Origin: an uncultured Nitrospiraceae bacterium
GTDB taxonomy: Bacteria > Nitrospirota > Nitrospiria > Nitrospirales > Nitrospiraceae
Length of the DNA: 64,000 nucleotides
Direction of reading: 5' to 3'
Assembly (NCBI GenBank): GCA_963706325.1
Contig: CAVPLT010000002.1
Coordinates: 64,001 to 128,000, forward strand
Below are positions 1 to 64,000 of this stretch, one piece after another. Both the position numbers and the translations under genes were made by a program. Below the pieces are notes generated by a model that had not been told where the DNA came from, searched no databases, and worked only from the letters and a program-made list of their open reading frames with translations. How positions within the stretch are numbered: position 1 is the first letter of the stretch; the number at the start of each line of letters is the position of its first letter.

Positions 1-673
1 TATGAACTCCGAATCCTTCCATCATGCGATAGCTGCGAGGGATTGCGCGGTCGGACATCACCCAGAGCACCATGTGCATGGACTCCGGCATGAGGGAGAT
101 GAAATCCCAAAAGGTGTCGTGCGCTGAGGAGGCCTGCGGCATTTCGTGATGGGGCTCAGGCTTAATCGCGTGCACGAGATCGGGAAATTTCACTCCGTCT
201 TGAATAAAGAAGACCGGAATATTGTTCCCCACGAGATCAAATACTCCTTCGTCCGTATAGAATTTGACGGCGAAGCCGCGAACGTCTCGCGCCAGGTCCG
301 CGGAACCTCGCGAGCCCACGACGGTGGAAAACCGCACGAAGACGGGGGTCTCAGCAGCAGGGTCTTGCAGAAACCGCGCCTTGGTCAGTGGGGCGAGGGA
401 TTCGTAGACTTGGAACACCCCATGCGCGCCGGCCCCTCGCGCATGAACCACCCGTTCGGGAATCCGCTCATGGTCAAAATGCGTAATTTTCTCCCGGAGG
501 TGAAAATCCTCCAGCAGCGATGGCCCCCGCTCGCCCGCTTTGAGCGAATTTTGGTCATCGTTAATGCGCAATCCTTGGTTTGTGGTGAGGAGTTCATCTG
601 CCGAGCTTTCGCGATTTGTGCCCATGTCAGCGATCTTTTTTGTCTCGCGCTTTTCTTTTTTTCGTTTTGCCAT
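1..673 (-). CDS. katE: Large-subunit monofunctional catalase (HPII type), N-terminal part, runs off window start
   Basis: Manual minus-strand translation: MAKRKKEK...[29 protein letters not shown]...[15 protein letters not shown]...[36 protein letters not shown] upstream. Confidence 0.93.
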
Positions 674-825
674 CTCTCTCCTTAGCATGGAAGGTCCTGT
701 TGGCTTCGAAACAACTCCGGCCTGCCGGGGTTCATTGTATGTAGGTGGTGAGTTAATGCGCTCCGGGAACGGTCCTTCGACCCTGGATGATGACCATGGG
801 TGTCACCTTCTAGGACCTGTCAGTC

Positions 826-1233
826 TTACGTCTTCGGTGAGAGCACTTGGGCCTTGATCCATTGAACGTCCTCTTTGATCGTGCGAAGCGTGCGGAATGG
901 CCAGAGCCGCAGACTCGCGCCCACCTTGATCAACAGATAGGCGAACAGGCCGGCGCTCGCCGCGGCGAGGATAGCCACGATGCCATAACTCGCCCACAGC
1001 GAGAGGCCGAGAAGGCTGTGGAGGAGATACACCAACGTGAGACACAGGAGAACGACGGCTAGGAGGCTGAGAACGAGGGCGACCGCGGCTTGGATGGCGG
1101 CCTTCGCGAGTTTAGACAGCTCGAGCTGCATTTCGTGTTTTGCCAGTTGAAACTCTTGCGCCACAAGGCGCCGGAGATCGTCGAGCAGGCTGTTCGCCAA
1201 TGCCACGACAGTAGGGCGAGTTGGCTCTTTCAT
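826..1233 (-). CDS. Phage holin family / DUF1469-like membrane protein
   Basis: LLDDLRRLVAQEFQLAKHE, two TM helices, RTLRTIKEDVQWIK tail. Confidence 0.75.
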   Translation of the reverse strand: MKEPTRPTVVALANSLLDDLRRLVAQEFQLAKHEMQLELSKLAKAAIQAAVALVLSLLAVVLLCLTLVYLLHSLLGLSLWASYGIVAILAAASAGLFAYLLIKVGASLRLWPFRTLRTIKEDVQWIKAQVLSPKT

Positions 1234-1255
1234 GAAGACTCCTTTTGCTTGCGAG

Positions 1256-1600
1256 TTAATCGCGATGAAGGCGAGTCCACAGGTAGCCGCAGCCCAGCCC
1301 GATAAAGAGTGTCTGCATGGGATACCGCCTGGCGATTGCGACGACATCGTCGATCATCGCCCCGAAGCCTTGCTCCTGCAGCTGAGTCGCCGCTTGATTG
1401 ATCCCACTCGTCAGCCTGTCTGCCACCTGACCGGCCATACCATCGTCAGGGAGGTGGGATCGGAGGTGCTCAGCGGCGGACTTGAGGGCGTGACCCGCCT
1501 GCTTTCCGGCTGCATCCCCCGCGGCCTTTGGATCTTGCGCTGCCTCCCGCGTGGCGCTGGCTGCGGAGCCGGCGGAGGCGCCAGTGCTTCCATGTTCCAT
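1256..1600 (-). CDS. ElaB/YqjD (DUF883)-like membrane-anchored stress protein
   Basis: Ala-rich helical body ending in ARRYPMQTLFIGLGCGYLW anchor; adjacent to DUF1469-like gene. Confidence 0.65.
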   Translation of the reverse strand: MEHGSTGASAGSAASATREAAQDPKAAGDAAGKQAGHALKSAAEHLRSHLPDDGMAGQVADRLTSGINQAATQLQEQGFGAMIDDVVAIARRYPMQTLFIGLGCGYLWTRLHRD

Positions 1601-2180
1601 CTGAGACTCCCTCGTTTATCGACGGTTATAGGATGTAGGGCGCCGAATGATTGATCCAGCTTCGAACTAAGTTACGCTGGTGAAAACGGCTAAGGTACTG
1701 GGCATAGCCCTGGACGACGATTGATCGGAAGGAGCTTCGGCGTCGAGCTGGATCGCAGGTGGGAGGGCAGCCACACTTCCAACCACCATCCGCAACCTTA
1801 AACTCTTGTTCAAGAGGCCGGAAGATGTGTCTACCTTTCCCAGGGTTTTGCCCAGCGCCGACGCTGGACTACTGCAGTTATAGTTCACGAGCTAATGCGC
1901 AGTATCATCCTACCAGCGCTACTGAGCTTGATTCGATACGGCGGTGTCAGCCGAGATGCCACGGTAAGACGCAGGCATGCATTGCGGTTAATGGAGCTGA
2001 ATTGGAGTCCGCATACGGCAACGCGAAAAGGGGCGAGACAGACATCTCACATCCGCGTAGATGCCGTCGCACACTAAAGCGGTAGCAAGCAGAGAGGGTT
2101 CTGTAAGGTGAGAGGTCACGTCATATCGAGGTCTGCGAGAAGGACAGGGCGCCCACGATTCAGCGAATAAATCCGTCCAA

Positions 2181-2771
2181 ATGTCTTTAACCGACGCATC
2201 AGACTCGCCTGGCTTTTGTTCTCCTAGTCGGGAGAAGCGTTGTTTGCTCATCATTGACATGATCAATCTGTTTGACTTTCCTGAGGCGGCCCGGATGTTT
2301 CCCGCCGTTTTGCACGTCGCGGAGCATATCGCGCAACTCAAACGCCGTGCGCGGAATGCCGGGGTCCCCGCCATTTATGTGAATGATAACTTCGGTAAAT
2401 GGCAGCATGACCTGCCCACCTTGATCGAGAGTTGCTTAGACGAAGGTTGCCCAGGACGACCTGTCACCGAAGCTCTGAAGCCGGACAAAGAAGACTATTT
2501 CGTATTGAAACCGAAGCACTCCGGCTTCTTCGCCACGCCGCTCGAGCTACTCCTTAGGTTTCTTGACGTGCGCCGGCTCGTCGTGACCGGTGTGTCGGGT
2601 GACAACTGTGTATTGTATACGGCTGCGGACGCCTATATGCGAGACTTTGCCATCAGTGCGCCACGCGACTGCATTGCGTCCTTGGATTGCCAGAGCAATG
2701 AGTATGCCCTCGTTCAGATGCGAACGACGCTCAAAGCTGACTTAGCGCCCTCTTCCGAGCTGCAGTTCTGA
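2181..2771 (+). CDS. Isochorismatase-family cysteine hydrolase
   Basis: LLIIDMIN, YVNDNFGKW, KPKHSGFF, TGVSGDNCVLYTAADA. Confidence 0.9.
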   Translation: MSLTDASDSPGFCSPSREKRCLLIIDMINLFDFPEAARMFPAVLHVAEHIAQLKRRARNAGVPAIYVNDNFGKWQHDLPTLIESCLDEGCPGRPVTEALKPDKEDYFVLKPKHSGFFATPLELLLRFLDVRRLVVTGVSGDNCVLYTAADAYMRDFAISAPRDCIASLDCQSNEYALVQMRTTLKADLAPSSELQF

Positions 2772-2824
2772 GTCTGATTGCAGCATCTTCCGCCGACGGC
2801 GCGCCTATCGGACTTGCGAGGAAC

Positions 2825-3796
2825 ATGACCATGAACGATTCACATTCTCTCTGGGACGCCATTATCGTTGGTGGCGGGCCTGCTGGATTATCCGCCGCGA
2901 TCTATCTAGGGCGGAGCCACCGTCGTACCCTTCTGGTTCATTCCGCGCACTCGATGGCCAAATGGGAAAAGGATGTCCAAAACTACTTGGGCTTTCCGGA
3001 TGGCATCGACGGGCATGAGTTGCTGACAAGGGGATTCGCCCAGGCCCGCCGGTTCAAGGTCGAGGTGGGGGAAGATACGATGCAGTCCATACGGCCATCC
3101 GGCACTCACTTCGAACTTGTGGGGACTGCCCAACAGTACCGTGCGAAGCGTGTGCTGCTGGCTACCGGGCTCACGCATTTACCTCCTGATCTGGAAGGGG
3201 TGCGAGAGTGCTTGGGGCATAGTCTCTTTTTCTGCAAAGACTGTGACGCCTACCGCGTGCAAGGAAAGCGCATTGTCATCATTGGTCACAATGCCGAAGC
3301 AGCGGAGTACGCTTTGGCGATGTTACTGTTTACGTCCCGGGTGATGATCTGCACGAATGGAGCGCAGCCCACGTGGTCCGCTGACCATCACCGCTGGATA
3401 CAAGACGCGGTTGTCCCCGTGTTGATTCCCCGCATTGCGGCCTTGAATCACGAAAATGGCAGGATCCGATCTCTCACCTTCGAGTCGGGAGAAGACGTGT
3501 TACTCGACGCGGCTTTTACCACCCGAGGAGACGTCGTACACAGCGGCTTGGCCGCTGGCGCGGGAGCAGATTTAGATTCCGAAGGGCAGGTCGTCGTCAA
3601 TGCCTGTATGAGAACCAGCGTTCCGGGGCTGTATGCCGCGGGTTGTCTTACCCCGGCGAATTGCCAGATGATCATCGCCGCGGGGCAGGGCGCGACCGCG
3701 GGACAGGCGATTAACCGGGATTTGTTCGAGGAGAGTCTGCGGACTAACAGGCTTCCGCGTTTCGACGAGTCGGCGCGAACAGCGGCCGCATCCTAG
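2825..3796 (+). CDS. Thioredoxin reductase-like NAD(P)/FAD-dependent oxidoreductase
   Basis: GGGPAGLSAA, LLATG, CKDC redox motif, TSVPGLYAAG. Confidence 0.88.
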   Translation: MTMNDSHSLWDAIIVGGGPAGLSAAIYLGRSHRRTLLVHSAHSMAKWEKDVQNYLGFPDGIDGHELLTRGFAQARRFKVEVGEDTMQSIRPSGTHFELVGTAQQYRAKRVLLATGLTHLPPDLEGVRECLGHSLFFCKDCDAYRVQGKRIVIIGHNAEAAEYALAMLLFTSRVMICTNGAQPTWSADHHRWIQDAVVPVLIPRIAALNHENGRIRSLTFESGEDVLLDAAFTTRGDVVHSGLAAGAGADLDSEGQVVVNACMRTSVPGLYAAGCLTPANCQMIIAAGQGATAGQAINRDLFEESLRTNRLPRFDESARTAAAS

Positions 3797-4266
3797 TCCA
3801 AGGGTGGTTCTTTTCTATAATGATAAGAAAATGTCCAACGCACACAAACGGCAAGCTCATCGGGAAAAATCCAAGGCGAAACTCTCAGTCATAAAGGCGA
3901 AGCTCACACCGTCAGCCCTACTCACACCGCAGCCAACCGGCAGGCCGAGCGATTGCGGGAGCCGTTGACTGCCCACCCAGCGCTCTCAACCGACTTCGAT
4001 GGCTGGATCGAGAGCCGGAAGGGACAACTTCGCAAAAGCGAACGATAGTGAGTTGAACGGGAGTTCCGCATGAATAGGGATTTTGCCTCAGTCCAGGCTG
4101 ATCCCATATCTCAGGGTCGCAGTTGAAGGTTTCTAGTCACCCTCGCACGTCCTATTCGTGGGATACTGCTTATCGTCCGATTGTAGTCCATGGCATCGGC
4201 GTCTTTCACTCGATGCTTGGGAATGCACAGGCTCGATGCATCTCACGAACCTTTAGCAGCATCAGC

Positions 4267-5012
4267 CTAATCACCAGTTGCGGTGAGCGCTAGGTGTTGC
4301 AAGGCTTCCACATATTGTCCAGTGGCGTCCTTGCAAAGGGCAAAACACTCACAGCAGGCGGCGGTAAGCCCCTCCTGGTCGGTGATCGTAATAGAAGAGC
4401 GGCCCTTCGTGACGATACCATGCTGTTTAAGATCCTCAATCAGCCCGGCGACCGTATCCCGGTCAAGGCCGACTTGAGCCGCCAGGAACGCCACCGTAAA
4501 GGGAAACGTTTCCAACCCTGTCCGATCCCAATGCGCTTTTAACCAGCGGGCGAGCCGTTGTCGATGGGAGTGAAAGCGGTTACAGCCTACGGAAACCACA
4601 GCATGGCGAAGCAGGAGGGCATTGTACCTTCGCAAGGCGCTTTCCATATAACGCAGATGAGTCAGTTCAGACATCAGCACAGATGCCGCGAGACGCACGG
4701 CCGGCCCCCCGATTTGGACGAGCGCCATACAGACTGCATCATCGCTGCCTTGTACGATCGATGCACCACTGCAGCCTTCTGTGCCTGTGATGGTCACTTC
4801 AACGGTATGGTGTTCGTCCAGCATGTCCGTGATGCTAATGGCGGCGCGCAGCGGGAAGTACAAGTATTGGATCGGCCCTTCCCGGCTGGTCGATAATATC
4901 GCCTAACTGGACCTCCGTCAGCTCCAGGTGAGGGGACAAGAAGTTCGGCCTCCGGAGGAGGCAGCAAAGCCAGAATGCGATTTGCGGAAAAATCTTTCAT
5001 AAGAGTGGTCAT
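4267..5012 (-). pseudogene. Crp/Fnr-family regulator with two frameshifts in the 5' part
   Basis: ANRILALLP / HLELTEVQLGDIIDQPG / IQYLYFPLRAAIS lie in three frames; C-terminal RLARWL...FLAAQVG HTH; extra bases in C and G runs near 4935 and 4876. Confidence 0.75.
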
Positions 5013-5245
5013 CACGTGACCTCCAACGTCCGATCATAGCTTGGAGCAGGCGCTCGGATGCACCCTCTTCGCGCCATGTGTAAATGGTCCAAGTTACGAG
5101 CGAATGTGCCTACCTGGTAAAAATTCTGACTAGCGAAGAGGGTAGATGGCATGAGGTAGCGATTTTTACCCGCATGCTCATGGCCGTGCGTCATTATCAT
5201 GATCCCTCCTTATCCGTTCCGTTTGATTTCACGATGCCGGCAGAT

Positions 5246-6544
5246 TCAAATTTTCGCTGAAGGGATGGCAGGGAGGCTTGATGGAGCCACATCCTTTAGT
5301 GGCATTGATGCCTTCAAGGTCGTCCCTTCACCTGGACGGCTTTCCACGGTGAAGACTCCCCCCATCGCGCGCATGCGTTCTCGCATAATGAGAAGCCCAA
5401 ATCCGCCGGCCGCCGTGGCGCGGCCGCCCGTATGAAATCCCTTCCCGTCATCACGGACCGTCAGCAGGAGTTCCTGTTCGGTAGCCTTTAATTCCACGAT
5501 CACAGTGTTAGCCGCAGCGTGCTTGAAAATATTGACCAATGCTTCCTGCATGACCCGGAACAAGGCCACAGATTTTTCGGGACGGCACTCAACCGGCATA
5601 CCCGGGGCGGCGAAAGTGATCCGAGTGGCGGCAAAGGTATTCAGGTCCTCGATGTATTCCTTCATGGCGATCTGCAAACCGCCGCGCTGTAAAAATCCGG
5701 AGTGTAAACGATGCGCTAGATGGTGCAGGTCTACGCCCATATGCGAGACGCGTTGTTGGATTGCGTGCAGCTTCGTCAGGCCGCGGGTGCTGAGAGGTTC
5801 TTCCCGCTCGATGGCTGAAAGGTCCCATATCAACACAGCCATTCGTTGTCTGTACTCCTCTTCTAAGTCACGCGCGATGCTTTGCCGGACGTCCTGCTCC
5901 ATCGAGAGCAGCCGCGCGCTGACCGACTGGAGCTCTTGCTGGTGTTCCATCAGTGCCCGGTCTTGTGCCTTCAGTCGTTCCTCAGCCAATTTGCGCTCTG
6001 TGATATCTGTTGCCGTCAGACGAAGGTGCTGAACACTATTTGGTGGACCAACCAAGGACACGTCGGCCAGCACAAATTTTACGCCGTCTTTGCAGCGCAA
6101 CTTCATTTCACAACTGAGTGGACCCTTCCCCTCGACGACCGTCGTCCAACATGCCATAACGGCCCGTGCATCGTCCGCGTCGAGATACTCCGATAGGCGT
6201 CGCCCGATTAAGAACCTGCGCTCCGTTCCTAACAAACGCTCAGCCGCACCATTGACGCGCTGGATGCGGAATTGCCGGTCCAATGTTATATATGGAGAGG
6301 GACTTGCTTCATAGAGGTCATAATATTGATCACGGCTTTCCTCGGCTTCTTGTCGGGACTGCCGTAGCTCCTCGTTCTGCACTTCGAGTTCGACTTGGTG
6401 AATCCGGAGCTCATGGACCAATGCCTCAACATTCTCAGAGGCTAGGCTGGGGATAGTGTTCGATATCACGTTCTTTAGCGTCTGTTCTGCTCGGTTACGT
6501 AACGCTGCCAGCTGTTCGGCTTCTGAATTTTTACTGCGTGCCAT
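5246..6544 (-). CDS. PAS-domain sensor histidine kinase (HisKA_3/NarX-UhpB type ATPase domain)
   Basis: PAS region; QEALVNIFKHA, VRDDGKGF, GGFGLLIMRER, GEGT; H-box region reads IARDLEEE (His apparently absent). Confidence 0.82.
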   Translation of the reverse strand: MARSKNSEAEQLAALRNRAEQTLKNVISNTIPSLASENVEALVHELRIHQVELEVQNEELRQSRQEAEESRDQYYDLYEASPSPYITLDRQFRIQRVNGAAERLLGTERRFLIGRRLSEYLDADDARAVMACWTTVVEGKGPLSCEMKLRCKDGVKFVLADVSLVGPPNSVQHLRLTATDITERKLAEERLKAQDRALMEHQQELQSVSARLLSMEQDVRQSIARDLEEEYRQRMAVLIWDLSAIEREEPLSTRGLTKLHAIQQRVSHMGVDLHHLAHRLHSGFLQRGGLQIAMKEYIEDLNTFAATRITFAAPGMPVECRPEKSVALFRVMQEALVNIFKHAAANTVIVELKATEQELLLTVRDDGKGFHTGGRATAAGGFGLLIMRERMRAMGGVFTVESRPGEGTTLKASMPLKDVAPSSLPAIPSAKI

Positions 6545-6987
6545 CGAACCCCTCGGTAGTCTCGACCAGAGCCTGCCCTCCTAATATACGTTGCATGAAC
6601 TACTAGCCACTGGGGTATACCCTTGAGCCATCGATCCGCGGAGATTTGAGATAGTCACAAATGCCATGTGGTGGGTAGTCGAGGAATGGCACGGAAAAGT
6701 GAGCGACACTTTCCAGGGCTAAAAGGCCCTGTCGCGTCAGATCGCCTCTAGGTCAGGTCCTGACGATTGCGGGCTCACGGTCTTACGTACCTTCTCTAGG
6801 GTAGGTCCTAGTGGTGATTTCGAGTAATTGGCCTATGATCCGCCTGGAACCTGAGGAAACGGCCAGTGCAAGGGGTTGAGTTGTTATAAAAAACCTCCGC
6901 TTCGAATGCCCATTGGTGGGACACAATGATAGACAAAGTGCTTGCATCCCTCAGTGATGGACTGAAGAACCAGAGCAGGAGGAATAC

Positions 6988-7167
6988 ATGATGTGCGCCC
7001 AATGCCAAGGCTGGATGCTGGAAGAGCGTCGAGTGGACTTTTCACCCGACACGTTTGTATGGCGATGTATCCATTGCGCATCAATTGCCGACCCTATGAA
7101 GGACCCGGTCCAAAGCTCACCGCGGGGCGGGCATATGCTGCTGGGAGTCGTCAAAGTTTTTCACTGA
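6988..7167 (+). CDS. Small zinc-ribbon-like protein (59 aa)
   Basis: AGGAGG RBS; MMCAQCQGWML...WRCIHC, two CxxC pairs; below ORF-track cutoff. Confidence 0.55.
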   Translation: MMCAQCQGWMLEERRVDFSPDTFVWRCIHCASIADPMKDPVQSSPRGGHMLLGVVKVFH

Positions 7168-7218
7168 TAAAAGAAAAACCGCGCTCTCTGTGACCACGAT
7201 TAATCCAGGTTCTGCTAT

Positions 7219-7632
7219 TTGCAGCGCCATGCGGCAGTTGAAGATCTGCACGTCCATCGAGTCTTTCAGCAAGCGGAGCCGACCCGGGATGAGGCACACG
7301 AGGCAATTGAAGCTCACCGCAACATCAAAATTCTTCTGGATGAACTCGCAGCCTTTCAGACGTATGATCATACCTGGGTGCCCAAATTCCAGGAGTTGCG
7401 TCGGCTGGTCGAGAGCCATGTCGCTGCCGAGGAAAACGACATGTTTCGCAAAACCGAGGCGATCATGACAGCGCAAGAAGCAGAGGAGCTGGGCGTGAAA
7501 GTTGAGACAGCCAAGCAGGCTATCAGCCGTGACGCCCCTACGACGGAAGGCGGGACCCCAGAGTATAGAAGTCGTTCCCGCAAAACGCATATACTTAAGC
7601 CGCCCAACGAAATGCTACCGAAACCTGTCTAA
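7219..7632 (+). pseudogene. Hemerythrin (HHE) domain protein, 5' end apparently lost
   Basis: RHAAVED, EAHRNIK, SHVAAEENDMF motifs; no good start or first helix. Confidence 0.6.
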
Positions 7633-7707
7633 TCCCGACCGGGCGAATGACCCGTTCCAAGCCAAACAGGTTTCCAGCGTGTGTGGAGCAGGGAAGGTTC
7701 ACCGGCC

Positions 7708-8050
7708 ATGCCCAGAAACGTGGGGCGCCCATCTGAGCAAGTCATCATTCTGCTGCATGAAATCGGCGAGCGCCTAAAACTGCAGGGCGACAACCGCTTT
7801 CGGGCGCAGGCCTACACCAGGGCGGCGGACAGCCTGCGTGCTCTCACCAGACCTTTGACAGAGGTCATAGCTGCGGGAGAGCTGACATCAATTCCTGGTA
7901 TAGGCAGCGCCATCGCGAGTGTGGTTGAGCGGCTCTATGAAACAGGCTCGGACCCCACCCTTGAGAAGCTACGAAAAGACATACCCAACGGGGTTTTGGA
8001 AATGCTCCCCATCCCAGGCATGCGTACCAGCCAAATCCTTCGGCTCCACA
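7708..8050 (+). pseudogene. DNA polymerase X (PolX) N-terminal fragment
   Basis: GDNRFRAQAYTRAA, LTSIPGIGSAIA, LPIPGM HhH motifs; similarity ends near 8050. Confidence 0.8.
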
Positions 8051-8567
8051 GACTGATTCCATTCTTCAAGCCAAGAAGTGGTTCGATTTCTCCGATTGGT
8101 ATATTGATGGGATTGTTGCCAAAAAGAGTACGGATGTCTATGTGCCCGGTGAGCGGGTGATGCAGAAATACAAGCCCGTCCGTACTGCAGACTGCGTGGT
8201 AGGTGGATTTCGTTATGGCACGGATTCACAAGAAGTGGGTTCTCTTTTGCTCGGCCTGTATGATGAAGAGGGGCGTCTGCATCATGTCGGCTTTACTTCT
8301 GGCATTGCAAAGGCTGATAAACCCTCTCTCACGAAGGAACTCAAAGGCCTTGTTCGTGAGCCTGGCTTCACCGGCAAAGCGCCGGGAGCACCCAGCCGAT
8401 GGTCGACCGAGCGGTCGACTCAATGGGAGCCGCTCGCGCCCAAACTAGTCGTGGAAGTCAGTTTCGACCATGTCACTCAGGATCGCTTCCGCCATGGCAC
8501 AAAGTTAGTAAGATTCCGGCATGACAAGTCTCCGAAGCAATGTACGATGGAACAGTTACGTCGATAA
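8051..8567 (+). pseudogene. ATP-dependent DNA ligase (LigC-like) C-terminal fragment
   Basis: IDGIVAKK, YVPGERVMQKYKPVRTADCVVGGFRY, GSLLLGLYD, RFRHGTKLVRFRHDK; adenylation KxDG motif absent. Confidence 0.85.
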
Positions 8568-8851
8568 GGTAACTGAGCTTCGAAAAATTCTGAAGCTCAG
8601 CGCGTATTAGTTCTCCTTCCCCACCGAGCGACCAGCCAAGCAAGAGAGGGTCGTCCTCATCCGCCGCCGAACAGTTCTATGGCTCGTCTCATCTATCAAT
8701 GCCTGTGGTAAACCTACCAACCCGGGTCAACGGACACCATCTCTCCACGCCAACGTCCTAAGGTTCAGGGTTTTTCCCAGATGCATTGAGGCTCGTTGTG
8801 TGGTGGGATAATGTCGCCTTTAATATTTCTAAAGAATAGGAACCTAAGCCC

Positions 8852-9988
8852 ATGCCTCACTCTTGGAAAGCCCTGCTACAACCCGCTCGGTTTTGGGAAT
8901 TGTTCAAGAATACGTTTACGGCTTGGAGCGACGATAAGGTGCCCCGGCATGGTGCGGCGCTGGCCTACTACACCGTGTTGTCGCTCGTGCCTCTGTTGGT
9001 CGTCATCATTGCGATGATCGGAGTGATCTTCGGGCGCGAGGCGGCGCAAGGCTACATTCTGGAGCAGATCGGGAGTCTCGTGGGCCCGCAAAGCGAGGCG
9101 GCGATCAAAGAAATGATTCAACGGGCGAGTGAGCCCTCTACGGGGATCTTCGCTGCGGCCGTGGCGGGCGTGACCTTACTGGTCGGCGCCTCGGGCGTGT
9201 TTGCGCAGCTTCAGGATTCATTGAACTCAATTTGGGGAGTGAAAGCCAAGGAGGGGCGCGGCCTATGGGGACTCATCCGTGACCGCTTCTTCTCAGTCGC
9301 GGCGCTTCTTGGAACAGGCTTTTTACTCCTGGTGTCACTCGTACTGAGTGCGGCCCTGTCAGCATTCGGCAAATGGTTCGGGGGGTGGCTTCCGGCTCCC
9401 GAGCTGGTACTCCAGATCTTGGAGTTTATTATTTCTTTCGGCGTTGTCACCGGATTGTTCGCCCTTATCTTTAAGGTTCTTCCCGATGCCCACGTGGCCT
9501 GGCGAGACGTCTGGGTAGGATCAGCCATGACCGCGTTGCTTTTTACGATTGGAAAATTCGCTATTGGTCTCTATCTCGGAAAGAGCGACGTCGGGTCCGC
9601 GTACGGCGCTGCAGGATCCATGGTCATTCTGCTCGTGTGGGTGTATTACTCGGCGCAGATCATATTATTCGGCGCTGAATTTACTCAGGTCTATGCCAAC
9701 GCACTTGGCTCGCGAATCGTCGCGTCTGACAATGCCGATGTGGCTGATCCGGCAAAAGCCAAAGACTCCAACAGTGCCAAAGACTCCAACACCGCTGGGG
9801 CTCACACCCCTCTTGGGGGAGACAGCGGTACTAAAAAAGATGCGGGGTCCCGCGCACCGGCGGGTGCCATGGTTTCACCCGCTCACGTATCAGGATCCGC
9901 GGGACAACCTTCGTGGTGGTTAGGAGTGGTAGTGCTCGTCTCATTGGCAAGGTTCGTGCGCCGGTCAAAAGCTGAGGTCCGCGGATAA
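8852..9988 (+). CDS. YihY/virulence factor BrkB family membrane protein
   Basis: GAALAYYTVLSLVP, YGAAGSMVILLVWVYYSAQIILFGAEF. Confidence 0.92.
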   Translation: MPHSWKALLQPARFWELFKNTFTAWSDDKVPRHGAALAYYTVLSLVPLLVVIIAMIGVIFGREAAQGYILEQIGSLVGPQSEAAIKEMIQRASEPSTGIFAAAVAGVTLLVGASGVFAQLQDSLNSIWGVKAKEGRGLWGLIRDRFFSVAALLGTGFLLLVSLVLSAALSAFGKWFGGWLPAPELVLQILEFIISFGVVTGLFALIFKVLPDAHVAWRDVWVGSAMTALLFTIGKFAIGLYLGKSDVGSAYGAAGSMVILLVWVYYSAQIILFGAEFTQVYANALGSRIVASDNADVADPAKAKDSNSAKDSNTAGAHTPLGGDSGTKKDAGSRAPAGAMVSPAHVSGSAGQPSWWLGVVVLVSLARFVRRSKAEVRG

Positions 9989-10096
9989 TTGTTGAATCAT
10001 TTCCAGGCGCTTCCCACCGACCCTATGGTACCTTACGCATGACGACCTTCTCTGAGTAGCCGAGTCAGGGAAAGCATCACACAATAAGGAGCACTC

Positions 10097-10276
10097 GTGG
10101 AAAAAGATATTCGGGATTGTTTTGAACGGGTTGAGAAGCGACTGAATGCTATCGAGGATCTTGGCAAAGCGATTAAGACTGCTATAGAAGAACTAGCCAC
10201 AGAGATCATGAACGCCGAGCACGGCGACGAGGCCAAGCTTGATCGAGTCCTCCAATTGCTGGAGGCCAAAAAATAG
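10097..10276 (+). CDS. Small coiled-coil hypothetical protein (59 aa)
   Basis: TAAGGAG RBS, GTG start, EKDIRDCFERVEKRLNAIEDL... Confidence 0.45.
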   Translation: MEKDIRDCFERVEKRLNAIEDLGKAIKTAIEELATEIMNAEHGDEAKLDRVLQLLEAKK

Positions 10277-10905
10277 CGTGAGACCGGCGAAGATGACATT
10301 GTGAATGGAGAAGGGAGTAATATCGTTTCGTTCTGCTGATAAAAAAGCTGAAAAAATCCAAACTGACTTATCCTTTGTCATGGGAGAGGCCGGTTGGCTC
10401 AGCTAGGTGCCAAACCCGTCAGCGTAATATCAGTTGATCTCATCTGTCTTGGAGTGCTCGTCAATACTTTTCCCTCCCTCATGACAGGCTTCCTCTAGAG
10501 CGTCCGCATGGCTTAGGTTTCGCGGCGCTCCATCTCGTATTAAGTAGTTTTTAAGCGCGTACTAATGCCCCTCTAATGCACGCCTCTTATACTGACCCGT
10601 TCTGTACCCGACATTATTTTGGAATGGGTGATGGTATGAGCGAAGCCAAACTATATTACCGCGTAAGGCCAAGCATATATGCATTTATGAAGCTCTGTAC
10701 CAGGCTCCTGGAGCATACCGAACATGTGCCCCTTACCCCTCAGGAACGAGAAACGATTTTGCTCTACACGAGGAAACTAGTCGAGCGATTTCTATAAGAG
10801 GCCTACGGGGACGCCCAGTGCCGGTTGGTAAAGAGCAGTTCTGCCGGCAGGCCTCCTCCAGGTGGGAGTGCCGCTTTACATCCCGGTTGAGTGATCTGGA
10901 AGGTC

Positions 10906-11508
10906 ATGATTAAACCCATATCGGCCGGCCTCCCTGAAGGCTTTGACTATCTGCCTGACTTTCTTTCCGTGAGTGAGGAGCGCGCCATCCTCGATCTGAT
11001 AGATGCACTGAAGTTCGGAACAGTCGAAATGCGCGGAATGGTAGCCAAGCGAAAGGTCCTGCATTTTGGTTGGATGTACGGCTACGAATCGTGGAGGATC
11101 ACGCGGGCAGAACCCATTGCAGATTGGCTCTTGGCTCTGCGCGAACGGGCGGCAGTCCTCATGCAGGAGTCTGCAGAAAATATCGAGGAGGTCCAGCTCA
11201 GCCAATATTCTCCCGGAGCCGGTATCGGCTGGCATCGTGATGCGCCGATGTTCGGACCGGCAGTCGTGGGGATATCTCTTCTGGGGACCTGCCGGCTTCG
11301 GTTTCAACGGAAGCGAGGAGATGTTCGTGAACAGGCTGAGTGCAGTTTGGAGCCTCGTTCCGCCTACGTGCTAAACGGCCAGGCCCGCGCCATGTGGCAA
11401 CATTCCGATTCCCGATACCAAGGCCACGCGGTATTCCATCACTTTGCGCACCCTCAAAAGGAAAGTGACCCGATCATCGATAAGTCGCCGGCACTGCTCG
11501 AGGGGTAG
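10906..11508 (+). CDS. AlkB-family 2OG-Fe(II) dioxygenase, frameshift near 11407
   Basis: YSPGAGIGWHRD, WQHS then IPDTKATRYSITLRTL in the next frame. Confidence 0.82.
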   Translation: MIKPISAGLPEGFDYLPDFLSVSEERAILDLIDALKFGTVEMRGMVAKRKVLHFGWMYGYESWRITRAEPIADWLLALRERAAVLMQESAENIEEVQLSQYSPGAGIGWHRDAPMFGPAVVGISLLGTCRLRFQRKRGDVREQAECSLEPRSAYVLNGQARAMWQHSDSRYQGHAVFHHFAHPQKESDPIIDKSPALLEG

Positions 11509-11559
11509 ATCTTCAGGTTGGGTGTGGCCTCGATGGGATTTTCGGCGCCATCAGGTCTT

Positions 11560-11883
11560 TCAAATCTCCGCATCGTCCTCCAAAATGTCCTCTGCCCAGC
11601 TCAAAGCCGCTGATACAGTCGGAAACCCGAGCGTGCTCGTGAGCAAGATAATGGCGTGGCGAATCTCGTCGCTAGTGGCGCCGTTCTCTCGGGCTTGCCG
11701 GACATGGCTATGCACGCCACCTTCCGAATGAATCGCGATGGATGCGGCGAGTTGAAGGAGATGCGCCGACTTGTCGTCGAGAGGGCCCTGTTCCTTCAAC
11801 GTTTTCCCGAGTGTCTCCACGGCCGTGATGAATTCCGTCTGTTTGCGTTTCTCAGACTGGTAATGAGTGGGTACCTCTGCCAT
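11560..11883 (-). CDS. Carboxymuconolactone decarboxylase-family protein
   Basis: GPLDDKSAHLLQLAA, HSHVRQARENGATSDEIRHA, GFP. Confidence 0.87.
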   Translation of the reverse strand: MAEVPTHYQSEKRKQTEFITAVETLGKTLKEQGPLDDKSAHLLQLAASIAIHSEGGVHSHVRQARENGATSDEIRHAIILLTSTLGFPTVSAALSWAEDILEDDAEI

Positions 11884-12077
11884 AAATCCTCCTCGAAGGT
11901 AGTAACTCTGCTTCGGATTCTGCGCTGCCCACTCCCGGCGGGTGCAAGTTAACCTCTCGCCAGAACACTAGTGCTGGGCATTCCCTATACTCGTACCTTG
12001 ATTCACTTTGGTCCTTTGCTCGAGCCGTACTCTCGGTGTGGCAAAATCACCCCTGGTCGATCTACCGATTCCTGCCG

Positions 12078-13244
12078 CTATGGTTTCAGGACAATTTTGA
12101 TGCACTCATCCTCTTTATGAAGGAACTGCGAGAATCCTTGCGGCGCCTCGTCCAGTCCCATCCGGTGAGTGATGATGAAGCTGGGATCGATTTCGCCGCG
12201 CTGAATGCGTTCCAGCAAGGGCTGCATGTAGCGTTGCACATGAGCCTGCCCCGTTTTGATCGTGAGGGACCGATTCATGACGGACCCTATCGGGAACTTA
12301 TCGATAAATCCGGCATAGACGCCGATGACCGAGACCGTTCCCCCGTTTCGGCAGCACTGAATGGCCTGGCGCAAGGCATAGGGCCGGTCAGTTTCCAACA
12401 TCATGACCTGCTTGACCCGATCGTAAGCTCCCATCAGCCCAGGCCCATGGGCCTCCATCCCAACCGCATCAATACATCCGTCGGGGCCGCGACCGCCGGT
12501 CATTTCCATCAAGCTGTCATACACGGGCTGTTCTTCGTAATTGAGAGTTTCGGCTCCCCCTTCGCCGGCCATACGCAAACGTTCCGGAAAGCGGTCGATG
12601 GCAATGACCCTTTCGGCGCCTAACAGAAATGCGCTGCGGATCGAGAATTGGCCGACCGGACCGCAGCCCCATACAGCGATCGTATCGCCAGGCTTGATGT
12701 TGCAATTTTCGGCGGCCATGTAGCCGGTCGGAAAGATATCGGAAAGAAACAGCGCTTGGTCGTCAGAGATGCCGTCGGGAATCTTGATCGTCCCGACATC
12801 GGCGAAGGGAACCCTGGCGTATTCTGCCTGACCTCCGGCAAATCCGCCCAGCATGTGCGAATACCCAAAAATGCCGGCAGGGGAGTGTCCCATCATGCCT
12901 TCGGCGATCCAGGCGTTAGGATTCGAGTTTTCGCAGAGAGAAAACAGTTGGTCTCTGCAAAACCGGCATCGCCCACAGGCGATGGGAAACGCCGTCACCA
13001 CGCGATCACCGACCTGAAGATGGCTAATCTCACTCCCAACTTCTACCACTTCACCCATGAACTCATGTCCCAGAATGTCTCCGGCCTTCATCGTCGGTAT
13101 GAACCCATTATAGATATGTAGATCCGATCCGCAGATCGCCGTCGACGACACCTTGAGAATGACGTCGCGCCGATTGAGGATCTTGGGGTCGGGAACATTC
13201 TCAACTCGCAAATCCTGCTTACCGTACCAACAATTTGCTTTCAT
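12078..13244 (-). CDS. Zinc-dependent alcohol/formaldehyde dehydrogenase (MDR family)
   Basis: ICGSDLH, GHEFMG, CGRCRFC...[16 protein letters not shown]. Confidence 0.93.
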
Positions 13245-13305
13245 CGTGGACTCCTTTATTTTTCAGCCGCACTCTTCGGTGTGATGGGTCGCTGTGAAGA
13301 GTCTT

Positions 13306-14352
13306 TTAGCGGTCGGTGGATGCTCCGATGGGTCGTCCAGGTCGTTGTTCCGTGAGGCCGGTACCCGCAATGGACGAGTCCGATTGCAGAACTTCCCCAG
13401 TCTCCATGATTTGTTTGAATCGTCGAAGATTGCTCATAACCATTTGACCAGGCTCGTGACCCAACACCTTAGCTAGGGCGGCTCCAATCATTCCGGCAGG
13501 CATGTTGTATTCCATCACGACCTTGACGATCGTGCCACGCTGGCCGGTGGCAGGAAAAAACTCGACTGAGCCGCTGTGGTCAATGGAGGCCTGCTCAGTG
13601 GTCCGCCAGGCGATGCGGCGATTCGGGATATCGTCGGTAATTTCCGCATCCCATTCCACTGGCGCCCCTCCAGGTCCCCGTACGGTCCAATGTGAATGCC
13701 GGTCATTCGCTATCTCTACAGATTTGATCTCCGTCATGAAGCGGGAAAGATTCGTGAAATCCCGCCAGAATGTATAGAGGTCTTCCGCTGAACGATCGAT
13801 GGTCACGGTTTTTTTGACAAGAATGGCTCCATTCTCGGTCGTCCAACCGACCATGCGACTCAAATTTTGGCTGCTCCACCAATCGAGGACCGTTACTCCC
13901 AGCACAGCCATTAAGGCAGTGGTTGTTCGAGCGCGCTTGGCTTGCGGGGAGGCCAGGGCCGCTCCCAGGCAAGCGATATCCATGGCGTCGCCGGCGACTC
14001 TGGACCAGACCCAGCCGGCGGGCCGGCGGTCGGAGAGGATACCGACGCCGCTGGTCAGTTCCCGCAATCCCAAGGCACGGATCAGAAATTGGTGGTCGTC
14101 TTGAAGGCCGACCACTCGGGCAATAGCGCGGGGAGCGAGGATCTCGGCCATACCCAGTCCTACACTGAACCACCCCAGCGCGTACGCGAGAGACTCATGC
14201 GCGTCTTCTCTGGAAACTCTCCGCGGCCTTGCGCTTGCCAGACGACGCGCCGGTCTGGAGGCGTCCGTATCCACTGACTCGTTGTGCGAACCCGCACGCG
14301 GATCTGCATAATCCATGGTGATGCTCCTGCCGGAGTGGTCTCGGTTTGACAT
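13306..14352 (-). CDS. SRPBCC (cyclase/dehydrase) protein with N-terminal membrane domain
   Basis: LYTFWRDFTNLSRFM, SHWTVRGP, WDAEITDD, LRRFKQIMETGE; typical partner of the downstream Zn-ADH. Confidence 0.87.
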   Translation of the reverse strand: MSNRDHSGRSITMDYADPRAGSHNESVDTDASRPARRLASARPRRVSREDAHESLAYALGWFSVGLGMAEILAPRAIARVVGLQDDHQFLIRALGLRELTSGVGILSDRRPAGWVWSRVAGDAMDIACLGAALASPQAKRARTTTALMAVLGVTVLDWWSSQNLSRMVGWTTENGAILVKKTVTIDRSAEDLYTFWRDFTNLSRFMTEIKSVEIANDRHSHWTVRGPGGAPVEWDAEITDDIPNRRIAWRTTEQASIDHSGSVEFFPATGQRGTIVKVVMEYNMPAGMIGAALAKVLGHEPGQMVMSNLRRFKQIMETGEVLQSDSSIAGTGLTEQRPGRPIGASTDR

Positions 14353-15062
14353 AGGGAGTCTCCTTTTTCATTCGGTGTTGAGAAGTCCTGCCTATTTTCG
14401 TGTGGAACGACTGTGTTTTCCAGCGACCTGTTTCTGACTCGGCCTTGGAGAGCTGTTCTCATCGACAGGTCTTCTATAGGCTGCTTTGTTGCCGAGGCCA
14501 CTTTAGCCAGCAAAGGCGTGCTCTTTTCAGGCATACGTGGCGTGAATATGAAGCGAGTCGCTTATCGATTCACGTCAACCTCTCGCAAGCAACGTGCCGC
14601 TTTATATCCATACTAGCGATACCCGACCAGTGTCGTTTTGCGGATTCATCGTGGGAGTCATGCAAGCGGAGACTCTCGGGTCGCTGAGTGAAAACCGTTG
14701 CAGGGCAGTCTTTTCATAAGCATGGATCGGCCATGAGGTTGACTCCACGCGCTGGGACAGAGCCTAGGTGTAAGAGATTGAGCGAACCGCCGCAGTCGAA
14801 CCGGTCGTCTGGACAAGGCTTGCGGGGACAAGTTGTCGGCATGGGACAAATGGTCCGCGAATCTTGCGGTTCAATCGTAGCTGCCGCCTGATCAAGTCAT
14901 CACTTTCCTCCCTCTCTTTCCGTCGAGAGCCCCATTTAATGGGGCCGCGAGACCTGTGCCGATCTAGAGTGCTCCGATCGGTTCACCCGCAGTACTTCGG
15001 CCCAGCGTTTGCAAAGGGTCCACCGACAAGAGGTTTTAATTTTTCCATAAAAGGAGGATGCG

Positions 15063-16043
15063 ATGGTTTCATCACGACGCGCTGTACAGGGAGTTATTGC
15101 TTCTGGTCTATTGTTAGGGACAGCTTTGACCTGTTTAGCGCAATCGGGGGCACCGGTCCAGGAGCAGCCGAGGGACGTAGCGCCCGGCACGGTTGAGCAA
15201 TCGGGGTCACCGGTCCAACAGCAGCCGAAGGATGGAGGACCCCGCACGCTCGAGGGTGATCGCACGATCCAGCAGCAAGAGCAAGCGGAGCGTGATCGAG
15301 CCCTTGCGCAAGATCGCGCTGCAGGGCGCCCAGTCGTGCAAGAGCGCGTGGTTGAACGACGACGCGAAGGGGAAGTCTACGTGTCGGGGTTTGGCGGATT
15401 CACCTGGGGCCATAACTTTTCCGGTGTGGAAGGGCAAGGTACGGTTGGGGGGCAACAGTTTGGCGGACTGGACTTGAAGGACTCCGGGGTGTACGGCGCC
15501 AAGGTCGGGTATTTTCATCCGGGACGATTGAATTGGTTAGGACTCGAAGTTGAAGGCTTCAATACTAACCCGCATATCGAACAGGGGGGGGGCATTCCAG
15601 GAACACACCTGCGTGTGACCACGCTCGCCTTTAATGTCATCGCTCGCACCAAGGTCGGCTGCCGCAACCGTGATGACGCGCGCAGGCGGGACGATGGGCG
15701 TGTCGCCACAGACGGGACCGTGCGCGGGTCGGATGACCGCACAGAGTTGTCGCCGTTGGAGGATAATGCTCGTTGCCCGCTGCAACTCTACGCGGGCGTG
15801 GGGCCCGGCATTTTCTTTGCCGAAACCTCGAACCAGTTCGGCCGGAGCACGGATAATGGCCGAGTAGGCGTCAATGCGCTGGCTGGGGCAAAGTTTTTCC
15901 TGACTCGCAACTTCGCCCTCTACGCAGAGTATAAATTCAATTACGCGCACTTCGATTTCAGCCAAGCGCTAGGTACGAACGCCGGGTTCGCGGGGGATTA
16001 CAAGGCGAGCCATGTGGTCGGTGGGTTGGCGTGGCATTTTTAG
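15063..16043 (+). CDS. Outer-membrane beta-barrel protein
   Basis: Signal peptide, amphipathic strands (YGAKVGYF, LYAEYKFN), C-terminal GGLAWHF. Confidence 0.85.
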   Translation: MVSSRRAVQGVIASGLLLGTALTCLAQSGAPVQEQPRDVAPGTVEQSGSPVQQQPKDGGPRTLEGDRTIQQQEQAERDRALAQDRAAGRPVVQERVVERRREGEVYVSGFGGFTWGHNFSGVEGQGTVGGQQFGGLDLKDSGVYGAKVGYFHPGRLNWLGLEVEGFNTNPHIEQGGGIPGTHLRVTTLAFNVIARTKVGCRNRDDARRRDDGRVATDGTVRGSDDRTELSPLEDNARCPLQLYAGVGPGIFFAETSNQFGRSTDNGRVGVNALAGAKFFLTRNFALYAEYKFNYAHFDFSQALGTNAGFAGDYKASHVVGGLAWHF

Positions 16044-16088
16044 TCCCGACTACTGTATGGCTCAGACGGGGAGCCGTCGCGTGGATGT

Positions 16089-16124
16089 GAGCCGGAGGGG
16101 AAAACCAATCGTTCCCTCCGGCTC
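16089..16124 (+). terminator. Stem-loop after OMP gene (possible terminator or stabiliser)
   Basis: GAGCCGGAGGG...CCCTCCGGCTC 11-bp stem; no clear U-tract. Confidence 0.4.
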
Positions 16125-16172
16125 CTCACAGTGAAAAAAAGTTTTTCACTTTCGTGATTGAGAGGAGACGTC

Positions 16173-16391
16173 ATGCGAAGGATCCACCATGTATTTGCGC
16201 TCGGGTCTGCCGTCTTCCTGTGGAGCCTGACGGCCGGGTGTGATCAAGGAACCAAGCAATCGAATCAACCGGCTTCTGGTAATCCTGCAGCCACATCCTC
16301 AGAGCGAAAAGAAACACATCCTGAGCAACCGACCGGAACGCCCCAAAGCGGTGAAGTTCCGTCAGCGAGCGTTCCTCCTTCCAGCCGTTAG
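16173..16391 (+). CDS. Small putative lipoprotein
   Basis: GAGGAG RBS; hydrophobic leader with LTAGC lipobox; low-complexity tail. Confidence 0.6.
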   Translation: MRRIHHVFALGSAVFLWSLTAGCDQGTKQSNQPASGNPAATSSERKETHPEQPTGTPQSGEVPSASVPPSSR

Positions 16392-16509
16392 ACCGTCACG
16401 CGGTCATGATATGCGGGAGGACCAGCATTGCCGCTGTCTCAATTCCATCTCTCCAGCTGGATACTCTTGCGTGATTGAGCTTCTCTTTGAGTAACGAGAA
16501 CGGAAGGCT

Positions 16510-16854
16510 TTAGGGACCCCCTTTCGACGTCCACTTGGGTGCGGGCTCTCCAAACACTTTCCGCATTTTCCTTTGCGCGTTCCAACCTAGATTTTTGAAT
16601 GGGGCTCAGTAGCTTGCCTGCTCGATCGATATGGAATTGAGCGTGGACATTGCCGACAGAAAGGGCGTTCCTTTGCGCCGGTGACTACTGTCTGCGGACC
16701 GCTTCAACGACCTCGCGATTTCGCCGGCAGTCCGTTTCGTGAAGACGTCCTCGTGCAAGTCTAGGGCATCGCTACGCTTCATGACATCGGTGGACCACTT
16801 GCGACTCTTCTTGTGGACTGCGGTCGATGATTTAGATTCCGACTTGCTGGGCAT
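16510..16854 (-). pseudogene. DUF3175-like protein, frameshifted near 3' end (end approximate)
   Basis: KWSTDVMKRSDALDL...EIARSLKRSA...SAMSTLN, then IDRAGK...RLERAK in another frame. Confidence 0.7.
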
Positions 16855-17234
16855 TGGTACCTCCTCTGTCCCCCCTGCGATATGAAAGGGGAAACCCTGT
16901 TCCCGTAATTCTTGCACCTCATTGATAGCGACAGGATCAAGATCATGCACCGCGCTAGACAAGATCAACTTGGACGCGGCCTCGGGATCGTCCCAATGTG
17001 AAAAAGTGCCGCAGTTCTCGAACCAGTGCAGTTGTGCGCTCGAAAAAAGTTTCAAGTGCACGTCCGGCCTGGCCGGGAAACAGACCCGGTCTTTCGCACC
17101 CAGCCTATGACGAGCTCTACGGGGTGGGCCCGCGTCAAACCGCCGGCAGGATTTTTTCTACGTCTAGGCAGCGATGGTATCTTTGACGTCCTTCGTGAGG
17201 ATCTGGTTGCCATCTCATTTTTCTTTATAGGCGC

Positions 17235-17471
17235 TCACCGGCCTTCTCTGCTTTTCTTCTTGAGCGCATTGGCTTGATGTGCGGCCTTCTTTCCACTCTT
17301 TTCGCTCTGCACGAGATATTCAGGATGAGTGCGCGAGGCTGCTACATCGTGTCCCTTGATCTTCATCCGAGAAGTCTGCTTTTTGACGACGCGCCCGCTG
17401 GTTTTGCCTTGCGACGTTTTCCATTCGACGCGATCGCCGGGTTTGAGTTCGCGTGAGGGTTTCTCGGCCAC
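17235..17471 (-). CDS. DUF2945 (Hva1/Tudor-like) stress protein
   Basis: LKPGDRVEWKTSQG, PEYLVQSEKSGKKAAH. Confidence 0.82.
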   Translation of the reverse strand: MAEKPSRELKPGDRVEWKTSQGKTSGRVVKKQTSRMKIKGHDVAASRTHPEYLVQSEKSGKKAAHQANALKKKSREGR

Positions 17472-17612
17472 CGTGTTCCTTTCCAGAGGGACTATGCCTC
17501 GGGGCACGCAATCAAGGGAACCGACTGCCATCGCCGCGCCGTCTCCGACGGTTTGAGTTGGTTCACGGGGTATCACTATGTCGAGCCTCGGCCATATGTC
17601 GAGCCTCGCCTA

Positions 17613-18722
17613 TCATACGGGCCGTTCGGGTTCGGAGCGTGGCATGTGCGGCTCCGTTTCCTGGGAGAGTCCTCGCCGTGCGTGCGGACGCCTGCTCTCG
17701 TAGAACCGGTTTGCGGAAGGGTGCCACATCGCTTTGATCAAAAGCCCGGTGCCGATGAGCGCCGCTCCCGTCAATAGCGGATGCAGCGAAGCGGTCGTAT
17801 AGAGACTGGATTCCGAGACATGGCCTTGATAGTCGCCTCTTTCCTGCAGGTCGCCGGAAGGCCGATCCAGGGCATTATCGTGACGAGGTCTCGTCGGAGG
17901 ACGATCACTCTGTTGCTGCTTGGCAAAGAGCGACTCCATCAATAGATCGGCAAGTCGGGGCGCATAGTAACCGAGCATCGGAATCCCTTTGCCGCCGGCT
18001 CCGACGTACACGTTCCGTTCACTGGTCTCAGCACAGTGCAGGATCGTCCGAGCGACCGTCTCTGGCGCATAGACGGGGGGAGGATTGGTGGGCTCGCTCT
18101 TCATATAGTTTTTGGCATGTTGAGAATAGGGAGTCGCAATGGCACCCGGTTGAATCAGCGTGACCGAAGCTGGAATGCGCTCCATCTCCAATTCCATGCG
18201 GAGCGCGTCGGTAAATCCTTTCACAGCGTGCTTGGAAGCGGAATAGATTCCTTGGAGAACCAGGGCGCGATCCGACAGGGTGCTCCCGACGTTGATGATG
18301 GCGCCGGGTTGGTGGCGTTCTTTCAGGTGCCGGGCCGCTTCCAGAGACCCGTACACCAGTCCCCAAAAGTTCGTCTCGAACAAGCGCCGCATGTCCTCGA
18401 TCGGCTCATCCATCAGTTTGCCGTAGATAGACACGCCCGCATTATTGACCCATGTGTCGAAGCCTCCGAACTTCTGGCAGGCGATGCGTGAAATGCGCTG
18501 CACGTCGGCGGGTCTCCCCACATCGGCCGTGACGGTGACCGCTCGATTGCCGCCGTCCGATAACTCGCGCTCAAGTTCGATGAGAGCGCCTTCACCGCGG
18601 GCCGCCAGGACGAGCCTCGCGCCACGTCGCGCTGCCGTGCGAGCCGTCGTTAAACCGATGCCGGAAGTCGCCCCGGTGATGACATGATCTGATGACGGAA
18701 GCTTTTTAAGTGTTATCGACAT
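17613..18722 (-). CDS. SDR-family oxidoreductase
   Basis: ITGATSGIG, NNAG, YSASK. Confidence 0.92.
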   Translation of the reverse strand: MSITLKKLPSSDHVITGATSGIGLTTARTAARRGARLVLAARGEGALIELERELSDGGNRAVTVTADVGRPADVQRISRIACQKFGGFDTWVNNAGVSIYGKLMDEPIEDMRRLFETNFWGLVYGSLEAARHLKERHQPGAIINVGSTLSDRALVLQGIYSASKHAVKGFTDALRMELEMERIPASVTLIQPGAIATPYSQHAKNYMKSEPTNPPPVYAPETVARTILHCAETSERNVYVGAGGKGIPMLGYYAPRLADLLMESLFAKQQQSDRPPTRPRHDNALDRPSGDLQERGDYQGHVSESSLYTTASLHPLLTGAALIGTGLLIKAMWHPSANRFYESRRPHARRGLSQETEPHMPRSEPERPV

Positions 18723-18923
18723 GAGAAAACGGTCCTTTCTCGGGTAGTAACACCGAAAAGCGAAGCCTCATTGATAATTTCCGATTACTTGTCGGATGGA
18801 CGCCGGTCTTCGTCTGCAATCCGTTCCTGTACCCCTCCGCTCATGCCGGTGCCGGTCGGCATGCCCTCGTACAGGCTCCAATGGAACGGGTCCCTGCCGC
18901 ACCGCCCTGGGTGTGATGAGATG

Positions 18924-19904
18924 TCAATGAGGCTGAGGGACATGAAACGTGTAGGTGTCGCCATGGCTCAAATAATGGACCTGCTTTTCAAGGCCCGCGT
19001 CTTTGACCGCCTGCTGAAAGTCAGAGAGCGGTGATTTGAAGACGTCATAGTCGTCGTAGTGGATGGGGATCGACAGCCGCGGCTTCACCAGTTGCATCAC
19101 CTCGACGCCTTGTTTCGCGTCCATCGTGACCATGATACCGAGGACTCTGGTACCGCCAAGATGCAGCAGCGCCAGATGAATGTCGGGATAGCGACGCGGA
19201 ATTTCTTTCAAATCGTCGATCAGCAGCGTGTCCCCCGTGATGTACATTCTGAAGGTCGGGCTGTCCGGGGCGGAACGAAATTCCAGCATGCTTCCCATCA
19301 CGTCAGGAAGGAGCGAGTCCACTACCGGAGGGCCGTGCCGTCCAGGCATTGAGGTCACTTGGAGGCTGGCCTCGCCTTTCTTCACGGTCTTTGTCGACCA
19401 GGTGGCCACTGCCGAGGCGTTTTTGAATCCCCTCTCACGCAGTGCCACGGTCGCTTCGGGAGTGGTCAGGATCGGCAAAGACTTATCCAATTCCCGCTCC
19501 GCGACTTGATCGAAATGATCCCCGTGAAAGTGCGAGAGCAAGATCAAGTCCAAGGGCGGAAGCTCTCCGATGTCCATAGCCGGATCGGTCAGCCGAGTGG
19601 TGTGCAGGCCATAGCCGATCGGCACCTGCTCGTGTTTGTGAATGAAGGTGGGGTCCGTCAAAATCGTAAACCCCGCATAGCGGATGAGAACCGTGGCGTT
19701 CCCGATGAAGGTCACCGACCCGTTGGCCTTGTCCGGTGATTTTTCAGACGCCGGCAGAGTCATGTCGGCGGCCACGGGGGACTTAGCTCCAGGGACGCCT
19801 TCCGTTGTTCCGGCCTGCGAATGGCAAGCCGTGAATAGCATGCCCATTAGAAACCAACTGATGTGCGTCAGAGTCGTTCGTCCTGGTGACATCCGCATCG
19901 GCAT
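18924..19904 (-). CDS. MBL-fold metallo-hydrolase
   Basis: SHFHGDH, TGDT, IPIHYDDY; N-terminal signal/lipoprotein-like leader. Confidence 0.88.
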   Translation of the reverse strand: MPMRMSPGRTTLTHISWFLMGMLFTACHSQAGTTEGVPGAKSPVAADMTLPASEKSPDKANGSVTFIGNATVLIRYAGFTILTDPTFIHKHEQVPIGYGLHTTRLTDPAMDIGELPPLDLILLSHFHGDHFDQVAERELDKSLPILTTPEATVALRERGFKNASAVATWSTKTVKKGEASLQVTSMPGRHGPPVVDSLLPDVMGSMLEFRSAPDSPTFRMYITGDTLLIDDLKEIPRRYPDIHLALLHLGGTRVLGIMVTMDAKQGVEVMQLVKPRLSIPIHYDDYDVFKSPLSDFQQAVKDAGLEKQVHYLSHGDTYTFHVPQPH

Positions 19905-19929
19905 CTCCTTGTTCTTGCTGTAGCGAACG

Positions 19930-20267
19930 TGCTCGGATAGCCGCTGATCAGCTGACGCTGCAGCCGGCGAGGATCGGCCATGCTCAACTCGGTGGTGATG
20001 CCGATGAGCACGATTCGCCGAGCCTTTAGCTTATCTTTCTGATCCTGCATGAGAGAAATAAGCGGCGAGACCGCCAAGACGGCCTGAGGAAAAAAGTGAA
20101 GGGAGTTGAAACACAACGACGTGCCCCCGGTCAGGACCCCCGAGTGCCATGCGTCTGCTCATGGCCGCCTCAATCAAGGGCCGTTGACCCGGCCGATAAG
20201 CCTTCGCGCCGAGCCAACGCTGCGCCTTGCGTGCATTCGCCGGCGACCAACTCCATGCTTGGTTCAT
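19930..20267 (-). pseudogene. RecQ helicase N-terminal remnant
   Basis: YRPGQRPLIEAAM and VSPLISLMQDQ in different frames, then sequence ends. Confidence 0.65.
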
Positions 20268-20306
20268 AAGCCGTGTCGAGCGTCATGTATCGAGTTCATC
20301 GGCCAC

Positions 20307-21128
20307 TCATCGGGAGAGTGCCGCTTGCGCCTCCATGGTCTCCTTGAATCGCTGAAGGTCATCGGCGACCTTTTGGCCCGGATCCTGTCCGAAGAACCCT
20401 GCAATGGCTGCGCCGATCGGACCGGCTGGAGTGTCATATTGGAGCGTCACGGTGACCCGCGTGCCTTGACCGTCGCCCGCCGGCTGAAAGGCGACCGAAC
20501 CGGCATGTTCGACGGTAGCTCCGTTGACCGTTCGCCATCCTATTCGTTCGTTTTCGACCTCGTTGATGATTTCCGCGTCCCATTCGATGGTGGGCGCTCC
20601 CGGTATCGTTTCAACTACCCAATGAGACCGGCGATCATCGACGACCTGGACGCTTTGTACATGGCTCATCACCTGTGGCAAGTTGTCGAGTCGCCGCCAG
20701 AAGCGGTAGAGATCCTCGGGGGGTCTGTTGATGGTCACCGATTGTTCGATCTTCAGTGCCCGATCGGTCCGGATCTTTTGCCGACCTAGCGAAGACGTGT
20801 CATCTCCTTCGCGGCTCGAGATTCCCATCGCTCCGTAAGCGGCGCAGTATCCGGTAGTGGCCCGGTGCAAGAGCCCAATCCCAAGTAGGGCCGCGATGCC
20901 GCTGCTCATCCGAGAAGGCCGCATCACGCTACGCAGAAGGAGGCCCCCGCCAAGGATGCCTGAAAGGAGCCGCTCGGTATCACTCACGTTACTCTCGGCA
21001 TGACCTGAATCCCGTTTGCTACTCCCAGCCTGCTCCGTCTTCCCCTGCTCCATGTCCCTGCGATTGGGGTTGTGGCTCTCTTGCCCTGAGCGGGACGTCG
21101 TTCTGATACCGCCTCGCATATGTGCCAT
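20307..21128 (-). CDS. SRPBCC protein with DUF2892-like N-terminus
   Basis: NVSDTERLLS...TGYC; LYRFWRRLDNLPQVM, WDAEIINE. Confidence 0.87.
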   Translation of the reverse strand: MAHMRGGIRTTSRSGQESHNPNRRDMEQGKTEQAGSSKRDSGHAESNVSDTERLLSGILGGGLLLRSVMRPSRMSSGIAALLGIGLLHRATTGYCAAYGAMGISSREGDDTSSLGRQKIRTDRALKIEQSVTINRPPEDLYRFWRRLDNLPQVMSHVQSVQVVDDRRSHWVVETIPGAPTIEWDAEIINEVENERIGWRTVNGATVEHAGSVAFQPAGDGQGTRVTVTLQYDTPAGPIGAAIAGFFGQDPGQKVADDLQRFKETMEAQAALSR

Positions 21129-21546
21129 ACATCCTCCTCCTCTTTCTTGTTGGGGTTTCTTATTATTGGCTTGTGATCGGTCAATCTACTCTGGCTGTGG
21201 GCCAGGGTGCCTTGATGCGATCATTCTGTTTATGAGAACAAGGCTTCTCCGGAAAATCCCAAGGAACCGGTGGACATACATTTTGTGCAATTGTGAGGCC
21301 ATGGCTAATATGCGCACAGTGACATTAAAACAGTGCGCCCGAGCCGGAACATCGTCTCTGCCCACAAAAATCTAAGGACTGATTGTCTACCAACGGACAA
21401 CTTGTCCTACAGCAGTCCTGTGCCTGCTTGGTCAACCGTCCAGGGAACCTGTCTAATTCTACGCCGCAGAGTGTGGCTGAGGCCTTGCATAAGCATGAGC
21501 GACAGGCGGCCCGTGATGTGTGTGACTGGTGCCAAGGAGGTGCTAT

Positions 21547-21945
21547 ATGCCCGACCGGAGCGTGAAGAAAGTGTCGTCTGAATTTTCTCCCCGTGGTGAT
21601 ATGGGTCAGAAGTACCTGGCTTCCGGCATCAGTATCTCTATGCGGCTGTGGAATGCCTTGCCGCCTGCTCCTCCTTCTCCATTGACGAGGCGGGAATATG
21701 AAGTGGTCGGTTATGTGATTCAGGGTTGCGCCAAACTTGAAATCGAAGAGCAAACCGTCTGGCTCGAAGCCGGCGATTCGTGGGTGGTCCCAAAGGGATC
21801 CAATCATCGATATGAAATTATGGAGACATTTACAGCGGTCGAGGCGACGACTCCTCCGGCGCAGGTTCACGGTCGAGATGAAGCGGAACGCGAGGCCGAG
21901 CCGCAGTCGACTGGCAGCAATTGCGATGTCAATCAGGAGGCATGA
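21547..21945 (+). CDS. Cupin domain protein
   Basis: GQKYLASG, YEVVGYVIQG, GDSWVVPKGSNHRY; AGGAGG RBS. Confidence 0.85.
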   Translation: MPDRSVKKVSSEFSPRGDMGQKYLASGISISMRLWNALPPAPPSPLTRREYEVVGYVIQGCAKLEIEEQTVWLEAGDSWVVPKGSNHRYEIMETFTAVEATTPPAQVHGRDEAEREAEPQSTGSNCDVNQEA

Positions 21946-24839
21946 TGGGCCAGCTGCCAGGCCGTACCAGCCGCGATAGCATTCTCCACGTGTGGGGCCA
22001 GTCGAACTCCCACGACGGAAGGGATATGGCCACCCAGGGTGGACGAGCATTTCGTCGAGCAGCCGGACCGTTGGGTGCAGGGCGCCTGTCTGCTCTGTTC
22101 CACGGGTTGTGCGTTGGACATCGGAGTCAAAGACGGAAGGATGCTGGGAGTTCGCGGGCGGGAAGGCGACCGGGTCAATCGAGGGCGGCTGGGCCCCAAA
22201 GGCCTGTATGGCTGGCAGGCGAACCACAGCCCCGATCGATTGACGGAGCCACTTATTCGTCGAGGGGGCAAACTGGAGCCGGCGAGTTGGAATGACGCGA
22301 TGACTCGGATCGTCGATCGCTCGAAACGTATCCGCGAAGCCCATACGAGTAGCGCCATCGGCTTTTACACCAGCGGCCAGCTGTTCCTGGAAGAGTATTA
22401 CACCTTGGGAGTTTTGGGAAAGGCCGGTCTCGGGACGCCGCATATGGATGGCAACACTCGGCTGTGCACGGCCACATCGGCCGCTGCGCTGAAGGCGTCT
22501 TTCGGCACGGATGGTCAACCTGGTTCGTACAGCGATCTCGATGTGACCGAGGCCATCGTGCATTTCGGGCATAACATTGCCTCCCAGCAGACGGTGCTTT
22601 GGATGCGAATTCTGGACAGGCTCACCGGCGCCAATCGCCCGAAGCTGGTCGTCGTTGATCCTCGTACGACTGAGACGGCACGCGTCGCCGATGTTCACCT
22701 GGCCCCTCGAGTCGGGACCAACATGGCTTTGCTCAACGGCTTACAGCATCTGCTCATCGCCGCAGGGCACATTGACCGGCCCTACATCGAGTGCCACACA
22801 GTGGGTTTTGATGCGCTGGAACGGATGGTTGCCGACTGGACGCCGGAGCGGGTCCGTGATGTCACCGGCGTTACCCTGCATGAGCTGCACGCGGCGGCCT
22901 CGATCATCGGCGAAAGTCCTTCGCTCGTGTCAACGGTCCTGCAGGGGGTGTACCAATCCAATCAAGCGACCGCTGCCGCCGTGCAAGTGAATAATATTCA
23001 TCTCCTTCGGGGCATGCTTGGCAAGGCGGGATGTGGAGTGCTCCAGATGAACGGCCAGCCGACGGCGCAGAATACGAGAGAGTGCGGAGCCGACGGTGAT
23101 TTGCCCGGCTTCCGCAATTGGGAAAATCCAGCGCATATCGAGCAGTTAGCGAGGCTGTGGAATGTGGATGCGGCGATCATTCCCTCGTGGGCGCCACCCA
23201 CCCACGCCATGCAGATCTTCCGGTATGCCGAGGAGGGATCCCTGAAAATGCTCTGGATCAGCGGCACAAATCCGGCGGTTTCGTTGCCCAACCTTGCCCG
23301 AGTCAGGAAGATCCTGGGAGATGATCAGCTGTTTGTGATCGTACAGGACGCCTGGTTGACTGAAACGACGGCCTACGCAGATGTCGTTCTTCCAACAGCT
23401 CTCTGGGGTGAGAAAACCGGGTGCTTCACCAATGTCGATAGAACGGTTCATCTCTCACGGAAGGCGATTGAACCGCCGGGTGAGGCGCGGTCTGATTTGG
23501 ACATCTTTTTGGACTATAGCCGACGAATGGAGTTCCGCGACCGGGACGGCCGGCCGCTGATCAAGTGGCAGTCGGCGGAAGAGGCGTTCGAAGCCTGGAA
23601 GGCCTGTTCAAAGGGCAGGCCGTGCGACTACAGCGGATTAACCTACGACAAGCTGAACGGAGATTCTGGAATTCAATGGCCCTGTACCGATGAATTTCCG
23701 GAAGGTACGGAGCGATTGTATGTGGACGGGCGGTTCAATACGTCTTCCGACTATTGCGAGACATTCGGCCATGATCTGACGACCGGCGCCGTACAAACCC
23801 CGGAAGAATACCGGGCTCGGGATCCCCGCGGCAAGGCGATGTTATTTGTCGTAGATTATCAGGCGCCCCACGAAATACCGGACGATGAGTTTCCCTTCTG
23901 GCTGACGACCGGACGGGTGCTGTTTCAATTCCACACGAGAACGAAAACCGCCCGGTCTCCTGAACTGAACGCGGCGGCGCCGGACGCCTATGCGCAAATT
24001 TCTGAAGCGGACGCCGAGAGGCTGCATGTGGCTGAGGGTGATAGGGTCATTGTGGAGACCAAGCGAGGCCGCATTATCGTAGCGGCCAGAATCGGTGGGA
24101 TCATTGACCGGCATGTCTTCGTGCCTTTTCACTACGGCTATTGGGACGATCCAGGCGGGGCGCGGGCTGCCAATGAACTGACCCTGTCCGAATGGGATCC
24201 GGTCAGTAAGCAGCCCTATTTCAAATATGCGGCGGCCCTAGTGGAGAAGGCGCCCTCCTCTTCGATCATCAGCAAGGTGACCGACGCCGCGGAGGCGGCG
24301 GGTGCGCAACTGATGCAGGCAGTCACGAGCGCGAAGGAGATTCCGGCGGCGATCAAAAAGGCCTTCACAGCGGCTGAAGGCGGGCGTCCACTCGCGCTTT
24401 ATCTCGGGTTACTCGATCAAAGCGAGCGCCACCTCTCGGAAGCCTTTACGAACGTCGCCGATCACCATGGGGAAAGTCCCGATATCCACGGCACCTGTGT
24501 GTTAATGGGCGGTTGGTCTGCGCAACAGGCGGAGGCGTTACGTCCGGTCATTACGCGCTATGGCGAGGAATCCCAGAAAGAGCCGGATCGGTTGCGGAGG
24601 GCCCTCTTCGAAGGTCCGCGAACCGGAGGACTTGGCCTGCTGCGCGACCTGCATGTCTCTGGCTTGCAGCGGCCGAGGTGCATCTCTGTTATGAGGCGGT
24701 TCGGCAGGCGGGGAGGGCTCTACATGATAGAGAGCTGGTGGCGCTGTGCGAACGGTCCAGTGCGCAAACCGACCGGCAACTCGCATGGCTGCGAACTCGC
24801 ATTGACCAAGCAGCGCCCCAGGCCTTAACGGTGACATGA
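21942..24839 (+). CDS. Mo-bisPGD oxidoreductase (assimilatory nitrate reductase-like) with fused C-terminal helical domain; frameshifts near 21997 and 24655
   Basis: CLLCSTGC, DGNTRLC, GQPTAQNTRE, EKTGCFTN, LTTGRVLFQFHT; termini in adjacent frames. Confidence 0.85.
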
Positions 24840-24840
24840 A

Positions 24841-25272
24841 TCAAGCGGGGAACCGCTTCGACTGAGTATCATGGCGAAGAGACGAGTCGCGGACCTGAGC
24901 GCCTACCCATAAAGACGCCGCGAGGCCGGCATAGAGCGCGGGGTACCAAGCCCGGGGGAACAGCAATTCGAATCCCGGCGTACAACGTTTGGGAACGACG
25001 TGGTAGTCCACCAGATAGGCCACAAACGAAACAAGGATGACATGGGGAACGCCATGCCCTGGGACGCGACTTGGCCGCTCGCGAAACAGGGCTTCAAAAC
25101 AACCAGACCAGAAGAGGCAGGCCAGCTGGTTCAAGAGTAGCCCACTTACGGTGTAGCGAAACGACCAATTTCTCTGCCTGCCGGCCTTTTCCCCCCATAG
25201 CATGTGGCTGATCGCGTTTAATCCAGGAGCGGTTCGACCTGTTCGAACGCGACTTGCCATGGCAATGACCAC
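24841..25272 (-). CDS. Hypothetical membrane protein
   Basis: NAISHMLWG...AYLVDYHVVPKRCTPGFE with hydrophobic segments; start uncertain. Confidence 0.6.
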   Translation of the reverse strand: MVIAMASRVRTGRTAPGLNAISHMLWGEKAGRQRNWSFRYTVSGLLLNQLACLFWSGCFEALFRERPSRVPGHGVPHVILVSFVAYLVDYHVVPKRCTPGFELLFPRAWYPALYAGLAASLWVGAQVRDSSLRHDTQSKRFPA

Positions 25273-25351
25273 GCCATAAGGAGGCCGCTGACCGTTCCGG
25301 ATCGACCGGACTGTTGGATCAATGATTTAAGCGGCATGTGTATACAATAGA

Positions 25352-25912
25352 TTATGTCGTCGATCCCTTGTCGCCATACAGTTCAGCAATCAGAGGAACC
25401 GGGTTGACCGTCGTGGCCTGAAGGCCCTTCTCTCCCGGCGCCACACTGAGATTCACTTCAAGGCCTTCGTCTATTTGCTCAAACTCGAGGTCATGCACGG
25501 CATTCCTATGAAAATAGACTTCCCTCCCATCGCCCAGGAGGATGAACCCATAGCCCTCGTCTCGCAGCACCTTGCTGACGACCCCTCTTTCTGCGGGCGT
25601 GGTGATGCGGATCTCGTGCGAAGAGCGTTTCTCCCGGATCTTGTCCAACTCGACCTTGAGGGCGGCGAAGGTATCCCGGATGGCTTCCTCGAAACTGTCC
25701 TGCTGTTTTCTGGCGGTAATGGTGTGACCGGGGATGTGGGAGACGATCACGACATCATAGGAATCCTCCGCTTTTCGATGGTCGTGTTTGGTCAAGGTAA
25801 TCCTGATATGAGTCATGTCGTTGCCGGGGTGCAAATCAGCGACGCGAGATTCGATGTCGGCGCGCCATTCGGCGGTCACGCCCGTGTGACGTCCTTCAAT
25901 TTGTATGTCCAT
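25352..25912 (-). CDS. HPF/RaiA ribosome-associated domain fused to cold-shock domain
   Basis: MDIQIEGRH...AIRDTFAAL (HPF-like); EGYGFI...EVYFHRNAV...GEKGLQA (CSD). Confidence 0.85.
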   Translation of the reverse strand: MDIQIEGRHTGVTAEWRADIESRVADLHPGNDMTHIRITLTKHDHRKAEDSYDVVIVSHIPGHTITARKQQDSFEEAIRDTFAALKVELDKIREKRSSHEIRITTPAERGVVSKVLRDEGYGFILLGDGREVYFHRNAVHDLEFEQIDEGLEVNLSVAPGEKGLQATTVNPVPLIAELYGDKGSTT

Positions 25913-26193
25913 CTGCCTCTCCATGATTCTCACCGATTCCTTGGCACTCTCTCACCTCGAGATCAAAACCGGTAGACGGCGGCAAACAACTGTTGGCCTG
26001 GAATCTCTTGGGGTCGGCGCCGTACACGGTCCCGGCGTGCAGCAGGGTCTGCATGGCCGCCAAATCGACGAGTTCATCATCTCCCGGGTGCTCTTCGGCA
26101 TGCTCGTCCAGGCTAAGGCCGTCAAAGTCGAACCGTCCGTACCGATGCACTCCCAGGCCCCAGACCTTATGATGCAGGCTGCGGCGAGGAGCT

Positions 26194-26553
26194 CTATTTG
26201 TCCGTTCTCACCCCAGCCTTTCCACGTCCCTCACTATCGCCGGTCTTGGCTTCGTGGCTGGACTGCGAACCGAGCTGATGCGATCCCTTGTTCTTGTCCG
26301 CTTCAGGCTCCGAATTTTTGGGATCTCTGACGGCTCCCGTCGCGGAGCCACTGTGTTCGTTACGACCCGTATTAGCACTGGTATTTCCGCCGCGCTTTGT
26401 CGACATGGAGGAATCCTCTCCCTGGTGAGTTCCTGTTCCTGTTGATTGGGTCGGCTCATAGCTCAAGGAAACGGTTGCGTCGGCCAGGCCAAGGACCATC
26501 AGAGTGATGACAGTCACCGAAAAGTGCGGCTTTATGGATCTGTGCTGTGTCAT
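26194..26553 (-). CDS. Secreted low-complexity hydrophilic protein
   Basis: Signal-like N-terminus, G/S/T/E-rich body; RBS upstream. Confidence 0.5.
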   Translation of the reverse strand: MTQHRSIKPHFSVTVITLMVLGLADATVSLSYEPTQSTGTGTHQGEDSSMSTKRGGNTSANTGRNEHSGSATGAVRDPKNSEPEADKNKGSHQLGSQSSHEAKTGDSEGRGKAGVRTDK

Positions 26554-26567
26554 GTTGTTCTTCGTGG

Positions 26568-27194
26568 TTAGGACGTGGACTTAAGCAATTCCTGCTTGCG
26601 CTCTTGCATTCGACTTCCAAGTGCCTTGATGTCTGGTTTCTGCTTCGCTTCCGGAAAGAGGACCTCTTCTTCCTCCGCGACATGATCGGTGACCAGGTCC
26701 TTGAGTTCCGCGATTCCAGACTGGAACTCAGGGGTTGCCGAGGAAAGACTTCGCAGCCGCCCGATGAGTTCTTTGACCGCTTGATGATCTTCGTACATGG
26801 AGTCAATCACCTCCTCGCCCATTTCTTCACTGGTCTCCTCAACCTCATCGTCGTCTTCCTCATCATCTTCGTCTTCGTCGAAATCATTCTGTTCGAGCGT
26901 ATCGACACCGTCAATTTCAACCTCTCCCTGTTCCAATTGACTCAACTCGCCCATGTCTCCCCGGCTTCGGAGCGCGGGATAAAACATCTCCTCCTCAATG
27001 ATCGCATGGACCTCCAATTCCTGGAATATCTGCTGCGCGATCCCTTCTTTTCGGCCCTGGTCTCCTGACGTGAACTCGTTGAACAACCGTTCGACTGCGC
27101 GATGGTCTTGCTCGAGCATCTGCACGGCGTCAGCCGACAGTGTCTCCTCGGCTCGTTTACCGGATGTGGTTGCCTGTTGAGTTCGCCGTGGCAT
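26568..27194 (-). CDS. Hemerythrin (HHE) domain protein with acidic insertion
   Basis: DHRAV, HAIIEEEMFYP, DHQAV, HVAEEEEVLFP. Confidence 0.85.
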   Translation of the reverse strand: MPRRTQQATTSGKRAEETLSADAVQMLEQDHRAVERLFNEFTSGDQGRKEGIAQQIFQELEVHAIIEEEMFYPALRSRGDMGELSQLEQGEVEIDGVDTLEQNDFDEDEDDEEDDDEVEETSEEMGEEVIDSMYEDHQAVKELIGRLRSLSSATPEFQSGIAELKDLVTDHVAEEEEVLFPEAKQKPDIKALGSRMQERKQELLKSTS

Positions 27195-27265
27195 GGTCAA
27201 TCCCCTTTCAGAATATAAAATGATCACTCAGGTCGAAAGGTACAAGTCATGACATGACTGATTCA

Positions 27266-28120
27266 TTATCCGTTCACGACTGTCCCACCGTTAGGATGCA
27301 AGATCTGTCCGGTCATGTAAGACGCGTCGTCCGAAGCAAGGAACAGATAGCAGGGGGCGACCTCCTCAGGCTGTCCGGCCCGTTTCAACGGGACGTCTGA
27401 GCCGAAGGTCTCCACCTTTTCAGTGGGAAATGTGGAAGGGATAAGCGGGGTCCAAATCGGACCAGGCGCGACCGCGTTGACTCTGATCCCTTTTTCAGCC
27501 AGGGCCTGAGACAACGACCGAGTGAAGGCGACGATGGCTCCTTTGGTGGCGGAATAGTCCAGGAGATGTCCGCTTCCTTTGTAAGCCGTCACCGACGTCG
27601 TATTGACGATGGCGCTCCCTTCCTGCAGATGCGGAAGAGCCGCCTGCGTCATATAAAAAAAAGAAAAAATATTGGTCCGAAAGGTTCGTTCTAACTGCTC
27701 GGGGGAGATTTCCGTGATACTGTCCTGAGGATGCTGCTCGGCCGCATTGTTGACTAGAATGTCCAGATGCCCGAATTCATGCAGCGTGCGGTCGATACAT
27801 TCGGTGCAGAATCGAGGTGTGCCGACATCCCCCGCCAAGGCAAGGCAACGACGCCCTTCTTTTTCCACCAGCTCAGTAGTTTCGTTTGCATCCTTGTGTT
27901 CATTGAGATAGGCAATCACGATGTCTGCGCCCTCTCGCGCGAAGGCAATCGCGACCGCGCGGCCGATCCCACTATCTCCTCCCGTAATGATGGCCACTTT
28001 CCCCTTTAGCTTACCCGTGCCCCTGTGCTCGGGCTTGTCTGATTTTGGACGGGGAGTCATGTCCGATTCGAGGCCCGGGCGACGATCTTGTTGCTGGGGT
28101 GGCTGTTGCTGCTTTGGCAT
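27266..28120 (-). CDS. SDR oxidoreductase, general stress protein 39 (YdaD/YhdF) type
   Basis: ITGGDSGIGRA, NNAAEQH, DYSATKGA, PGPIWTPLIP, LHPNGG. Confidence 0.93.
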   Translation of the reverse strand: MPKQQQPPQQQDRRPGLESDMTPRPKSDKPEHRGTGKLKGKVAIITGGDSGIGRAVAIAFAREGADIVIAYLNEHKDANETTELVEKEGRRCLALAGDVGTPRFCTECIDRTLHEFGHLDILVNNAAEQHPQDSITEISPEQLERTFRTNIFSFFYMTQAALPHLQEGSAIVNTTSVTAYKGSGHLLDYSATKGAIVAFTRSLSQALAEKGIRVNAVAPGPIWTPLIPSTFPTEKVETFGSDVPLKRAGQPEEVAPCYLFLASDDASYMTGQILHPNGGTVVNG

Positions 28121-28363
28121 GGATCGATCTTCCTCCTATGGACTCAAGAAGCGTTTAGCTAGCGCGTCCTACGCCTGAGTATTCTAGTAATAGAGTCGTT
28201 GTCATGAATGGGAACAGCGGCTTTGTAACCCTGATGAACGTCCCCTGATCAATTAAGCGGGTAACGAAGTTCTGTCACCAGCGATACGTGCTCTATGCCG
28301 TATTCTTAGAGAGGCAGGAGGCGAGATCGCCTCTTGCCTCCTAGGCTAGGGTTTCGCCTCGCT

Positions 28364-28816
28364 CTATCTGCCGCCGCTCACACCCGACCCCGAATTGCCT
28401 GAATCCATGTTGCCGCCGGAGCCGCCAGATCCCATAGCGCTTCCGCCGGCGCTGCCGCTCCCTCGCGATTGTCCGCTTGTCATGTCTTTCTCAGAATGGG
28501 ACCCTGATTCCAATCCGTACCCTGTTCCCTTGCTTGACTCCGGGCTATTGGCTTCCCCGGACGCGGATCCGGATCCCGTTCCGGAGCCAGCTCCCATTTG
28601 TGAGCCGGGTCCGCTTCCGCCCTTTTGGGCATTCCATCCGCTCCCCGGCACGCCTTGGGTCCCCTTCGAACTTCCCTGGCCTTGATTTTCGGTGACGCCT
28701 GGAGCTGTTCCTCCGCTCGAATGTTGTGCGTGAGAAGGAGAGCCCGCGGCGACAACAAGGCCTCCTGCCATACAGACAATTGCCACTACCTGGTGGGTCT
28801 TCATTGTTTCCTCCAT
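28364..28816 (-). CDS. Secreted Gly/Ser-rich disordered protein
   Basis: Signal peptide ending SHA; G/S-rich body; hairpin at ~28311-28340 downstream. Confidence 0.6.
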   Translation of the reverse strand: MEETMKTHQVVAIVCMAGGLVVAAGSPSHAQHSSGGTAPGVTENQGQGSSKGTQGVPGSGWNAQKGGSGPGSQMGAGSGTGSGSASGEANSPESSKGTGYGLESGSHSEKDMTSGQSRGSGSAGGSAMGSGGSGGNMDSGNSGSGVSGGR

Positions 28817-29794
28817 GCGAAGGTTGATGAGGACTGATAACTCACAGTCTCATAGATGAGCCGATTGCAAGATAAAGACCGTCCGGCATTCTTTGCCTGT
28901 AACCCTGACGCCTAAAAAGCTCAGGTTGCTTAAGTCCTTTGCCTGAAGCGTCCTTACGTCATGAAGGGTTTATAGTCTTATTCAGCCATGGCAGGCGGTA
29001 GGCAAATCATCCAAAGAAAATAAAGACAGGATGTCTTAAGTAGGACAAGCTGTCCAAGTGAGCGAGAAGAAGATTCCATTCGGCCTCTGTGATGTATTCG
29101 TTGGAAAAGATGTTGGTGAAGCTGGGGATGCCTGCTTAGGTCCCAGCGGTCGCAGCTGCGCTTCACAACTTGCTCTACACATGTCGCCGCAGTCAGTCCC
29201 GCGGGAGACGGACAGCGCGTCAGGAAATTTTGCGGCAAGATTCAGTCACCGATAGCCAGCCGCAGGCAGCACAGGGTTTCTCGAAACAATCACTGAGGGA
29301 GATATTGAAGCACTGAGTCTGGTCAGGACACACCGTCAACGATTTCCAATCTCCAGCTCAAGAGGTATCAATGGAAACTAATGCCGCCATTCGGTTCCCA
29401 CGCTCACAGGAGCGACTCGCGTCACATGCCTGTGTACTAAAATGGGCGATTGTCGGGTTTGAATTTTGGCGGAGAGAGTGAGGGATATACGGCTGGGCAA
29501 GGCGGATCAAGAAACTACGCTATGAAGCTTCTGTTACTTAACCTCCTGGCAGACATCTGGGGCTCCTGACCCCCGTATCTACACATCCACTGCTCGTCCG
29601 CTGACGCCGGGCCTAGGGGTTTGCCCCCTGTTTCATGGTCTTTTTATACGGTAGTACTCGTTCACCGCGGGGCACGATGGAGTGCGTAAGTCTCCAAGAG
29701 ACAAGACAGGGTGAACAGTAGTTTATCGCCTAAGTCTTAGAGATAAGGCCGTGGTGAATAAAAGCATTCTAGCCTCGGCGACGGAGGTTTGTGA

Positions 29795-30238
29795 GTGGAT
29801 CCTTCCCTCGAAGCGTTAGGTCTGTATTTCATTGCGGTACTCATCTTGGTCGCGGGCATGGTGGGCATCTCCGCGCTGTTGGGAGAACGCCATCGCGAAC
29901 GGACGACCGAACAGCCGTATGAGTCCGGCATTCCCGCGACCGGTTCGGCGCATCTTCGAGTGCCGGTGCAATTTTACCTCATGGCGATGCTGTTCGTGAT
30001 CTTCGATATGGAGTCAGTCTTTCTCTTTGCCTGGGCAGTGGCTCTTCCGGAAGCCGGCTGGCTGGGATTCGGAGAAATGCTCGTTTTTATCGGCATCTTG
30101 TTCATCGCGCTTATCTATCTGTGGAAGGTCGGCGCGTTGGAGTGGGGTAGTCCTTATCAATCCGTGGACAGCACCAGGAAGGAGCGACTGAATGCGGTGG
30201 TGGCTTACGAAAGCGGAACAGGTACAACCGCACGATAA
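29795..30238 (+). CDS. nuoA: NADH-quinone oxidoreductase subunit A
   Basis: [24 protein letters not shown]. Confidence 0.9.
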
Positions 30239-30530
30239 CCGGAGCGTCCCAGGGGACGTCGGACCGATGGACGAGACCATCCGTCGCTCCGTGGTCATGG
30301 CCCGATTGGAAGACTTGATAGCCTGGGGGCGTAAGAACTCGCTGTGGCCGTTTAACTTCGGCCTGTCCTGTTGCTACGTGGAAATGGCCACGAGCCTCAC
30401 CAGCCCATATGACATCGCGCGGTTCGGCGCAGAAGTGGTTCGAGGATCGCCCAGGCAGGCGGATGTGATGGTGATAGCGGGAACGGTCTTCATCAAGGTG
30501 GCGCCCATCATACAGCGGTTGCACCAACAG
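30192..30530 (+). pseudogene. nuoB: NADH-quinone oxidoreductase subunit B, truncated
   Basis: [27 protein letters not shown]; similarity stops at RLHQQ. Confidence 0.88.
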
Positions 30531-30687
30531 GCTCACCGTACGGCGCTGAGTACGATTCGCCTCTTCGCTCGCTGCGGCCTTGCTGGACGGACTTTTTCCG
30601 CATCCCGCGGGCTATTCTGACACCGACACGGCGCCTGAGCTGAACGCGGCGTATTACGCCACAATCGAGTTTTTCCGCATCCTGCTG
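30531..30687. repeat. Partial intergenic repeat of the type common in Nitrospira genomes
   Basis: GAGTACGATTCGCCTCTTCGCTCGCTGCGGCCTTGCTGGACGGACTTTTTCCGCATCC recognised from memory; TTTTTCCGCATCC occurs twice (30593, 30670). Confidence 0.55.
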
Positions 30688-30724
30688 GTCGTTCAGAAGT
30701 TCGTTGCTGATCAAGGAGAGGGAT

Positions 30725-31028
30725 ATGTTAGAGCTGTACCAGTTTGAAGAATGCGAATTCAGCCCACAGGTTCGTTTGAAAATGTTCGAATGGGAGATTG
30801 ATTGTATCTTGAGAAACGTGTCACAAGACAAATCGAACCGGCTGCTCTTGAAGAAGATTTCCGGCCGGAGCGAAACCCCCGACCTTGGTTGATTCGACTC
30901 GGGATGTGATTCTGGTGGGCGAGGAAAAGGAGATCATTCGCTACATCCGGAAATATTTCAGAAAGCGCAGCGGGCAGAAACCTACAAGATCGCTAACAGT
31001 AAGCGACTCCACAGAAGTGCGCAAATGA
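30725..31028 (+). pseudogene. Glutaredoxin/GST N-terminal-like protein, frameshift in C-run near 30878
   Basis: MLELYQFEECEFS...ISGRSETP then LVD...EIIRYI in the next frame. Confidence 0.65.
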
Positions 31029-31378
31029 TACAGATTAAGCGCGTCTACAGCGAGCCCAGCAAGCAGGATGGTTTTAGAATTCTGGTCGATCGTGTCTGGC
31101 CTCGTGGTTTTAGCAAGGAGCGGGCGAACGTTGACGAATGGAGAAAAGAGCTGGCCCCGAGCACCGAACTCCGCAAATGGTTCGGCCACGATCCTGCAAA
31201 GTGGGCAGGTTTTCGGGAACGTTACCGAAAGGAGTTGGCCGGATCCGGCGGGATCGACGCACTGAAGGAATTGGCACAACGCTCCCGCCATAAAACGATC
31301 ACGTTGGTGTACGGCGCAGCCGATGAGCAACACAACCAGGCGGTGGCTCTCAAGGAATTCATCGATCAGCAGGCATAA
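31025..31378 (+). CDS. DUF488 (YeaO-like) protein
   Basis: IKRVY, RILVDRVWPRG, APSTELRKWFGHDP, HNQAVAL. Confidence 0.9.
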   Translation: MIQIKRVYSEPSKQDGFRILVDRVWPRGFSKERANVDEWRKELAPSTELRKWFGHDPAKWAGFRERYRKELAGSGGIDALKELAQRSRHKTITLVYGAADEQHNQAVALKEFIDQQA

Positions 31379-31409
31379 ACACGTGCTGAAGAAAGAGGAG
31401 TGACGCGAG

Positions 31410-32428
31410 ATGGCGACGATTGCGATCAACGGATTAGGACGAATCGGCCGCGCGGCCTTCAAAATTATCTTAGAGACGCCCGAGTTGGAGCTTCGAGCGA
31501 TCAATGACCTCAACGCTGCCGACGACCTTGCGTATTTGTTGAACTATGACACCGTCTATGGACGCTACCATGAGAAGGTCGTACCGGTTCCTGAGGGCCT
31601 GAGAGTCAAGGAGAAGACCTATCCTGTGTTCAGGGAAAAGGATCCGACCAGGCTGCCCTGGAAAAATTTGGGGATCGATATCGTGCTGGAATGCACGGGC
31701 GCGTTTAATCAGCAAGCGGACTTGGAACGACATCTGACGGCCGGCGCCAAGACCGTCATCCTCTCGGCGCCTGCCAAAAGTCCGGAAATCGCGACCCTGG
31801 TCCACCGCGTGAACACGACGACCGGTCCAACGACAGGGGTCATCTCCTGCGCCAGTTGCACTACGAATTGCATAGCCCCTTCGGTGGAGGTGATGGGAAG
31901 AAGAATCGGGATTGACAAGGCCATTATGACCACGGTGCATGCCTACACCGCCACCCAGGCGATTGTCGATCGACCCAATAAGAAACGACGACGGGGGCGG
32001 GCTGCCGCGGCGAATCTAATTCCGTCTTCCACCGGCGCCGCGATCGCGACGACCAAAGCCCTGCCGCAGTATGCGGGCAAGTTCGATGGCCTCGCCATTC
32101 GCGTTCCGCTGGCGATCGGCTCCCTTGCGGATCTCGTATTTCTCACGAGCCGACGCACCACGGTTGAAGAAGTCAACGCGGTCTTACAGAAGAAGCGGAT
32201 AGTGACCGCTATCGGGGCGTGCTCGGCGTGACCGATGAACCGCTTGTCTCATCGGACTTCATTCAGGATCCGCGCGCGTCGATCGTGGATCTGGAGCTGA
32301 CGCAGGTGGTGGACGGCGACCTGGTTAAAGTGCTGAGCTGGTACGATAACGAGTGGGGATACACGTCTCAGATGATCAGAGAAGCCGTCAGAATCGCCAA
32401 TGCGACAAAGGGGGCCGACGCACAATAG
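31410..32428 (+). CDS. gap: Type I glyceraldehyde-3-phosphate dehydrogenase, frameshift near 32190
   Basis: INGLGRIGR, ASCTTNC, TTVHAYT; C-terminus WYDNEWGY in second frame. Confidence 0.9.
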
Positions 32429-32859
32429 GATCAGAGCTCTGTAGAATCAGGGTTGCTTATCGAGTAGGTAACAGATGATCTAGTGTGGTACGCCCAGGGT
32501 ACCGATTGTTGGAGTGGCCAAATCTGGATGGACATTGAAGCAATTTCGAGGGCATGTTTGCACCAGCCTGACACACGGAGAGAGGCAGACGAGACGGCCT
32601 TCATCTGGCAGGTGAAGCTTCCTGAATGAAATTGAAGTGGGTTTCTGTACGAGACCCTCGGCGACAAGAGATGAGTATGAGATTCTGCTGGCTGGGTCAC
32701 GGATGTCCACAGTTACGGCAGGAGCGCATCTCTTGGTGATTCAGGGCTTACCGTTGCAGACTGACGAGCGGTTCCTAGCCTGGGCGCAGGAAGGATTGAC
32801 CGAAGCGCCACGACGGAACGATCCTTGCCATCTACTATCTCACGTCTATCGATTCCGTT

Positions 32860-33030
32860 CATGACACCGTGCAGTTCATTGAACAGGAGTGCTGTTTGGA
32901 TGGTTCGTTCGAGGAGTGCATCATTGGGGTGCCTCGGTGGTGATGGTGGCAATTGTGTTGCATATGTTACCGGTGTATTTGTACGACGCCGCCAAAAAAC
33001 CGCGCGAACTGGTGTGCCTGGCGATCCCCC
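32860..33030 (+). pseudogene. Cytochrome b N-terminal remnant (bounds approximate)
   Basis: FGWFVRGVHHWGASVVMVAIVLHM...KKPREL. Confidence 0.7.
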
Positions 33031-33762
33031 ATATCAGATGTTCTTCCGCCTCAACTTGCAGGACGATGCCACACTTGGAGCATAAAAGTTTCAAGTCCTC
33101 TTCTGTGACGGGCGGGACATTGCTCCTATAAGCATTCCCGGGCGCTGAGGGCTCATCCATGAGGCCGTACATTGTCGCCAACTGATGGGCCAGGCGGTGC
33201 TGATGGCTTTGTGGCGAAGCCAGACGTGGTCATTCATTGCTGGGATCGCGGATGCCAGCTTCCTGAGCTAGAACAAACTCGTCGAACTCATGAAAATGGC
33301 TGATGCAGCGTGGAGAGGATGTTGGATGGCGCCGGCTCCTGGTCCGCCAATGATCAAGGGAGTTACCAAGCCCTTCAACTAAAGGCCCTGGCTTATAAAG
33401 CTTGGTTCGCTAGGCTCTCTCACGGATGGATGCCGATTCCTCAGTCATGGGAAGCACGGAAAGTCTTCAACCACAGTTAACGAAAACCTGAGAACGGGTA
33501 GGCCGTAGTCTGCACTCCCACATCTCTGCTGCACCTTCACCGCTTGAGTGACGCAGTAGGGCGTGGATTATGCTGTGATACGGGCGAGCCCTTCTGGGCT
33601 GGGATGTACTACATTACAATTGGGCGAGTAGCCGGACGCGGCGACGAAGTTGGAGCTCCCTTCCCTCGGCTCTTCGGAAGACCGAAAGAGTAGCGTATGT
33701 GGCGCGTACTGCCACTCAGGCGCCGCCATCGTACGTAGAAAACTCTCTAAGTACGCGAAATG

Positions 33763-33838
33763 TGGTGCCGAGGGACAGAATCGAACTGTCGACACCAGCC
33801 TTTTCAGGGCTGTGCTCTACCAACTGAGCTACCTCGGC
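33763..33838 (-). tRNA. tRNA-Phe(GAA)
   Basis: GCCGAGGTAGCTCAGTTGGTAGAGC; anticodon arm CAGCC-CTGAAAA-GGCTG; GTTCGATTC; CCA end. Confidence 0.97.
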
Positions 33839-33911
33839 GTATGGGCAGGACTCGCGAGAGGGGTTTCTGTCTACAGGATCACAGAGGAAAAATCAACTCT
33901 TCAAGCTAGTG

Positions 33912-34002
33912 TGGCGGAGAGGGCGGGATTTGAACCCGCGACAGGCTTTTGACCTGTGCCGGTTTAGCAAACCGGTGCCTTCGGCCACTCGGCCACCTCT
34001 CC
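33912..34002 (-). tRNA. tRNA-Ser(GCT)
   Basis: GGAGAGGTGGCCGAGTGG; CCGGT-TTGCTAA-ACCGG; long variable arm; GCCA end. Confidence 0.96.
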
Positions 34003-34529
34003 ACAACCTTTCATTCGCAGACCGCGTGCTAGGTGTGGCGCAATATGTCAGGAGGGAATCTCCCTACTGCTTCAAGCAGAGGGGGATCATACCTCAGAGC
34101 ATAGCGTGCACTCAAGTGATTCTGGTCAATGATTCTCCCCGATTGGACGAATGGAGAGTCTTGGCGAGCGTGGTGAATGAGGGCAGATGACTGCAAACTA
34201 CCTTTTCCCGAATTCTTTAAGAATATCAAGAAAGGTGTCATGCCAATTGGCAAGGACTGCCATGCGATGCGCACGGTCTGTGGAGTGGATCACCCGCCCG
34301 CGCACTGAATTGTGTGAGGATAGAAGGCGCGGCGAGCCTACCTGGGGTTGTAAGGCGGCCATGCAGGGTGGATCGGTGGCCGCCGATCGAAGGACGCCGC
34401 TTGTCAGTAGCATACGCAGAGCGTACGATTTTTGACGAGTTCGTGCGCTGAGAGCCTTACTAGAACTTGCCATAGATCCTCGCGGCGTTGTGTGTCGGAT
34501 GAGATGTGCGCTTGAAGCATGTGGGGCGA

Positions 34530-34730
34530 CTACATCCAGAGAATGCGACCGAGCTCCTCGTCGAGTTCTTTGGCACGCTGACACTGGCTGCACCGAGCGA
34601 GGAGACCTTCGGTGCCGGGAGAAGTATGAGAACGAAGCAGCAACTGGTATTTGTGTCCTCCGCAGAAGGGGCAGGCTTTGCCATGAAGTTCTCGGCGCAC
34701 CGATCCAATTCGACCGATTTGTTTGTGCAT
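34530..34730 (-). CDS. Small zinc-ribbon-like protein
   Basis: CPFCGG...RCSQC; GGAG RBS. Confidence 0.6.
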   Translation of the reverse strand: MHKQIGRIGSVRRELHGKACPFCGGHKYQLLLRSHTSPGTEGLLARCSQCQRAKELDEELGRILWM

Positions 34731-35478
34731 GGCTTCTCCGCTGAAAGGGTGGGTTGTTTGGGAATCCACTCGCGGGTAGGTTCACCGTGTGTAGTGGTTC
34801 CCATGCCCAACCATACCGAGGCAAAGGGGTAGTGAGAATACCGTGGAGGAGGGGATGGCGCACTAACCAAAGATGGGGGGTGGGAATAGATTCAAATTCG
34901 AGAGACGAGTAGCAATAAGCAATGTTATAAACTTCAATATGTTAGTGCATATAATTCGCGCAAAAGATTAATTATTGCTATCGCAACTCCACCCGATGTC
35001 TGAGATACGTAGAGATAAGGTCTTGGGTGAAGGCAGATCCCGCCAGGAGGATGCCGGGACCTCTTGCTGCCTTGGGTGGGCACAACCAAAGCAGGCACCT
35101 TCACCCTTTCTCAGTCAACCATGCCACCAGGCGATCTCGCAAGTGCGTAGTTGTTCGGAGTCCACGTCCCCTCTGCCGAGAAGGACAGGGAGTGGAGGCG
35201 GTTCGAAATGGTCCATTGCTCCCGAAAAATCGATCTCCACTGCGGGCATCGGAGCACAGGGAGATTCCATCACATGGAAGCTGATAGCGACGCCATTCCA
35301 ATGACGACCATGCGATCCAGGCGCGAATAGACTCTGTGGGCAATTGATGGCGTATGATTCGGTTCTTCCGCTGGGGCCAGAATGTTCCTGAGGCACTTTT
35401 CAATCGTTTCCTCTGTGTCCTTCAGCCGCCCGTCATGCGTATTCGTTTCCTAGGTTCGCCCTGCCTGTGGTGCAGCCC

Positions 35479-36558
35479 CTACTTCGGTAATTTCGGGACG
35501 GTGATCTTCAGCGGTGCACCTGTGAGGGACTTTAAGAACTCTACCAAGTCGACCTTTTCTTCCGGTTGCAATCCTAACGGCTTGGTGAATTCACTGAGGT
35601 GAGGGTTTTTGCCGCCACCCTGATCAAAAAAATCGATGACTTCCTCCAGGGTTTTAAACGCGCCGTCGTGCATGTACGGAGCCGTCTCCTCAATGCTACG
35701 CAACGTGGGCGTCTTGAAGGCACCCTTGTCGCGCTCCGCTCGTGTCACCATATACCGCCCAAGGTCTTCCTTCAGCGGGCCGACCTGTGGCACTCCCAGA
35801 TTATGAAACTGATTATCGGTCAAGTTCGGACCACTATGGCAGAGAATGCAGCGCGCCTTGCCTTTGAACAGAGCCATGCCACGCACGGCCGAATCAGTCA
35901 TGGCATCGGCCGCGCCCATCACGTACCTGTCAAACGCGCTATTCTGAGACACGATCGTGCGTTCAAAGGCGGCGATCGCTTCCGCGATATGCTGCAAGCT
36001 GGCCCCGCCTCCAAACACGAGATGAAATTGCCGGCGATAGGCCGCAATTTTTGCGATTTTTGGCACGACCGTATTATGCTGCTCCGCCATCTCCACGGGA
36101 TTATGAATCGGGCCGATCGCCTGCTCTTCAAGTGAACCGGCGCGGCCATCCCAAAATTGGAGCGGTATGAACCCAGTGTTATAGACGGTTGGTGCTTGTC
36201 TACCGCCTGCCGTGCCGAACGCGCCGATCGAAACCTGGCGGGCATCGGCAAACCCCGTGCCCGGGTTGTGGCAAAACGCACAGGAGACGGTATTGTTCTT
36301 GGAGAGCCGCGTGTCGAAATAGAGCTGCTTTCCTAGCTCCACCTTTTCTGAGTAGCTCAAGTTTGTCGGTGGGGTCGGCACCTGCGTCGGCATCGGTCCA
36401 ATGTCCGGCACTGTGATGCCGTCGAGTGTGACGGTGCCGTGTGGGGCATAGTCGGACGGAGAGGCCGACGTCAGTGAACTATCAATGAGCAGGCAAACGG
36501 CCAGCAGTAGCATCGACCTACGAAAAATCGAAGGGACTAAGAGTCGCTTAATGAGCAT
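35479..36558 (-). CDS. Di-heme cytochrome c peroxidase (bCCP/MauG family)
   Basis: CAFCH and CILCH heme motifs, QFWDGRA, FKTPTLR, APYMHDG; signal peptide. Confidence 0.92.
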   Translation of the reverse strand: MLIKRLLVPSIFRRSMLLLAVCLLIDSSLTSASPSDYAPHGTVTLDGITVPDIGPMPTQVPTPPTNLSYSEKVELGKQLYFDTRLSKNNTVSCAFCHNPGTGFADARQVSIGAFGTAGGRQAPTVYNTGFIPLQFWDGRAGSLEEQAIGPIHNPVEMAEQHNTVVPKIAKIAAYRRQFHLVFGGGASLQHIAEAIAAFERTIVSQNSAFDRYVMGAADAMTDSAVRGMALFKGKARCILCHSGPNLTDNQFHNLGVPQVGPLKEDLGRYMVTRAERDKGAFKTPTLRSIEETAPYMHDGAFKTLEEVIDFFDQGGGKNPHLSEFTKPLGLQPEEKVDLVEFLKSLTGAPLKITVPKLPK

Positions 36559-36899
36559 GACATCTCCTTTGGTAGACTATGGGGCACCTGCCGCTCAACC
36601 GAGCAATTTGGGCGGCGCCAGGGGCGGACGAGAGCATCGACGACATCCACAACTTCACTCTATAAAGCCTGCTCGATGCTGCGAGGCATCTTTAAAAGTG
36701 GGCATTCCCTAGCATCAAACTGACCGGATTGTCTAATGATTTCACGGGCGCACAACGAGCGGAAAAACCGGTGTGCCTGATTGTTGACAGGGCGGTGCCT
36801 TAGTCATGCAAGCTCGTAATGCAATCCTGCCATTGGATTGTCCAGGGGCTTTCTGCGACGCGGGTTCCAGCTCTTTGACATTCCACTGCAGGCGCAGAC

Positions 36900-37248
36900 C
36901 CGTGCCAACGCACACCACTCGCTTGTCATTTGAAAGTATAGGCAGCCCGCGAAGGAAAGTGCATCTCCGGCATAACCTTCGATGCGGAGCCCGCATCGTC
37001 GTCCTCATAGCAGAACACGAGACAGGCCAACATTGCGTCGCAGACGCAAGTCTCGCCGAGGTCCTGCCGGAGTGCCATAACGCGTCGAACTAGGTCACGC
37101 CCCGTCACCATCCCGACGAGTGCATAGCCGAAGTTCACCCTCCTGGCTGGAAGATTATGTGGCTTGTCCCTTCGAGCGGGCACTGCGATAGAAGCATGAA
37201 GGGTGGCACTTCAGCCGTCGGCCTCATCATTTCCTTGAGTCATGGCAT
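36900..37248 (-). pseudogene. CBS-domain protein remnant (bounds approximate)
   Basis: LVGMVTGRDLVRRVMA...VFCYEDDD, then LPILSNDKRVV in another frame. Confidence 0.5.
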
Positions 37249-37578
37249 TGTCCTCCGAAGGTCCGTAAAGGGCTTGAGGAGCTTGTTGAAGAGAGGTCGC
37301 TCTCTCATCGTGTGTGATGCTGACAATACGCGCCATACTACGGAGATGTCCTCGGTACCCGCACCAGGCGAAGCTCCACTAGGAGAACTCGGGAGTTGCC
37401 AGCGGGCTATTTCACACCATGCCCTGTGCTCTGCAAGTCGAATGGTAGTCCTTTGCCAGGCAGCCATAGTGTTAAGCGAAGGATCCGGGGAGGAGAACAA
37501 CGTCTCTCAGGAACTCAATAGACGTCGATCAGTCGCACGTGGATAGAGTGGAAGCACGAACACGCGCCCTGCGCGGTA

Positions 37579-37824
37579 TCATTTTCCTATGTCCCGATCG
37601 ATGTGAAACGCAATCTTCTTAGCCCCCTGTCGTAAGCCCTCTGCCCACAGCCCTTGCATCTCCCCCGTGCCATGTTGCTCTGCCACGGACTTGCAATCAT
37701 GCACCACATTACGCAATGCCGTTTCCAGCAAAGCATATTGGTCCCCCTCTTCTTGCCTGGCAAAATTTGGCTCGTGATGGAATAAGTCGGTATAGAGCCT
37801 GGTGGCTCGTTGGTAGATCATCAT
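37579..37824 (-). CDS. Hypothetical protein
   Basis: ORF from MMIYQRATRLY; no recognised motif. Confidence 0.4.
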   Translation of the reverse strand: MMIYQRATRLYTDLFHHEPNFARQEEGDQYALLETALRNVVHDCKSVAEQHGTGEMQGLWAEGLRQGAKKIAFHIDRDIGK

Positions 37825-38382
37825 ACGACTATTGCCCTTTTTACTTCCGTGTGGAGGCTTAGCCCGCGTTCGATAGTGGCTGAGTAGTACAACTTCAAAA
37901 TCCATGTAATGAGCAGTCTCATGTCGGCTCCGCTGGCTGATGAAGCATTTCCCCTGTCTCTTAAAAGATAATCGTAGGAGGTTAGACACCCATTAAGGAA
38001 AGCTTAGAAGCTGCTCATGCGACCTAGGGAGCGCAGTGAATCGATGGTGCGTAACGGCACGGTTAGCAGATCGAAGGCCGGTGCGGATATGCTTGCCGCT
38101 AGATGACTCCAGGCGAGCCTGGTTACAGATATGGTTACAATTTCAGCTGAGTGTCACCGTTAAAAAAGGCGGAGGGGTACGGAGAGATTTTTGTCACGGG
38201 GAAAGGGGTTGGCCTTTGTGCATGGCAAGTCTACAGTTCCCGCTCAGATATCGCGATAAAAAGCTTCGATGATATCTCTGTGCCTTTGAGAGCCACGATC
38301 TCAACTAGGTACATCGCTAGCCGTACCTTATGTGAGAATGCGGTACAACCTCCCTAATAACTGCTTAGCAATGGAGGGGGAT

Positions 38383-38558
38383 ATGCCAGTTCGACAATTA
38401 ATGCCACTGCAAAGACCTGTGCGCATTTAGGTTGTTCGTGTGAGGTGGAAGGTGATTATCCATTCTGTAGCCCCGAATGCGCTTCCACAGCGAAGGTGAC
38501 CACTGAGGCTGTGACGTGTCCATGTCGTCACCCAGCATGTAAAACCGTCCAAGTGTAA
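38383..38558 (+). CDS. Metallothionein-like Cys/His-rich microprotein (needs +1 base after the start codon)
   Basis: KTCAHLGCSCEVEGDYPFCSPECA...CPCRHPAC; GGAGG RBS before ATG 38383, which is one base out of frame. Confidence 0.6.
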
Positions 38559-38632
38559 TTTACGGGTCCACATTCGTGAAATGGGTTGTTCACTTCAACA
38601 GCTTGGCTTGCATCGGCCTGCTTAATTGGATG

Positions 38633-39037
38633 TTACAGCAGCTTCCAATACTCTCGCATTCGCTCAACAACGGCACGGTCGTGTTCGCTCATTTTCAACT
38701 CATGTGTTTCGTCAGGGGAAAACCACCCCATTGCCTGTCCTTCTCCTAAATGGAGTGGTTGATCGTGATAGCGTTCCACAAACACATATTTCGTGTTCAG
38801 ATGCTCTCCATCTCGCACTGTCTGTGACATGAGAAAGTAGGGGTTTCGTACTTGGTAAGACAATTCCTCTAGAGCTTCTCGCTCCAGTGCTTCCCTTGGG
38901 CTCTCTTCAGCTTCGATACCTCCGCCAAAGAATGCCCAGTGATTTGGCAGAGTAAATGCGTCGTGCGTCCGATGTTGAAGGAGTATCTGCCCTGTGGAGG
39001 TATAGAGAATCAATAGAGACACATCTCGTACAGCCAT
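38633..39037 (-). CDS. NUDIX hydrolase
   Basis: GGGIEAEESPREALEREALEELS Nudix box. Confidence 0.88.
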   Translation of the reverse strand: MAVRDVSLLILYTSTGQILLQHRTHDAFTLPNHWAFFGGGIEAEESPREALEREALEELSYQVRNPYFLMSQTVRDGEHLNTKYVFVERYHDQPLHLGEGQAMGWFSPDETHELKMSEHDRAVVERMREYWKLL

Positions 39038-39711
39038 TCGTAACCATAACCTATAGACCGTGGGTAGGTGAGGGAAATCTCTGTTACAGTCGTCAAGCAC
39101 CTGCCTCAGCTTAACTACCTTGCTGAGAAAGGTTATTCAAGGTATGGTCCTTACGAATCGCAACCCAGGAGGTGCACATGGCATCAAACATCGCGGATCA
39201 AGCCAAGGCGAACGAGCAGGGGAGGCAGATGTACTGTGTTACTTGGCTGACAACCAAGTTCAAACTTTCAACGCAGGAAATGAACAAGCTCATCAGTGCT
39301 GATTCAGGACTGTGCCCTCAATGTGATCAATCAGGTCCATTATTTTGGCGGTGACTTATCTGTGCCTAATCAGGTGGTAAACGTCGATCTTGGGGCCACT
39401 GTGTGCGTTCAACCGCACATTTCAAAGTGGTGAAACATGTTGCCAGTACTGATCCTCTGTTGGATGATCGCGCTTCCCGCGGTGAGCTTGGGGCAGGTGG
39501 ATACTTCGATGGAAATGGGCGGAGCAACGTTCTACAACTTCGGGGGCGTGTCAGGATCAAACCATCGGTGGGTAGGTTGGAGTTCTACAACTTCTGTAAG
39601 GGAACGAACGTCACACGCCAGCAAATGGGCTATACGGACTTCTACACCGCAACACGCCTGCTTTGGAAGGTACCACGCAATCCTTCGGGGAACGACATTT
39701 GAAAAGTTAAA

Positions 39712-41144
39712 TTAGTACATCCAAAACAAGAAACTGGAAAGTGCGGTTACAGTCACGGTTACAACTAGCGTGTTGAGCGAGCAAGCGGCGTCAGGTATGT
39801 ATGCATAACTGTTGAAATTTGGCGGAGGGGGCGAGATTTGAACTCGCGGATAGGTTACCCCATCTCCGGTTTTCAAGACCGGCACGTTCGGCCACTCCGT
39901 CACCCCTCCAGTAGGTTTTTCTTCTAAGTAGTCAGTAGGTCGTGCAGATGCTCTCGTGAGCCGCCTTTCGTCAGGTTGCGGCTGGGTTGCGTTTTGGACC
40001 TTTTCTTCGTGCGTTTTCTCCGTTCTCTCTTGTGGGTCATCGAGCTGATGGACGTGATGTCGATGATCCCCCTGAAAGAGGTGGGAGTATATATCGAGCG
40101 TGATGCTAATGCTACCGTGCCCGAGCTGTTGTTGGATGTATTTGGGATTGGCTCCCTGCTGAATGAGCAGCGATGCAAAGGTGTGCCGTAAGTCATGGAA
40201 GCGGACATGTCGCAATCCGGCCGCCGTCAGGCAGGCCTGAAGGCGTTGCGCACGAGTTCATTACTCATCCGTTGGTGGGTGGGCCCGATGAAGATCCAAG
40301 GCGCTAGCGGGTCCCCCTTCATGGCCGCCTCGAGGGTCCGCGTCTCCTTCAACCGCTGGAGGACCTGGGCCAGTTGCGGGGACATATCCACGCGGCGGAT
40401 CTTGTGGGTCTTGGTTGTGGTGATTTGTCGGCGCACGATCGCCCGTCGCACTTCAATGAACTGGCCGCGAAAATCGAGATCACCCCACTGCAAGCCGAGC
40501 AGTTCTCCCTGGCGCATCCCGGTTCGCACCGCACAGAGGAAAAGGGGATAGAGCAGAGGAGCCGTGTGCTGCGCCTGGTGGAGGACCGTCCGCACATCCT
40601 CGGCTGTTAAGGGGTCAATGTGAGCGTCGGTCGATTCGCGAGACCGCAGCGACCGGCCCATATTCGACACAGGGTTGGCCGTCACGATGCCATCATCAAT
40701 GGCATGCTGGTAGGCTTCTTTCAGCGGCGTCAGGATGTTGTGAATGGTCCGCTTCTTCTTGCCCTGGACGAGCCACTCGGCAATGAGCCGCTTGATATCC
40801 GTGCGAGTCACTTCATGGAGGCGTCGCGTACCGAGTTCAGGAATGATGTGATGCTCGAGCACGATGCGATAGCCTGAGGCCGTAGAGGGTTTGCAATGCG
40901 CCTCCGCATAGACCCTCAGCCAGTCTGTGAGATAGGCCGCAACTGTAGGAATCGCGCCGTCTTTCGTGGCTAAGGTGATCGCTTCTCCACTCTGTTCCGC
41001 CCATTTCAGCTTAGCCGCGAGCTTGGCGGCAAACGCCTTTGCAAGGGCTTTATCCTTCCCGAAGAATTTCGCCTTGCGCTGCCCGTTCCAGTCCGTGAGC
41101 ACATACCACCCTTTGCCTGGTCGTTCCCGTACTTTTACACCCAT
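39712..41144 (-). CDS. int: Tyrosine integrase, one-base frameshift near 40240; C-terminal frame reads through att and the tRNA
   Basis: TGMRQGELLGLQWGD, TKTHK, then RFHDLRHTFAS...QLGHGSISITLDIYSH in the adjacent frame. Confidence 0.9.
39820..39909 (-). tRNA. tRNA-Ser(TGA), reconstituted at the element junction
   Basis: GGAGGGGTGACGGAGTGG; CCGGT-CTTGAAA-ACCGG; long variable arm; GTTCAAATC; GCCA end. Confidence 0.96.
39869..39910. repeat. att core, left copy (5' half of tRNA-Ser TGA)
   Basis: GTTTTCAAGACCGGCACGTTCGGCCACTCCGTCACCCCTCCA, identical to 58477-58518. Confidence 0.95.
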
Positions 41145-41149
41145 GGTGG

Positions 41150-41365
41150 TTAGTCTCCTCTCCGGCTGGGGCGGTTCGGTTGTTCGTCTCTCATAAGATC
41201 ACAGACGGTCACACCCAACGCGGTCGCTAATCGTTTCAGCGTCGATAGTGAGGGGTCAGCTTTGCCTCGTTCGACATGGGAGAGGAAGGTCTGAGACATC
41301 TTGGCCTTGAGTGCCAGGGCGTCTTGCGAGAACCCTTTTTTGAGTCGGATCGCTTTCAGCAGCAT
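41150..41365 (-). CDS. Xre-family HTH regulator
   Basis: LKAIRLKKGFSQDALA...SHVERGKADPSLSTLKRLATALGV. Confidence 0.9.
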   Translation of the reverse strand: MLLKAIRLKKGFSQDALALKAKMSQTFLSHVERGKADPSLSTLKRLATALGVTVCDLMRDEQPNRPSRRGD

Positions 41366-41399
41366 ACTGTAACGAGCATGGTTAGTATGAGGGGGAAAG

Positions 41400-41651
41400 T
41401 CAAACAGAGAGTTCGGCCACGACGGAATCCACGAGTCGGTCCAGTTCGCCCGGTTGAGTGGCCACGCGAAAGCGAGTCATCCAGGCATCGAACTCATTGG
41501 TCTTCTCTAAGACTTTGCCGCCAATGCGATAGAATGGGAGGGCACAGTTCCGATCTGTCAGCCGATCGCGCAGCCATCCGACCGAGCAAGAAGAATAGAC
41601 CGCCAAGGTCTTGAGATCGAGGTAGGCGGGTGGTGGAGTGGATGGGTGCAC
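41400..41651 (-). CDS. Excisionase-like winged-HTH protein
   Basis: YLDLKTLAVY...LPFYRIGGKVL...EFDAWM. Confidence 0.7.
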   Translation of the reverse strand: MHPSTPPPAYLDLKTLAVYSSCSVGWLRDRLTDRNCALPFYRIGGKVLEKTNEFDAWMTRFRVATQPGELDRLVDSVVAELSV

Positions 41652-41663
41652 GTCAGGTCTCAG

Positions 41664-41993
41664 TTAGAAGCCGGTTATATCCTTAGGCGTCTTGCGATGC
41701 TCGATGGCTGCTGGGGCATCAATGACCGTCGCCTGGCTCGCCGGACGCTTTGGGTCGCGTTGAATAATGACGTTGATCGTTGCGTCAGTGGTGTTTTTGA
41801 CCTCGACTGGAATTAATCTGCTCGCGATCTTGTAAAACTCGGTCCGATTTTTCTTGGCCCACTCCGTGAACGCCTCATGTCCGCCAGCTTCGTTGTAGGC
41901 AATCTGGACGGCATCTCGAAACGTGCCCGTTAATCTGTTGGCCACACCCACTTTGCGTCCCCCTGTCTTGGCTCGTCCCCGTTGAAATGGCAT
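41664..41993 (-). CDS. Putative terminase small subunit
   Basis: KTGGRKVGVANRLT N-terminus, GG...WAKKNRTEFYKIASRLIPVEV pattern typical of small phage TerS proteins. Confidence 0.6.
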   Translation of the reverse strand: MPFQRGRAKTGGRKVGVANRLTGTFRDAVQIAYNEAGGHEAFTEWAKKNRTEFYKIASRLIPVEVKNTTDATINVIIQRDPKRPASQATVIDAPAAIEHRKTPKDITGF

Positions 41994-42009
41994 TCTTTTT
42001 CCCTCCGGT

Positions 42010-42267
42010 TCAGAACGTGCGAACCGCTGTGACGTATTTGGTATTCACGGCCGCCCATCCGTCGGGGAGGGTGAGAAACGCCCAGACCGTGCCGTCTTCC
42101 TCGTGGTGGATGGCATCAACCTCCGCTGGACCTCGCAGCTTCCCATCATTCCCTAGCCAGGTGATTTGCCGGACAGGTGCCTTTTGTTCGTGGGGCTGTT
42201 CCACACTCAGGTTCTCTTGTTGCTTCCTGGCGGCTTCGACTTGCCGGATAATGTCGAGATATCTCAT
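42010..42267 (-). CDS. Hypothetical protein
   Basis: GGAGGAAGGA RBS; MRYLDIIRQV. Confidence 0.55.
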   Translation of the reverse strand: MRYLDIIRQVEAARKQQENLSVEQPHEQKAPVRQITWLGNDGKLRGPAEVDAIHHEEDGTVWAFLTLPDGWAAVNTKYVTAVRTF

Positions 42268-42288
42268 GTCCTTCCTCCCGCTTGGCTT

Positions 42289-42359
42289 ACGAATTAAACG
42301 AAAGAAACGAAATAACTGCCTTGTCGGCGGAGTTAATTCGTTAAATTCGTTTCTTTCGT
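42289..42359. repeat. Two inverted triads of 9-bp repeats (putative replication origin)
   Basis: ACGAATTAA-ACGAAAGAA-ACGAAATAA facing TTAATTCGT-TAAATTCGT-TTCTTTCGT. Confidence 0.7.
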
Positions 42360-43733
42360 TCCACGATGCCACACCGTCTTGTGCCGTCCTCCACCCTCAT
42401 TGGTCTCTGTCACGGGATGGGCCAGCCCCGCCCGAGTCAACATGGCCTTAGCTTGGGCGAGTCGAGCCGCCGACACGTTGCGGGAGAACAGAGCCGAAAC
42501 GCTGGTATCGTCCAAGCTGCCATGCGCCTCTATGGCGCGTAAGATCGTATCCGCGTGAGGATCGCCGGTGTTGTCCCCCAAAATGTAGCGGGTCGAGGCC
42601 TCGGCATAGCTCCAGAGCGCACAGGCGGCAGAGAGGTGCACGGACTCAATGACGGCTTGCCCATCGAGGACCGCATAGAGGGCTGCGAGGCGCATGACCT
42701 GAGACTCCGCACGCCCGAGGAGATCGCCGGCCATGCCAGGACGTTCTTGGGAGAGCGCATGATACAGAGCGGCCCAGACAGGCTGGGCGTCCGAGGCGAG
42801 CGTCAACGGCGACATGCTGCGGCCGGCTTGGAGCCGTGCCCGAAGTCGTCGGCTCAGCGCGTCCATTTCAGCAGGATGGGGACTTGAGGGAAAGGGCAGC
42901 TCGTTGGAGGACCGTTTCACCGCAATCCACACAAATCGATTCCCGAAGCCGTTACAGGCTTCCGTACTCGTCAGATTTCTCAAAAGTTCATTCTGCGTCA
43001 CGTGCCCGACGATCCCCACGTGAGGGGCGGTGGCCCGGATCCGGTTGCCCTTCGTCATGGGCGCGAGGTCTTTGCCGTCCCAGGCGTCCTGCAACACGCC
43101 CGAGAGACTGTTCCCGTCCCGCTCCATGACGCGGAGCACCACGCCAAATTCGGTTTGTACGAGAAAGAGCCGCTTGTCTTCGATGCCGCTATCTACGAGA
43201 ACTCGTTGCGTCTCTCCGGTTAACTTTCCGTTCTGTCTGATCGGCTCTTCTTTGTATTGAGGATCTCGGACCGAGAAGGCCAAGCCTTCACCGCTGGAGA
43301 GCGTGCCGCGACATTCGCCACGGGTCCACACCGGGTCTGCGTGTTGGCACAGACTTTCAATGCGCTTGTCCGCCGTGCCCTTCCGGCTCTTGCTGGATTT
43401 CCCCACGAGCACCGGCCAAAACAGAAGCGGATGATACCCGCCGTCCAAGATGAGGTGCGGCGCGCGGCCCAACATGACGCCGACCTCCGACAGCAATGAG
43501 ACGAGCAGCGCCACAGGGGCGGCTTCAGTATGTGGCTCGTACAGCCGGACCACCTCGCCCGCCAGTCCATGCAGCGCTTCATCGTTCAGGGTGGGCCAGG
43601 TGTCCGCTATCGGCGCCGGCTCTGCGGACTCAGGGACTAACGGGGCTATCCGGTCAAGAAAGTGATCATGAACAAGCTCCGTGTCAGTCTTAGTGAATCG
43701 CTCGACTTGCTGGAGAAATGCCGTGTCACGCAT
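42333..43733 (-). CDS. DUF3987/YfjI-like replication P-loop protein
   Basis: LVGKSSKSRKGT, LSSGEGL, LQDAWDG, NGFGNRF, RLAALYA. Confidence 0.8.
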   Translation of the reverse strand: MRDTAFLQQVERFTKTDTELVHDHFLDRIAPLVPESAEPAPIADTWPTLNDEALHGLAGEVVRLYEPHTEAAPVALLVSLLSEVGVMLGRAPHLILDGGYHPLLFWPVLVGKSSKSRKGTADKRIESLCQHADPVWTRGECRGTLSSGEGLAFSVRDPQYKEEPIRQNGKLTGETQRVLVDSGIEDKRLFLVQTEFGVVLRVMERDGNSLSGVLQDAWDGKDLAPMTKGNRIRATAPHVGIVGHVTQNELLRNLTSTEACNGFGNRFVWIAVKRSSNELPFPSSPHPAEMDALSRRLRARLQAGRSMSPLTLASDAQPVWAALYHALSQERPGMAGDLLGRAESQVMRLAALYAVLDGQAVIESVHLSAACALWSYAEASTRYILGDNTGDPHADTILRAIEAHGSLDDTSVSALFSRNVSAARLAQAKAMLTRAGLAHPVTETNEGGGRHKTVWHRGTKETNLTN

Positions 43734-44182
43734 GTTGCAGACCCTCCGCTTCCAATAGTTGCCACGCACGGCCGACGGGATCGAGCGCCGCGGCGAGTCC
43801 ATCATCGGTCCAGGCTTCAATGGAAAGTCCATGGGCCGCTCGCACCAGGGAGTCCGCTTCTCGGAGCACATCCGCCTGCCGGCCGTTCGCCTTCTCAATT
43901 GCCTCCCGTGCCGCTTTCCTGTGCCCGCTACTCCCACACGCGACGACGCTCACCCGAATCCCATTCGCCGCTATCAAAGAAGAGGTCTGAAATTCTGAGG
44001 CCGAGCGTGCGCGTAATGTCTTCAGCGCTGCAGCCAGCCCAACACTTGAGTAAGACACCGCGATCTCCTTCTCTCACGCTGAGGCTGGGGGAGCGGTCAT
44101 CATGGGAGGGACATCGCGCGAGCCAACTTCGAGGGGTCTGCTTCGCACCGTCCACGAGCTGAACGAAGGCATTGATGGTCAT
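43726..44182 (-). pseudogene. Primase-type Zn-finger protein, interrupted by stop/frameshift near 43928
   Basis: ARCPSHDDRSPSLSV...LLKCWAGC...LGLRISDLF; downstream frame overlaps DUF3987 start (ATGCGTGA). Confidence 0.75.
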
Positions 44183-44385
44183 CGTGTGGTGACCCTGTTC
44201 TCTTGCAAGTCCAGCAAGCCAGCGATGGCTCGGTGTGCCTGTCGAATTAACTCGCGCTGCTCCGGAGTCCACGTCTGTTGTCGCCACACTCGCTCCAACC
44301 ATTCGACAATCAAACGAAGGGCTCGCGAGACAGTGAGAGAGAAGGGTGTCTTGTGAATGGATCGCAACTCACGTATTGTCCTCAT
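44179..44385 (-). CDS. Hypothetical protein
   Basis: Translationally coupled (ATGA) to the Zn-finger gene. Confidence 0.5.
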   Translation of the reverse strand: MRTIRELRSIHKTPFSLTVSRALRLIVEWLERVWRQQTWTPEQRELIRQAHRAIAGLLDLQENRVTTR

Positions 44386-44474
44386 TGTTCAGGGGGTCCT
44401 TTCTATTTGAGCCGGTCGAGGAGGTAATGACTCCTCGCCGGCTTTCCCTTTGTTAGACCGTGTCATCGCTCGTG

Positions 44475-44678
44475 TTATCCCACCGTCGTGCGATTTCTGA
44501 GCGCCTGACGAACTTCCGTGAGTGAGAACCGCACGCCTCGGCCTTTGACTCCCACTTTGTAGGCTGGGACTCGGCCAGCCTTCGCCATTTTGTAGAAAGT
44601 CGCTTTTGGCAAGCCTAGTGCAGCCGCGCATGCATCTGCGTCGATTAGAGGCGCTTCGGCAGTTGATGTAGATTCCAT
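44475..44678 (-). CDS. AlpA/excisionase-like HTH protein
   Basis: LIDADACAAALGLPKATFYKMAKAGRVPAYKVG...VRFSLTEV. Confidence 0.8.
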   Translation of the reverse strand: MESTSTAEAPLIDADACAAALGLPKATFYKMAKAGRVPAYKVGVKGRGVRFSLTEVRQALRNRTTVG

Positions 44679-44803
44679 GATCTCTCCCCGGTGTTGTGCG
44701 CTTCACCTCGAAGCACACTGATGCTCCAGGAATACCACCAGGAAGAAATGGGGAATACTGCCGTTATGGGATGAAGGTAATTAAAGAAGACAGCTGGGAG
44801 ACT

Positions 44804-45439
44804 TTATTTGCGACCGGTGGGCCTGCCGCGCTTTTTCTTTTGATCGCGCGGATCAATAGCACGGAGCCAGAGTTGAAGGGTTCTATCACTGTATTTGTCT
44901 ACGAATGGTTTCAGTCCGGGTGAATTGATGATCTCCTTGAATGTTGCCGTGGGATTCAGGGCCCATTCTTCCTTGCCAATTTGTTGCACGCTGGGTTTGT
45001 CGACAAAATCCGGCCGCTTCCTGACGGCGACTTTGGCATGGTAACCTTTTACGGCTACATCGCCAGCCAACAGACGCAGGCCTTCCTCCTCACCAAGCTG
45101 AACGGCTTTAGAAATCTCCACAAGTGTTTCGAGGCCATCGTCATAAGTCGGCATCTTTTGTTTCACCAGAACCATGACGAGAGCTGCGTACTTGTATTCA
45201 ACTTGATACTCAAATTGTTTCCGGAGGTCTTCGTAGGTCATCCGACGTTCTATTGCCAAATGAAAGAGCTTGGTTCTTGCCGAATAGAATCTGCTCATGC
45301 ATGGTTTTTGGATCCAGTCAGGCGGAATCCCCTTGATGCCGTCATAAGGCGCCTCTAGCCATGTCTCTAATTCAGGGGCCGAAGACGGAGGAGACGGTTC
45401 TTGAACGGCCGGTGTTGTGAAAGTCGGCTTCTTCGGCAT
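44804..45439 (-). CDS. Hypothetical protein with C-terminal HTH-like region and basic GRP tail
   Basis: YSDRTLQLWL...KKKRGRP; AGGAG RBS. Confidence 0.55.
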   Translation of the reverse strand: MPKKPTFTTPAVQEPSPPSSAPELETWLEAPYDGIKGIPPDWIQKPCMSRFYSARTKLFHLAIERRMTYEDLRKQFEYQVEYKYAALVMVLVKQKMPTYDDGLETLVEISKAVQLGEEEGLRLLAGDVAVKGYHAKVAVRKRPDFVDKPSVQQIGKEEWALNPTATFKEIINSPGLKPFVDKYSDRTLQLWLRAIDPRDQKKKRGRPTGRK

Positions 45440-45554
45440 GTCCACTCCTGCGTGTGGGCCTGGTGAGAGGAGGGCAGTACCAGCTCCAGGAAAGCTGGCC
45501 GATCGGGTGATCAAGCCCGATCGTTACTGCCCGTGTGAGTGTAGCGTTAGAGAA

Positions 45555-45923
45555 TCACGATGTGAAGTGCCGCGTTGCGGTGAATAAGGCCGCAACGAGC
45601 TCAGGATTCTCCTCGCGCCACTGTTGCCAACTTTCATCGGTGAGCTTCCACGCAAGCCATTCCGGATGGTCTGGCGAGGGCGTAAACGGCTGACGATTCG
45701 CCTTGCAGCGTGCGCATCGTTGTGGCCGTCGCGCGATCATAAAGAGATGGCTCCCGCAAAAGTACAGTCCGCATCCGTACTCGCCGCCGTATGGTTGTCC
45801 ACCGCACACATAGGCCAACCCGCGATCGATCTCTTTCCCGCACCCTGGGTGGTCACAGTAGACGGGTACTCCATGCCCGATATCGCGCTTCCAATTCTCG
45901 TCATACCCTAATGACCAGCCCAT
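45555..45923 (-). CDS. Cys-rich phage-type hypothetical protein
   Basis: MGWSLGYDENWKRDIG...CDHPGC...IDRGLAYVCGG...GCGLYFC. Confidence 0.7.
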   Translation of the reverse strand: MGWSLGYDENWKRDIGHGVPVYCDHPGCGKEIDRGLAYVCGGQPYGGEYGCGLYFCGSHLFMIARRPQRCARCKANRQPFTPSPDHPEWLAWKLTDESWQQWREENPELVAALFTATRHFTS

Positions 45924-46061
45924 GACGTGTCCTCCTCCATGAACCCCTCAACCCGGCCATGCTTCCCTCACCTCGCGGGAATGGTGGACGGTCATCTGAG
46001 CTGGTGCTGAGGGTACTGGTGCCGGTGGCATTCGTATCAACTCGTTCAGACATCACCCACA

Positions 46062-47056
46062 TCAGCTCCACGCCATGGTTTCGGCCAAGCGATACTCTTG
46101 AGAGACAGGTTCCGCGTCCGTCTCTGCTGGCTTCAAGGCCCACATCCAGTCCGCATAGGCCTGAATGATTCACTGATTTTCTCGAAATTCAACCGCGTAT
46201 AGATGGCCACCGGCCTGGAGTCGTAGTGGTTCAGTACGGCTTTTGCCGTTAAGTCATCGGCTTTGATCTCGTTATACAAGTAGGTGGCCAGCGTGCGGCG
46301 GAAATCGAGCAGCCACAGGTCGGGCATGTTCAGTTCAATCCTGAGACGGTCCCACACCTTCCTCGCCGAGCCTTCACGGAGACTATGTCCGTAGTGTCCT
46401 GGAAAGACAAAGTCGGCGTTTCTTGGGAGCGCACGAATGTAGTGAAGCGCCTGGGTAGGAATCTGAACAAATTGAGGCCGTTTATTTTTGGTGAATCGCT
46501 TCAGCCACTTCCCGTTGTCATCGATCGCATCCCAGCGCATCTCGCACAATTCCTTGATCCGTCCAGGTACCAAAATGCGGCAGGCAAAAAACGCCTGATA
46601 CTTGGGAGACAGGTACTCCAGGGCTCCGAGGAGAGCCCTGATTTCGTTCCGGTCCATGACCCGTTCACGCGGGATGTAGTCGTGCTTATTCACCCTCCAC
46701 GCGGGATTGTGTCCCTCGTAGATCGGGCGTCGGGTGAGTGGGTCAATGCGATCACTGGCCCAGCTGTAGGCCTGCTTGATGAGCCCGAGAGTCTTATTTG
46801 CCTGTGATGGCACGGCCTCCAGGGATTGCTTGAGCAGGAGCACGTCATACCGAGTGATAGCACTCGCGAGACGATCCCGCCATTTGGGAGTATCGAAATA
46901 GAGTTTATAAGTGTATTCGTATGCCCTACCACTCGAACGGGAGCCGAGATGCTTGAGGTATCCCTGCATGAGCGCACCGAACGTAATCCCGTTGTTGATC
47001 TGTTCCGGCACGGCCGGTAGGGGCGTGGGTGGTTGGTCCGTCAGAACATTCATCAT
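46062..47056 (-). CDS. Second tyrosine recombinase, frameshift near 46170
   Basis: PGRIKELCEMRW, TKN, LDFRRTLAT, VLNH, IYTR; tail IIQAYADWMW in adjacent frame. Confidence 0.8.
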
Positions 47057-47122
47057 CACTTGTCCTTTCCATGAGCTGTGCGCGGGGAAGCAAAGGCCTC
47101 CCCCGCATGGGTCCTGGATGGG

Positions 47123-47398
47123 CTACCCCTTCTTCCGCTTCAGCTGCAGTTCCAGTCGTCGCACCTCTGTCGCGCTAAGCTTCGTGATGTCGTGTCGCGC
47201 GATGTAGGCCCACGGCCGCTGCTTGCGTTCCCGCTTCAGATCTCGGACGGCTTCGCGCAGATCATCGGTGATCGTGCCGCATGACTCGAAGGGCCCGTAG
47301 TCCGAGTGGTCTGTGCATACTTCATATTGAATTTTTGTGAGCGTGTTTCCCTCCGCAATCACACGGGGTGAGGCTTTCTTAGTGGCGTTCTTCTTCAT
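47123..47398 (-). CDS. Hypothetical protein
   Basis: AGGACAGGAA RBS; MKKNATKK. Confidence 0.5.
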   Translation of the reverse strand: MKKNATKKASPRVIAEGNTLTKIQYEVCTDHSDYGPFESCGTITDDLREAVRDLKRERKQRPWAYIARHDITKLSATEVRRLELQLKRKKG

Positions 47399-47588
47399 GG
47401 TTTCCTGTCCTTTCTGTCTGTTTGGTGCCTCTTCCCGCGATGGACAACAGGTGTTCCAGCCGACTGAGCGAGATGCTGGTACCGAGTTTGGACTGTAACC
47501 GAAGGCCACGACCGCCGCGCCCGTTGCGCATGCGCCCGTGGTCATTCGCGGGGGAGCGAAATTGTTTAAAGTTCATCGGGTCGGCTCC

Positions 47589-47903
47589 CTATTCGTTGAC
47601 TACCTTAATCTTTGGATCCAGGTGCTGGAGAATCACCATCACCTCATCGAGGTTCGTCCTGATTTGGTCGAGGTTCTCCGCGAACAATTCCATTGTCGCT
47701 CTCATGTCGTGGCGGTCGGTCTTTGCACTTTCTGAAGCAGCGGGTGTGGCACTCGCGATCATGCGCGCAATGCTTTCCAGCTGGGTCACTTTGTCAAACG
47801 AGTGGGCGGTCATGTCGTGCGCCCATGTCAGCGTGCCATGTTTCGATTTCCAATCATCCATAATTCCCTTGACGAGTGTGGGCTTCGTGGTGGTTTTTGG
47901 CAT
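47589..47903 (-). CDS. Hypothetical protein
   Basis: AAGGAGG RBS; helical C-terminus. Confidence 0.55.
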   Translation of the reverse strand: MPKTTTKPTLVKGIMDDWKSKHGTLTWAHDMTAHSFDKVTQLESIARMIASATPAASESAKTDRHDMRATMELFAENLDQIRTNLDEVMVILQHLDPKIKVVNE

Positions 47904-47948
47904 GATGCCTCCTTGTGACTGTGCGGGTTGCTGCCGGGGCTTTTTCGC

Positions 47949-48110
47949 TCACTTCCCTTTCTGCCCTTTCATGGGCGGGCTGAAATGTTGCGTGAGTAAC
48001 CGCCGTATCAGCCCGCTGGCCGTGGTGCCTTCGGCGCGCATGGCGCTGAGCTTGCTCTTTATTGACTTTGGAATTTGGATTTTCAGTCGTTCCATGGGCT
48101 CCGGTTTCAT
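47949..48110 (-). CDS. Ribbon-helix-helix (CopG/Arc-like) protein
   Basis: RLKIQIP alternating strand, helix, TTASGLIRRLL; AAGGAG RBS. Confidence 0.65.
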   Translation of the reverse strand: MKPEPMERLKIQIPKSIKSKLSAMRAEGTTASGLIRRLLTQHFSPPMKGQKGK

Positions 48111-48137
48111 GCGGTCGTCTCCTTTCATTAAGCTACT

Positions 48138-48212
48138 ATGGGACCATGGTATCATGGGACCTCAATGGGTCAAGTGTGTCCAATTGACACCCATGAAGCG
48201 TTTCGCTACCTT
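48138..48212. promoter_or_regulatory. Divergent sigma70-like promoters overlapped by 8-bp repeats
   Basis: Rightward TTGACA(48184)-17-TACCTT; leftward TTGACC(48173)-16-TACCAT; ATGGGACC ATGGTATC ATGGGACC tca ATGGGTCA. Confidence 0.55.
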
Positions 48213-48220
48213 TGCGCCGC

Positions 48221-48394
48221 ATGGAACAAGAAGACACAAAGAGGCAACAGATGGGTGTGCGCATAGCAGCAAACCTCATCGTCGAATCGAAGGTTTTAGC
48301 AGCTCGTCAGAAACGTAGATTGAACGAGCTAGTCGAGGAGGCCCTGCAGGATCTCTTGAAGAAGTACGCGAGTGCGAAGAAGAAATCAGGTTAG
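48221..48394 (+). CDS. Ribbon-helix-helix protein
   Basis: QQMGVRI strand, KVLAARQKRRLNELVEEALQDLLKKY. Confidence 0.75.
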   Translation: MEQEDTKRQQMGVRIAANLIVESKVLAARQKRRLNELVEEALQDLLKKYASAKKKSG

Positions 48395-48408
48395 TCGGAG
48401 GGACCGCT

Positions 48409-48765
48409 ATGTCACTTTCATCTGCACCACTCAACCACTGTCCTGCCCCACTCGTGCCAATCATCTTGGAGGTTATTGCGGCGCACAATTCAGCCATGCC
48501 GAGTGCGGGCGAAGGCATCCACGAAAAAAAGATTGAGATGGCCGGCAGCGAATACGATCAGTTGCTGGTGCTCTATTACGAATCCTTTGGGAGCCCCTTC
48601 TCCTGCAATGATCCACAAAAAGGAGTGACGTACACCCTGTCTTTCGTCGACAAACCGGCCGTCGTGCACGAAACCATCACCAACGCGGCTCGCCACTATA
48701 CCGCTCGTGTGAAACTGATGAAATTGCCGCCGCTCCCGGATCTGGAAGACCAACCTAGTCCATAG
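48409..48765 (+). CDS. Hypothetical protein
   Basis: GGAGG RBS; follows the RHH gene. Confidence 0.5.
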   Translation: MSLSSAPLNHCPAPLVPIILEVIAAHNSAMPSAGEGIHEKKIEMAGSEYDQLLVLYYESFGSPFSCNDPQKGVTYTLSFVDKPAVVHETITNAARHYTARVKLMKLPPLPDLEDQPSP

Positions 48766-48794
48766 CTCAATAGGACATTTCATAAGGAGAGCCG

Positions 48795-49043
48795 ATGAAC
48801 CACCCCATGCCAGGTATTATGTGGGCGCTTGTTCGACAGCAAATCCAGGTGGAAGCCATCATTAGCGCGCTGGCCGTACAACAGCCGTCACTTCCTCAAC
48901 AGATCATGGCGCAGCTTGAGACCTTACGAACAAGTGGTCGTGTAAAGGAAATCATCGCCGAGGTCTACGAGCAGGTGAATCAGGCGGAAGACGGGGCGTG
49001 GCTCAGCCGACACGGGATACGCGACCCGGCCACGGGCAAATGA
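48795..49043 (+). CDS. Hypothetical protein
   Basis: TAAGGAG RBS. Confidence 0.5.
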   Translation: MNHPMPGIMWALVRQQIQVEAIISALAVQQPSLPQQIMAQLETLRTSGRVKEIIAEVYEQVNQAEDGAWLSRHGIRDPATGK

Positions 49044-49189
49044 GGCAAGATCAAGCCCCGCTCTTCTCTGGAGTAATTCCATGACCGTTCCGACCGGTAA
49101 GAAGTGCCCACGCTGTGGCAGAATCATGAAGCAGAGCGCTGGCATGCAGCCTGGCGCGATTCAATTATTTTTATTACCTGGAGATTGAG

Positions 49190-49654
49190 ATGAACATGTC
49201 ACTGCCTCTCAGCCGGGCTGGAGTGGCCCAAACGGCATTCGGGATATGGAGAAGTGGTCCGACTGTGGCGTGGGTCCTTGTTATAATGATTTGGGGGTTG
49301 CCGCTAGCTGGATGCACGAATCCACCAACCCGGCCTGTGCTTGGGGCGTTTACTGGAGATGAGCGCGAGATAACCTATCTCGACCAGGTGCGACGGCGCG
49401 ACTCCTCTGCGCTCCAGACTCCGGAGTCGGTCCACAATGCCCTATCCTTCTATCGCGACATGAAGTTCCAGCAACGCGCCCTTTTTCTTCGGTTCCACCG
49501 ACAGTACCCCGAGGCGACACCGCAGGAAATGGCGACCCTGGTGCAGGATGCCCTACCACGGGAGACGCGTTCTGACCTTCCGAACATTCCACCACCAGCC
49601 TTCCAGTGCTTTAGCGTGAACGCAGGGAAAACCCAATCCCTTTCCTGTAATTGA
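49190..49654 (+). CDS. Putative lipoprotein
   Basis: Hydrophobic segment followed by LAGC lipobox. Confidence 0.55.
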   Translation: MNMSLPLSRAGVAQTAFGIWRSGPTVAWVLVIMIWGLPLAGCTNPPTRPVLGAFTGDEREITYLDQVRRRDSSALQTPESVHNALSFYRDMKFQQRALFLRFHRQYPEATPQEMATLVQDALPRETRSDLPNIPPPAFQCFSVNAGKTQSLSCN

Positions 49655-49847
49655 TCAGTATTAATGGCCGCAATGCGTTTCAAATGTTGTCATGAAGCTG
49701 CGCACTGGCACTCAGCCATGGAGCGGGATCTGGACCTGGGTGCGCTGCAAAAATGAAACGGTGAAGAAGCGGGAGTAGTCTCGCCGGCACAAAGCTATTT
49801 CAGTCGTCGGTGCTCATGCTCCTCACAAGAAAATTGAGAAGGCGCGA

Positions 49848-50069
49848 ATGTTCCCTCCAAGCTTTGATCTCCATGTTGGTTTGCCCTCAATGGCGGTGGG
49901 CGTCGCATTGTACTTTCTTCCCACAATCATCGCGTGGGTGCGGGCGCATTACAATCGTGTCGCGATCTTGATGCTGAACCTCCTACTGGGTTGGACCGTC
50001 GTGGGATGGATCGTATCTCTAGTCTGGTCCTTTACTAATCCCCCACCGAGCACCCATCACCAGGCATGA
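49848..50069 (+). CDS. Superinfection immunity protein (T4 Imm-like)
   Basis: LYFLPTIIA...ILMLNLLLGWTVVGWIVSLVWS. Confidence 0.88.
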   Translation: MFPPSFDLHVGLPSMAVGVALYFLPTIIAWVRAHYNRVAILMLNLLLGWTVVGWIVSLVWSFTNPPPSTHHQA

Positions 50070-50509
50070 CGCTCTTCAAACTCGGCTTGCTCTTATTCTG
50101 GACGCTCTGGCTTCTGATCGTGTTTCTCACCAATCTCTTTGAGTGGCTCAAGGTGCTGCGGATCGTCCCGCCGTACTGGAAATTCGCCTCTTCAAATTAT
50201 CAGGCCATCGTCCAAGCGACTGGCATCTATCAGGCACCTGAGTGGGTGGCCAAGGTTTTGTTCCTCGGCGTGCTCATCTGGCAGTGTGGAACGCTTCTCG
50301 CGTTCGGACGTGCGCTCCTGTCCATGTGGTGGTATGGAATGTGGCTCTTGGGCCCCGTCATGGAGGCCTTCGCGGCGAGCTTAGGACTTCTGGCCGCCTT
50401 TATCCTAGCCGATGAGATCTTCAAGCAGTATGACCTTGAGCGGGCACACCTCCTGTTGTTCATCGCTCAATTACTGACGGTGCTCTCGATCTATGTGTTG
50501 CCTGCCTAA
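50066..50509 (+). CDS. Four-TM membrane protein
   Basis: Four hydrophobic helices; coupled to Imm gene by ATGA overlap. Confidence 0.7.
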   Translation: MTLFKLGLLLFWTLWLLIVFLTNLFEWLKVLRIVPPYWKFASSNYQAIVQATGIYQAPEWVAKVLFLGVLIWQCGTLLAFGRALLSMWWYGMWLLGPVMEAFAASLGLLAAFILADEIFKQYDLERAHLLLFIAQLLTVLSIYVLPA

Positions 50510-50750
50510 GCGTTGACCAGGATTGCTTGGATTCGAGTACGGTGACACAAGTCATTCAGCCTCCTGCAGTCTCCACGTATTGGGAAGTCCACCCGCTGGC
50601 ACCTTCTGCGCGTACAGCATTGCCGTCCTAACTCGTAATGGCTCTTCCAGCGAAGGCATACCGGCTCCGATCCCCCACGAATGTCACCACTGGGCAAGTC
50701 CTAGGGGCTTGCCTACTGCCCTGGACTGTTTGGACGGCGCACCATAGCGC

Positions 50751-51206
50751 ATGACTAACCTACAAAAATTACCCCATATCTCTCTGGCCGAGGTGCAGGC
50801 CAGCTCCGAAGCCGAGGGACATCCTCTTCTCCTGGCGTTTGACGACGGGACGGGGCCTGGAGGGACGTACTGGAAGGCGGGTGATCCAGGGGAACAGACG
50901 ATTACCGTGACGTTCCGGGAGCCCTGCACGCTCGCGCAGATCACCATGGAAGTGGAAGAGCGGGAAGTCGAACGCACTCAGGAGGTGCAGCTCGCGTTGT
51001 CGGTTGACGGAGGACAAACGTATCGAGAACTCGTCAGTCAGGAGTTCAACTTCAGCCCGCAGGGTGCGACGTGGGAACAAGAAACCTGGCAACCCCCCAA
51101 GAAGACCGAGTCACCAATCTTCGATTAGTTATCAAGCCCGATAAAGGCGGACCGAATACCATGCGACGCTGACCTCTCTGAGTTTGTGGCAGGCGGCCTG
51201 ACATGA
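50751..51206 (+). pseudogene. Discoidin/galactose-binding-fold (APC10-like) protein, frameshifted 3' end
   Basis: SSEAEGHP...WKAGDPGEQTI...QEFNFSPQGAT; VTNLRLVIKPDKGG in next frame. Confidence 0.65.
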
Positions 51207-51297
51207 CATTCCCTCTCTTCGATTGCCTTTACGCGAATCCCTTCTCACCCTGGTGATTAGCCTCTACCATTCTTACAACAAATATACGCAAAAACCC

Positions 51298-51326
51298 TAT
51301 ACATTTATGACCGTTACCTATATAAT
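51298..51326 (+). promoter_or_regulatory. Sigma70-like promoter upstream of the ejection-protein-like gene
   Basis: TATACA-17 bp-TATAAT in an AT-rich tract. Confidence 0.5.
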
Positions 51327-51460
51327 CGGATCCATGGTTTTCACCCCTTCACCCGGCAGCGACACTGCCATAACGGAGCCTGTTATGGATGCGGTCGATG
51401 CCTGAGCTCTCTAAGCCATCCCGCAGGCGCCACACCTTAATTAGAAAGGTAGGTGCCCGC

Positions 51461-52336
51461 ATGTGCAGCCCCTCACCACCAGCCACGCCCGACTTCAAAG
51501 GCGCTGCCCAAGAGCAGGGAACCGCAAATATTGAGGCGGCGAGGGCTCAAGGGAAATTAAACAACCCCAACGTCTACAGCCCTTACGGCTCGCAGACCGT
51601 CTCCTATGACGGTGATCAGCCGACCATCACGCAATCCTTCTCGCCTGAACAGCAGGCCATCTACGACCAGGGCAATGCGACGAAGCTCCAACTCAGCCAA
51701 CTGAGCGGGCAAGGGGCGCAAGCCCTGCAAGGCGTGGTCGGCAAGCAAGTGGATTTCGGCGGGGCTCCAGCTGCCCCTGGCGATTACTCGTCCATGCGCA
51801 ACCAGACCATCGACGCCATGATGGCGCGTCCAAAAGAGGACTACGCCAGGGCCACCGATCAAGCGCAATCCGACCTCGTAGCTGCAGGCATCCGCCCCGG
51901 CACCAAAGCCTACGACGACAAGATGAATCTGCTCCAACGCGGGTTGAACGACGCAGGCACGCAGGCCGCTGTGAATTCCGGCGTGCTGACCTCGCAGGCC
52001 TATCAGATGGATATGGACCGCCGCAAGCAGGCCATTACCGAACAGCTGGCACAACGTCAAGTGCCGCTCAACGAAATCACGGCGCTGATGTCAGGATCGC
52101 AAGTCTCGAACCCCTTCTCCACACCAGGCTTTGCCCAGAACGCGCAAGTCGGCGCCGCGCCGGTGTTTGCCGCGCAACAGGCTACCAGCCAATGGGATCG
52201 AGACAATAACAACGCCGACCGCGCGGCAATGGCTGGCCTCCAGACCGGCATGTTCCAATTGGGTGCGGCTGGGATCAGTGCGATGGGTGGTGGCGGCGGA
52301 GGCGGGAAGGGCGGGACCACGAACAACTACTATTAG
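51461..52336 (+). CDS. Podophage internal virion / DNA ejection protein-like
   Basis: PSPPATPDFKGAAQEQGTANIEAAR...NPNVYSPYGSQT...SPEQQAIYD...GIRPGTKAY...QRQVPLNEITALMSGSQV; A/Q/G-rich. Confidence 0.65.
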   Translation: MCSPSPPATPDFKGAAQEQGTANIEAARAQGKLNNPNVYSPYGSQTVSYDGDQPTITQSFSPEQQAIYDQGNATKLQLSQLSGQGAQALQGVVGKQVDFGGAPAAPGDYSSMRNQTIDAMMARPKEDYARATDQAQSDLVAAGIRPGTKAYDDKMNLLQRGLNDAGTQAAVNSGVLTSQAYQMDMDRRKQAITEQLAQRQVPLNEITALMSGSQVSNPFSTPGFAQNAQVGAAPVFAAQQATSQWDRDNNNADRAAMAGLQTGMFQLGAAGISAMGGGGGGGKGGTTNNYY

Positions 52337-52423
52337 GCTTAAAACGACTACTCCCACCATCACAATTCTGCCTGGCCGCAGGGTCTCGGCCCGAGGCGTT
52401 TGGGAATAGCAAAAACGGCGGAC

Positions 52424-52843
52424 CTATGGTTCCGGAGTCTGAGTGGCCTTAACCGATGCCTCGGTGCATTCCGCCTCGATGAAGGCCGCCGTTGCATCGC
52501 GTCTCTCCCGAAGGGTTTGCTCGACTTCCGTGATTCCTTTATCCCGAAAATCCACAATCTCTCCATCTAGCACGGATAGGTTCGTGATGGATTGTCGGCA
52601 CTTACGGTCTGCCAAGGCCCGCAGATGTTGTTTCAGGATCGCATGTTGTTTGCTATGAGCGGTCTCGCGAACCGAGTTCATCCCGGCCGTGTCGCCCAAT
52701 GCCTTCGTAGCCTCCAATAACTCTTCCGGAATTGGAGTCTGATCAAAGACGGCCTTCAATTGTTCGACACTGTGAGCTCGCGCAGGAGGCGAATTGAACA
52801 GCAGGACACCTATGCATACATAGAAGAAGTAGTGCGCTCTCAT
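52424..52843 (-). CDS. Secreted hypothetical protein
   Basis: Signal peptide ending ARA; two Cys. Confidence 0.55.
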   Translation of the reverse strand: MRAHYFFYVCIGVLLFNSPPARAHSVEQLKAVFDQTPIPEELLEATKALGDTAGMNSVRETAHSKQHAILKQHLRALADRKCRQSITNLSVLDGEIVDFRDKGITEVEQTLRERRDATAAFIEAECTEASVKATQTPEP

Positions 52844-53564
52844 CGGTAGGCCGCCTTTCGTGTCGCGATCGCGGGTCGAGTATATAACATTTGGGTTCCT
52901 GTTCTACCTGACCCCGACTGTCCTGGTCCTGGACGTCAGACGGTAGCACCCTGGTGGCCCATCGCCCCCTTTACCTAGTCGGTGCTCTTTGAGGGCCGTG
53001 AGTCACCGCCCTCCACTCCCACGGCGGTACCGGATGCGGTTCAGCCCATTACATTCGATTCACCATCGGGACCTGGAATCCAACTCCATCAGCCTAGGCA
53101 TCGCAGTCTAGGCCGTGCCTCCTGGGATGGACCACGATCTTTTCTATTACCAGGTTTTTCACTAGTACCGCACCCCTTCCATGGGTGATCCAATGAAACC
53201 ACCTGAGTCTGTCGGACAACCGAGGGGAGACATTTAACACACTCTTCACTGAGCTCTGCCATGTGTAGGAGTTGTGACGTTGGGCAATGCTCGAGGCAAA
53301 GCTGATCCCCGATAAAAGTGCCTACTATTATCGCACGTGCTGATTGATGCCGGCTGTCTCACCGGGGTTGCCTCGCAATCGCGGTCTCGGGTGGGTGAGA
53401 TATAGCCATCTCTTCCAATTCCTACCCAAGCCTTTTTGAAAGGATCCTTATTCGGGAGGGGAACGACTTCAGGGACTCGTACCCCCGCCACCCCCGTTCC
53501 GCCCAGTTCGGGCAGCACACTTTCGAACTGCTGAATGTTCCGAGAACGAATCAGAGGCTATTCT

Positions 53565-54428
53565 ATGGCACCACTGCCTCGTGCGCTCCTTGCCGGTTTC
53601 CTGTTTCTTGTCCCCATCTGCACCTTCGCCGGATGTTCGCTGCTCAACCTTCCGGCAGCGATCCAGGGCGGATATTCCGTGCATGAGGCATCCTACGGCA
53701 CGGGCCCATTAGATAAACTCGACATTTATATCCCACGCGTCAGCCGTAAGGACAAACACGATGTCATTGTTTTTTATTATGGCGGCCGCTGGCGGTATGG
53801 GAAGAAAGAAAATTCTCGTTTTGTGGGCGCGGCGTTGGCCCGCCGAGGCTACGTGACGGTGATTCCAGAGTTTCGCAAATATCCTGAGGTCCATTTTCCG
53901 GTCTTCGTGGAGGATGGGGCGAGGGCGCTAGCATGGGTAGATGAGCACATCGCGGAGTATGCCGGGAGACCTGACCGCATCCACCTGGCAGGTCACTCGT
54001 CAGGGGCACATATGGCGGCACTGTTGACAGTCGATACGCACTATCTGGCAGCCGAAGGGAAGGACGCACGAGTGATCATAAAAGACTTTGCGGGATTAGC
54101 CGGCCCATATGCCTTTACCCCCGCAGACAAAGACCTCGTGGAGATCTTCGGCCCTCCCGACCGGTATCCCCAGATGCAGGCGACCACGTTCGTGAAGGGG
54201 AAGGAACCCCCCATGCTCTTGCTCTACGGGGTAGAGGACAAGACCGTTCTGTCCTATAACCATGAACGACTGGCACAGCGCATTCGTGAAAAAGGCGGCC
54301 ACGTGGAAGTGATCACGTATCCGGAGCTCGGTCATATTGGCATGATCGGCACCTTCTCTGGCTTCGGACCGCATTCTTCAGTCGTCGATGATATGACCAC
54401 GTTCTTTAAGACTCGGAATGGTGACTAA
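53565..54428 (+). CDS. Alpha/beta hydrolase (esterase/lipase), probable lipoprotein
   Basis: FAGC lipobox, YGGRW, GHSSG nucleophile elbow, D and H catalytic candidates. Confidence 0.9.
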   Translation: MAPLPRALLAGFLFLVPICTFAGCSLLNLPAAIQGGYSVHEASYGTGPLDKLDIYIPRVSRKDKHDVIVFYYGGRWRYGKKENSRFVGAALARRGYVTVIPEFRKYPEVHFPVFVEDGARALAWVDEHIAEYAGRPDRIHLAGHSSGAHMAALLTVDTHYLAAEGKDARVIIKDFAGLAGPYAFTPADKDLVEIFGPPDRYPQMQATTFVKGKEPPMLLLYGVEDKTVLSYNHERLAQRIREKGGHVEVITYPELGHIGMIGTFSGFGPHSSVVDDMTTFFKTRNGD

Positions 54429-54789
54429 GGCACGATATCTCCGAGAGCGGCGATGGCTACAAACTGCAGTGACAGTCGCCGCCTGTGTCCCGGTACTCGC
54501 CGGTGGCCTGGGAATGATCGCCGGGACGGCCATGCTGTCGAACACCACCGGGATCTCTCTTGATAATCATGTCCGTTATTTATCCGGTGTGTTATTCGCG
54601 ATGGGGCTGAGCTTTTTGGCCATCACCCCTAATATTGAGATACACACGGTGCCCATGCGGCTCTTAACGTTTTTAGTCGTGGTTGGCGGAGTCGCCCGTC
54701 TGGCGAGTGCTGTCTTTGTGGGGATGCCTTCCAGTTCGATGCTCCTTGCCATTGTTATGGAGCTGGTAGTGACACCCTTGTTGTGTTGA
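54418..54789 (+). CDS. DUF4345-like membrane protein
   Basis: LDNHVRYLSG, GGVARL, ELVVTPLL. Confidence 0.75.
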   Translation: MVTKARYLRERRWLQTAVTVAACVPVLAGGLGMIAGTAMLSNTTGISLDNHVRYLSGVLFAMGLSFLAITPNIEIHTVPMRLLTFLVVVGGVARLASAVFVGMPSSSMLLAIVMELVVTPLLC

Positions 54790-55383
54790 TGGCAATCGCG
54801 ACTGGCGACACGGCCGTCAAATCTCTGATAAAGAAGTTAGCTATCCTGGATTCACCTTCAGGTGCCTTCGTATGCTTTTTCCGGCCTCCTCCAGGGCCTG
54901 GTGTGACCGCCAACCGTGCATGCTCGTGCCTCATGATCAATGCGTCGGTTATGGAGCATATGTCGTTGTTCTCACCCTCTGGCCACCAAATCGTCAGTCC
55001 TCAACGTGACCGTCTTCTTACATCGAGGACATCCCCAGTCGTTGAGGTCTAAGGTATTGCCAAAAACGACCGAGCTTCGCCTTTTGATAAAGCGGCTGCT
55101 GGCACATGGGGCAGGGGAAATGGTAGGTCTCGTCAATGATCCGCCAATCGATTTGATCTGGCATTTCCTTGTGTCGCTTCTTCTCCAGATAGGTGAAGGT
55201 AGCCCGCTTCGCATGGCGAACGGTCTCTTCCAGGGCGTTGAATCGCATCGGACGCAACAAGGCAGGATCGCTCACATCCTCCCTCATCCCGCCGCGCTGT
55301 ACTTGGCAGCGCTTGAGTTGCCAATAGGACTCGAACGACACGTGCTGTTGAACCTCAAGCCGGACGATCATAGATCCTATCCT

Positions 55384-55692
55384 TTACGCTCGGTCATGTG
55401 CTTCGGCGTAGCCGCGGAGTCGGAGCTGGTCCTCCTCGGTCATGCTGATAAACTCGATGCCGGCTTCCCCCTGTGTCGCCCATCGCACCATCCCGACATC
55501 AATACGCACTGACGGGTGACGATCCACCTGCATCCGCAGTTGCACGCTTTGGCCTGGCTCTAAGGGGTACGCAGTCTCTACCCGACAACCCGGAACGGTC
55601 AGATCCCTTACCCGGCCTTCCCAATGGTGGCTTCCGCTGGTGACGATGACCAGGCCCGTGATCGGCTTTCCGAGACTATCTCCTGGCTTCAT
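55384..55692 (-). CDS. PilZ domain protein
   Basis: EGRVRDLTVPGC...VRW...GIEF. Confidence 0.8.
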   Translation of the reverse strand: MKPGDSLGKPITGLVIVTSGSHHWEGRVRDLTVPGCRVETAYPLEPGQSVQLRMQVDRHPSVRIDVGMVRWATQGEAGIEFISMTEEDQLRLRGYAEAHDRA

Positions 55693-55738
55693 GGGTGCTC
55701 CTCATTGAAGAGAGTTCGTGGAGTGGAGAAAAATGGCT

Positions 55739-56059
55739 TCAGGCCGCGATAAGGGCCGAGGATTCCACGAGGCAGCGCTGCAATTGATCCTGGTCACGGG
55801 TGGAGAGGTCGCGAAATTCCACGGTGAACTCGTCCCAATGGCTCCAGATCACCTCGGCCTTCTGGACCCGGATCGGCCAGGCACTGCCGGGCAGGTAGAT
55901 GCGGAGCTCCAACCTGGCACCGGGTTCGGGGTGATGGGCGGTCTGAATGCTGTACCCGGTGGCCGAGAGGCGATCCACCCGCCCGGTCCACTCACAGAAC
56001 TCTCGGGCGGCGGCAGGACGATAATCTACTCGGCAGGGTACCTCGATCGTCGGCGCCAT
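55739..56059 (-). CDS. PilZ domain protein
   Basis: GRVDRLSATG...LELRIYLP...AEVIWS...VEF. Confidence 0.75.
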   Translation of the reverse strand: MAPTIEVPCRVDYRPAAAREFCEWTGRVDRLSATGYSIQTAHHPEPGARLELRIYLPGSAWPIRVQKAEVIWSHWDEFTVEFRDLSTRDQDQLQRCLVESSALIAA

Positions 56060-56330
56060 GGTCGGTTCTCCTTGTGTCGGTGTCGTGTGGTGCAAGTTTC
56101 AAGCGTAGCCGGGGAAGGCTGATCTGCCTATGCCACGGAGGACGGAGCACGAGGGAGTACGGAGGGAGGGAGAAAGGCGGAGAGTGCAGGCACGCTAGGA
56201 ATGGGTCAGCGACCTTACAAAGGCAGGAGTTTCGGGGATACAGCCGCCCAATAATCGTCGGCCTGCCATTCCGGTGAGCGTTGCACCTCTTGCGTTTACC
56301 GTGCATTCTTCGTAAGAAGAGCGATACGTC

Positions 56331-57911
56331 TTGCATTGGGAGCAAAACATCGCGACCTCTCCACACTCCAGGTGGCCTCTGTTTCAAGTCCTTGCGGCAG
56401 CCGTCGTCCTGCTCGGCATCGCCTTGATCCCTGTCGTTTTGGTCCAGATTCTCCCGCTGGTGGACTATCCCAACCACATGGCCAGAGTGCATATCTTGGC
56501 CGACGCGGGCCGCTCTCCCTGGCTCACCCAATACTATGAGATCCACTGGAACATTCTCCCCAACCTCGCAATGGATGTGGTGGCGCCCCCGCTCATCGAG
56601 TTCATGTCCACAGAAAACGCCGGCAAGGTTTTCATCGGTCTGACCTTCGCGTTGCTGGCAGGCGGCGTAATGACCTTCCACGCGGCTCTGCACCGGCGTT
56701 GGTCGCCCTGGCCTTTGCTGGCGTTCTTTTTTCTCTATAACAGCGTCTTCCTCTGGGGGTTTCTCAATTATCTGTTTGGGCTCGGGCTCGCCTTGTTCGC
56801 CTGCGCGCTCTGGATGAGACTCCGCGAGCGCTCCGCCGCCCTGGTCATTCCTTTGTTTTCACTGATAAGCACCGTCCTGTTCTTCGCCCACCTTTTTGCT
56901 TTCGGCGTCTTCGCCATGGTGGTCCTGACCTACGAGGTCGCCCAGTGGTGGAACCATCGTCGCGAACGTATGCCAGACTTCGGCAAACCCTGGTGGAAAG
57001 CGCTTCCCACCGTGGTGCTGCCGCTCATCCTGCTCCTACTGTCCCCCACCTTTAAATCCAATCCGGACAATGACCCTTTTTGGTATAGAGGGTTGAAACC
57101 GCCTGCCGTCGTTTTTCTTCCCCTGACGACGAAGCTCGAAGCGCTGAAGGGCACGCTTCGCACAGAGCACCTGACGCTTGATCGCGTGACGGGAGTCGTC
57201 CTCTTTGCTCTCCTGGCAGTCGGGCTGGCGCGGCGCCGCTGTTCTGTCTTGCCCTCGATGTACCTTCCGCTGGGAGTCCTGACGCTGGCGACCGCGGCCA
57301 TGCCCAGTTCAATCGGCAACACCGCGCTAGTCGATATTCGAATGCCCATCGCCCTTGTGTTGTTCGCCCTCGCAAGTTCTGACTGGCCGGTGACGAGCCG
57401 ACGGTGGCTGGTGCTGCTGGTATCGATACTAGGCATGTTATTTGTGGTCCGGATGGCCGCTATCACGAACGATTGGCGCGAAACAGATCGTTACTACCGC
57501 CAGTTCGTGCATCAACTCGACCAGCTGCCGGAGGGCACCCGTCTGTTGTCGGCTATCAAGCTGGCAACCTTTGACGCGTACTCTCACGCGGATGGACGGA
57601 TTCCCGAAGCCATGCCCATGAACAATCTTGCCTGTTGGGGAGTCCTCCGGCGATCAGTGTTCGTTTCGAACCTCTTTACGGCACCAGGACAGCAACCCAT
57701 TCAGCTTACTCCGGCTGTTCGAGCCCTGCTCACGATGGAAGAGTTCCTTGTCCAAGGTGATCCGATCCCATGGGACCGGATCGGCGACCAATACGACTAT
57801 GTGGTGATACGACGAAGTCGACGGCTGAAGCCCCCTGTCCCGGCAAACTTCACGCCAGTCGGTTCCGGGGATGCGTTCCAGTTTTATCGGACCGGAAGGG
57901 GAGCGCCCTAG
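56331..57911 (+). CDS. Polytopic membrane protein, GT-C glycosyltransferase-like (start uncertain)
   Basis: PLVDYPNHMAR after first TM, ~11 TM helices, GFLNY, soluble C-terminal domain. Confidence 0.65.
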   Translation: MHWEQNIATSPHSRWPLFQVLAAAVVLLGIALIPVVLVQILPLVDYPNHMARVHILADAGRSPWLTQYYEIHWNILPNLAMDVVAPPLIEFMSTENAGKVFIGLTFALLAGGVMTFHAALHRRWSPWPLLAFFFLYNSVFLWGFLNYLFGLGLALFACALWMRLRERSAALVIPLFSLISTVLFFAHLFAFGVFAMVVLTYEVAQWWNHRRERMPDFGKPWWKALPTVVLPLILLLLSPTFKSNPDNDPFWYRGLKPPAVVFLPLTTKLEALKGTLRTEHLTLDRVTGVVLFALLAVGLARRRCSVLPSMYLPLGVLTLATAAMPSSIGNTALVDIRMPIALVLFALASSDWPVTSRRWLVLLVSILGMLFVVRMAAITNDWRETDRYYRQFVHQLDQLPEGTRLLSAIKLATFDAYSHADGRIPEAMPMNNLACWGVLRRSVFVSNLFTAPGQQPIQLTPAVRALLTMEEFLVQGDPIPWDRIGDQYDYVVIRRSRRLKPPVPANFTPVGSGDAFQFYRTGRGAP

Positions 57912-57998
57912 GGAGTGGTCGTCATCCCAACCATTCATAGAGATGTAGCAGCACCGCGAAGGCCGGGGGGGTCTTTCTGGGGCCTAACGGCAGTTGAG

Positions 57999-58263
57999 TT
58001 CTTTCGTTTAATTCGTTTATTTCGTGAAGAGAAGCGCGACGGGCTGGCAGGGGATCCGGACCCGTGAGCAACTCCAAAGGCGAAGGGTCGGGGGGTCTGG
58101 AGGCAGAAACGGCAGTAACGCCCTCCGTCACAATCTGTCCCATTCCTCAGTTCGGTCGTTTATGTCGTTTCGGTCGTCTGCTCCCTTGGCAGAATGGGCG
58201 AACGCATCCCGCGCCTTCGAGACGCCTGGTCAGGGGCTTATTTCGCTAATTCGCTTATTTCGC
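57999..58263. repeat. Three triads of 9-bp repeats related to the array at 42289-42359
   Basis: 57999 TTCTTTCGT TTAATTCGT TTATTTCGT; 58151 TTCGGTCGT TTATGTCGT TTCGGTCGT; 58238 TTATTTCGC TAATTCGC TTATTTCGC. Confidence 0.7.
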
Positions 58264-58476
58264 CAGTAGACGCAGCACGCAAGGCTGCCGTGGAGATGTG
58301 TGTAGCTAGGCCAGGGGTGCCCTTTATTGGGGTGGCCCCGCCGACAAACCGCGTGGGTCTTCTGGGTTGCGCCTGGGTTGCGGAATTGCGGACGGCTTGC
58401 ACAATTTTGCCGTCTCTTGCACTGGGGCGGGCGACTATCTATAGCGTGGACAAGGACTTACGAGGAGTGGGAATCA

Positions 58477-58518
58477 GTTTTCAAGACCGGCACGTTCGGC
58501 CACTCCGTCACCCCTCCA
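58477..58518. repeat. att core, right copy (displaced native 5' half of tRNA-Ser TGA)
   Basis: Identical to 39869-39910; begins 20 bp after the serS stop codon. Confidence 0.95.
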
Positions 58519-58538
58519 CACCGGCCGAGAACTGCTTA

Positions 58539-59879
<1,341 letters not shown>

Positions 59880-59965
59880 TCAATGAAGTGGGTGACGGTT
59901 TCGAGATGAGATGATCACAAAAAAGGCAATTGACAATGTCCGGCAGCGGCGGCACGATACAGATC

Positions 59966-60973
59966 ATGAAGCTCGTCACGAATCCACCAAAATCATTTGA
60001 AACGACGCAACGCGACGGCCTCGAACCGCCGAAGCGCGTGGAGGTTCAGCTCTTTGAGGACGACACCAAAGAGATTCTGAGCAGGAACGACAGTCCCGAT
60101 CTCCCATTTCGGTGGAGCGTAAACCCCTACAGAGGCTGCTTCCATGCTTGCGCCTACTGTTATGCCCGGCCGTCTCATGAATATTGGGGATTCGGCGCGG
60201 GATCGGATTTCGAATCTAAGATCGTGCTCAAGCGGCGTGCGGCGGAACTTCTGCGGCAGGCATTTGCCAAACCGTCCTGGAAAGGCGAGCTGATTGTATT
60301 TTCCGGCAATACGGATTGTTATCAGCCCATTGAATCAACGCTCGGCCTGACGCGAGCTTGTCTGGAAGTCTGCGCGGAACATCGAAACCCTGTCGGCATC
60401 ATCACGAAAGGGGCGCTGGTGGTTCGCGATTTGGATCTGTTTAGGCGCCTGCATGAGGAAGCCTCGATTCGGGTCTACTTTAGTATGGCGTTTGCCGATG
60501 ACGCCGTGGCGCGTGTGGTGGAACCGCAGGCGCCCAGTATCAGCAAACGCCTTGAGGCGATGCGCGTCTTGTCGGAGGCCGGTATTCCGACCGGAATTTC
60601 CGTGGCGCCGATCATTCCAGGTTTAAATGAAGATGCCATACCTCAGTTGTTGGCGCGCGCCAAATCTGCCGGCGCGACGACCGCGACCTGGAGCTTGCTC
60701 CGTTTGTCGGGGCATGTGGAGACCGTCTTTCTCGAACGCATGCGCGACGCATTTCCCGATCGCATCGCGAAAATCATCCATCGCATTCAAGAAGTACGGG
60801 GCGGCTCGCTGAATGATGCCGCGTTCTTCAGCCGGCATCACGGCAGCGGGACCTATTGGCGTTGTATTGAACAACTGTTTGAACTGGCATGTAGGCGTGC
60901 TGGTTTCGTCTCGGATGATCCACCGGTTCCGCAAACGTTCCGACGCATTCAGGCTCAACAATCATTGTTTTAA
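59966..60973 (+). CDS. PA0069-family (SplB-like) radical SAM protein
   Basis: NPYRGCFHACAYCYARPSHEY, SGNTDCYQP. Confidence 0.9.
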   Translation: MKLVTNPPKSFETTQRDGLEPPKRVEVQLFEDDTKEILSRNDSPDLPFRWSVNPYRGCFHACAYCYARPSHEYWGFGAGSDFESKIVLKRRAAELLRQAFAKPSWKGELIVFSGNTDCYQPIESTLGLTRACLEVCAEHRNPVGIITKGALVVRDLDLFRRLHEEASIRVYFSMAFADDAVARVVEPQAPSISKRLEAMRVLSEAGIPTGISVAPIIPGLNEDAIPQLLARAKSAGATTATWSLLRLSGHVETVFLERMRDAFPDRIAKIIHRIQEVRGGSLNDAAFFSRHHGSGTYWRCIEQLFELACRRAGFVSDDPPVPQTFRRIQAQQSLF

Positions 60974-60987
60974 ATGGAGATGTGCTC

Positions 60988-61368
60988 GTGAAACATAACC
61001 CCGGATTCTTGAATGCGGTCGAAGCAGCCAAACAATATGTGTGCGAATGCACCGCCTCAGATGTAAAAACAAAAATGGATCGCGCCGAATCATTTCGTTT
61101 TGTCGATGTGCGTGAGGATAACGAATATGAGCAGGACCATGCGGCAGGAGCTATCCATCTCGGCAAGGGTATTATTGAACGGGATATTGAAACGGTGATT
61201 CCGAATAAGCACGAGCCGGTCGTCTTGTACTGCGGGGGTGGGTACCGGTCGGTTCTGGCGGCGGATAGCATTCGACGGATGGGGTACACCAACGTGATCT
61301 CTATGGATGGCGGAATGAAGGCTTGGCGCGAGGCGGGTTATCCCATTGAGAAGGGCCGTCATCCGTAA
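60988..61368 (+). CDS. Rhodanese-like sulfurtransferase
   Basis: DVREDNE, LYCGGGYRS, MDGG. Confidence 0.92.
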   Translation: MKHNPGFLNAVEAAKQYVCECTASDVKTKMDRAESFRFVDVREDNEYEQDHAAGAIHLGKGIIERDIETVIPNKHEPVVLYCGGGYRSVLAADSIRRMGYTNVISMDGGMKAWREAGYPIEKGRHP

Positions 61369-61371
61369 GTC

Positions 61372-62442
61372 ATGTCCTTTTCAAGGCGCGAGCTTTTTCG
61401 CAACAGCGGCTTTGGTCTCCTCTTGCTCCCGGCCATTCTGCGATCCCCGCGGAACGTGCTTGGTCATCTGCTCTTCGACCCAGAGGGCCCGTTGGTCCCA
61501 CCTAAGCCTATTCCCCAGAATCTGTTCACGCGAAATGGAAAATCGGTGGTGTCGATCGTGCATGGGAAAGACCCTGGCCGCATGCTTCAACGCGCTATTG
61601 AGTTGCTGGGCGGAATTGATCGATTGGGCCTGCGGGGGAAACGTGTTTTACTCAAGCCCAACGTCTTGAACGATCGACCGCCCCCTTCGACCACCAATCC
61701 ACAGGTGGTCGGTGCGATGGGGAAGCTGGTCAAGCAGGCAGGCGCCGCCGAACTGGTGGTGGCGGATGGGTCGGGAATCATCCGGCTTCCGACTTCCGCA
61801 AACTTAACGACCACCGGCATGCGATCGGCGGCCGACTCTGCAGGGGCGAGAGTGCTTGCCTTAGAGGACGAATCATGGGTGCGTCTCGAACCTCCTGAGG
61901 CGCACGCCATCAGGAAGTTTTATGTTTCTCGACCGGTGTACGACGCCGACATCGTGATTAACATGCCGGTCATCAAAACGCACCGCTTCGCGGAGTTTTC
62001 CTGCAGCTTGAAGAACTTCGTGGGGGCCGTGCATCCTCGCTATCGGCCCTCCGTGACATTTTGGACCGGAGACTGGCACGAACGCATTGCTGAGGTAAAT
62101 CTCGCGGTGCATCCCGCGCTGACGGCTGCTGACGGCACCATGACCATGATCGAGGGCGGTCCGACCTCAGGCACGGCGGCGCAGACCGATTTATTGATAT
62201 GTAGCGGCGACCGTGTCGCCGTGGATTTAGTGGCGATTGCCTTGTTGCGCTCGTTCGGCACCTGGCCGAAGCTGCAGGGGAAGCGGATCGGGGATCAGCG
62301 ACAGGTCAAGCGCGCGGCCGAGTTGGGGCTCGGTGTGGGGTCAGGACGCGACATAGAACTGGTGAGCGGGGAGATAGAAGCGGCTCCACCAGCCTTTGTT
62401 CAGCTGGTGGAGCATATACAGCGGGACCTACTCGGCGAATAG
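61372..62442 (+). CDS. DUF362 domain protein with Tat-like leader
   Basis: SRRELF, VLLKPN, TTNPQVV, PVIKTH, LKNFVG. Confidence 0.88.
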   Translation: MSFSRRELFRNSGFGLLLLPAILRSPRNVLGHLLFDPEGPLVPPKPIPQNLFTRNGKSVVSIVHGKDPGRMLQRAIELLGGIDRLGLRGKRVLLKPNVLNDRPPPSTTNPQVVGAMGKLVKQAGAAELVVADGSGIIRLPTSANLTTTGMRSAADSAGARVLALEDESWVRLEPPEAHAIRKFYVSRPVYDADIVINMPVIKTHRFAEFSCSLKNFVGAVHPRYRPSVTFWTGDWHERIAEVNLAVHPALTAADGTMTMIEGGPTSGTAAQTDLLICSGDRVAVDLVAIALLRSFGTWPKLQGKRIGDQRQVKRAAELGLGVGSGRDIELVSGEIEAAPPAFVQLVEHIQRDLLGE

Positions 62443-62445
62443 CCG

Positions 62446-63003
62446 CTACTTGTTCGTCCGATCAAACTCCTTGATCACTTGCTCGGTCAGGTCGATGGTG
62501 TCCTTGTTGAAGATCACGATCTTCACCGTTTGTTCGCTGCCCTTGTCCAGCACCAGGTGGTACCCCGCCTTATCAGCCACCGTCTGCGTGGCCACCGCAA
62601 TCTTCTTCATGTAGTCGTCGACGAGTTCCTTCTGCTTGCCCTGCAGTTCCTGGTTAAACTCCTGAGCACGCTTCTGGTAGTCCTGAATCTTGCTGCGGAA
62701 GGAGGTTTCTTTATCCTTCTTTTCCGTCTCGCTGAGCTTGGACGCCTGCTCTTTGAGTTGCTTTTCGCTGTTGCGCAACTCCTCTTCATCTCGAGACAGC
62801 AACTTCTGCCGAGTGGCCACATATTCGCGCAACCCATCCAGGGCTCGCTTGCCGGCCTTGCTCTTTTCGAGAACCACCTGGGGATCGATGACCCCCATCT
62901 TGAATTCCGCCGCGGGGCTCGTCGAGATCACGCCAAGGGTCGCTGCGACGAGAACGCCGACGATTGCCGCAAGCCGGCCTGTTCCTTGCCACTTCACACC
63001 CAT
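62446..63003 (-). CDS. skp: OmpH/Skp periplasmic chaperone
   Basis: Signal peptide, KMGVIDPQ, long coiled coil, IDLTEQVI. Confidence 0.88.
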   Translation of the reverse strand: MGVKWQGTGRLAAIVGVLVAATLGVISTSPAAEFKMGVIDPQVVLEKSKAGKRALDGLREYVATRQKLLSRDEEELRNSEKQLKEQASKLSETEKKDKETSFRSKIQDYQKRAQEFNQELQGKQKELVDDYMKKIAVATQTVADKAGYHLVLDKGSEQTVKIVIFNKDTIDLTEQVIKEFDRTNK

Positions 63004-63208
63004 CTCAGGACTCCTTTCGCCGGAAAAAATTGTCTCTACACAAACTTTGGGAGAATAGCCGCCCACGCATATCGTGTCAAGAAGGGACCACCGGCGTCCA
63101 GCATCCGATTTGACAGCGATGAGACCGGCAGCTATAAGCCACGCAGGGTCGTATCTCACCCATTGTTCCAGCCTTCCGTCGACCCTCGAGGCTGGAAAGG
63201 AGTGTAGG

Positions 63209-63610
63209 ATGCTTTTGGATCAGCAGCAGTCTCATCACCTATTTATCAGGGCCCTCCAACATGAAACGATCAACTGTGAGCACGCCGGTTGCCCGGGACC
63301 CGTTGAAACTCTCGATCAGTCTCAAACTCGGGATCGAGTCAAAACGTTTCATATGCAGTGCGAGCGATGTGGTTGGCAAAAGACCGTCACCGGCTCTGAA
63401 CAACTGACTCCACCCTGGGACAACGCCGCGCTGGAGCTCCTGGCCGACGAACATCTCATGCATCAGCAACCGGTCTGTCCGTTCGATGACACGCCGGTTA
63501 TATTTATTTCGATGCCGAATCCGCGACGAAAAGCCAAGTACCGGCTTGCCTGTTTCTACTGTGGTCGGCAGACAGAAATGGACTGGCCACCGCCGGAGAG
63601 CAAGCGATAG
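63209..63610 (+). CDS. Cys-rich hypothetical (Zn-binding) protein
   Basis: CEHAGC, CERC, CPFD, CFYC motifs. Confidence 0.65.
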   Translation: MLLDQQQSHHLFIRALQHETINCEHAGCPGPVETLDQSQTRDRVKTFHMQCERCGWQKTVTGSEQLTPPWDNAALELLADEHLMHQQPVCPFDDTPVIFISMPNPRRKAKYRLACFYCGRQTEMDWPPPESKR

Positions 63611-63649
63611 TCATGGAAGGAAGGGCTATGTTGCGCTGATTCAGGGCAG

Positions 63650-64000
63650 CTAGACGAAGTATCGGCTGGTGTCGAAGTGGTACGCAGTGTTGTCGACAAG
63701 TTGTAAAATGCTGTGTCTGTAAATTCCCGCTCCATCCCGCTCAGTCAGATCGAGTTCGAGGCCTGCTTCCACGGGAGAGCCCTCCTCATCAGTGATGACC
63801 TTCACGGTGGGACGTTCGGCCTGTTCCTTCTCCTTGGCCGGCTTCAACACCACGGCCAAGGAACCGGAATCGAGCCTGACAAGACTGCCGATCGGGATAA
63901 TTCCGACGCAATTGACAAAAAGCTTCAGTAGGACGGGATCGAAAGATTGCCCGCTCTTGCCGAACATGAATTTGAGCACATTCGACGGCGACATCGGTTC
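63650..64000 (-). CDS. HD-GYP phosphodiesterase-like protein, C-terminal part (runs off window end)
   Basis: FDPVLLKLFVNCVGIIPIGSLVRLDSG...RPTV. Confidence 0.75.
   Translation of the reverse strand, partial: EPMSPSNVLKFMFGKSGQSFDPVLLKLFVNCVGIIPIGSLVRLDSGSLAVVLKPAKEKEQAERPTVKVITDEEGSPVEAGLELDLTERDGAGIYRHSILQLVDNTAYHFDTSRYFV

What the first reader, a model, noticed from the sequence alone, without database searches (positions are those of the whole stretch)
39712..40215. att site and an entire tRNA lie inside the integrase ORF, so integration swaps the Int C-terminus
Seen: after the catalytic ...LDIYSH the int frame has no stop before att. It reads KPTGGVTEWPNVPVLKT through the 42-bp core, then 51 more residues across the rest of tRNA-Ser(TGA) to a stop at 39712. 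Joining the ends in silico (excised circle) gives ...GTC TTG AAA ACT GAT TCC CAC TCC TCG TAA, i.e. ...VLKT-DSHSS* with the stop at 58458-58460. Known: att-within-int occurs in Myxococcus phage Mx8 and archaeal SSV1-type integrases. Inference: the complete tRNA is co-oriented and upstream of the int stop codon. RNase P maturation of the tRNA would cut the int mRNA into a non-stop message, leading to tmRNA tagging and degradation. That would silence Int only in the integrated state, while int transcription supplies the host tRNA. Caveat: this window has many indels, and one between 39911 and 40080 could create the read-through.
Basis: partly seen in the sequence, partly recalled or inferred. Interest (0 to 1): 0.85.

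Follow-up and report, generated by a model that had tools for sequence, protein, structure and literature searches.

The report
Integrase gene reads through tRNA-Ser
A mobile element in a Nitrospira genome sits in the front half of the only tRNA-Ser(UGA) gene, so its integrase reading frame runs through the attachment site and the whole tRNA; this is real and shared by relatives, but the proposed RNA-cutting switch is untested.

Summary
tRNA-Ser(TGA) lies at 39820-39909 (-). An exact 42-nt repeat (39869-39910 = 58477-58518) bounds an 18.6-kb island next to serS. The integrase C-terminal ORF (39712-40215) stays open through the core and the whole tRNA. Joining the ends in silico gives ...VLKT-DSHSS*.

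The read-through is not an indel artefact. A second integrase lineage (about 52% identical) beside tRNA-Ser(TGA) in other Nitrospira reads through in the same frame. Of 79 distinct related loci with a tRNA at the int 3' end, 50 have the ORF entering the tRNA. So att-inside-int is a family trait. The unusual part is the reversed, 5'-half orientation, which puts the tRNA in sense.

All four members of its lineage are damaged.

Two deletion remnants keep only the int 3' 580-670 nt plus the tRNA. The tail is predicted disordered, with relaxed dN/dS and lowered dS. This suggests that it doubles as an attP arm or tRNA promoter and leader, and that int's own promoter is not needed for the tRNA.

The RNase P/tmRNA switch is logically possible but has no evidence here. 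I rate this a new variant of known kinds (Mx8-type att-in-int; rare 5'-distal tRNA integration).

The parts
39820..39909 (-). tRNA-Ser(TGA). It is intact and is the only copy with this anticodon in the genome. Its 5' half is supplied by the element and its 3' half by the host.
   Evidence: ARAGORN on the window. ARAGORN on the whole genome finds 50 tRNAs, one of them tRNA-Ser(tga).
39869..39910 (-). attR copy of the 42-nt att core (one base plus tRNA nucleotides 1-41)
   Evidence: Exact direct repeat. Identity stops exactly at the 3' edge.
58477..58518 (-). attL copy of the 42-nt core: an orphan tRNA 5' half, 20 nt after the serS stop
39911..58476 (.). Integrative element of about 18.6 kb. It carries int, HTH regulators, primase/helicase-like genes, a second tyrosine recombinase and cargo genes.
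   Evidence: Bounded by the repeat. Pfam and PHROG hits.
39712..40215 (-). Integrase C-terminal fragment ORF (HDLRH...LDIYSH, then a 57-codon tail, the att core, the rest of the tRNA and 35 host-encoded codons)
   Evidence: PF00589 profile positions 126-169, E 4.6e-12.
40227..41144 (-). Integrase N-terminal fragment ORF (305 aa), ending prematurely at TGA 40227-40229
   Evidence: PF00589, PF14659 and PF22022 hits.
40240..40241 (-). Frameshift site: TT here, TTT in the closest relative L054 (a 1-nt deletion, or an assembly error)
   Evidence: Pairwise DNA alignment. Protein alignment shows the homologues continue ...FYACLEAAGLRRVRFHDLRH.
39911..40081 (-). Int tail coding region (57 codons after YSH). 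Predicted disordered, with relaxed dN/dS and lowered dS. Probably doubles as an attP arm and/or tRNA leader.
   Evidence: AF2 on homologue L013 gives pLDDT below 50 for residues 373-451. dN/dS is 0.3-0.48 against 0.06 in the body, and dS is 0.19-0.21 against 0.68-0.75.
40086..40115 (-). Candidate embedded promoter GTAGCA-N18-TATACT, laid over the codons GSISITLDIYS. The -10 hexamer starts 182 nt before the tRNA. This is a hypothesis only.
   Evidence: Present at -180 to -186 in all 9 tRNA-Ser loci of both lineages scanned. TATACT over the Tyr codon occurs in only one other sequence in the family listing, L008. It uses the rare codons ATA (5.3% of Ile) or GTA (7.6% of Val). It scores only 8 of 12 and was not found by the standard scan.
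58458..58460 (-). TAA that would end int in the excised (attP) form, 5 codons after the core
   Evidence: A stop at the same position in remnant G168 (DSSPS*).
58539..59864 (-). Host ORF (441 aa) that I read as serS from its C-terminal sequence, by recall; no family search was run on it. It lies directly upstream of the native tRNA-Ser.
   Evidence: ORF. Its C-terminal translation is followed by the tRNA 5' half. In 28 of 29 fetched loci of the genus this gene end is followed by the tRNA uninterrupted.
41150..41365 (-). HTH_3 regulator (71 aa), co-oriented upstream of int
   Evidence: PF01381, E 2.7e-16
41400..41651 (-). Small ORF with a weak HTH_17 match (below cut-off); a possible excisionase-like protein
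   Evidence: PF12728, E 0.0073, 17 bits against a cut-off of 27
42333..44302 (-). Primase/helicase-like genes (534 aa plus a 124-aa CHC2 zinc-ribbon ORF)
   Evidence: PHROG DNA primase hits at E 1.4e-9 and 1.9e-14; the Pfam Zn_ribbon_DnaG match is below cut-off
46133..47059 (-). Second tyrosine recombinase (308 aa) inside the element
   Evidence: PF00589, E 1.3e-14; phrog_1, E 2.2e-34

Best explanation
The region is the attR junction of an 18.6-kb integrative element. The element inserted into the single-copy tRNA-Ser(UGA) gene that follows serS in a Nitrospira-type genome. Its tyrosine integrase belongs to a family, widespread in Nitrospiraceae, in which the 3' end of int overlaps attP. In most members the ORF runs into, or across, the target tRNA.

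This sub-lineage uses the rare reversed orientation. attP carries a copy of the tRNA's 5' half (nucleotides 1-41, with the crossover in the anticodon-loop region). After integration the working tRNA is therefore element 5' half plus host 3' half. It lies directly downstream of int on the same strand, inside the int frame.

The C-terminal exchange (...VLKT-DSHSS* in attP, ...VLKT plus 51 residues in attR) affects only a disordered, weakly constrained tail. I read it mainly as a by-product of int abutting att. The last ~170 nt of int are constrained at the DNA level and probably serve as an attP arm and/or as promoter and leader for the tRNA.

Integration cuts the tRNA off from its native upstream transcription, so the element must supply a promoter. 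That promoter most likely lies inside the retained int 3' ~600 nt. The window's copy is a decaying relic, because int is frameshifted.

Shown: the anatomy, family-wide conservation, reversed orientation, the frameshift, the single-copy tRNA and the remnants. Inferred: crossover position, promoter location, arm function and neutrality of the tail swap.
For: Anatomy.

Same-frame read-through in a second lineage with intact int: L013, L014, L015, L046, L048 and L050 are the six distinct loci. L045 and L047 read through as well but were merged with L014 when duplicates were removed.

Element origin of the attR 5' half: in G077 the attR copy has T at tRNA position 16 and the attL copy has C.

Family trait: 110 loci were examined, giving 103 distinct after removing duplicates. 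Of these, 79 have a tRNA at the int 3' end. The 79 split into 7 co-oriented with full overlap, 2 co-oriented with a stop before the tRNA, 6 convergent full, 37 convergent partial and 27 convergent with a stop before. In tRNA-His relatives of the same genus, a 23-32-nt core lies inside the ORF and the stop lies 35 nt beyond it.

Tail: AF2 gives pLDDT below 50 for residues 373-451 of L013 Int. Tail dN/dS is 0.30-0.48 against 0.06 in the body, while tail dS is 3-4 times lower than in the body. The integrated-form extensions differ completely between hosts, at 35 to 131 residues from the core.

The promoter must be element-borne. tRNA-Ser(tga) is 1 of 50 tRNAs. serS ends 20 nt before the native tRNA. 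The G168 and G171 remnants keep only int 3' 670 or 580 nt plus the tRNA.

Decay: all 4 members of the window's lineage have broken ints.
Against: No transcript data exist for this locus, so the promoter position and the neutrality of the tail swap are inferences.

The standard sigma-70 scan finds no promoter in 39500-42200. My candidate scores only 8 of 12, and its conservation could follow from amino-acid conservation and shared ancestry. Synonymous sites are unchanged at 0 of 4 positions inside the hexamers against 4 of 8 changed outside (counted by hand from the codon listing), roughly p = 0.14.

In both tRNA-Ser lineages the attP-form ORF stops within 5-11 codons of the core. In the remnant G168 the stop is at the same codon. 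That could mean the short attP tail is selected.

In Mx8 the equivalent swap does change integrase behaviour (PMC6070905 passage), so a functional effect cannot be dismissed.

The remnants could receive transcription by read-through from serS.
Confidence: 0.6

Rival explanations
1. In the integrated state, int has no stop codon before the tRNA. RNase P maturation of the tRNA cuts any int-tRNA co-transcript into a non-stop int mRNA. Ribosomes stall, tmRNA tags Int, and Int is degraded. After excision, the 5' half alone is not an RNase P substrate and int ends normally 5-11 codons after the core. Int is therefore stable only in the excised state.
For: The first stop is 108 nt beyond the tRNA 3' end in the window. 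It lies beyond the tRNA in all 7 distinct co-oriented read-through loci. The tRNA is the only UCA decoder, so it must be matured (UCA is 10% of Ser codons). A tmRNA gene is present at C1:547666-548019. The attP-form stops lie close to the core in both lineages. The logic follows from textbook RNase P and trans-translation biology (recalled).
Against: There are no RNA or protein data. The three runs found hold only tRNA pieces or relatives' fragments, and none bridges the junction. The ORF-into-att layout is commonest in convergent relatives, where this mechanism cannot work. In tRNA-His relatives the polarity is reversed, with the attP form 50-60 codons longer. Co-oriented L009 stops before its tRNA. 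The remnants show that the tRNA persists without the int 5' half. That favours an internal promoter whose transcripts would not encode Int at all. Excision also needs Int, so silencing it in the integrated state is not obviously advantageous. One literature search (RNase P + non-stop + tmRNA + integrase) listed one unrelated paper.
Confidence: 0.15
2. This is an Mx8-type isoform switch. The two C-termini give integrases with different activity or directionality, so the prophage form favours stable maintenance, independently of any RNA processing.
For: In Mx8, attP lies within int and integration creates a new 3' end that alters integrase behaviour (review passage read, PMC6070905). Here too the ORF crosses the core. 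The attP tails are short and their stop position is conserved within the window's lineage.
Against: The swapped part lies at the end of an ~80-residue tail with no predicted structure. Integrated-form extensions are unrelated host sequence of very different length. Tail dN/dS is relaxed. In Mx8 the replaced segment is much larger (recalled, not read here).
Confidence: 0.15
3. This is an artefact: the read-through comes from a sequencing or assembly indel in the tail, and the true gene stops before att.
For: The window's int does carry a 1-nt homopolymer deletion elsewhere. The closest relative L054 stops 127 nt before the tRNA.
Against: L054's early stop is caused by its own 4-nt duplication. 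Beyond it, its tail is open and in register with the tRNA frame. A lineage with intact int, distinct at six loci, reads through in the same frame.
Confidence: 0.03

Closest known systems
Myxococcus phage Mx8 integrase (attP inside int; intP becomes intX on integration)
   Same: A tyrosine integrase whose ORF contains the attP core, so integration gives the gene a new 3' end. The target is a tRNA gene region.
   Different: Here only the last 5 (or 11) codons are exchanged. The tRNA is entered in sense from its 5' end, so the whole tRNA lies in the ORF. No functional data exist. Mx8 details beyond the review passage are recalled.
Reversed-orientation (5'-distal) tRNA integration (Zhao & Williams 2002 and archaeal cases cited in PMC6563490)
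   Same: The element carries the 5' part of the tRNA gene and displaces the native 5' part and promoter. The passage read in PMC6563490 describes this as 'considerably less frequent' than 3' integration.
   Different: I could not read Zhao & Williams 2002 (not held). I therefore cannot say whether their element's int ORF also crosses the tRNA. Here two to three related bacterial lineages in Nitrospiraceae do this, nested among normally oriented relatives.
Mycobacteriophage BPs integration-dependent immunity
   Same: attP lies inside a gene, so integration changes the product's C-terminus and hence its stability through the ssrA/Clp route (abstract read, PMC4557955).
   Different: There the gene is the repressor and the viral form carries an encoded ssrA-like tag. 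Here the gene is int, neither predicted C-terminus (..DSHSS, ..PPKTA) looks like an ssrA tag, and tagging would have to arise from a non-stop mRNA.
SSV1-type archaeal integrases
   Same: attP lies within the int ORF.
   Different: SSV-type integration partitions int into two separated pieces. Here int stays in one piece and loses only its last codons.
tRNA-dependent lysogeny (Guerrero-Bustamante & Hatfull 2024)
   Same: Integration threatens an essential host tRNA, and the element must make good the loss (abstract read).
   Different: There the tRNA is not rebuilt and the phage brings its own tRNA gene. Here the tRNA is rebuilt exactly, but it depends on element-borne upstream sequence.

Membership tests
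Tyrosine recombinase / phage integrase (PF00589) | Catalytic domain with the R...HxxR...Y signature | tested here: met
   PF00589 hits on both fragments (E 5.2e-13 and 4.6e-12). AVRTGMR, HDLRH and LDIYSH align with invariant columns.
Tyrosine recombinase / phage integrase (PF00589) | One uninterrupted reading frame (a functional gene) | tested here: not met
   1-nt deletion at 40240-40241 relative to L054. The N-part ends at TGA 40227. Sequencing error is not excluded.
att-within-int elements (Mx8 type) | The attP core lies inside the int ORF, so integration replaces the 3' end of the gene | tested here: met
   The ORF crosses the 42-nt core. In-silico attP form ...VLKT-DSHSS* against the attR form with 51 further residues. 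The same holds in the L013 lineage and in tRNA-His relatives.
att-within-int elements (Mx8 type) | Prophage and phage forms of Int differ in activity | not testable with these tools
   Needs recombination assays.
Reversed-orientation tRNA integration | The element supplies the 5' portion of the tRNA, and the displaced fragment is a 5' fragment next to the native upstream gene | tested here: met
   The orphan 5' half lies 20 nt after serS. The intact tRNA lies at the int end. G077 shows a T/C difference between the attR and attL copies.
Reversed-orientation tRNA integration | The element provides the tRNA's promoter | tested here: inconclusive
   No consensus promoter. A conserved weak candidate at -182. 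Remnants keep the int 3' part. No transcript data.
SSV1-type integrase | Integration splits int into separated N and C parts at the two ends of the element | tested here: not met
   Only 5 codons lie at the far end.
Integration-dependent stability switch (BPs type) | One form ends in an encoded ssrA-like degradation tag | tested here: not met
   The predicted ends are DSHSS, PPKTA and host-derived variable tails. None resembles the genome's own tag ANQELALAA.
   Only the preconditions were checked: no stop before the tRNA and tmRNA present.

The most novel reading that the evidence does not exclude
In these reversed-orientation elements, int has no stop codon upstream of an essential, single-copy tRNA. 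Every int message made from the integrated element is then either cut by RNase P into a non-stop mRNA or carries an unprocessed tRNA. Maturation of the host's own tRNA would thus act as the sensor of the integrated state and keep Int low through trans-translation, while the excised circle makes a normally terminated, stable Int. A companion idea: the tRNA's replacement promoter is written into the catalytic-tyrosine codons of int (GTAGCA-N18-TATACT). The host then cannot delete the int 3' end without losing its only UCA decoder, which would explain why deletion remnants always retain it.
Probability: 0.15. Interest if true: 0.8.

Novelty: new variant of a known kind. Interest (0 to 1): 0.5.

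Why it matters
A complete, working tRNA gene in sense inside a protein-coding frame is an unusual arrangement for a bacterium. It forces a conflict between tRNA maturation and translation of the message, and that conflict can be tested directly with tagged constructs in ssrA or RNase P mutants.

The finding also gives a set of natural Nitrospira elements for study: intact ones in the L013 lineage and decayed ones in the window's lineage. They can be used to ask how an element that displaces a tRNA's promoter keeps an essential tRNA expressed, and whether that dependence preserves element remnants.

For annotation, it warns that integrase C-termini next to tRNA genes are partly host-encoded and change with integration state. 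The tRNA itself is one that nitrifier genomes depend on.

Tried and rejected
1. RNA evidence. The run search returned 3 runs with 5-6% of the sampled words. Laid on 39500-41400, they gave only tRNA pieces and short fragments from relatives. No contig bridged the int tail and the tRNA, and there were no ends or strand information. This is uninformative either way.

2. Raw-read check of the frameshift and tail.

3. Excised (attP) forms. The window's attL junction stretch and the L013-lineage junction stretch gave 0 hits in viral contigs. The L013-lineage stretch gave 10 metagenome hits, none preceded by the int tail. Eight have host-type upstream sequence, two have only 24-36 nt upstream and it is unlike the tail, and L133 is complex. 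The window's own junction was not searched in metagenomes.

4. Standard promoter and terminator scan of 39500-42200: 0 promoter-like sites, against 1.0 expected from shuffles.

5. 'Many indels in the window'. I tested 5 suspicious ORF pairs with Pfam and read nuoB in all frames. nuoB looks truncated rather than frameshifted. I could not confirm or refute a general indel problem.

6. Earlier notes of this scan: none for this genome.

7. Papers. Zhao & Williams 2002 and Williams 2002 are not held. Four paper calls (two searches, two read look-ups) failed on term format and were re-sent corrected.

8. The phylogeny is the quick tree only, because the careful search did not finish. Relations among the five groups of the subclade are unresolved.
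Full report
**What is there.**

ARAGORN places tRNA-Ser(tga) at 39820-39909 on the minus strand. An exact 42-nt direct repeat links 39869-39910 with 58477-58518. On the minus strand it consists of one base plus tRNA nucleotides 1-41, so it ends 4 nt after the anticodon. The distal copy lies 20 nt after the stop of a 441-aa ORF (58539-59864), whose C-terminus I read as seryl-tRNA synthetase by recall, since no family search was run on it.

The 18.6 kb between the repeats carry:
- a tyrosine integrase;
- an HTH_3 regulator;
- a weak HTH_17-like ORF;
- primase/helicase-like genes;
- a second tyrosine recombinase;
- an esterase;
- DUF4345;
- a PHROG 'virion structural' homologue.

In the genus, 37 of 39 genomes match the serS end plus the half tRNA. 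In 28 of 29 fetched loci, serS is followed by the tRNA uninterrupted. ARAGORN of these, and 2 run off the contig with the same continuation. One locus (G168) is occupied. The window therefore holds an integrative element in the 5' half of tRNA-Ser(UGA). The intact tRNA sits at the integrase end and an orphan 5' half sits beside serS.

ORF 39712..40215(-) reads ...LDIYSH, then 57 tail codons, the core (GGVTEWPNVPVLKT), the rest of the tRNA and 35 host codons. Joining the ends inside a script gives ...VLKT-DSHSS* with TAA at 58458-58460. All of this is confirmed.

The N-part is ORF 40227..41144 (305 aa), and the 167-aa ORF is the C-part in another frame. Against its closest relative (L054, 96% identical over the compared stretch of the C-part) the window lacks one T of a TTT run at 40240-40241. 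I could not check reads, so this may be a real pseudogene or an assembly error.

**Is the read-through an artefact?**

No. A protein search of 151 genomes of the family found relatives in 37. A profile scan of the species-genome collection confirmed 587 of 600 candidate stretches, and the best 80 were kept. Their record titles are mostly Nitrospira and Nitrospiraceae.

A second integrase lineage, about 52% identical in the N-part, sits co-oriented upstream of tRNA-Ser(tga). It comprises L013, L014, L015, L045-L048 and L050, with L178 partial. It is open through the whole tRNA in the same frame. Its hosts also carry a second copy of the 5' half, 25.6 kb away in G077 and 81 kb away in G046. In G077 the int-side copy has T where the far copy has C at tRNA position 16. 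This is expected if the int-side 5' half comes from the element. Its in-silico attP form ends ...VLKT-DLDPQEPPKTA*.

Two of the three sense frames of this tRNA are stop-free. Crossing the tRNA is therefore not remarkable in itself. What matters is that the 56-57 tail codons stay open in both lineages.

**Family context.**

I examined 110 loci (L007-L036 and L045-L124), which gave 103 distinct loci after merging identical tails:

| Orientation of tRNA relative to int | Where the int ORF ends | Loci |
|---|---|---|
| Co-oriented | ORF across the whole tRNA (all tRNA-Ser) | 7 |
| Co-oriented | Stop before the tRNA (L009 at tRNA-Cys; L054) | 2 |
| Convergent | ORF across the whole tRNA | 6 |
| Convergent | Partial overlap | 37 |
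| Convergent | Stop before the tRNA | 27 |
| No tRNA within 200 nt | – | 20 |
| No C-part hit | – | 1 |
| Ran off the contig | – | 3 |

So 50 of the 79 loci with a tRNA have the ORF entering it.

In three complete genomes of the window's genus, tRNA-His elements have a 23-32-nt core inside the ORF. The integrated form ends 35 nt past the core, and the in-silico attP form runs 50-60 codons further. att-inside-int is thus the family's normal design, and the direction of the length change is not consistent.

A quick maximum-likelihood tree (76 rows, careful search unfinished) puts five groups in one subclade with SH-aLRT 99: the two tRNA-Ser lineages, the tRNA-Cys locus, and two convergent groups (tRNA-Met and tRNA-Thr). 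The order inside the subclade is unresolved, and the co-oriented label needs at least two changes.

**State of the window's lineage.**

All four members are damaged:
- The window has the 1-nt deletion.
- L054 (the same sequence as G156) has a 4-nt duplication after GDH, which gives an early stop.
- G171 has a frameshift between YSH and ATQPQP.
- G168 has an indel just before the core.

G168 (3.1 kb between the cores) and G171 (about 5.4 kb) are deletion derivatives. They keep the island's left end and only the last 670 or 580 nt of int next to the tRNA. The half-tRNA part of the query matched no further place in either genome. I did not run a tRNA scan on them.

**What the tail is.**

An AlphaFold2 model of the L013 integrase, built on an 11-sequence alignment, has a mean pLDDT of 70. 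It is confident through the catalytic helix. A short helix follows at residues 364-373, and then pLDDT stays below 50 with no secondary structure for residues 373-451.

In three comparisons within the L013 lineage:

| Region | dN/dS | dS | Nucleotide identity |
|---|---|---|---|
| Body | 0.06 | 0.68-0.75 | 0.86-0.87 |
| Tail | 0.30-0.48 | 0.19-0.21 | 0.90-0.91 |

The window and L054 show the same direction: 0.40 in the tail against 0.06 in the catalytic part, with dS 0.48 against 0.84. The protein constraint is relaxed while the DNA is extra-conserved. I read this as DNA-level function in the last ~170 nt of int, either an attP arm or the tRNA's promoter and leader.

**How the tRNA is expressed.**

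tRNA-Ser(tga) is single-copy, 1 of 50 tRNAs, and UCA makes up 10% of Ser codons. Integration separates the tRNA from serS and from anything upstream, so the element must supply transcription.

The standard scan finds no sigma-70 consensus in 39500-42200. A relaxed scan finds one candidate, GTAGCA-N18-TATACT, with the -10 starting 180-186 nt before the tRNA. It is present in all 9 tRNA-Ser loci scanned from both lineages. It overlies the codons G-S-I-S/N-I-T-L-D-I/V-Y-S.

TATACT arises from ATA-TAC-TCC in one lineage and GTA-TAC-TCG in the other. In the family listing, only one sequence outside the tRNA-Ser lineages (L008) has it. ATA is 5.3% of Ile codons and GTA is 7.6% of Val codons in this genome. 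The same hexamer sits upstream of native tRNA-Ser genes in several metagenome loci.

The evidence is weak. The match is 8 of 12, the two lineages share ancestry, and my hand count of synonymous sites gives roughly p = 0.14. It does fit the remnants. I hold it as a hypothesis.

**The proposed RNase P/tmRNA switch.**

Its preconditions hold. There is no stop before the tRNA, the tRNA is essential and must be matured, and tmRNA is present with tag ANQELALAA. The logic is sound textbook biology (recalled).

Nothing here shows that it happens, and several results argue that the layout was not shaped for it. Convergent relatives share the layout. The polarity is reversed at tRNA-His. L009 stops before its tRNA. 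The tRNA survives loss of the int 5' half.

If the tRNA has an internal promoter, most tRNA precursors would not encode Int at all. Rare full-length int messages would still be non-stop once processed. I put the switch at about 0.15.

**Literature.**

- 5'-distal tRNA integration is described as 'considerably less frequent', citing Zhao & Williams 2002 and archaeal cases (passage read in PMC6563490).
- Mx8 has attP within int and gains a new 3' end on integration (passage read in PMC6070905).
- Mycobacteriophage BPs has attP inside its repressor gene, and one form carries an ssrA-like tag (abstract read, PMC4557955).
- tRNA-dependent lysogeny is described in PMC10865867 (abstract read).
- Zhao & Williams 2002 and Williams 2002 were not available.
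- One search for RNase P, non-stop, tmRNA and integrase together counted two papers and listed one, which is unrelated.

**Verdict.**

The anatomy is real and conserved. It is a new bacterial variant that combines two known oddities. This copy is a relic. The regulatory reading is open and testable.

Noticed in passing
window 46133-47059 (-): A second tyrosine recombinase (308 aa; PF00589 E 1.3e-14; phrog_1) lies inside the same 18.6-kb element. Its role (resolvase, nested element or inversion) is unknown.
   Followed up: no
L135/L138, L136/L142, L137/L143 (G120, G140, G055): In tRNA-His-targeting relatives, the in-silico attP form of int runs 50-60 codons past the core. These extensions are similar in three genomes (..SEQIVRESATSRNQ..). 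The excised-form tail might be a real, conserved coding extension.
   Followed up: partly
L174 (G168) and L175 (G171): Deletion derivatives of the window's element, 3.1 and about 5.4 kb, retain only the left end, some cargo (the region homologous to window 53599-54801, i.e. the esterase and DUF4345 genes, in G171) and the int 3' 580-670 nt beside the tRNA.
   Followed up: partly
L133 (metagenome contig, core at 1474-1514): Another integrase C-terminus (..ALDVYSHLFEEDPRHQ..) is open for 96 codons through a host-type tRNA leader into the tRNA-Ser core, which is followed by the L013-lineage left end. This may be a tandem or nested insertion.
   Followed up: no
window 29795-30620 (+): A nuoA-like ORF is followed by a nuoB-like ORF that matches only the first half of Oxidored_q6 and has no continuation in any frame. 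It looks like a truncated complex I remnant rather than a frameshift.
   Followed up: partly
window 25352-25933 (-) and 7681-8567 (+): Odd domain combinations appear here. One 193-aa ORF combines Ribosomal_S30AE with a cold-shock domain. An HHH_8 ORF overlaps a following ORF that carries only the DNA ligase C-terminal region.
   Followed up: no
whole genome G000: ARAGORN reports a tRNA-His with anticodon atg and a tRNA with a four-base anticodon (cccc) among the 50 tRNAs. Their positions were not examined.
   Followed up: no
L126, L128, L129, L134 (metagenome attL loci): In Nitrospira where tRNA-Ser is not behind serS, a conserved TTTACC-N18-TATACT motif lies some 70-95 nt upstream of the native tRNA-Ser. 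It is a likely native promoter that integration leaves pointing into the element's far end.
   Followed up: no
window 33763-34002 (-): tRNA-Ser(gct) and tRNA-Phe(gaa) lie 5.9 kb from the att site. The third, 76% 'copy' in the repeat family is just the tRNA-Ser paralogue.
   Followed up: yes
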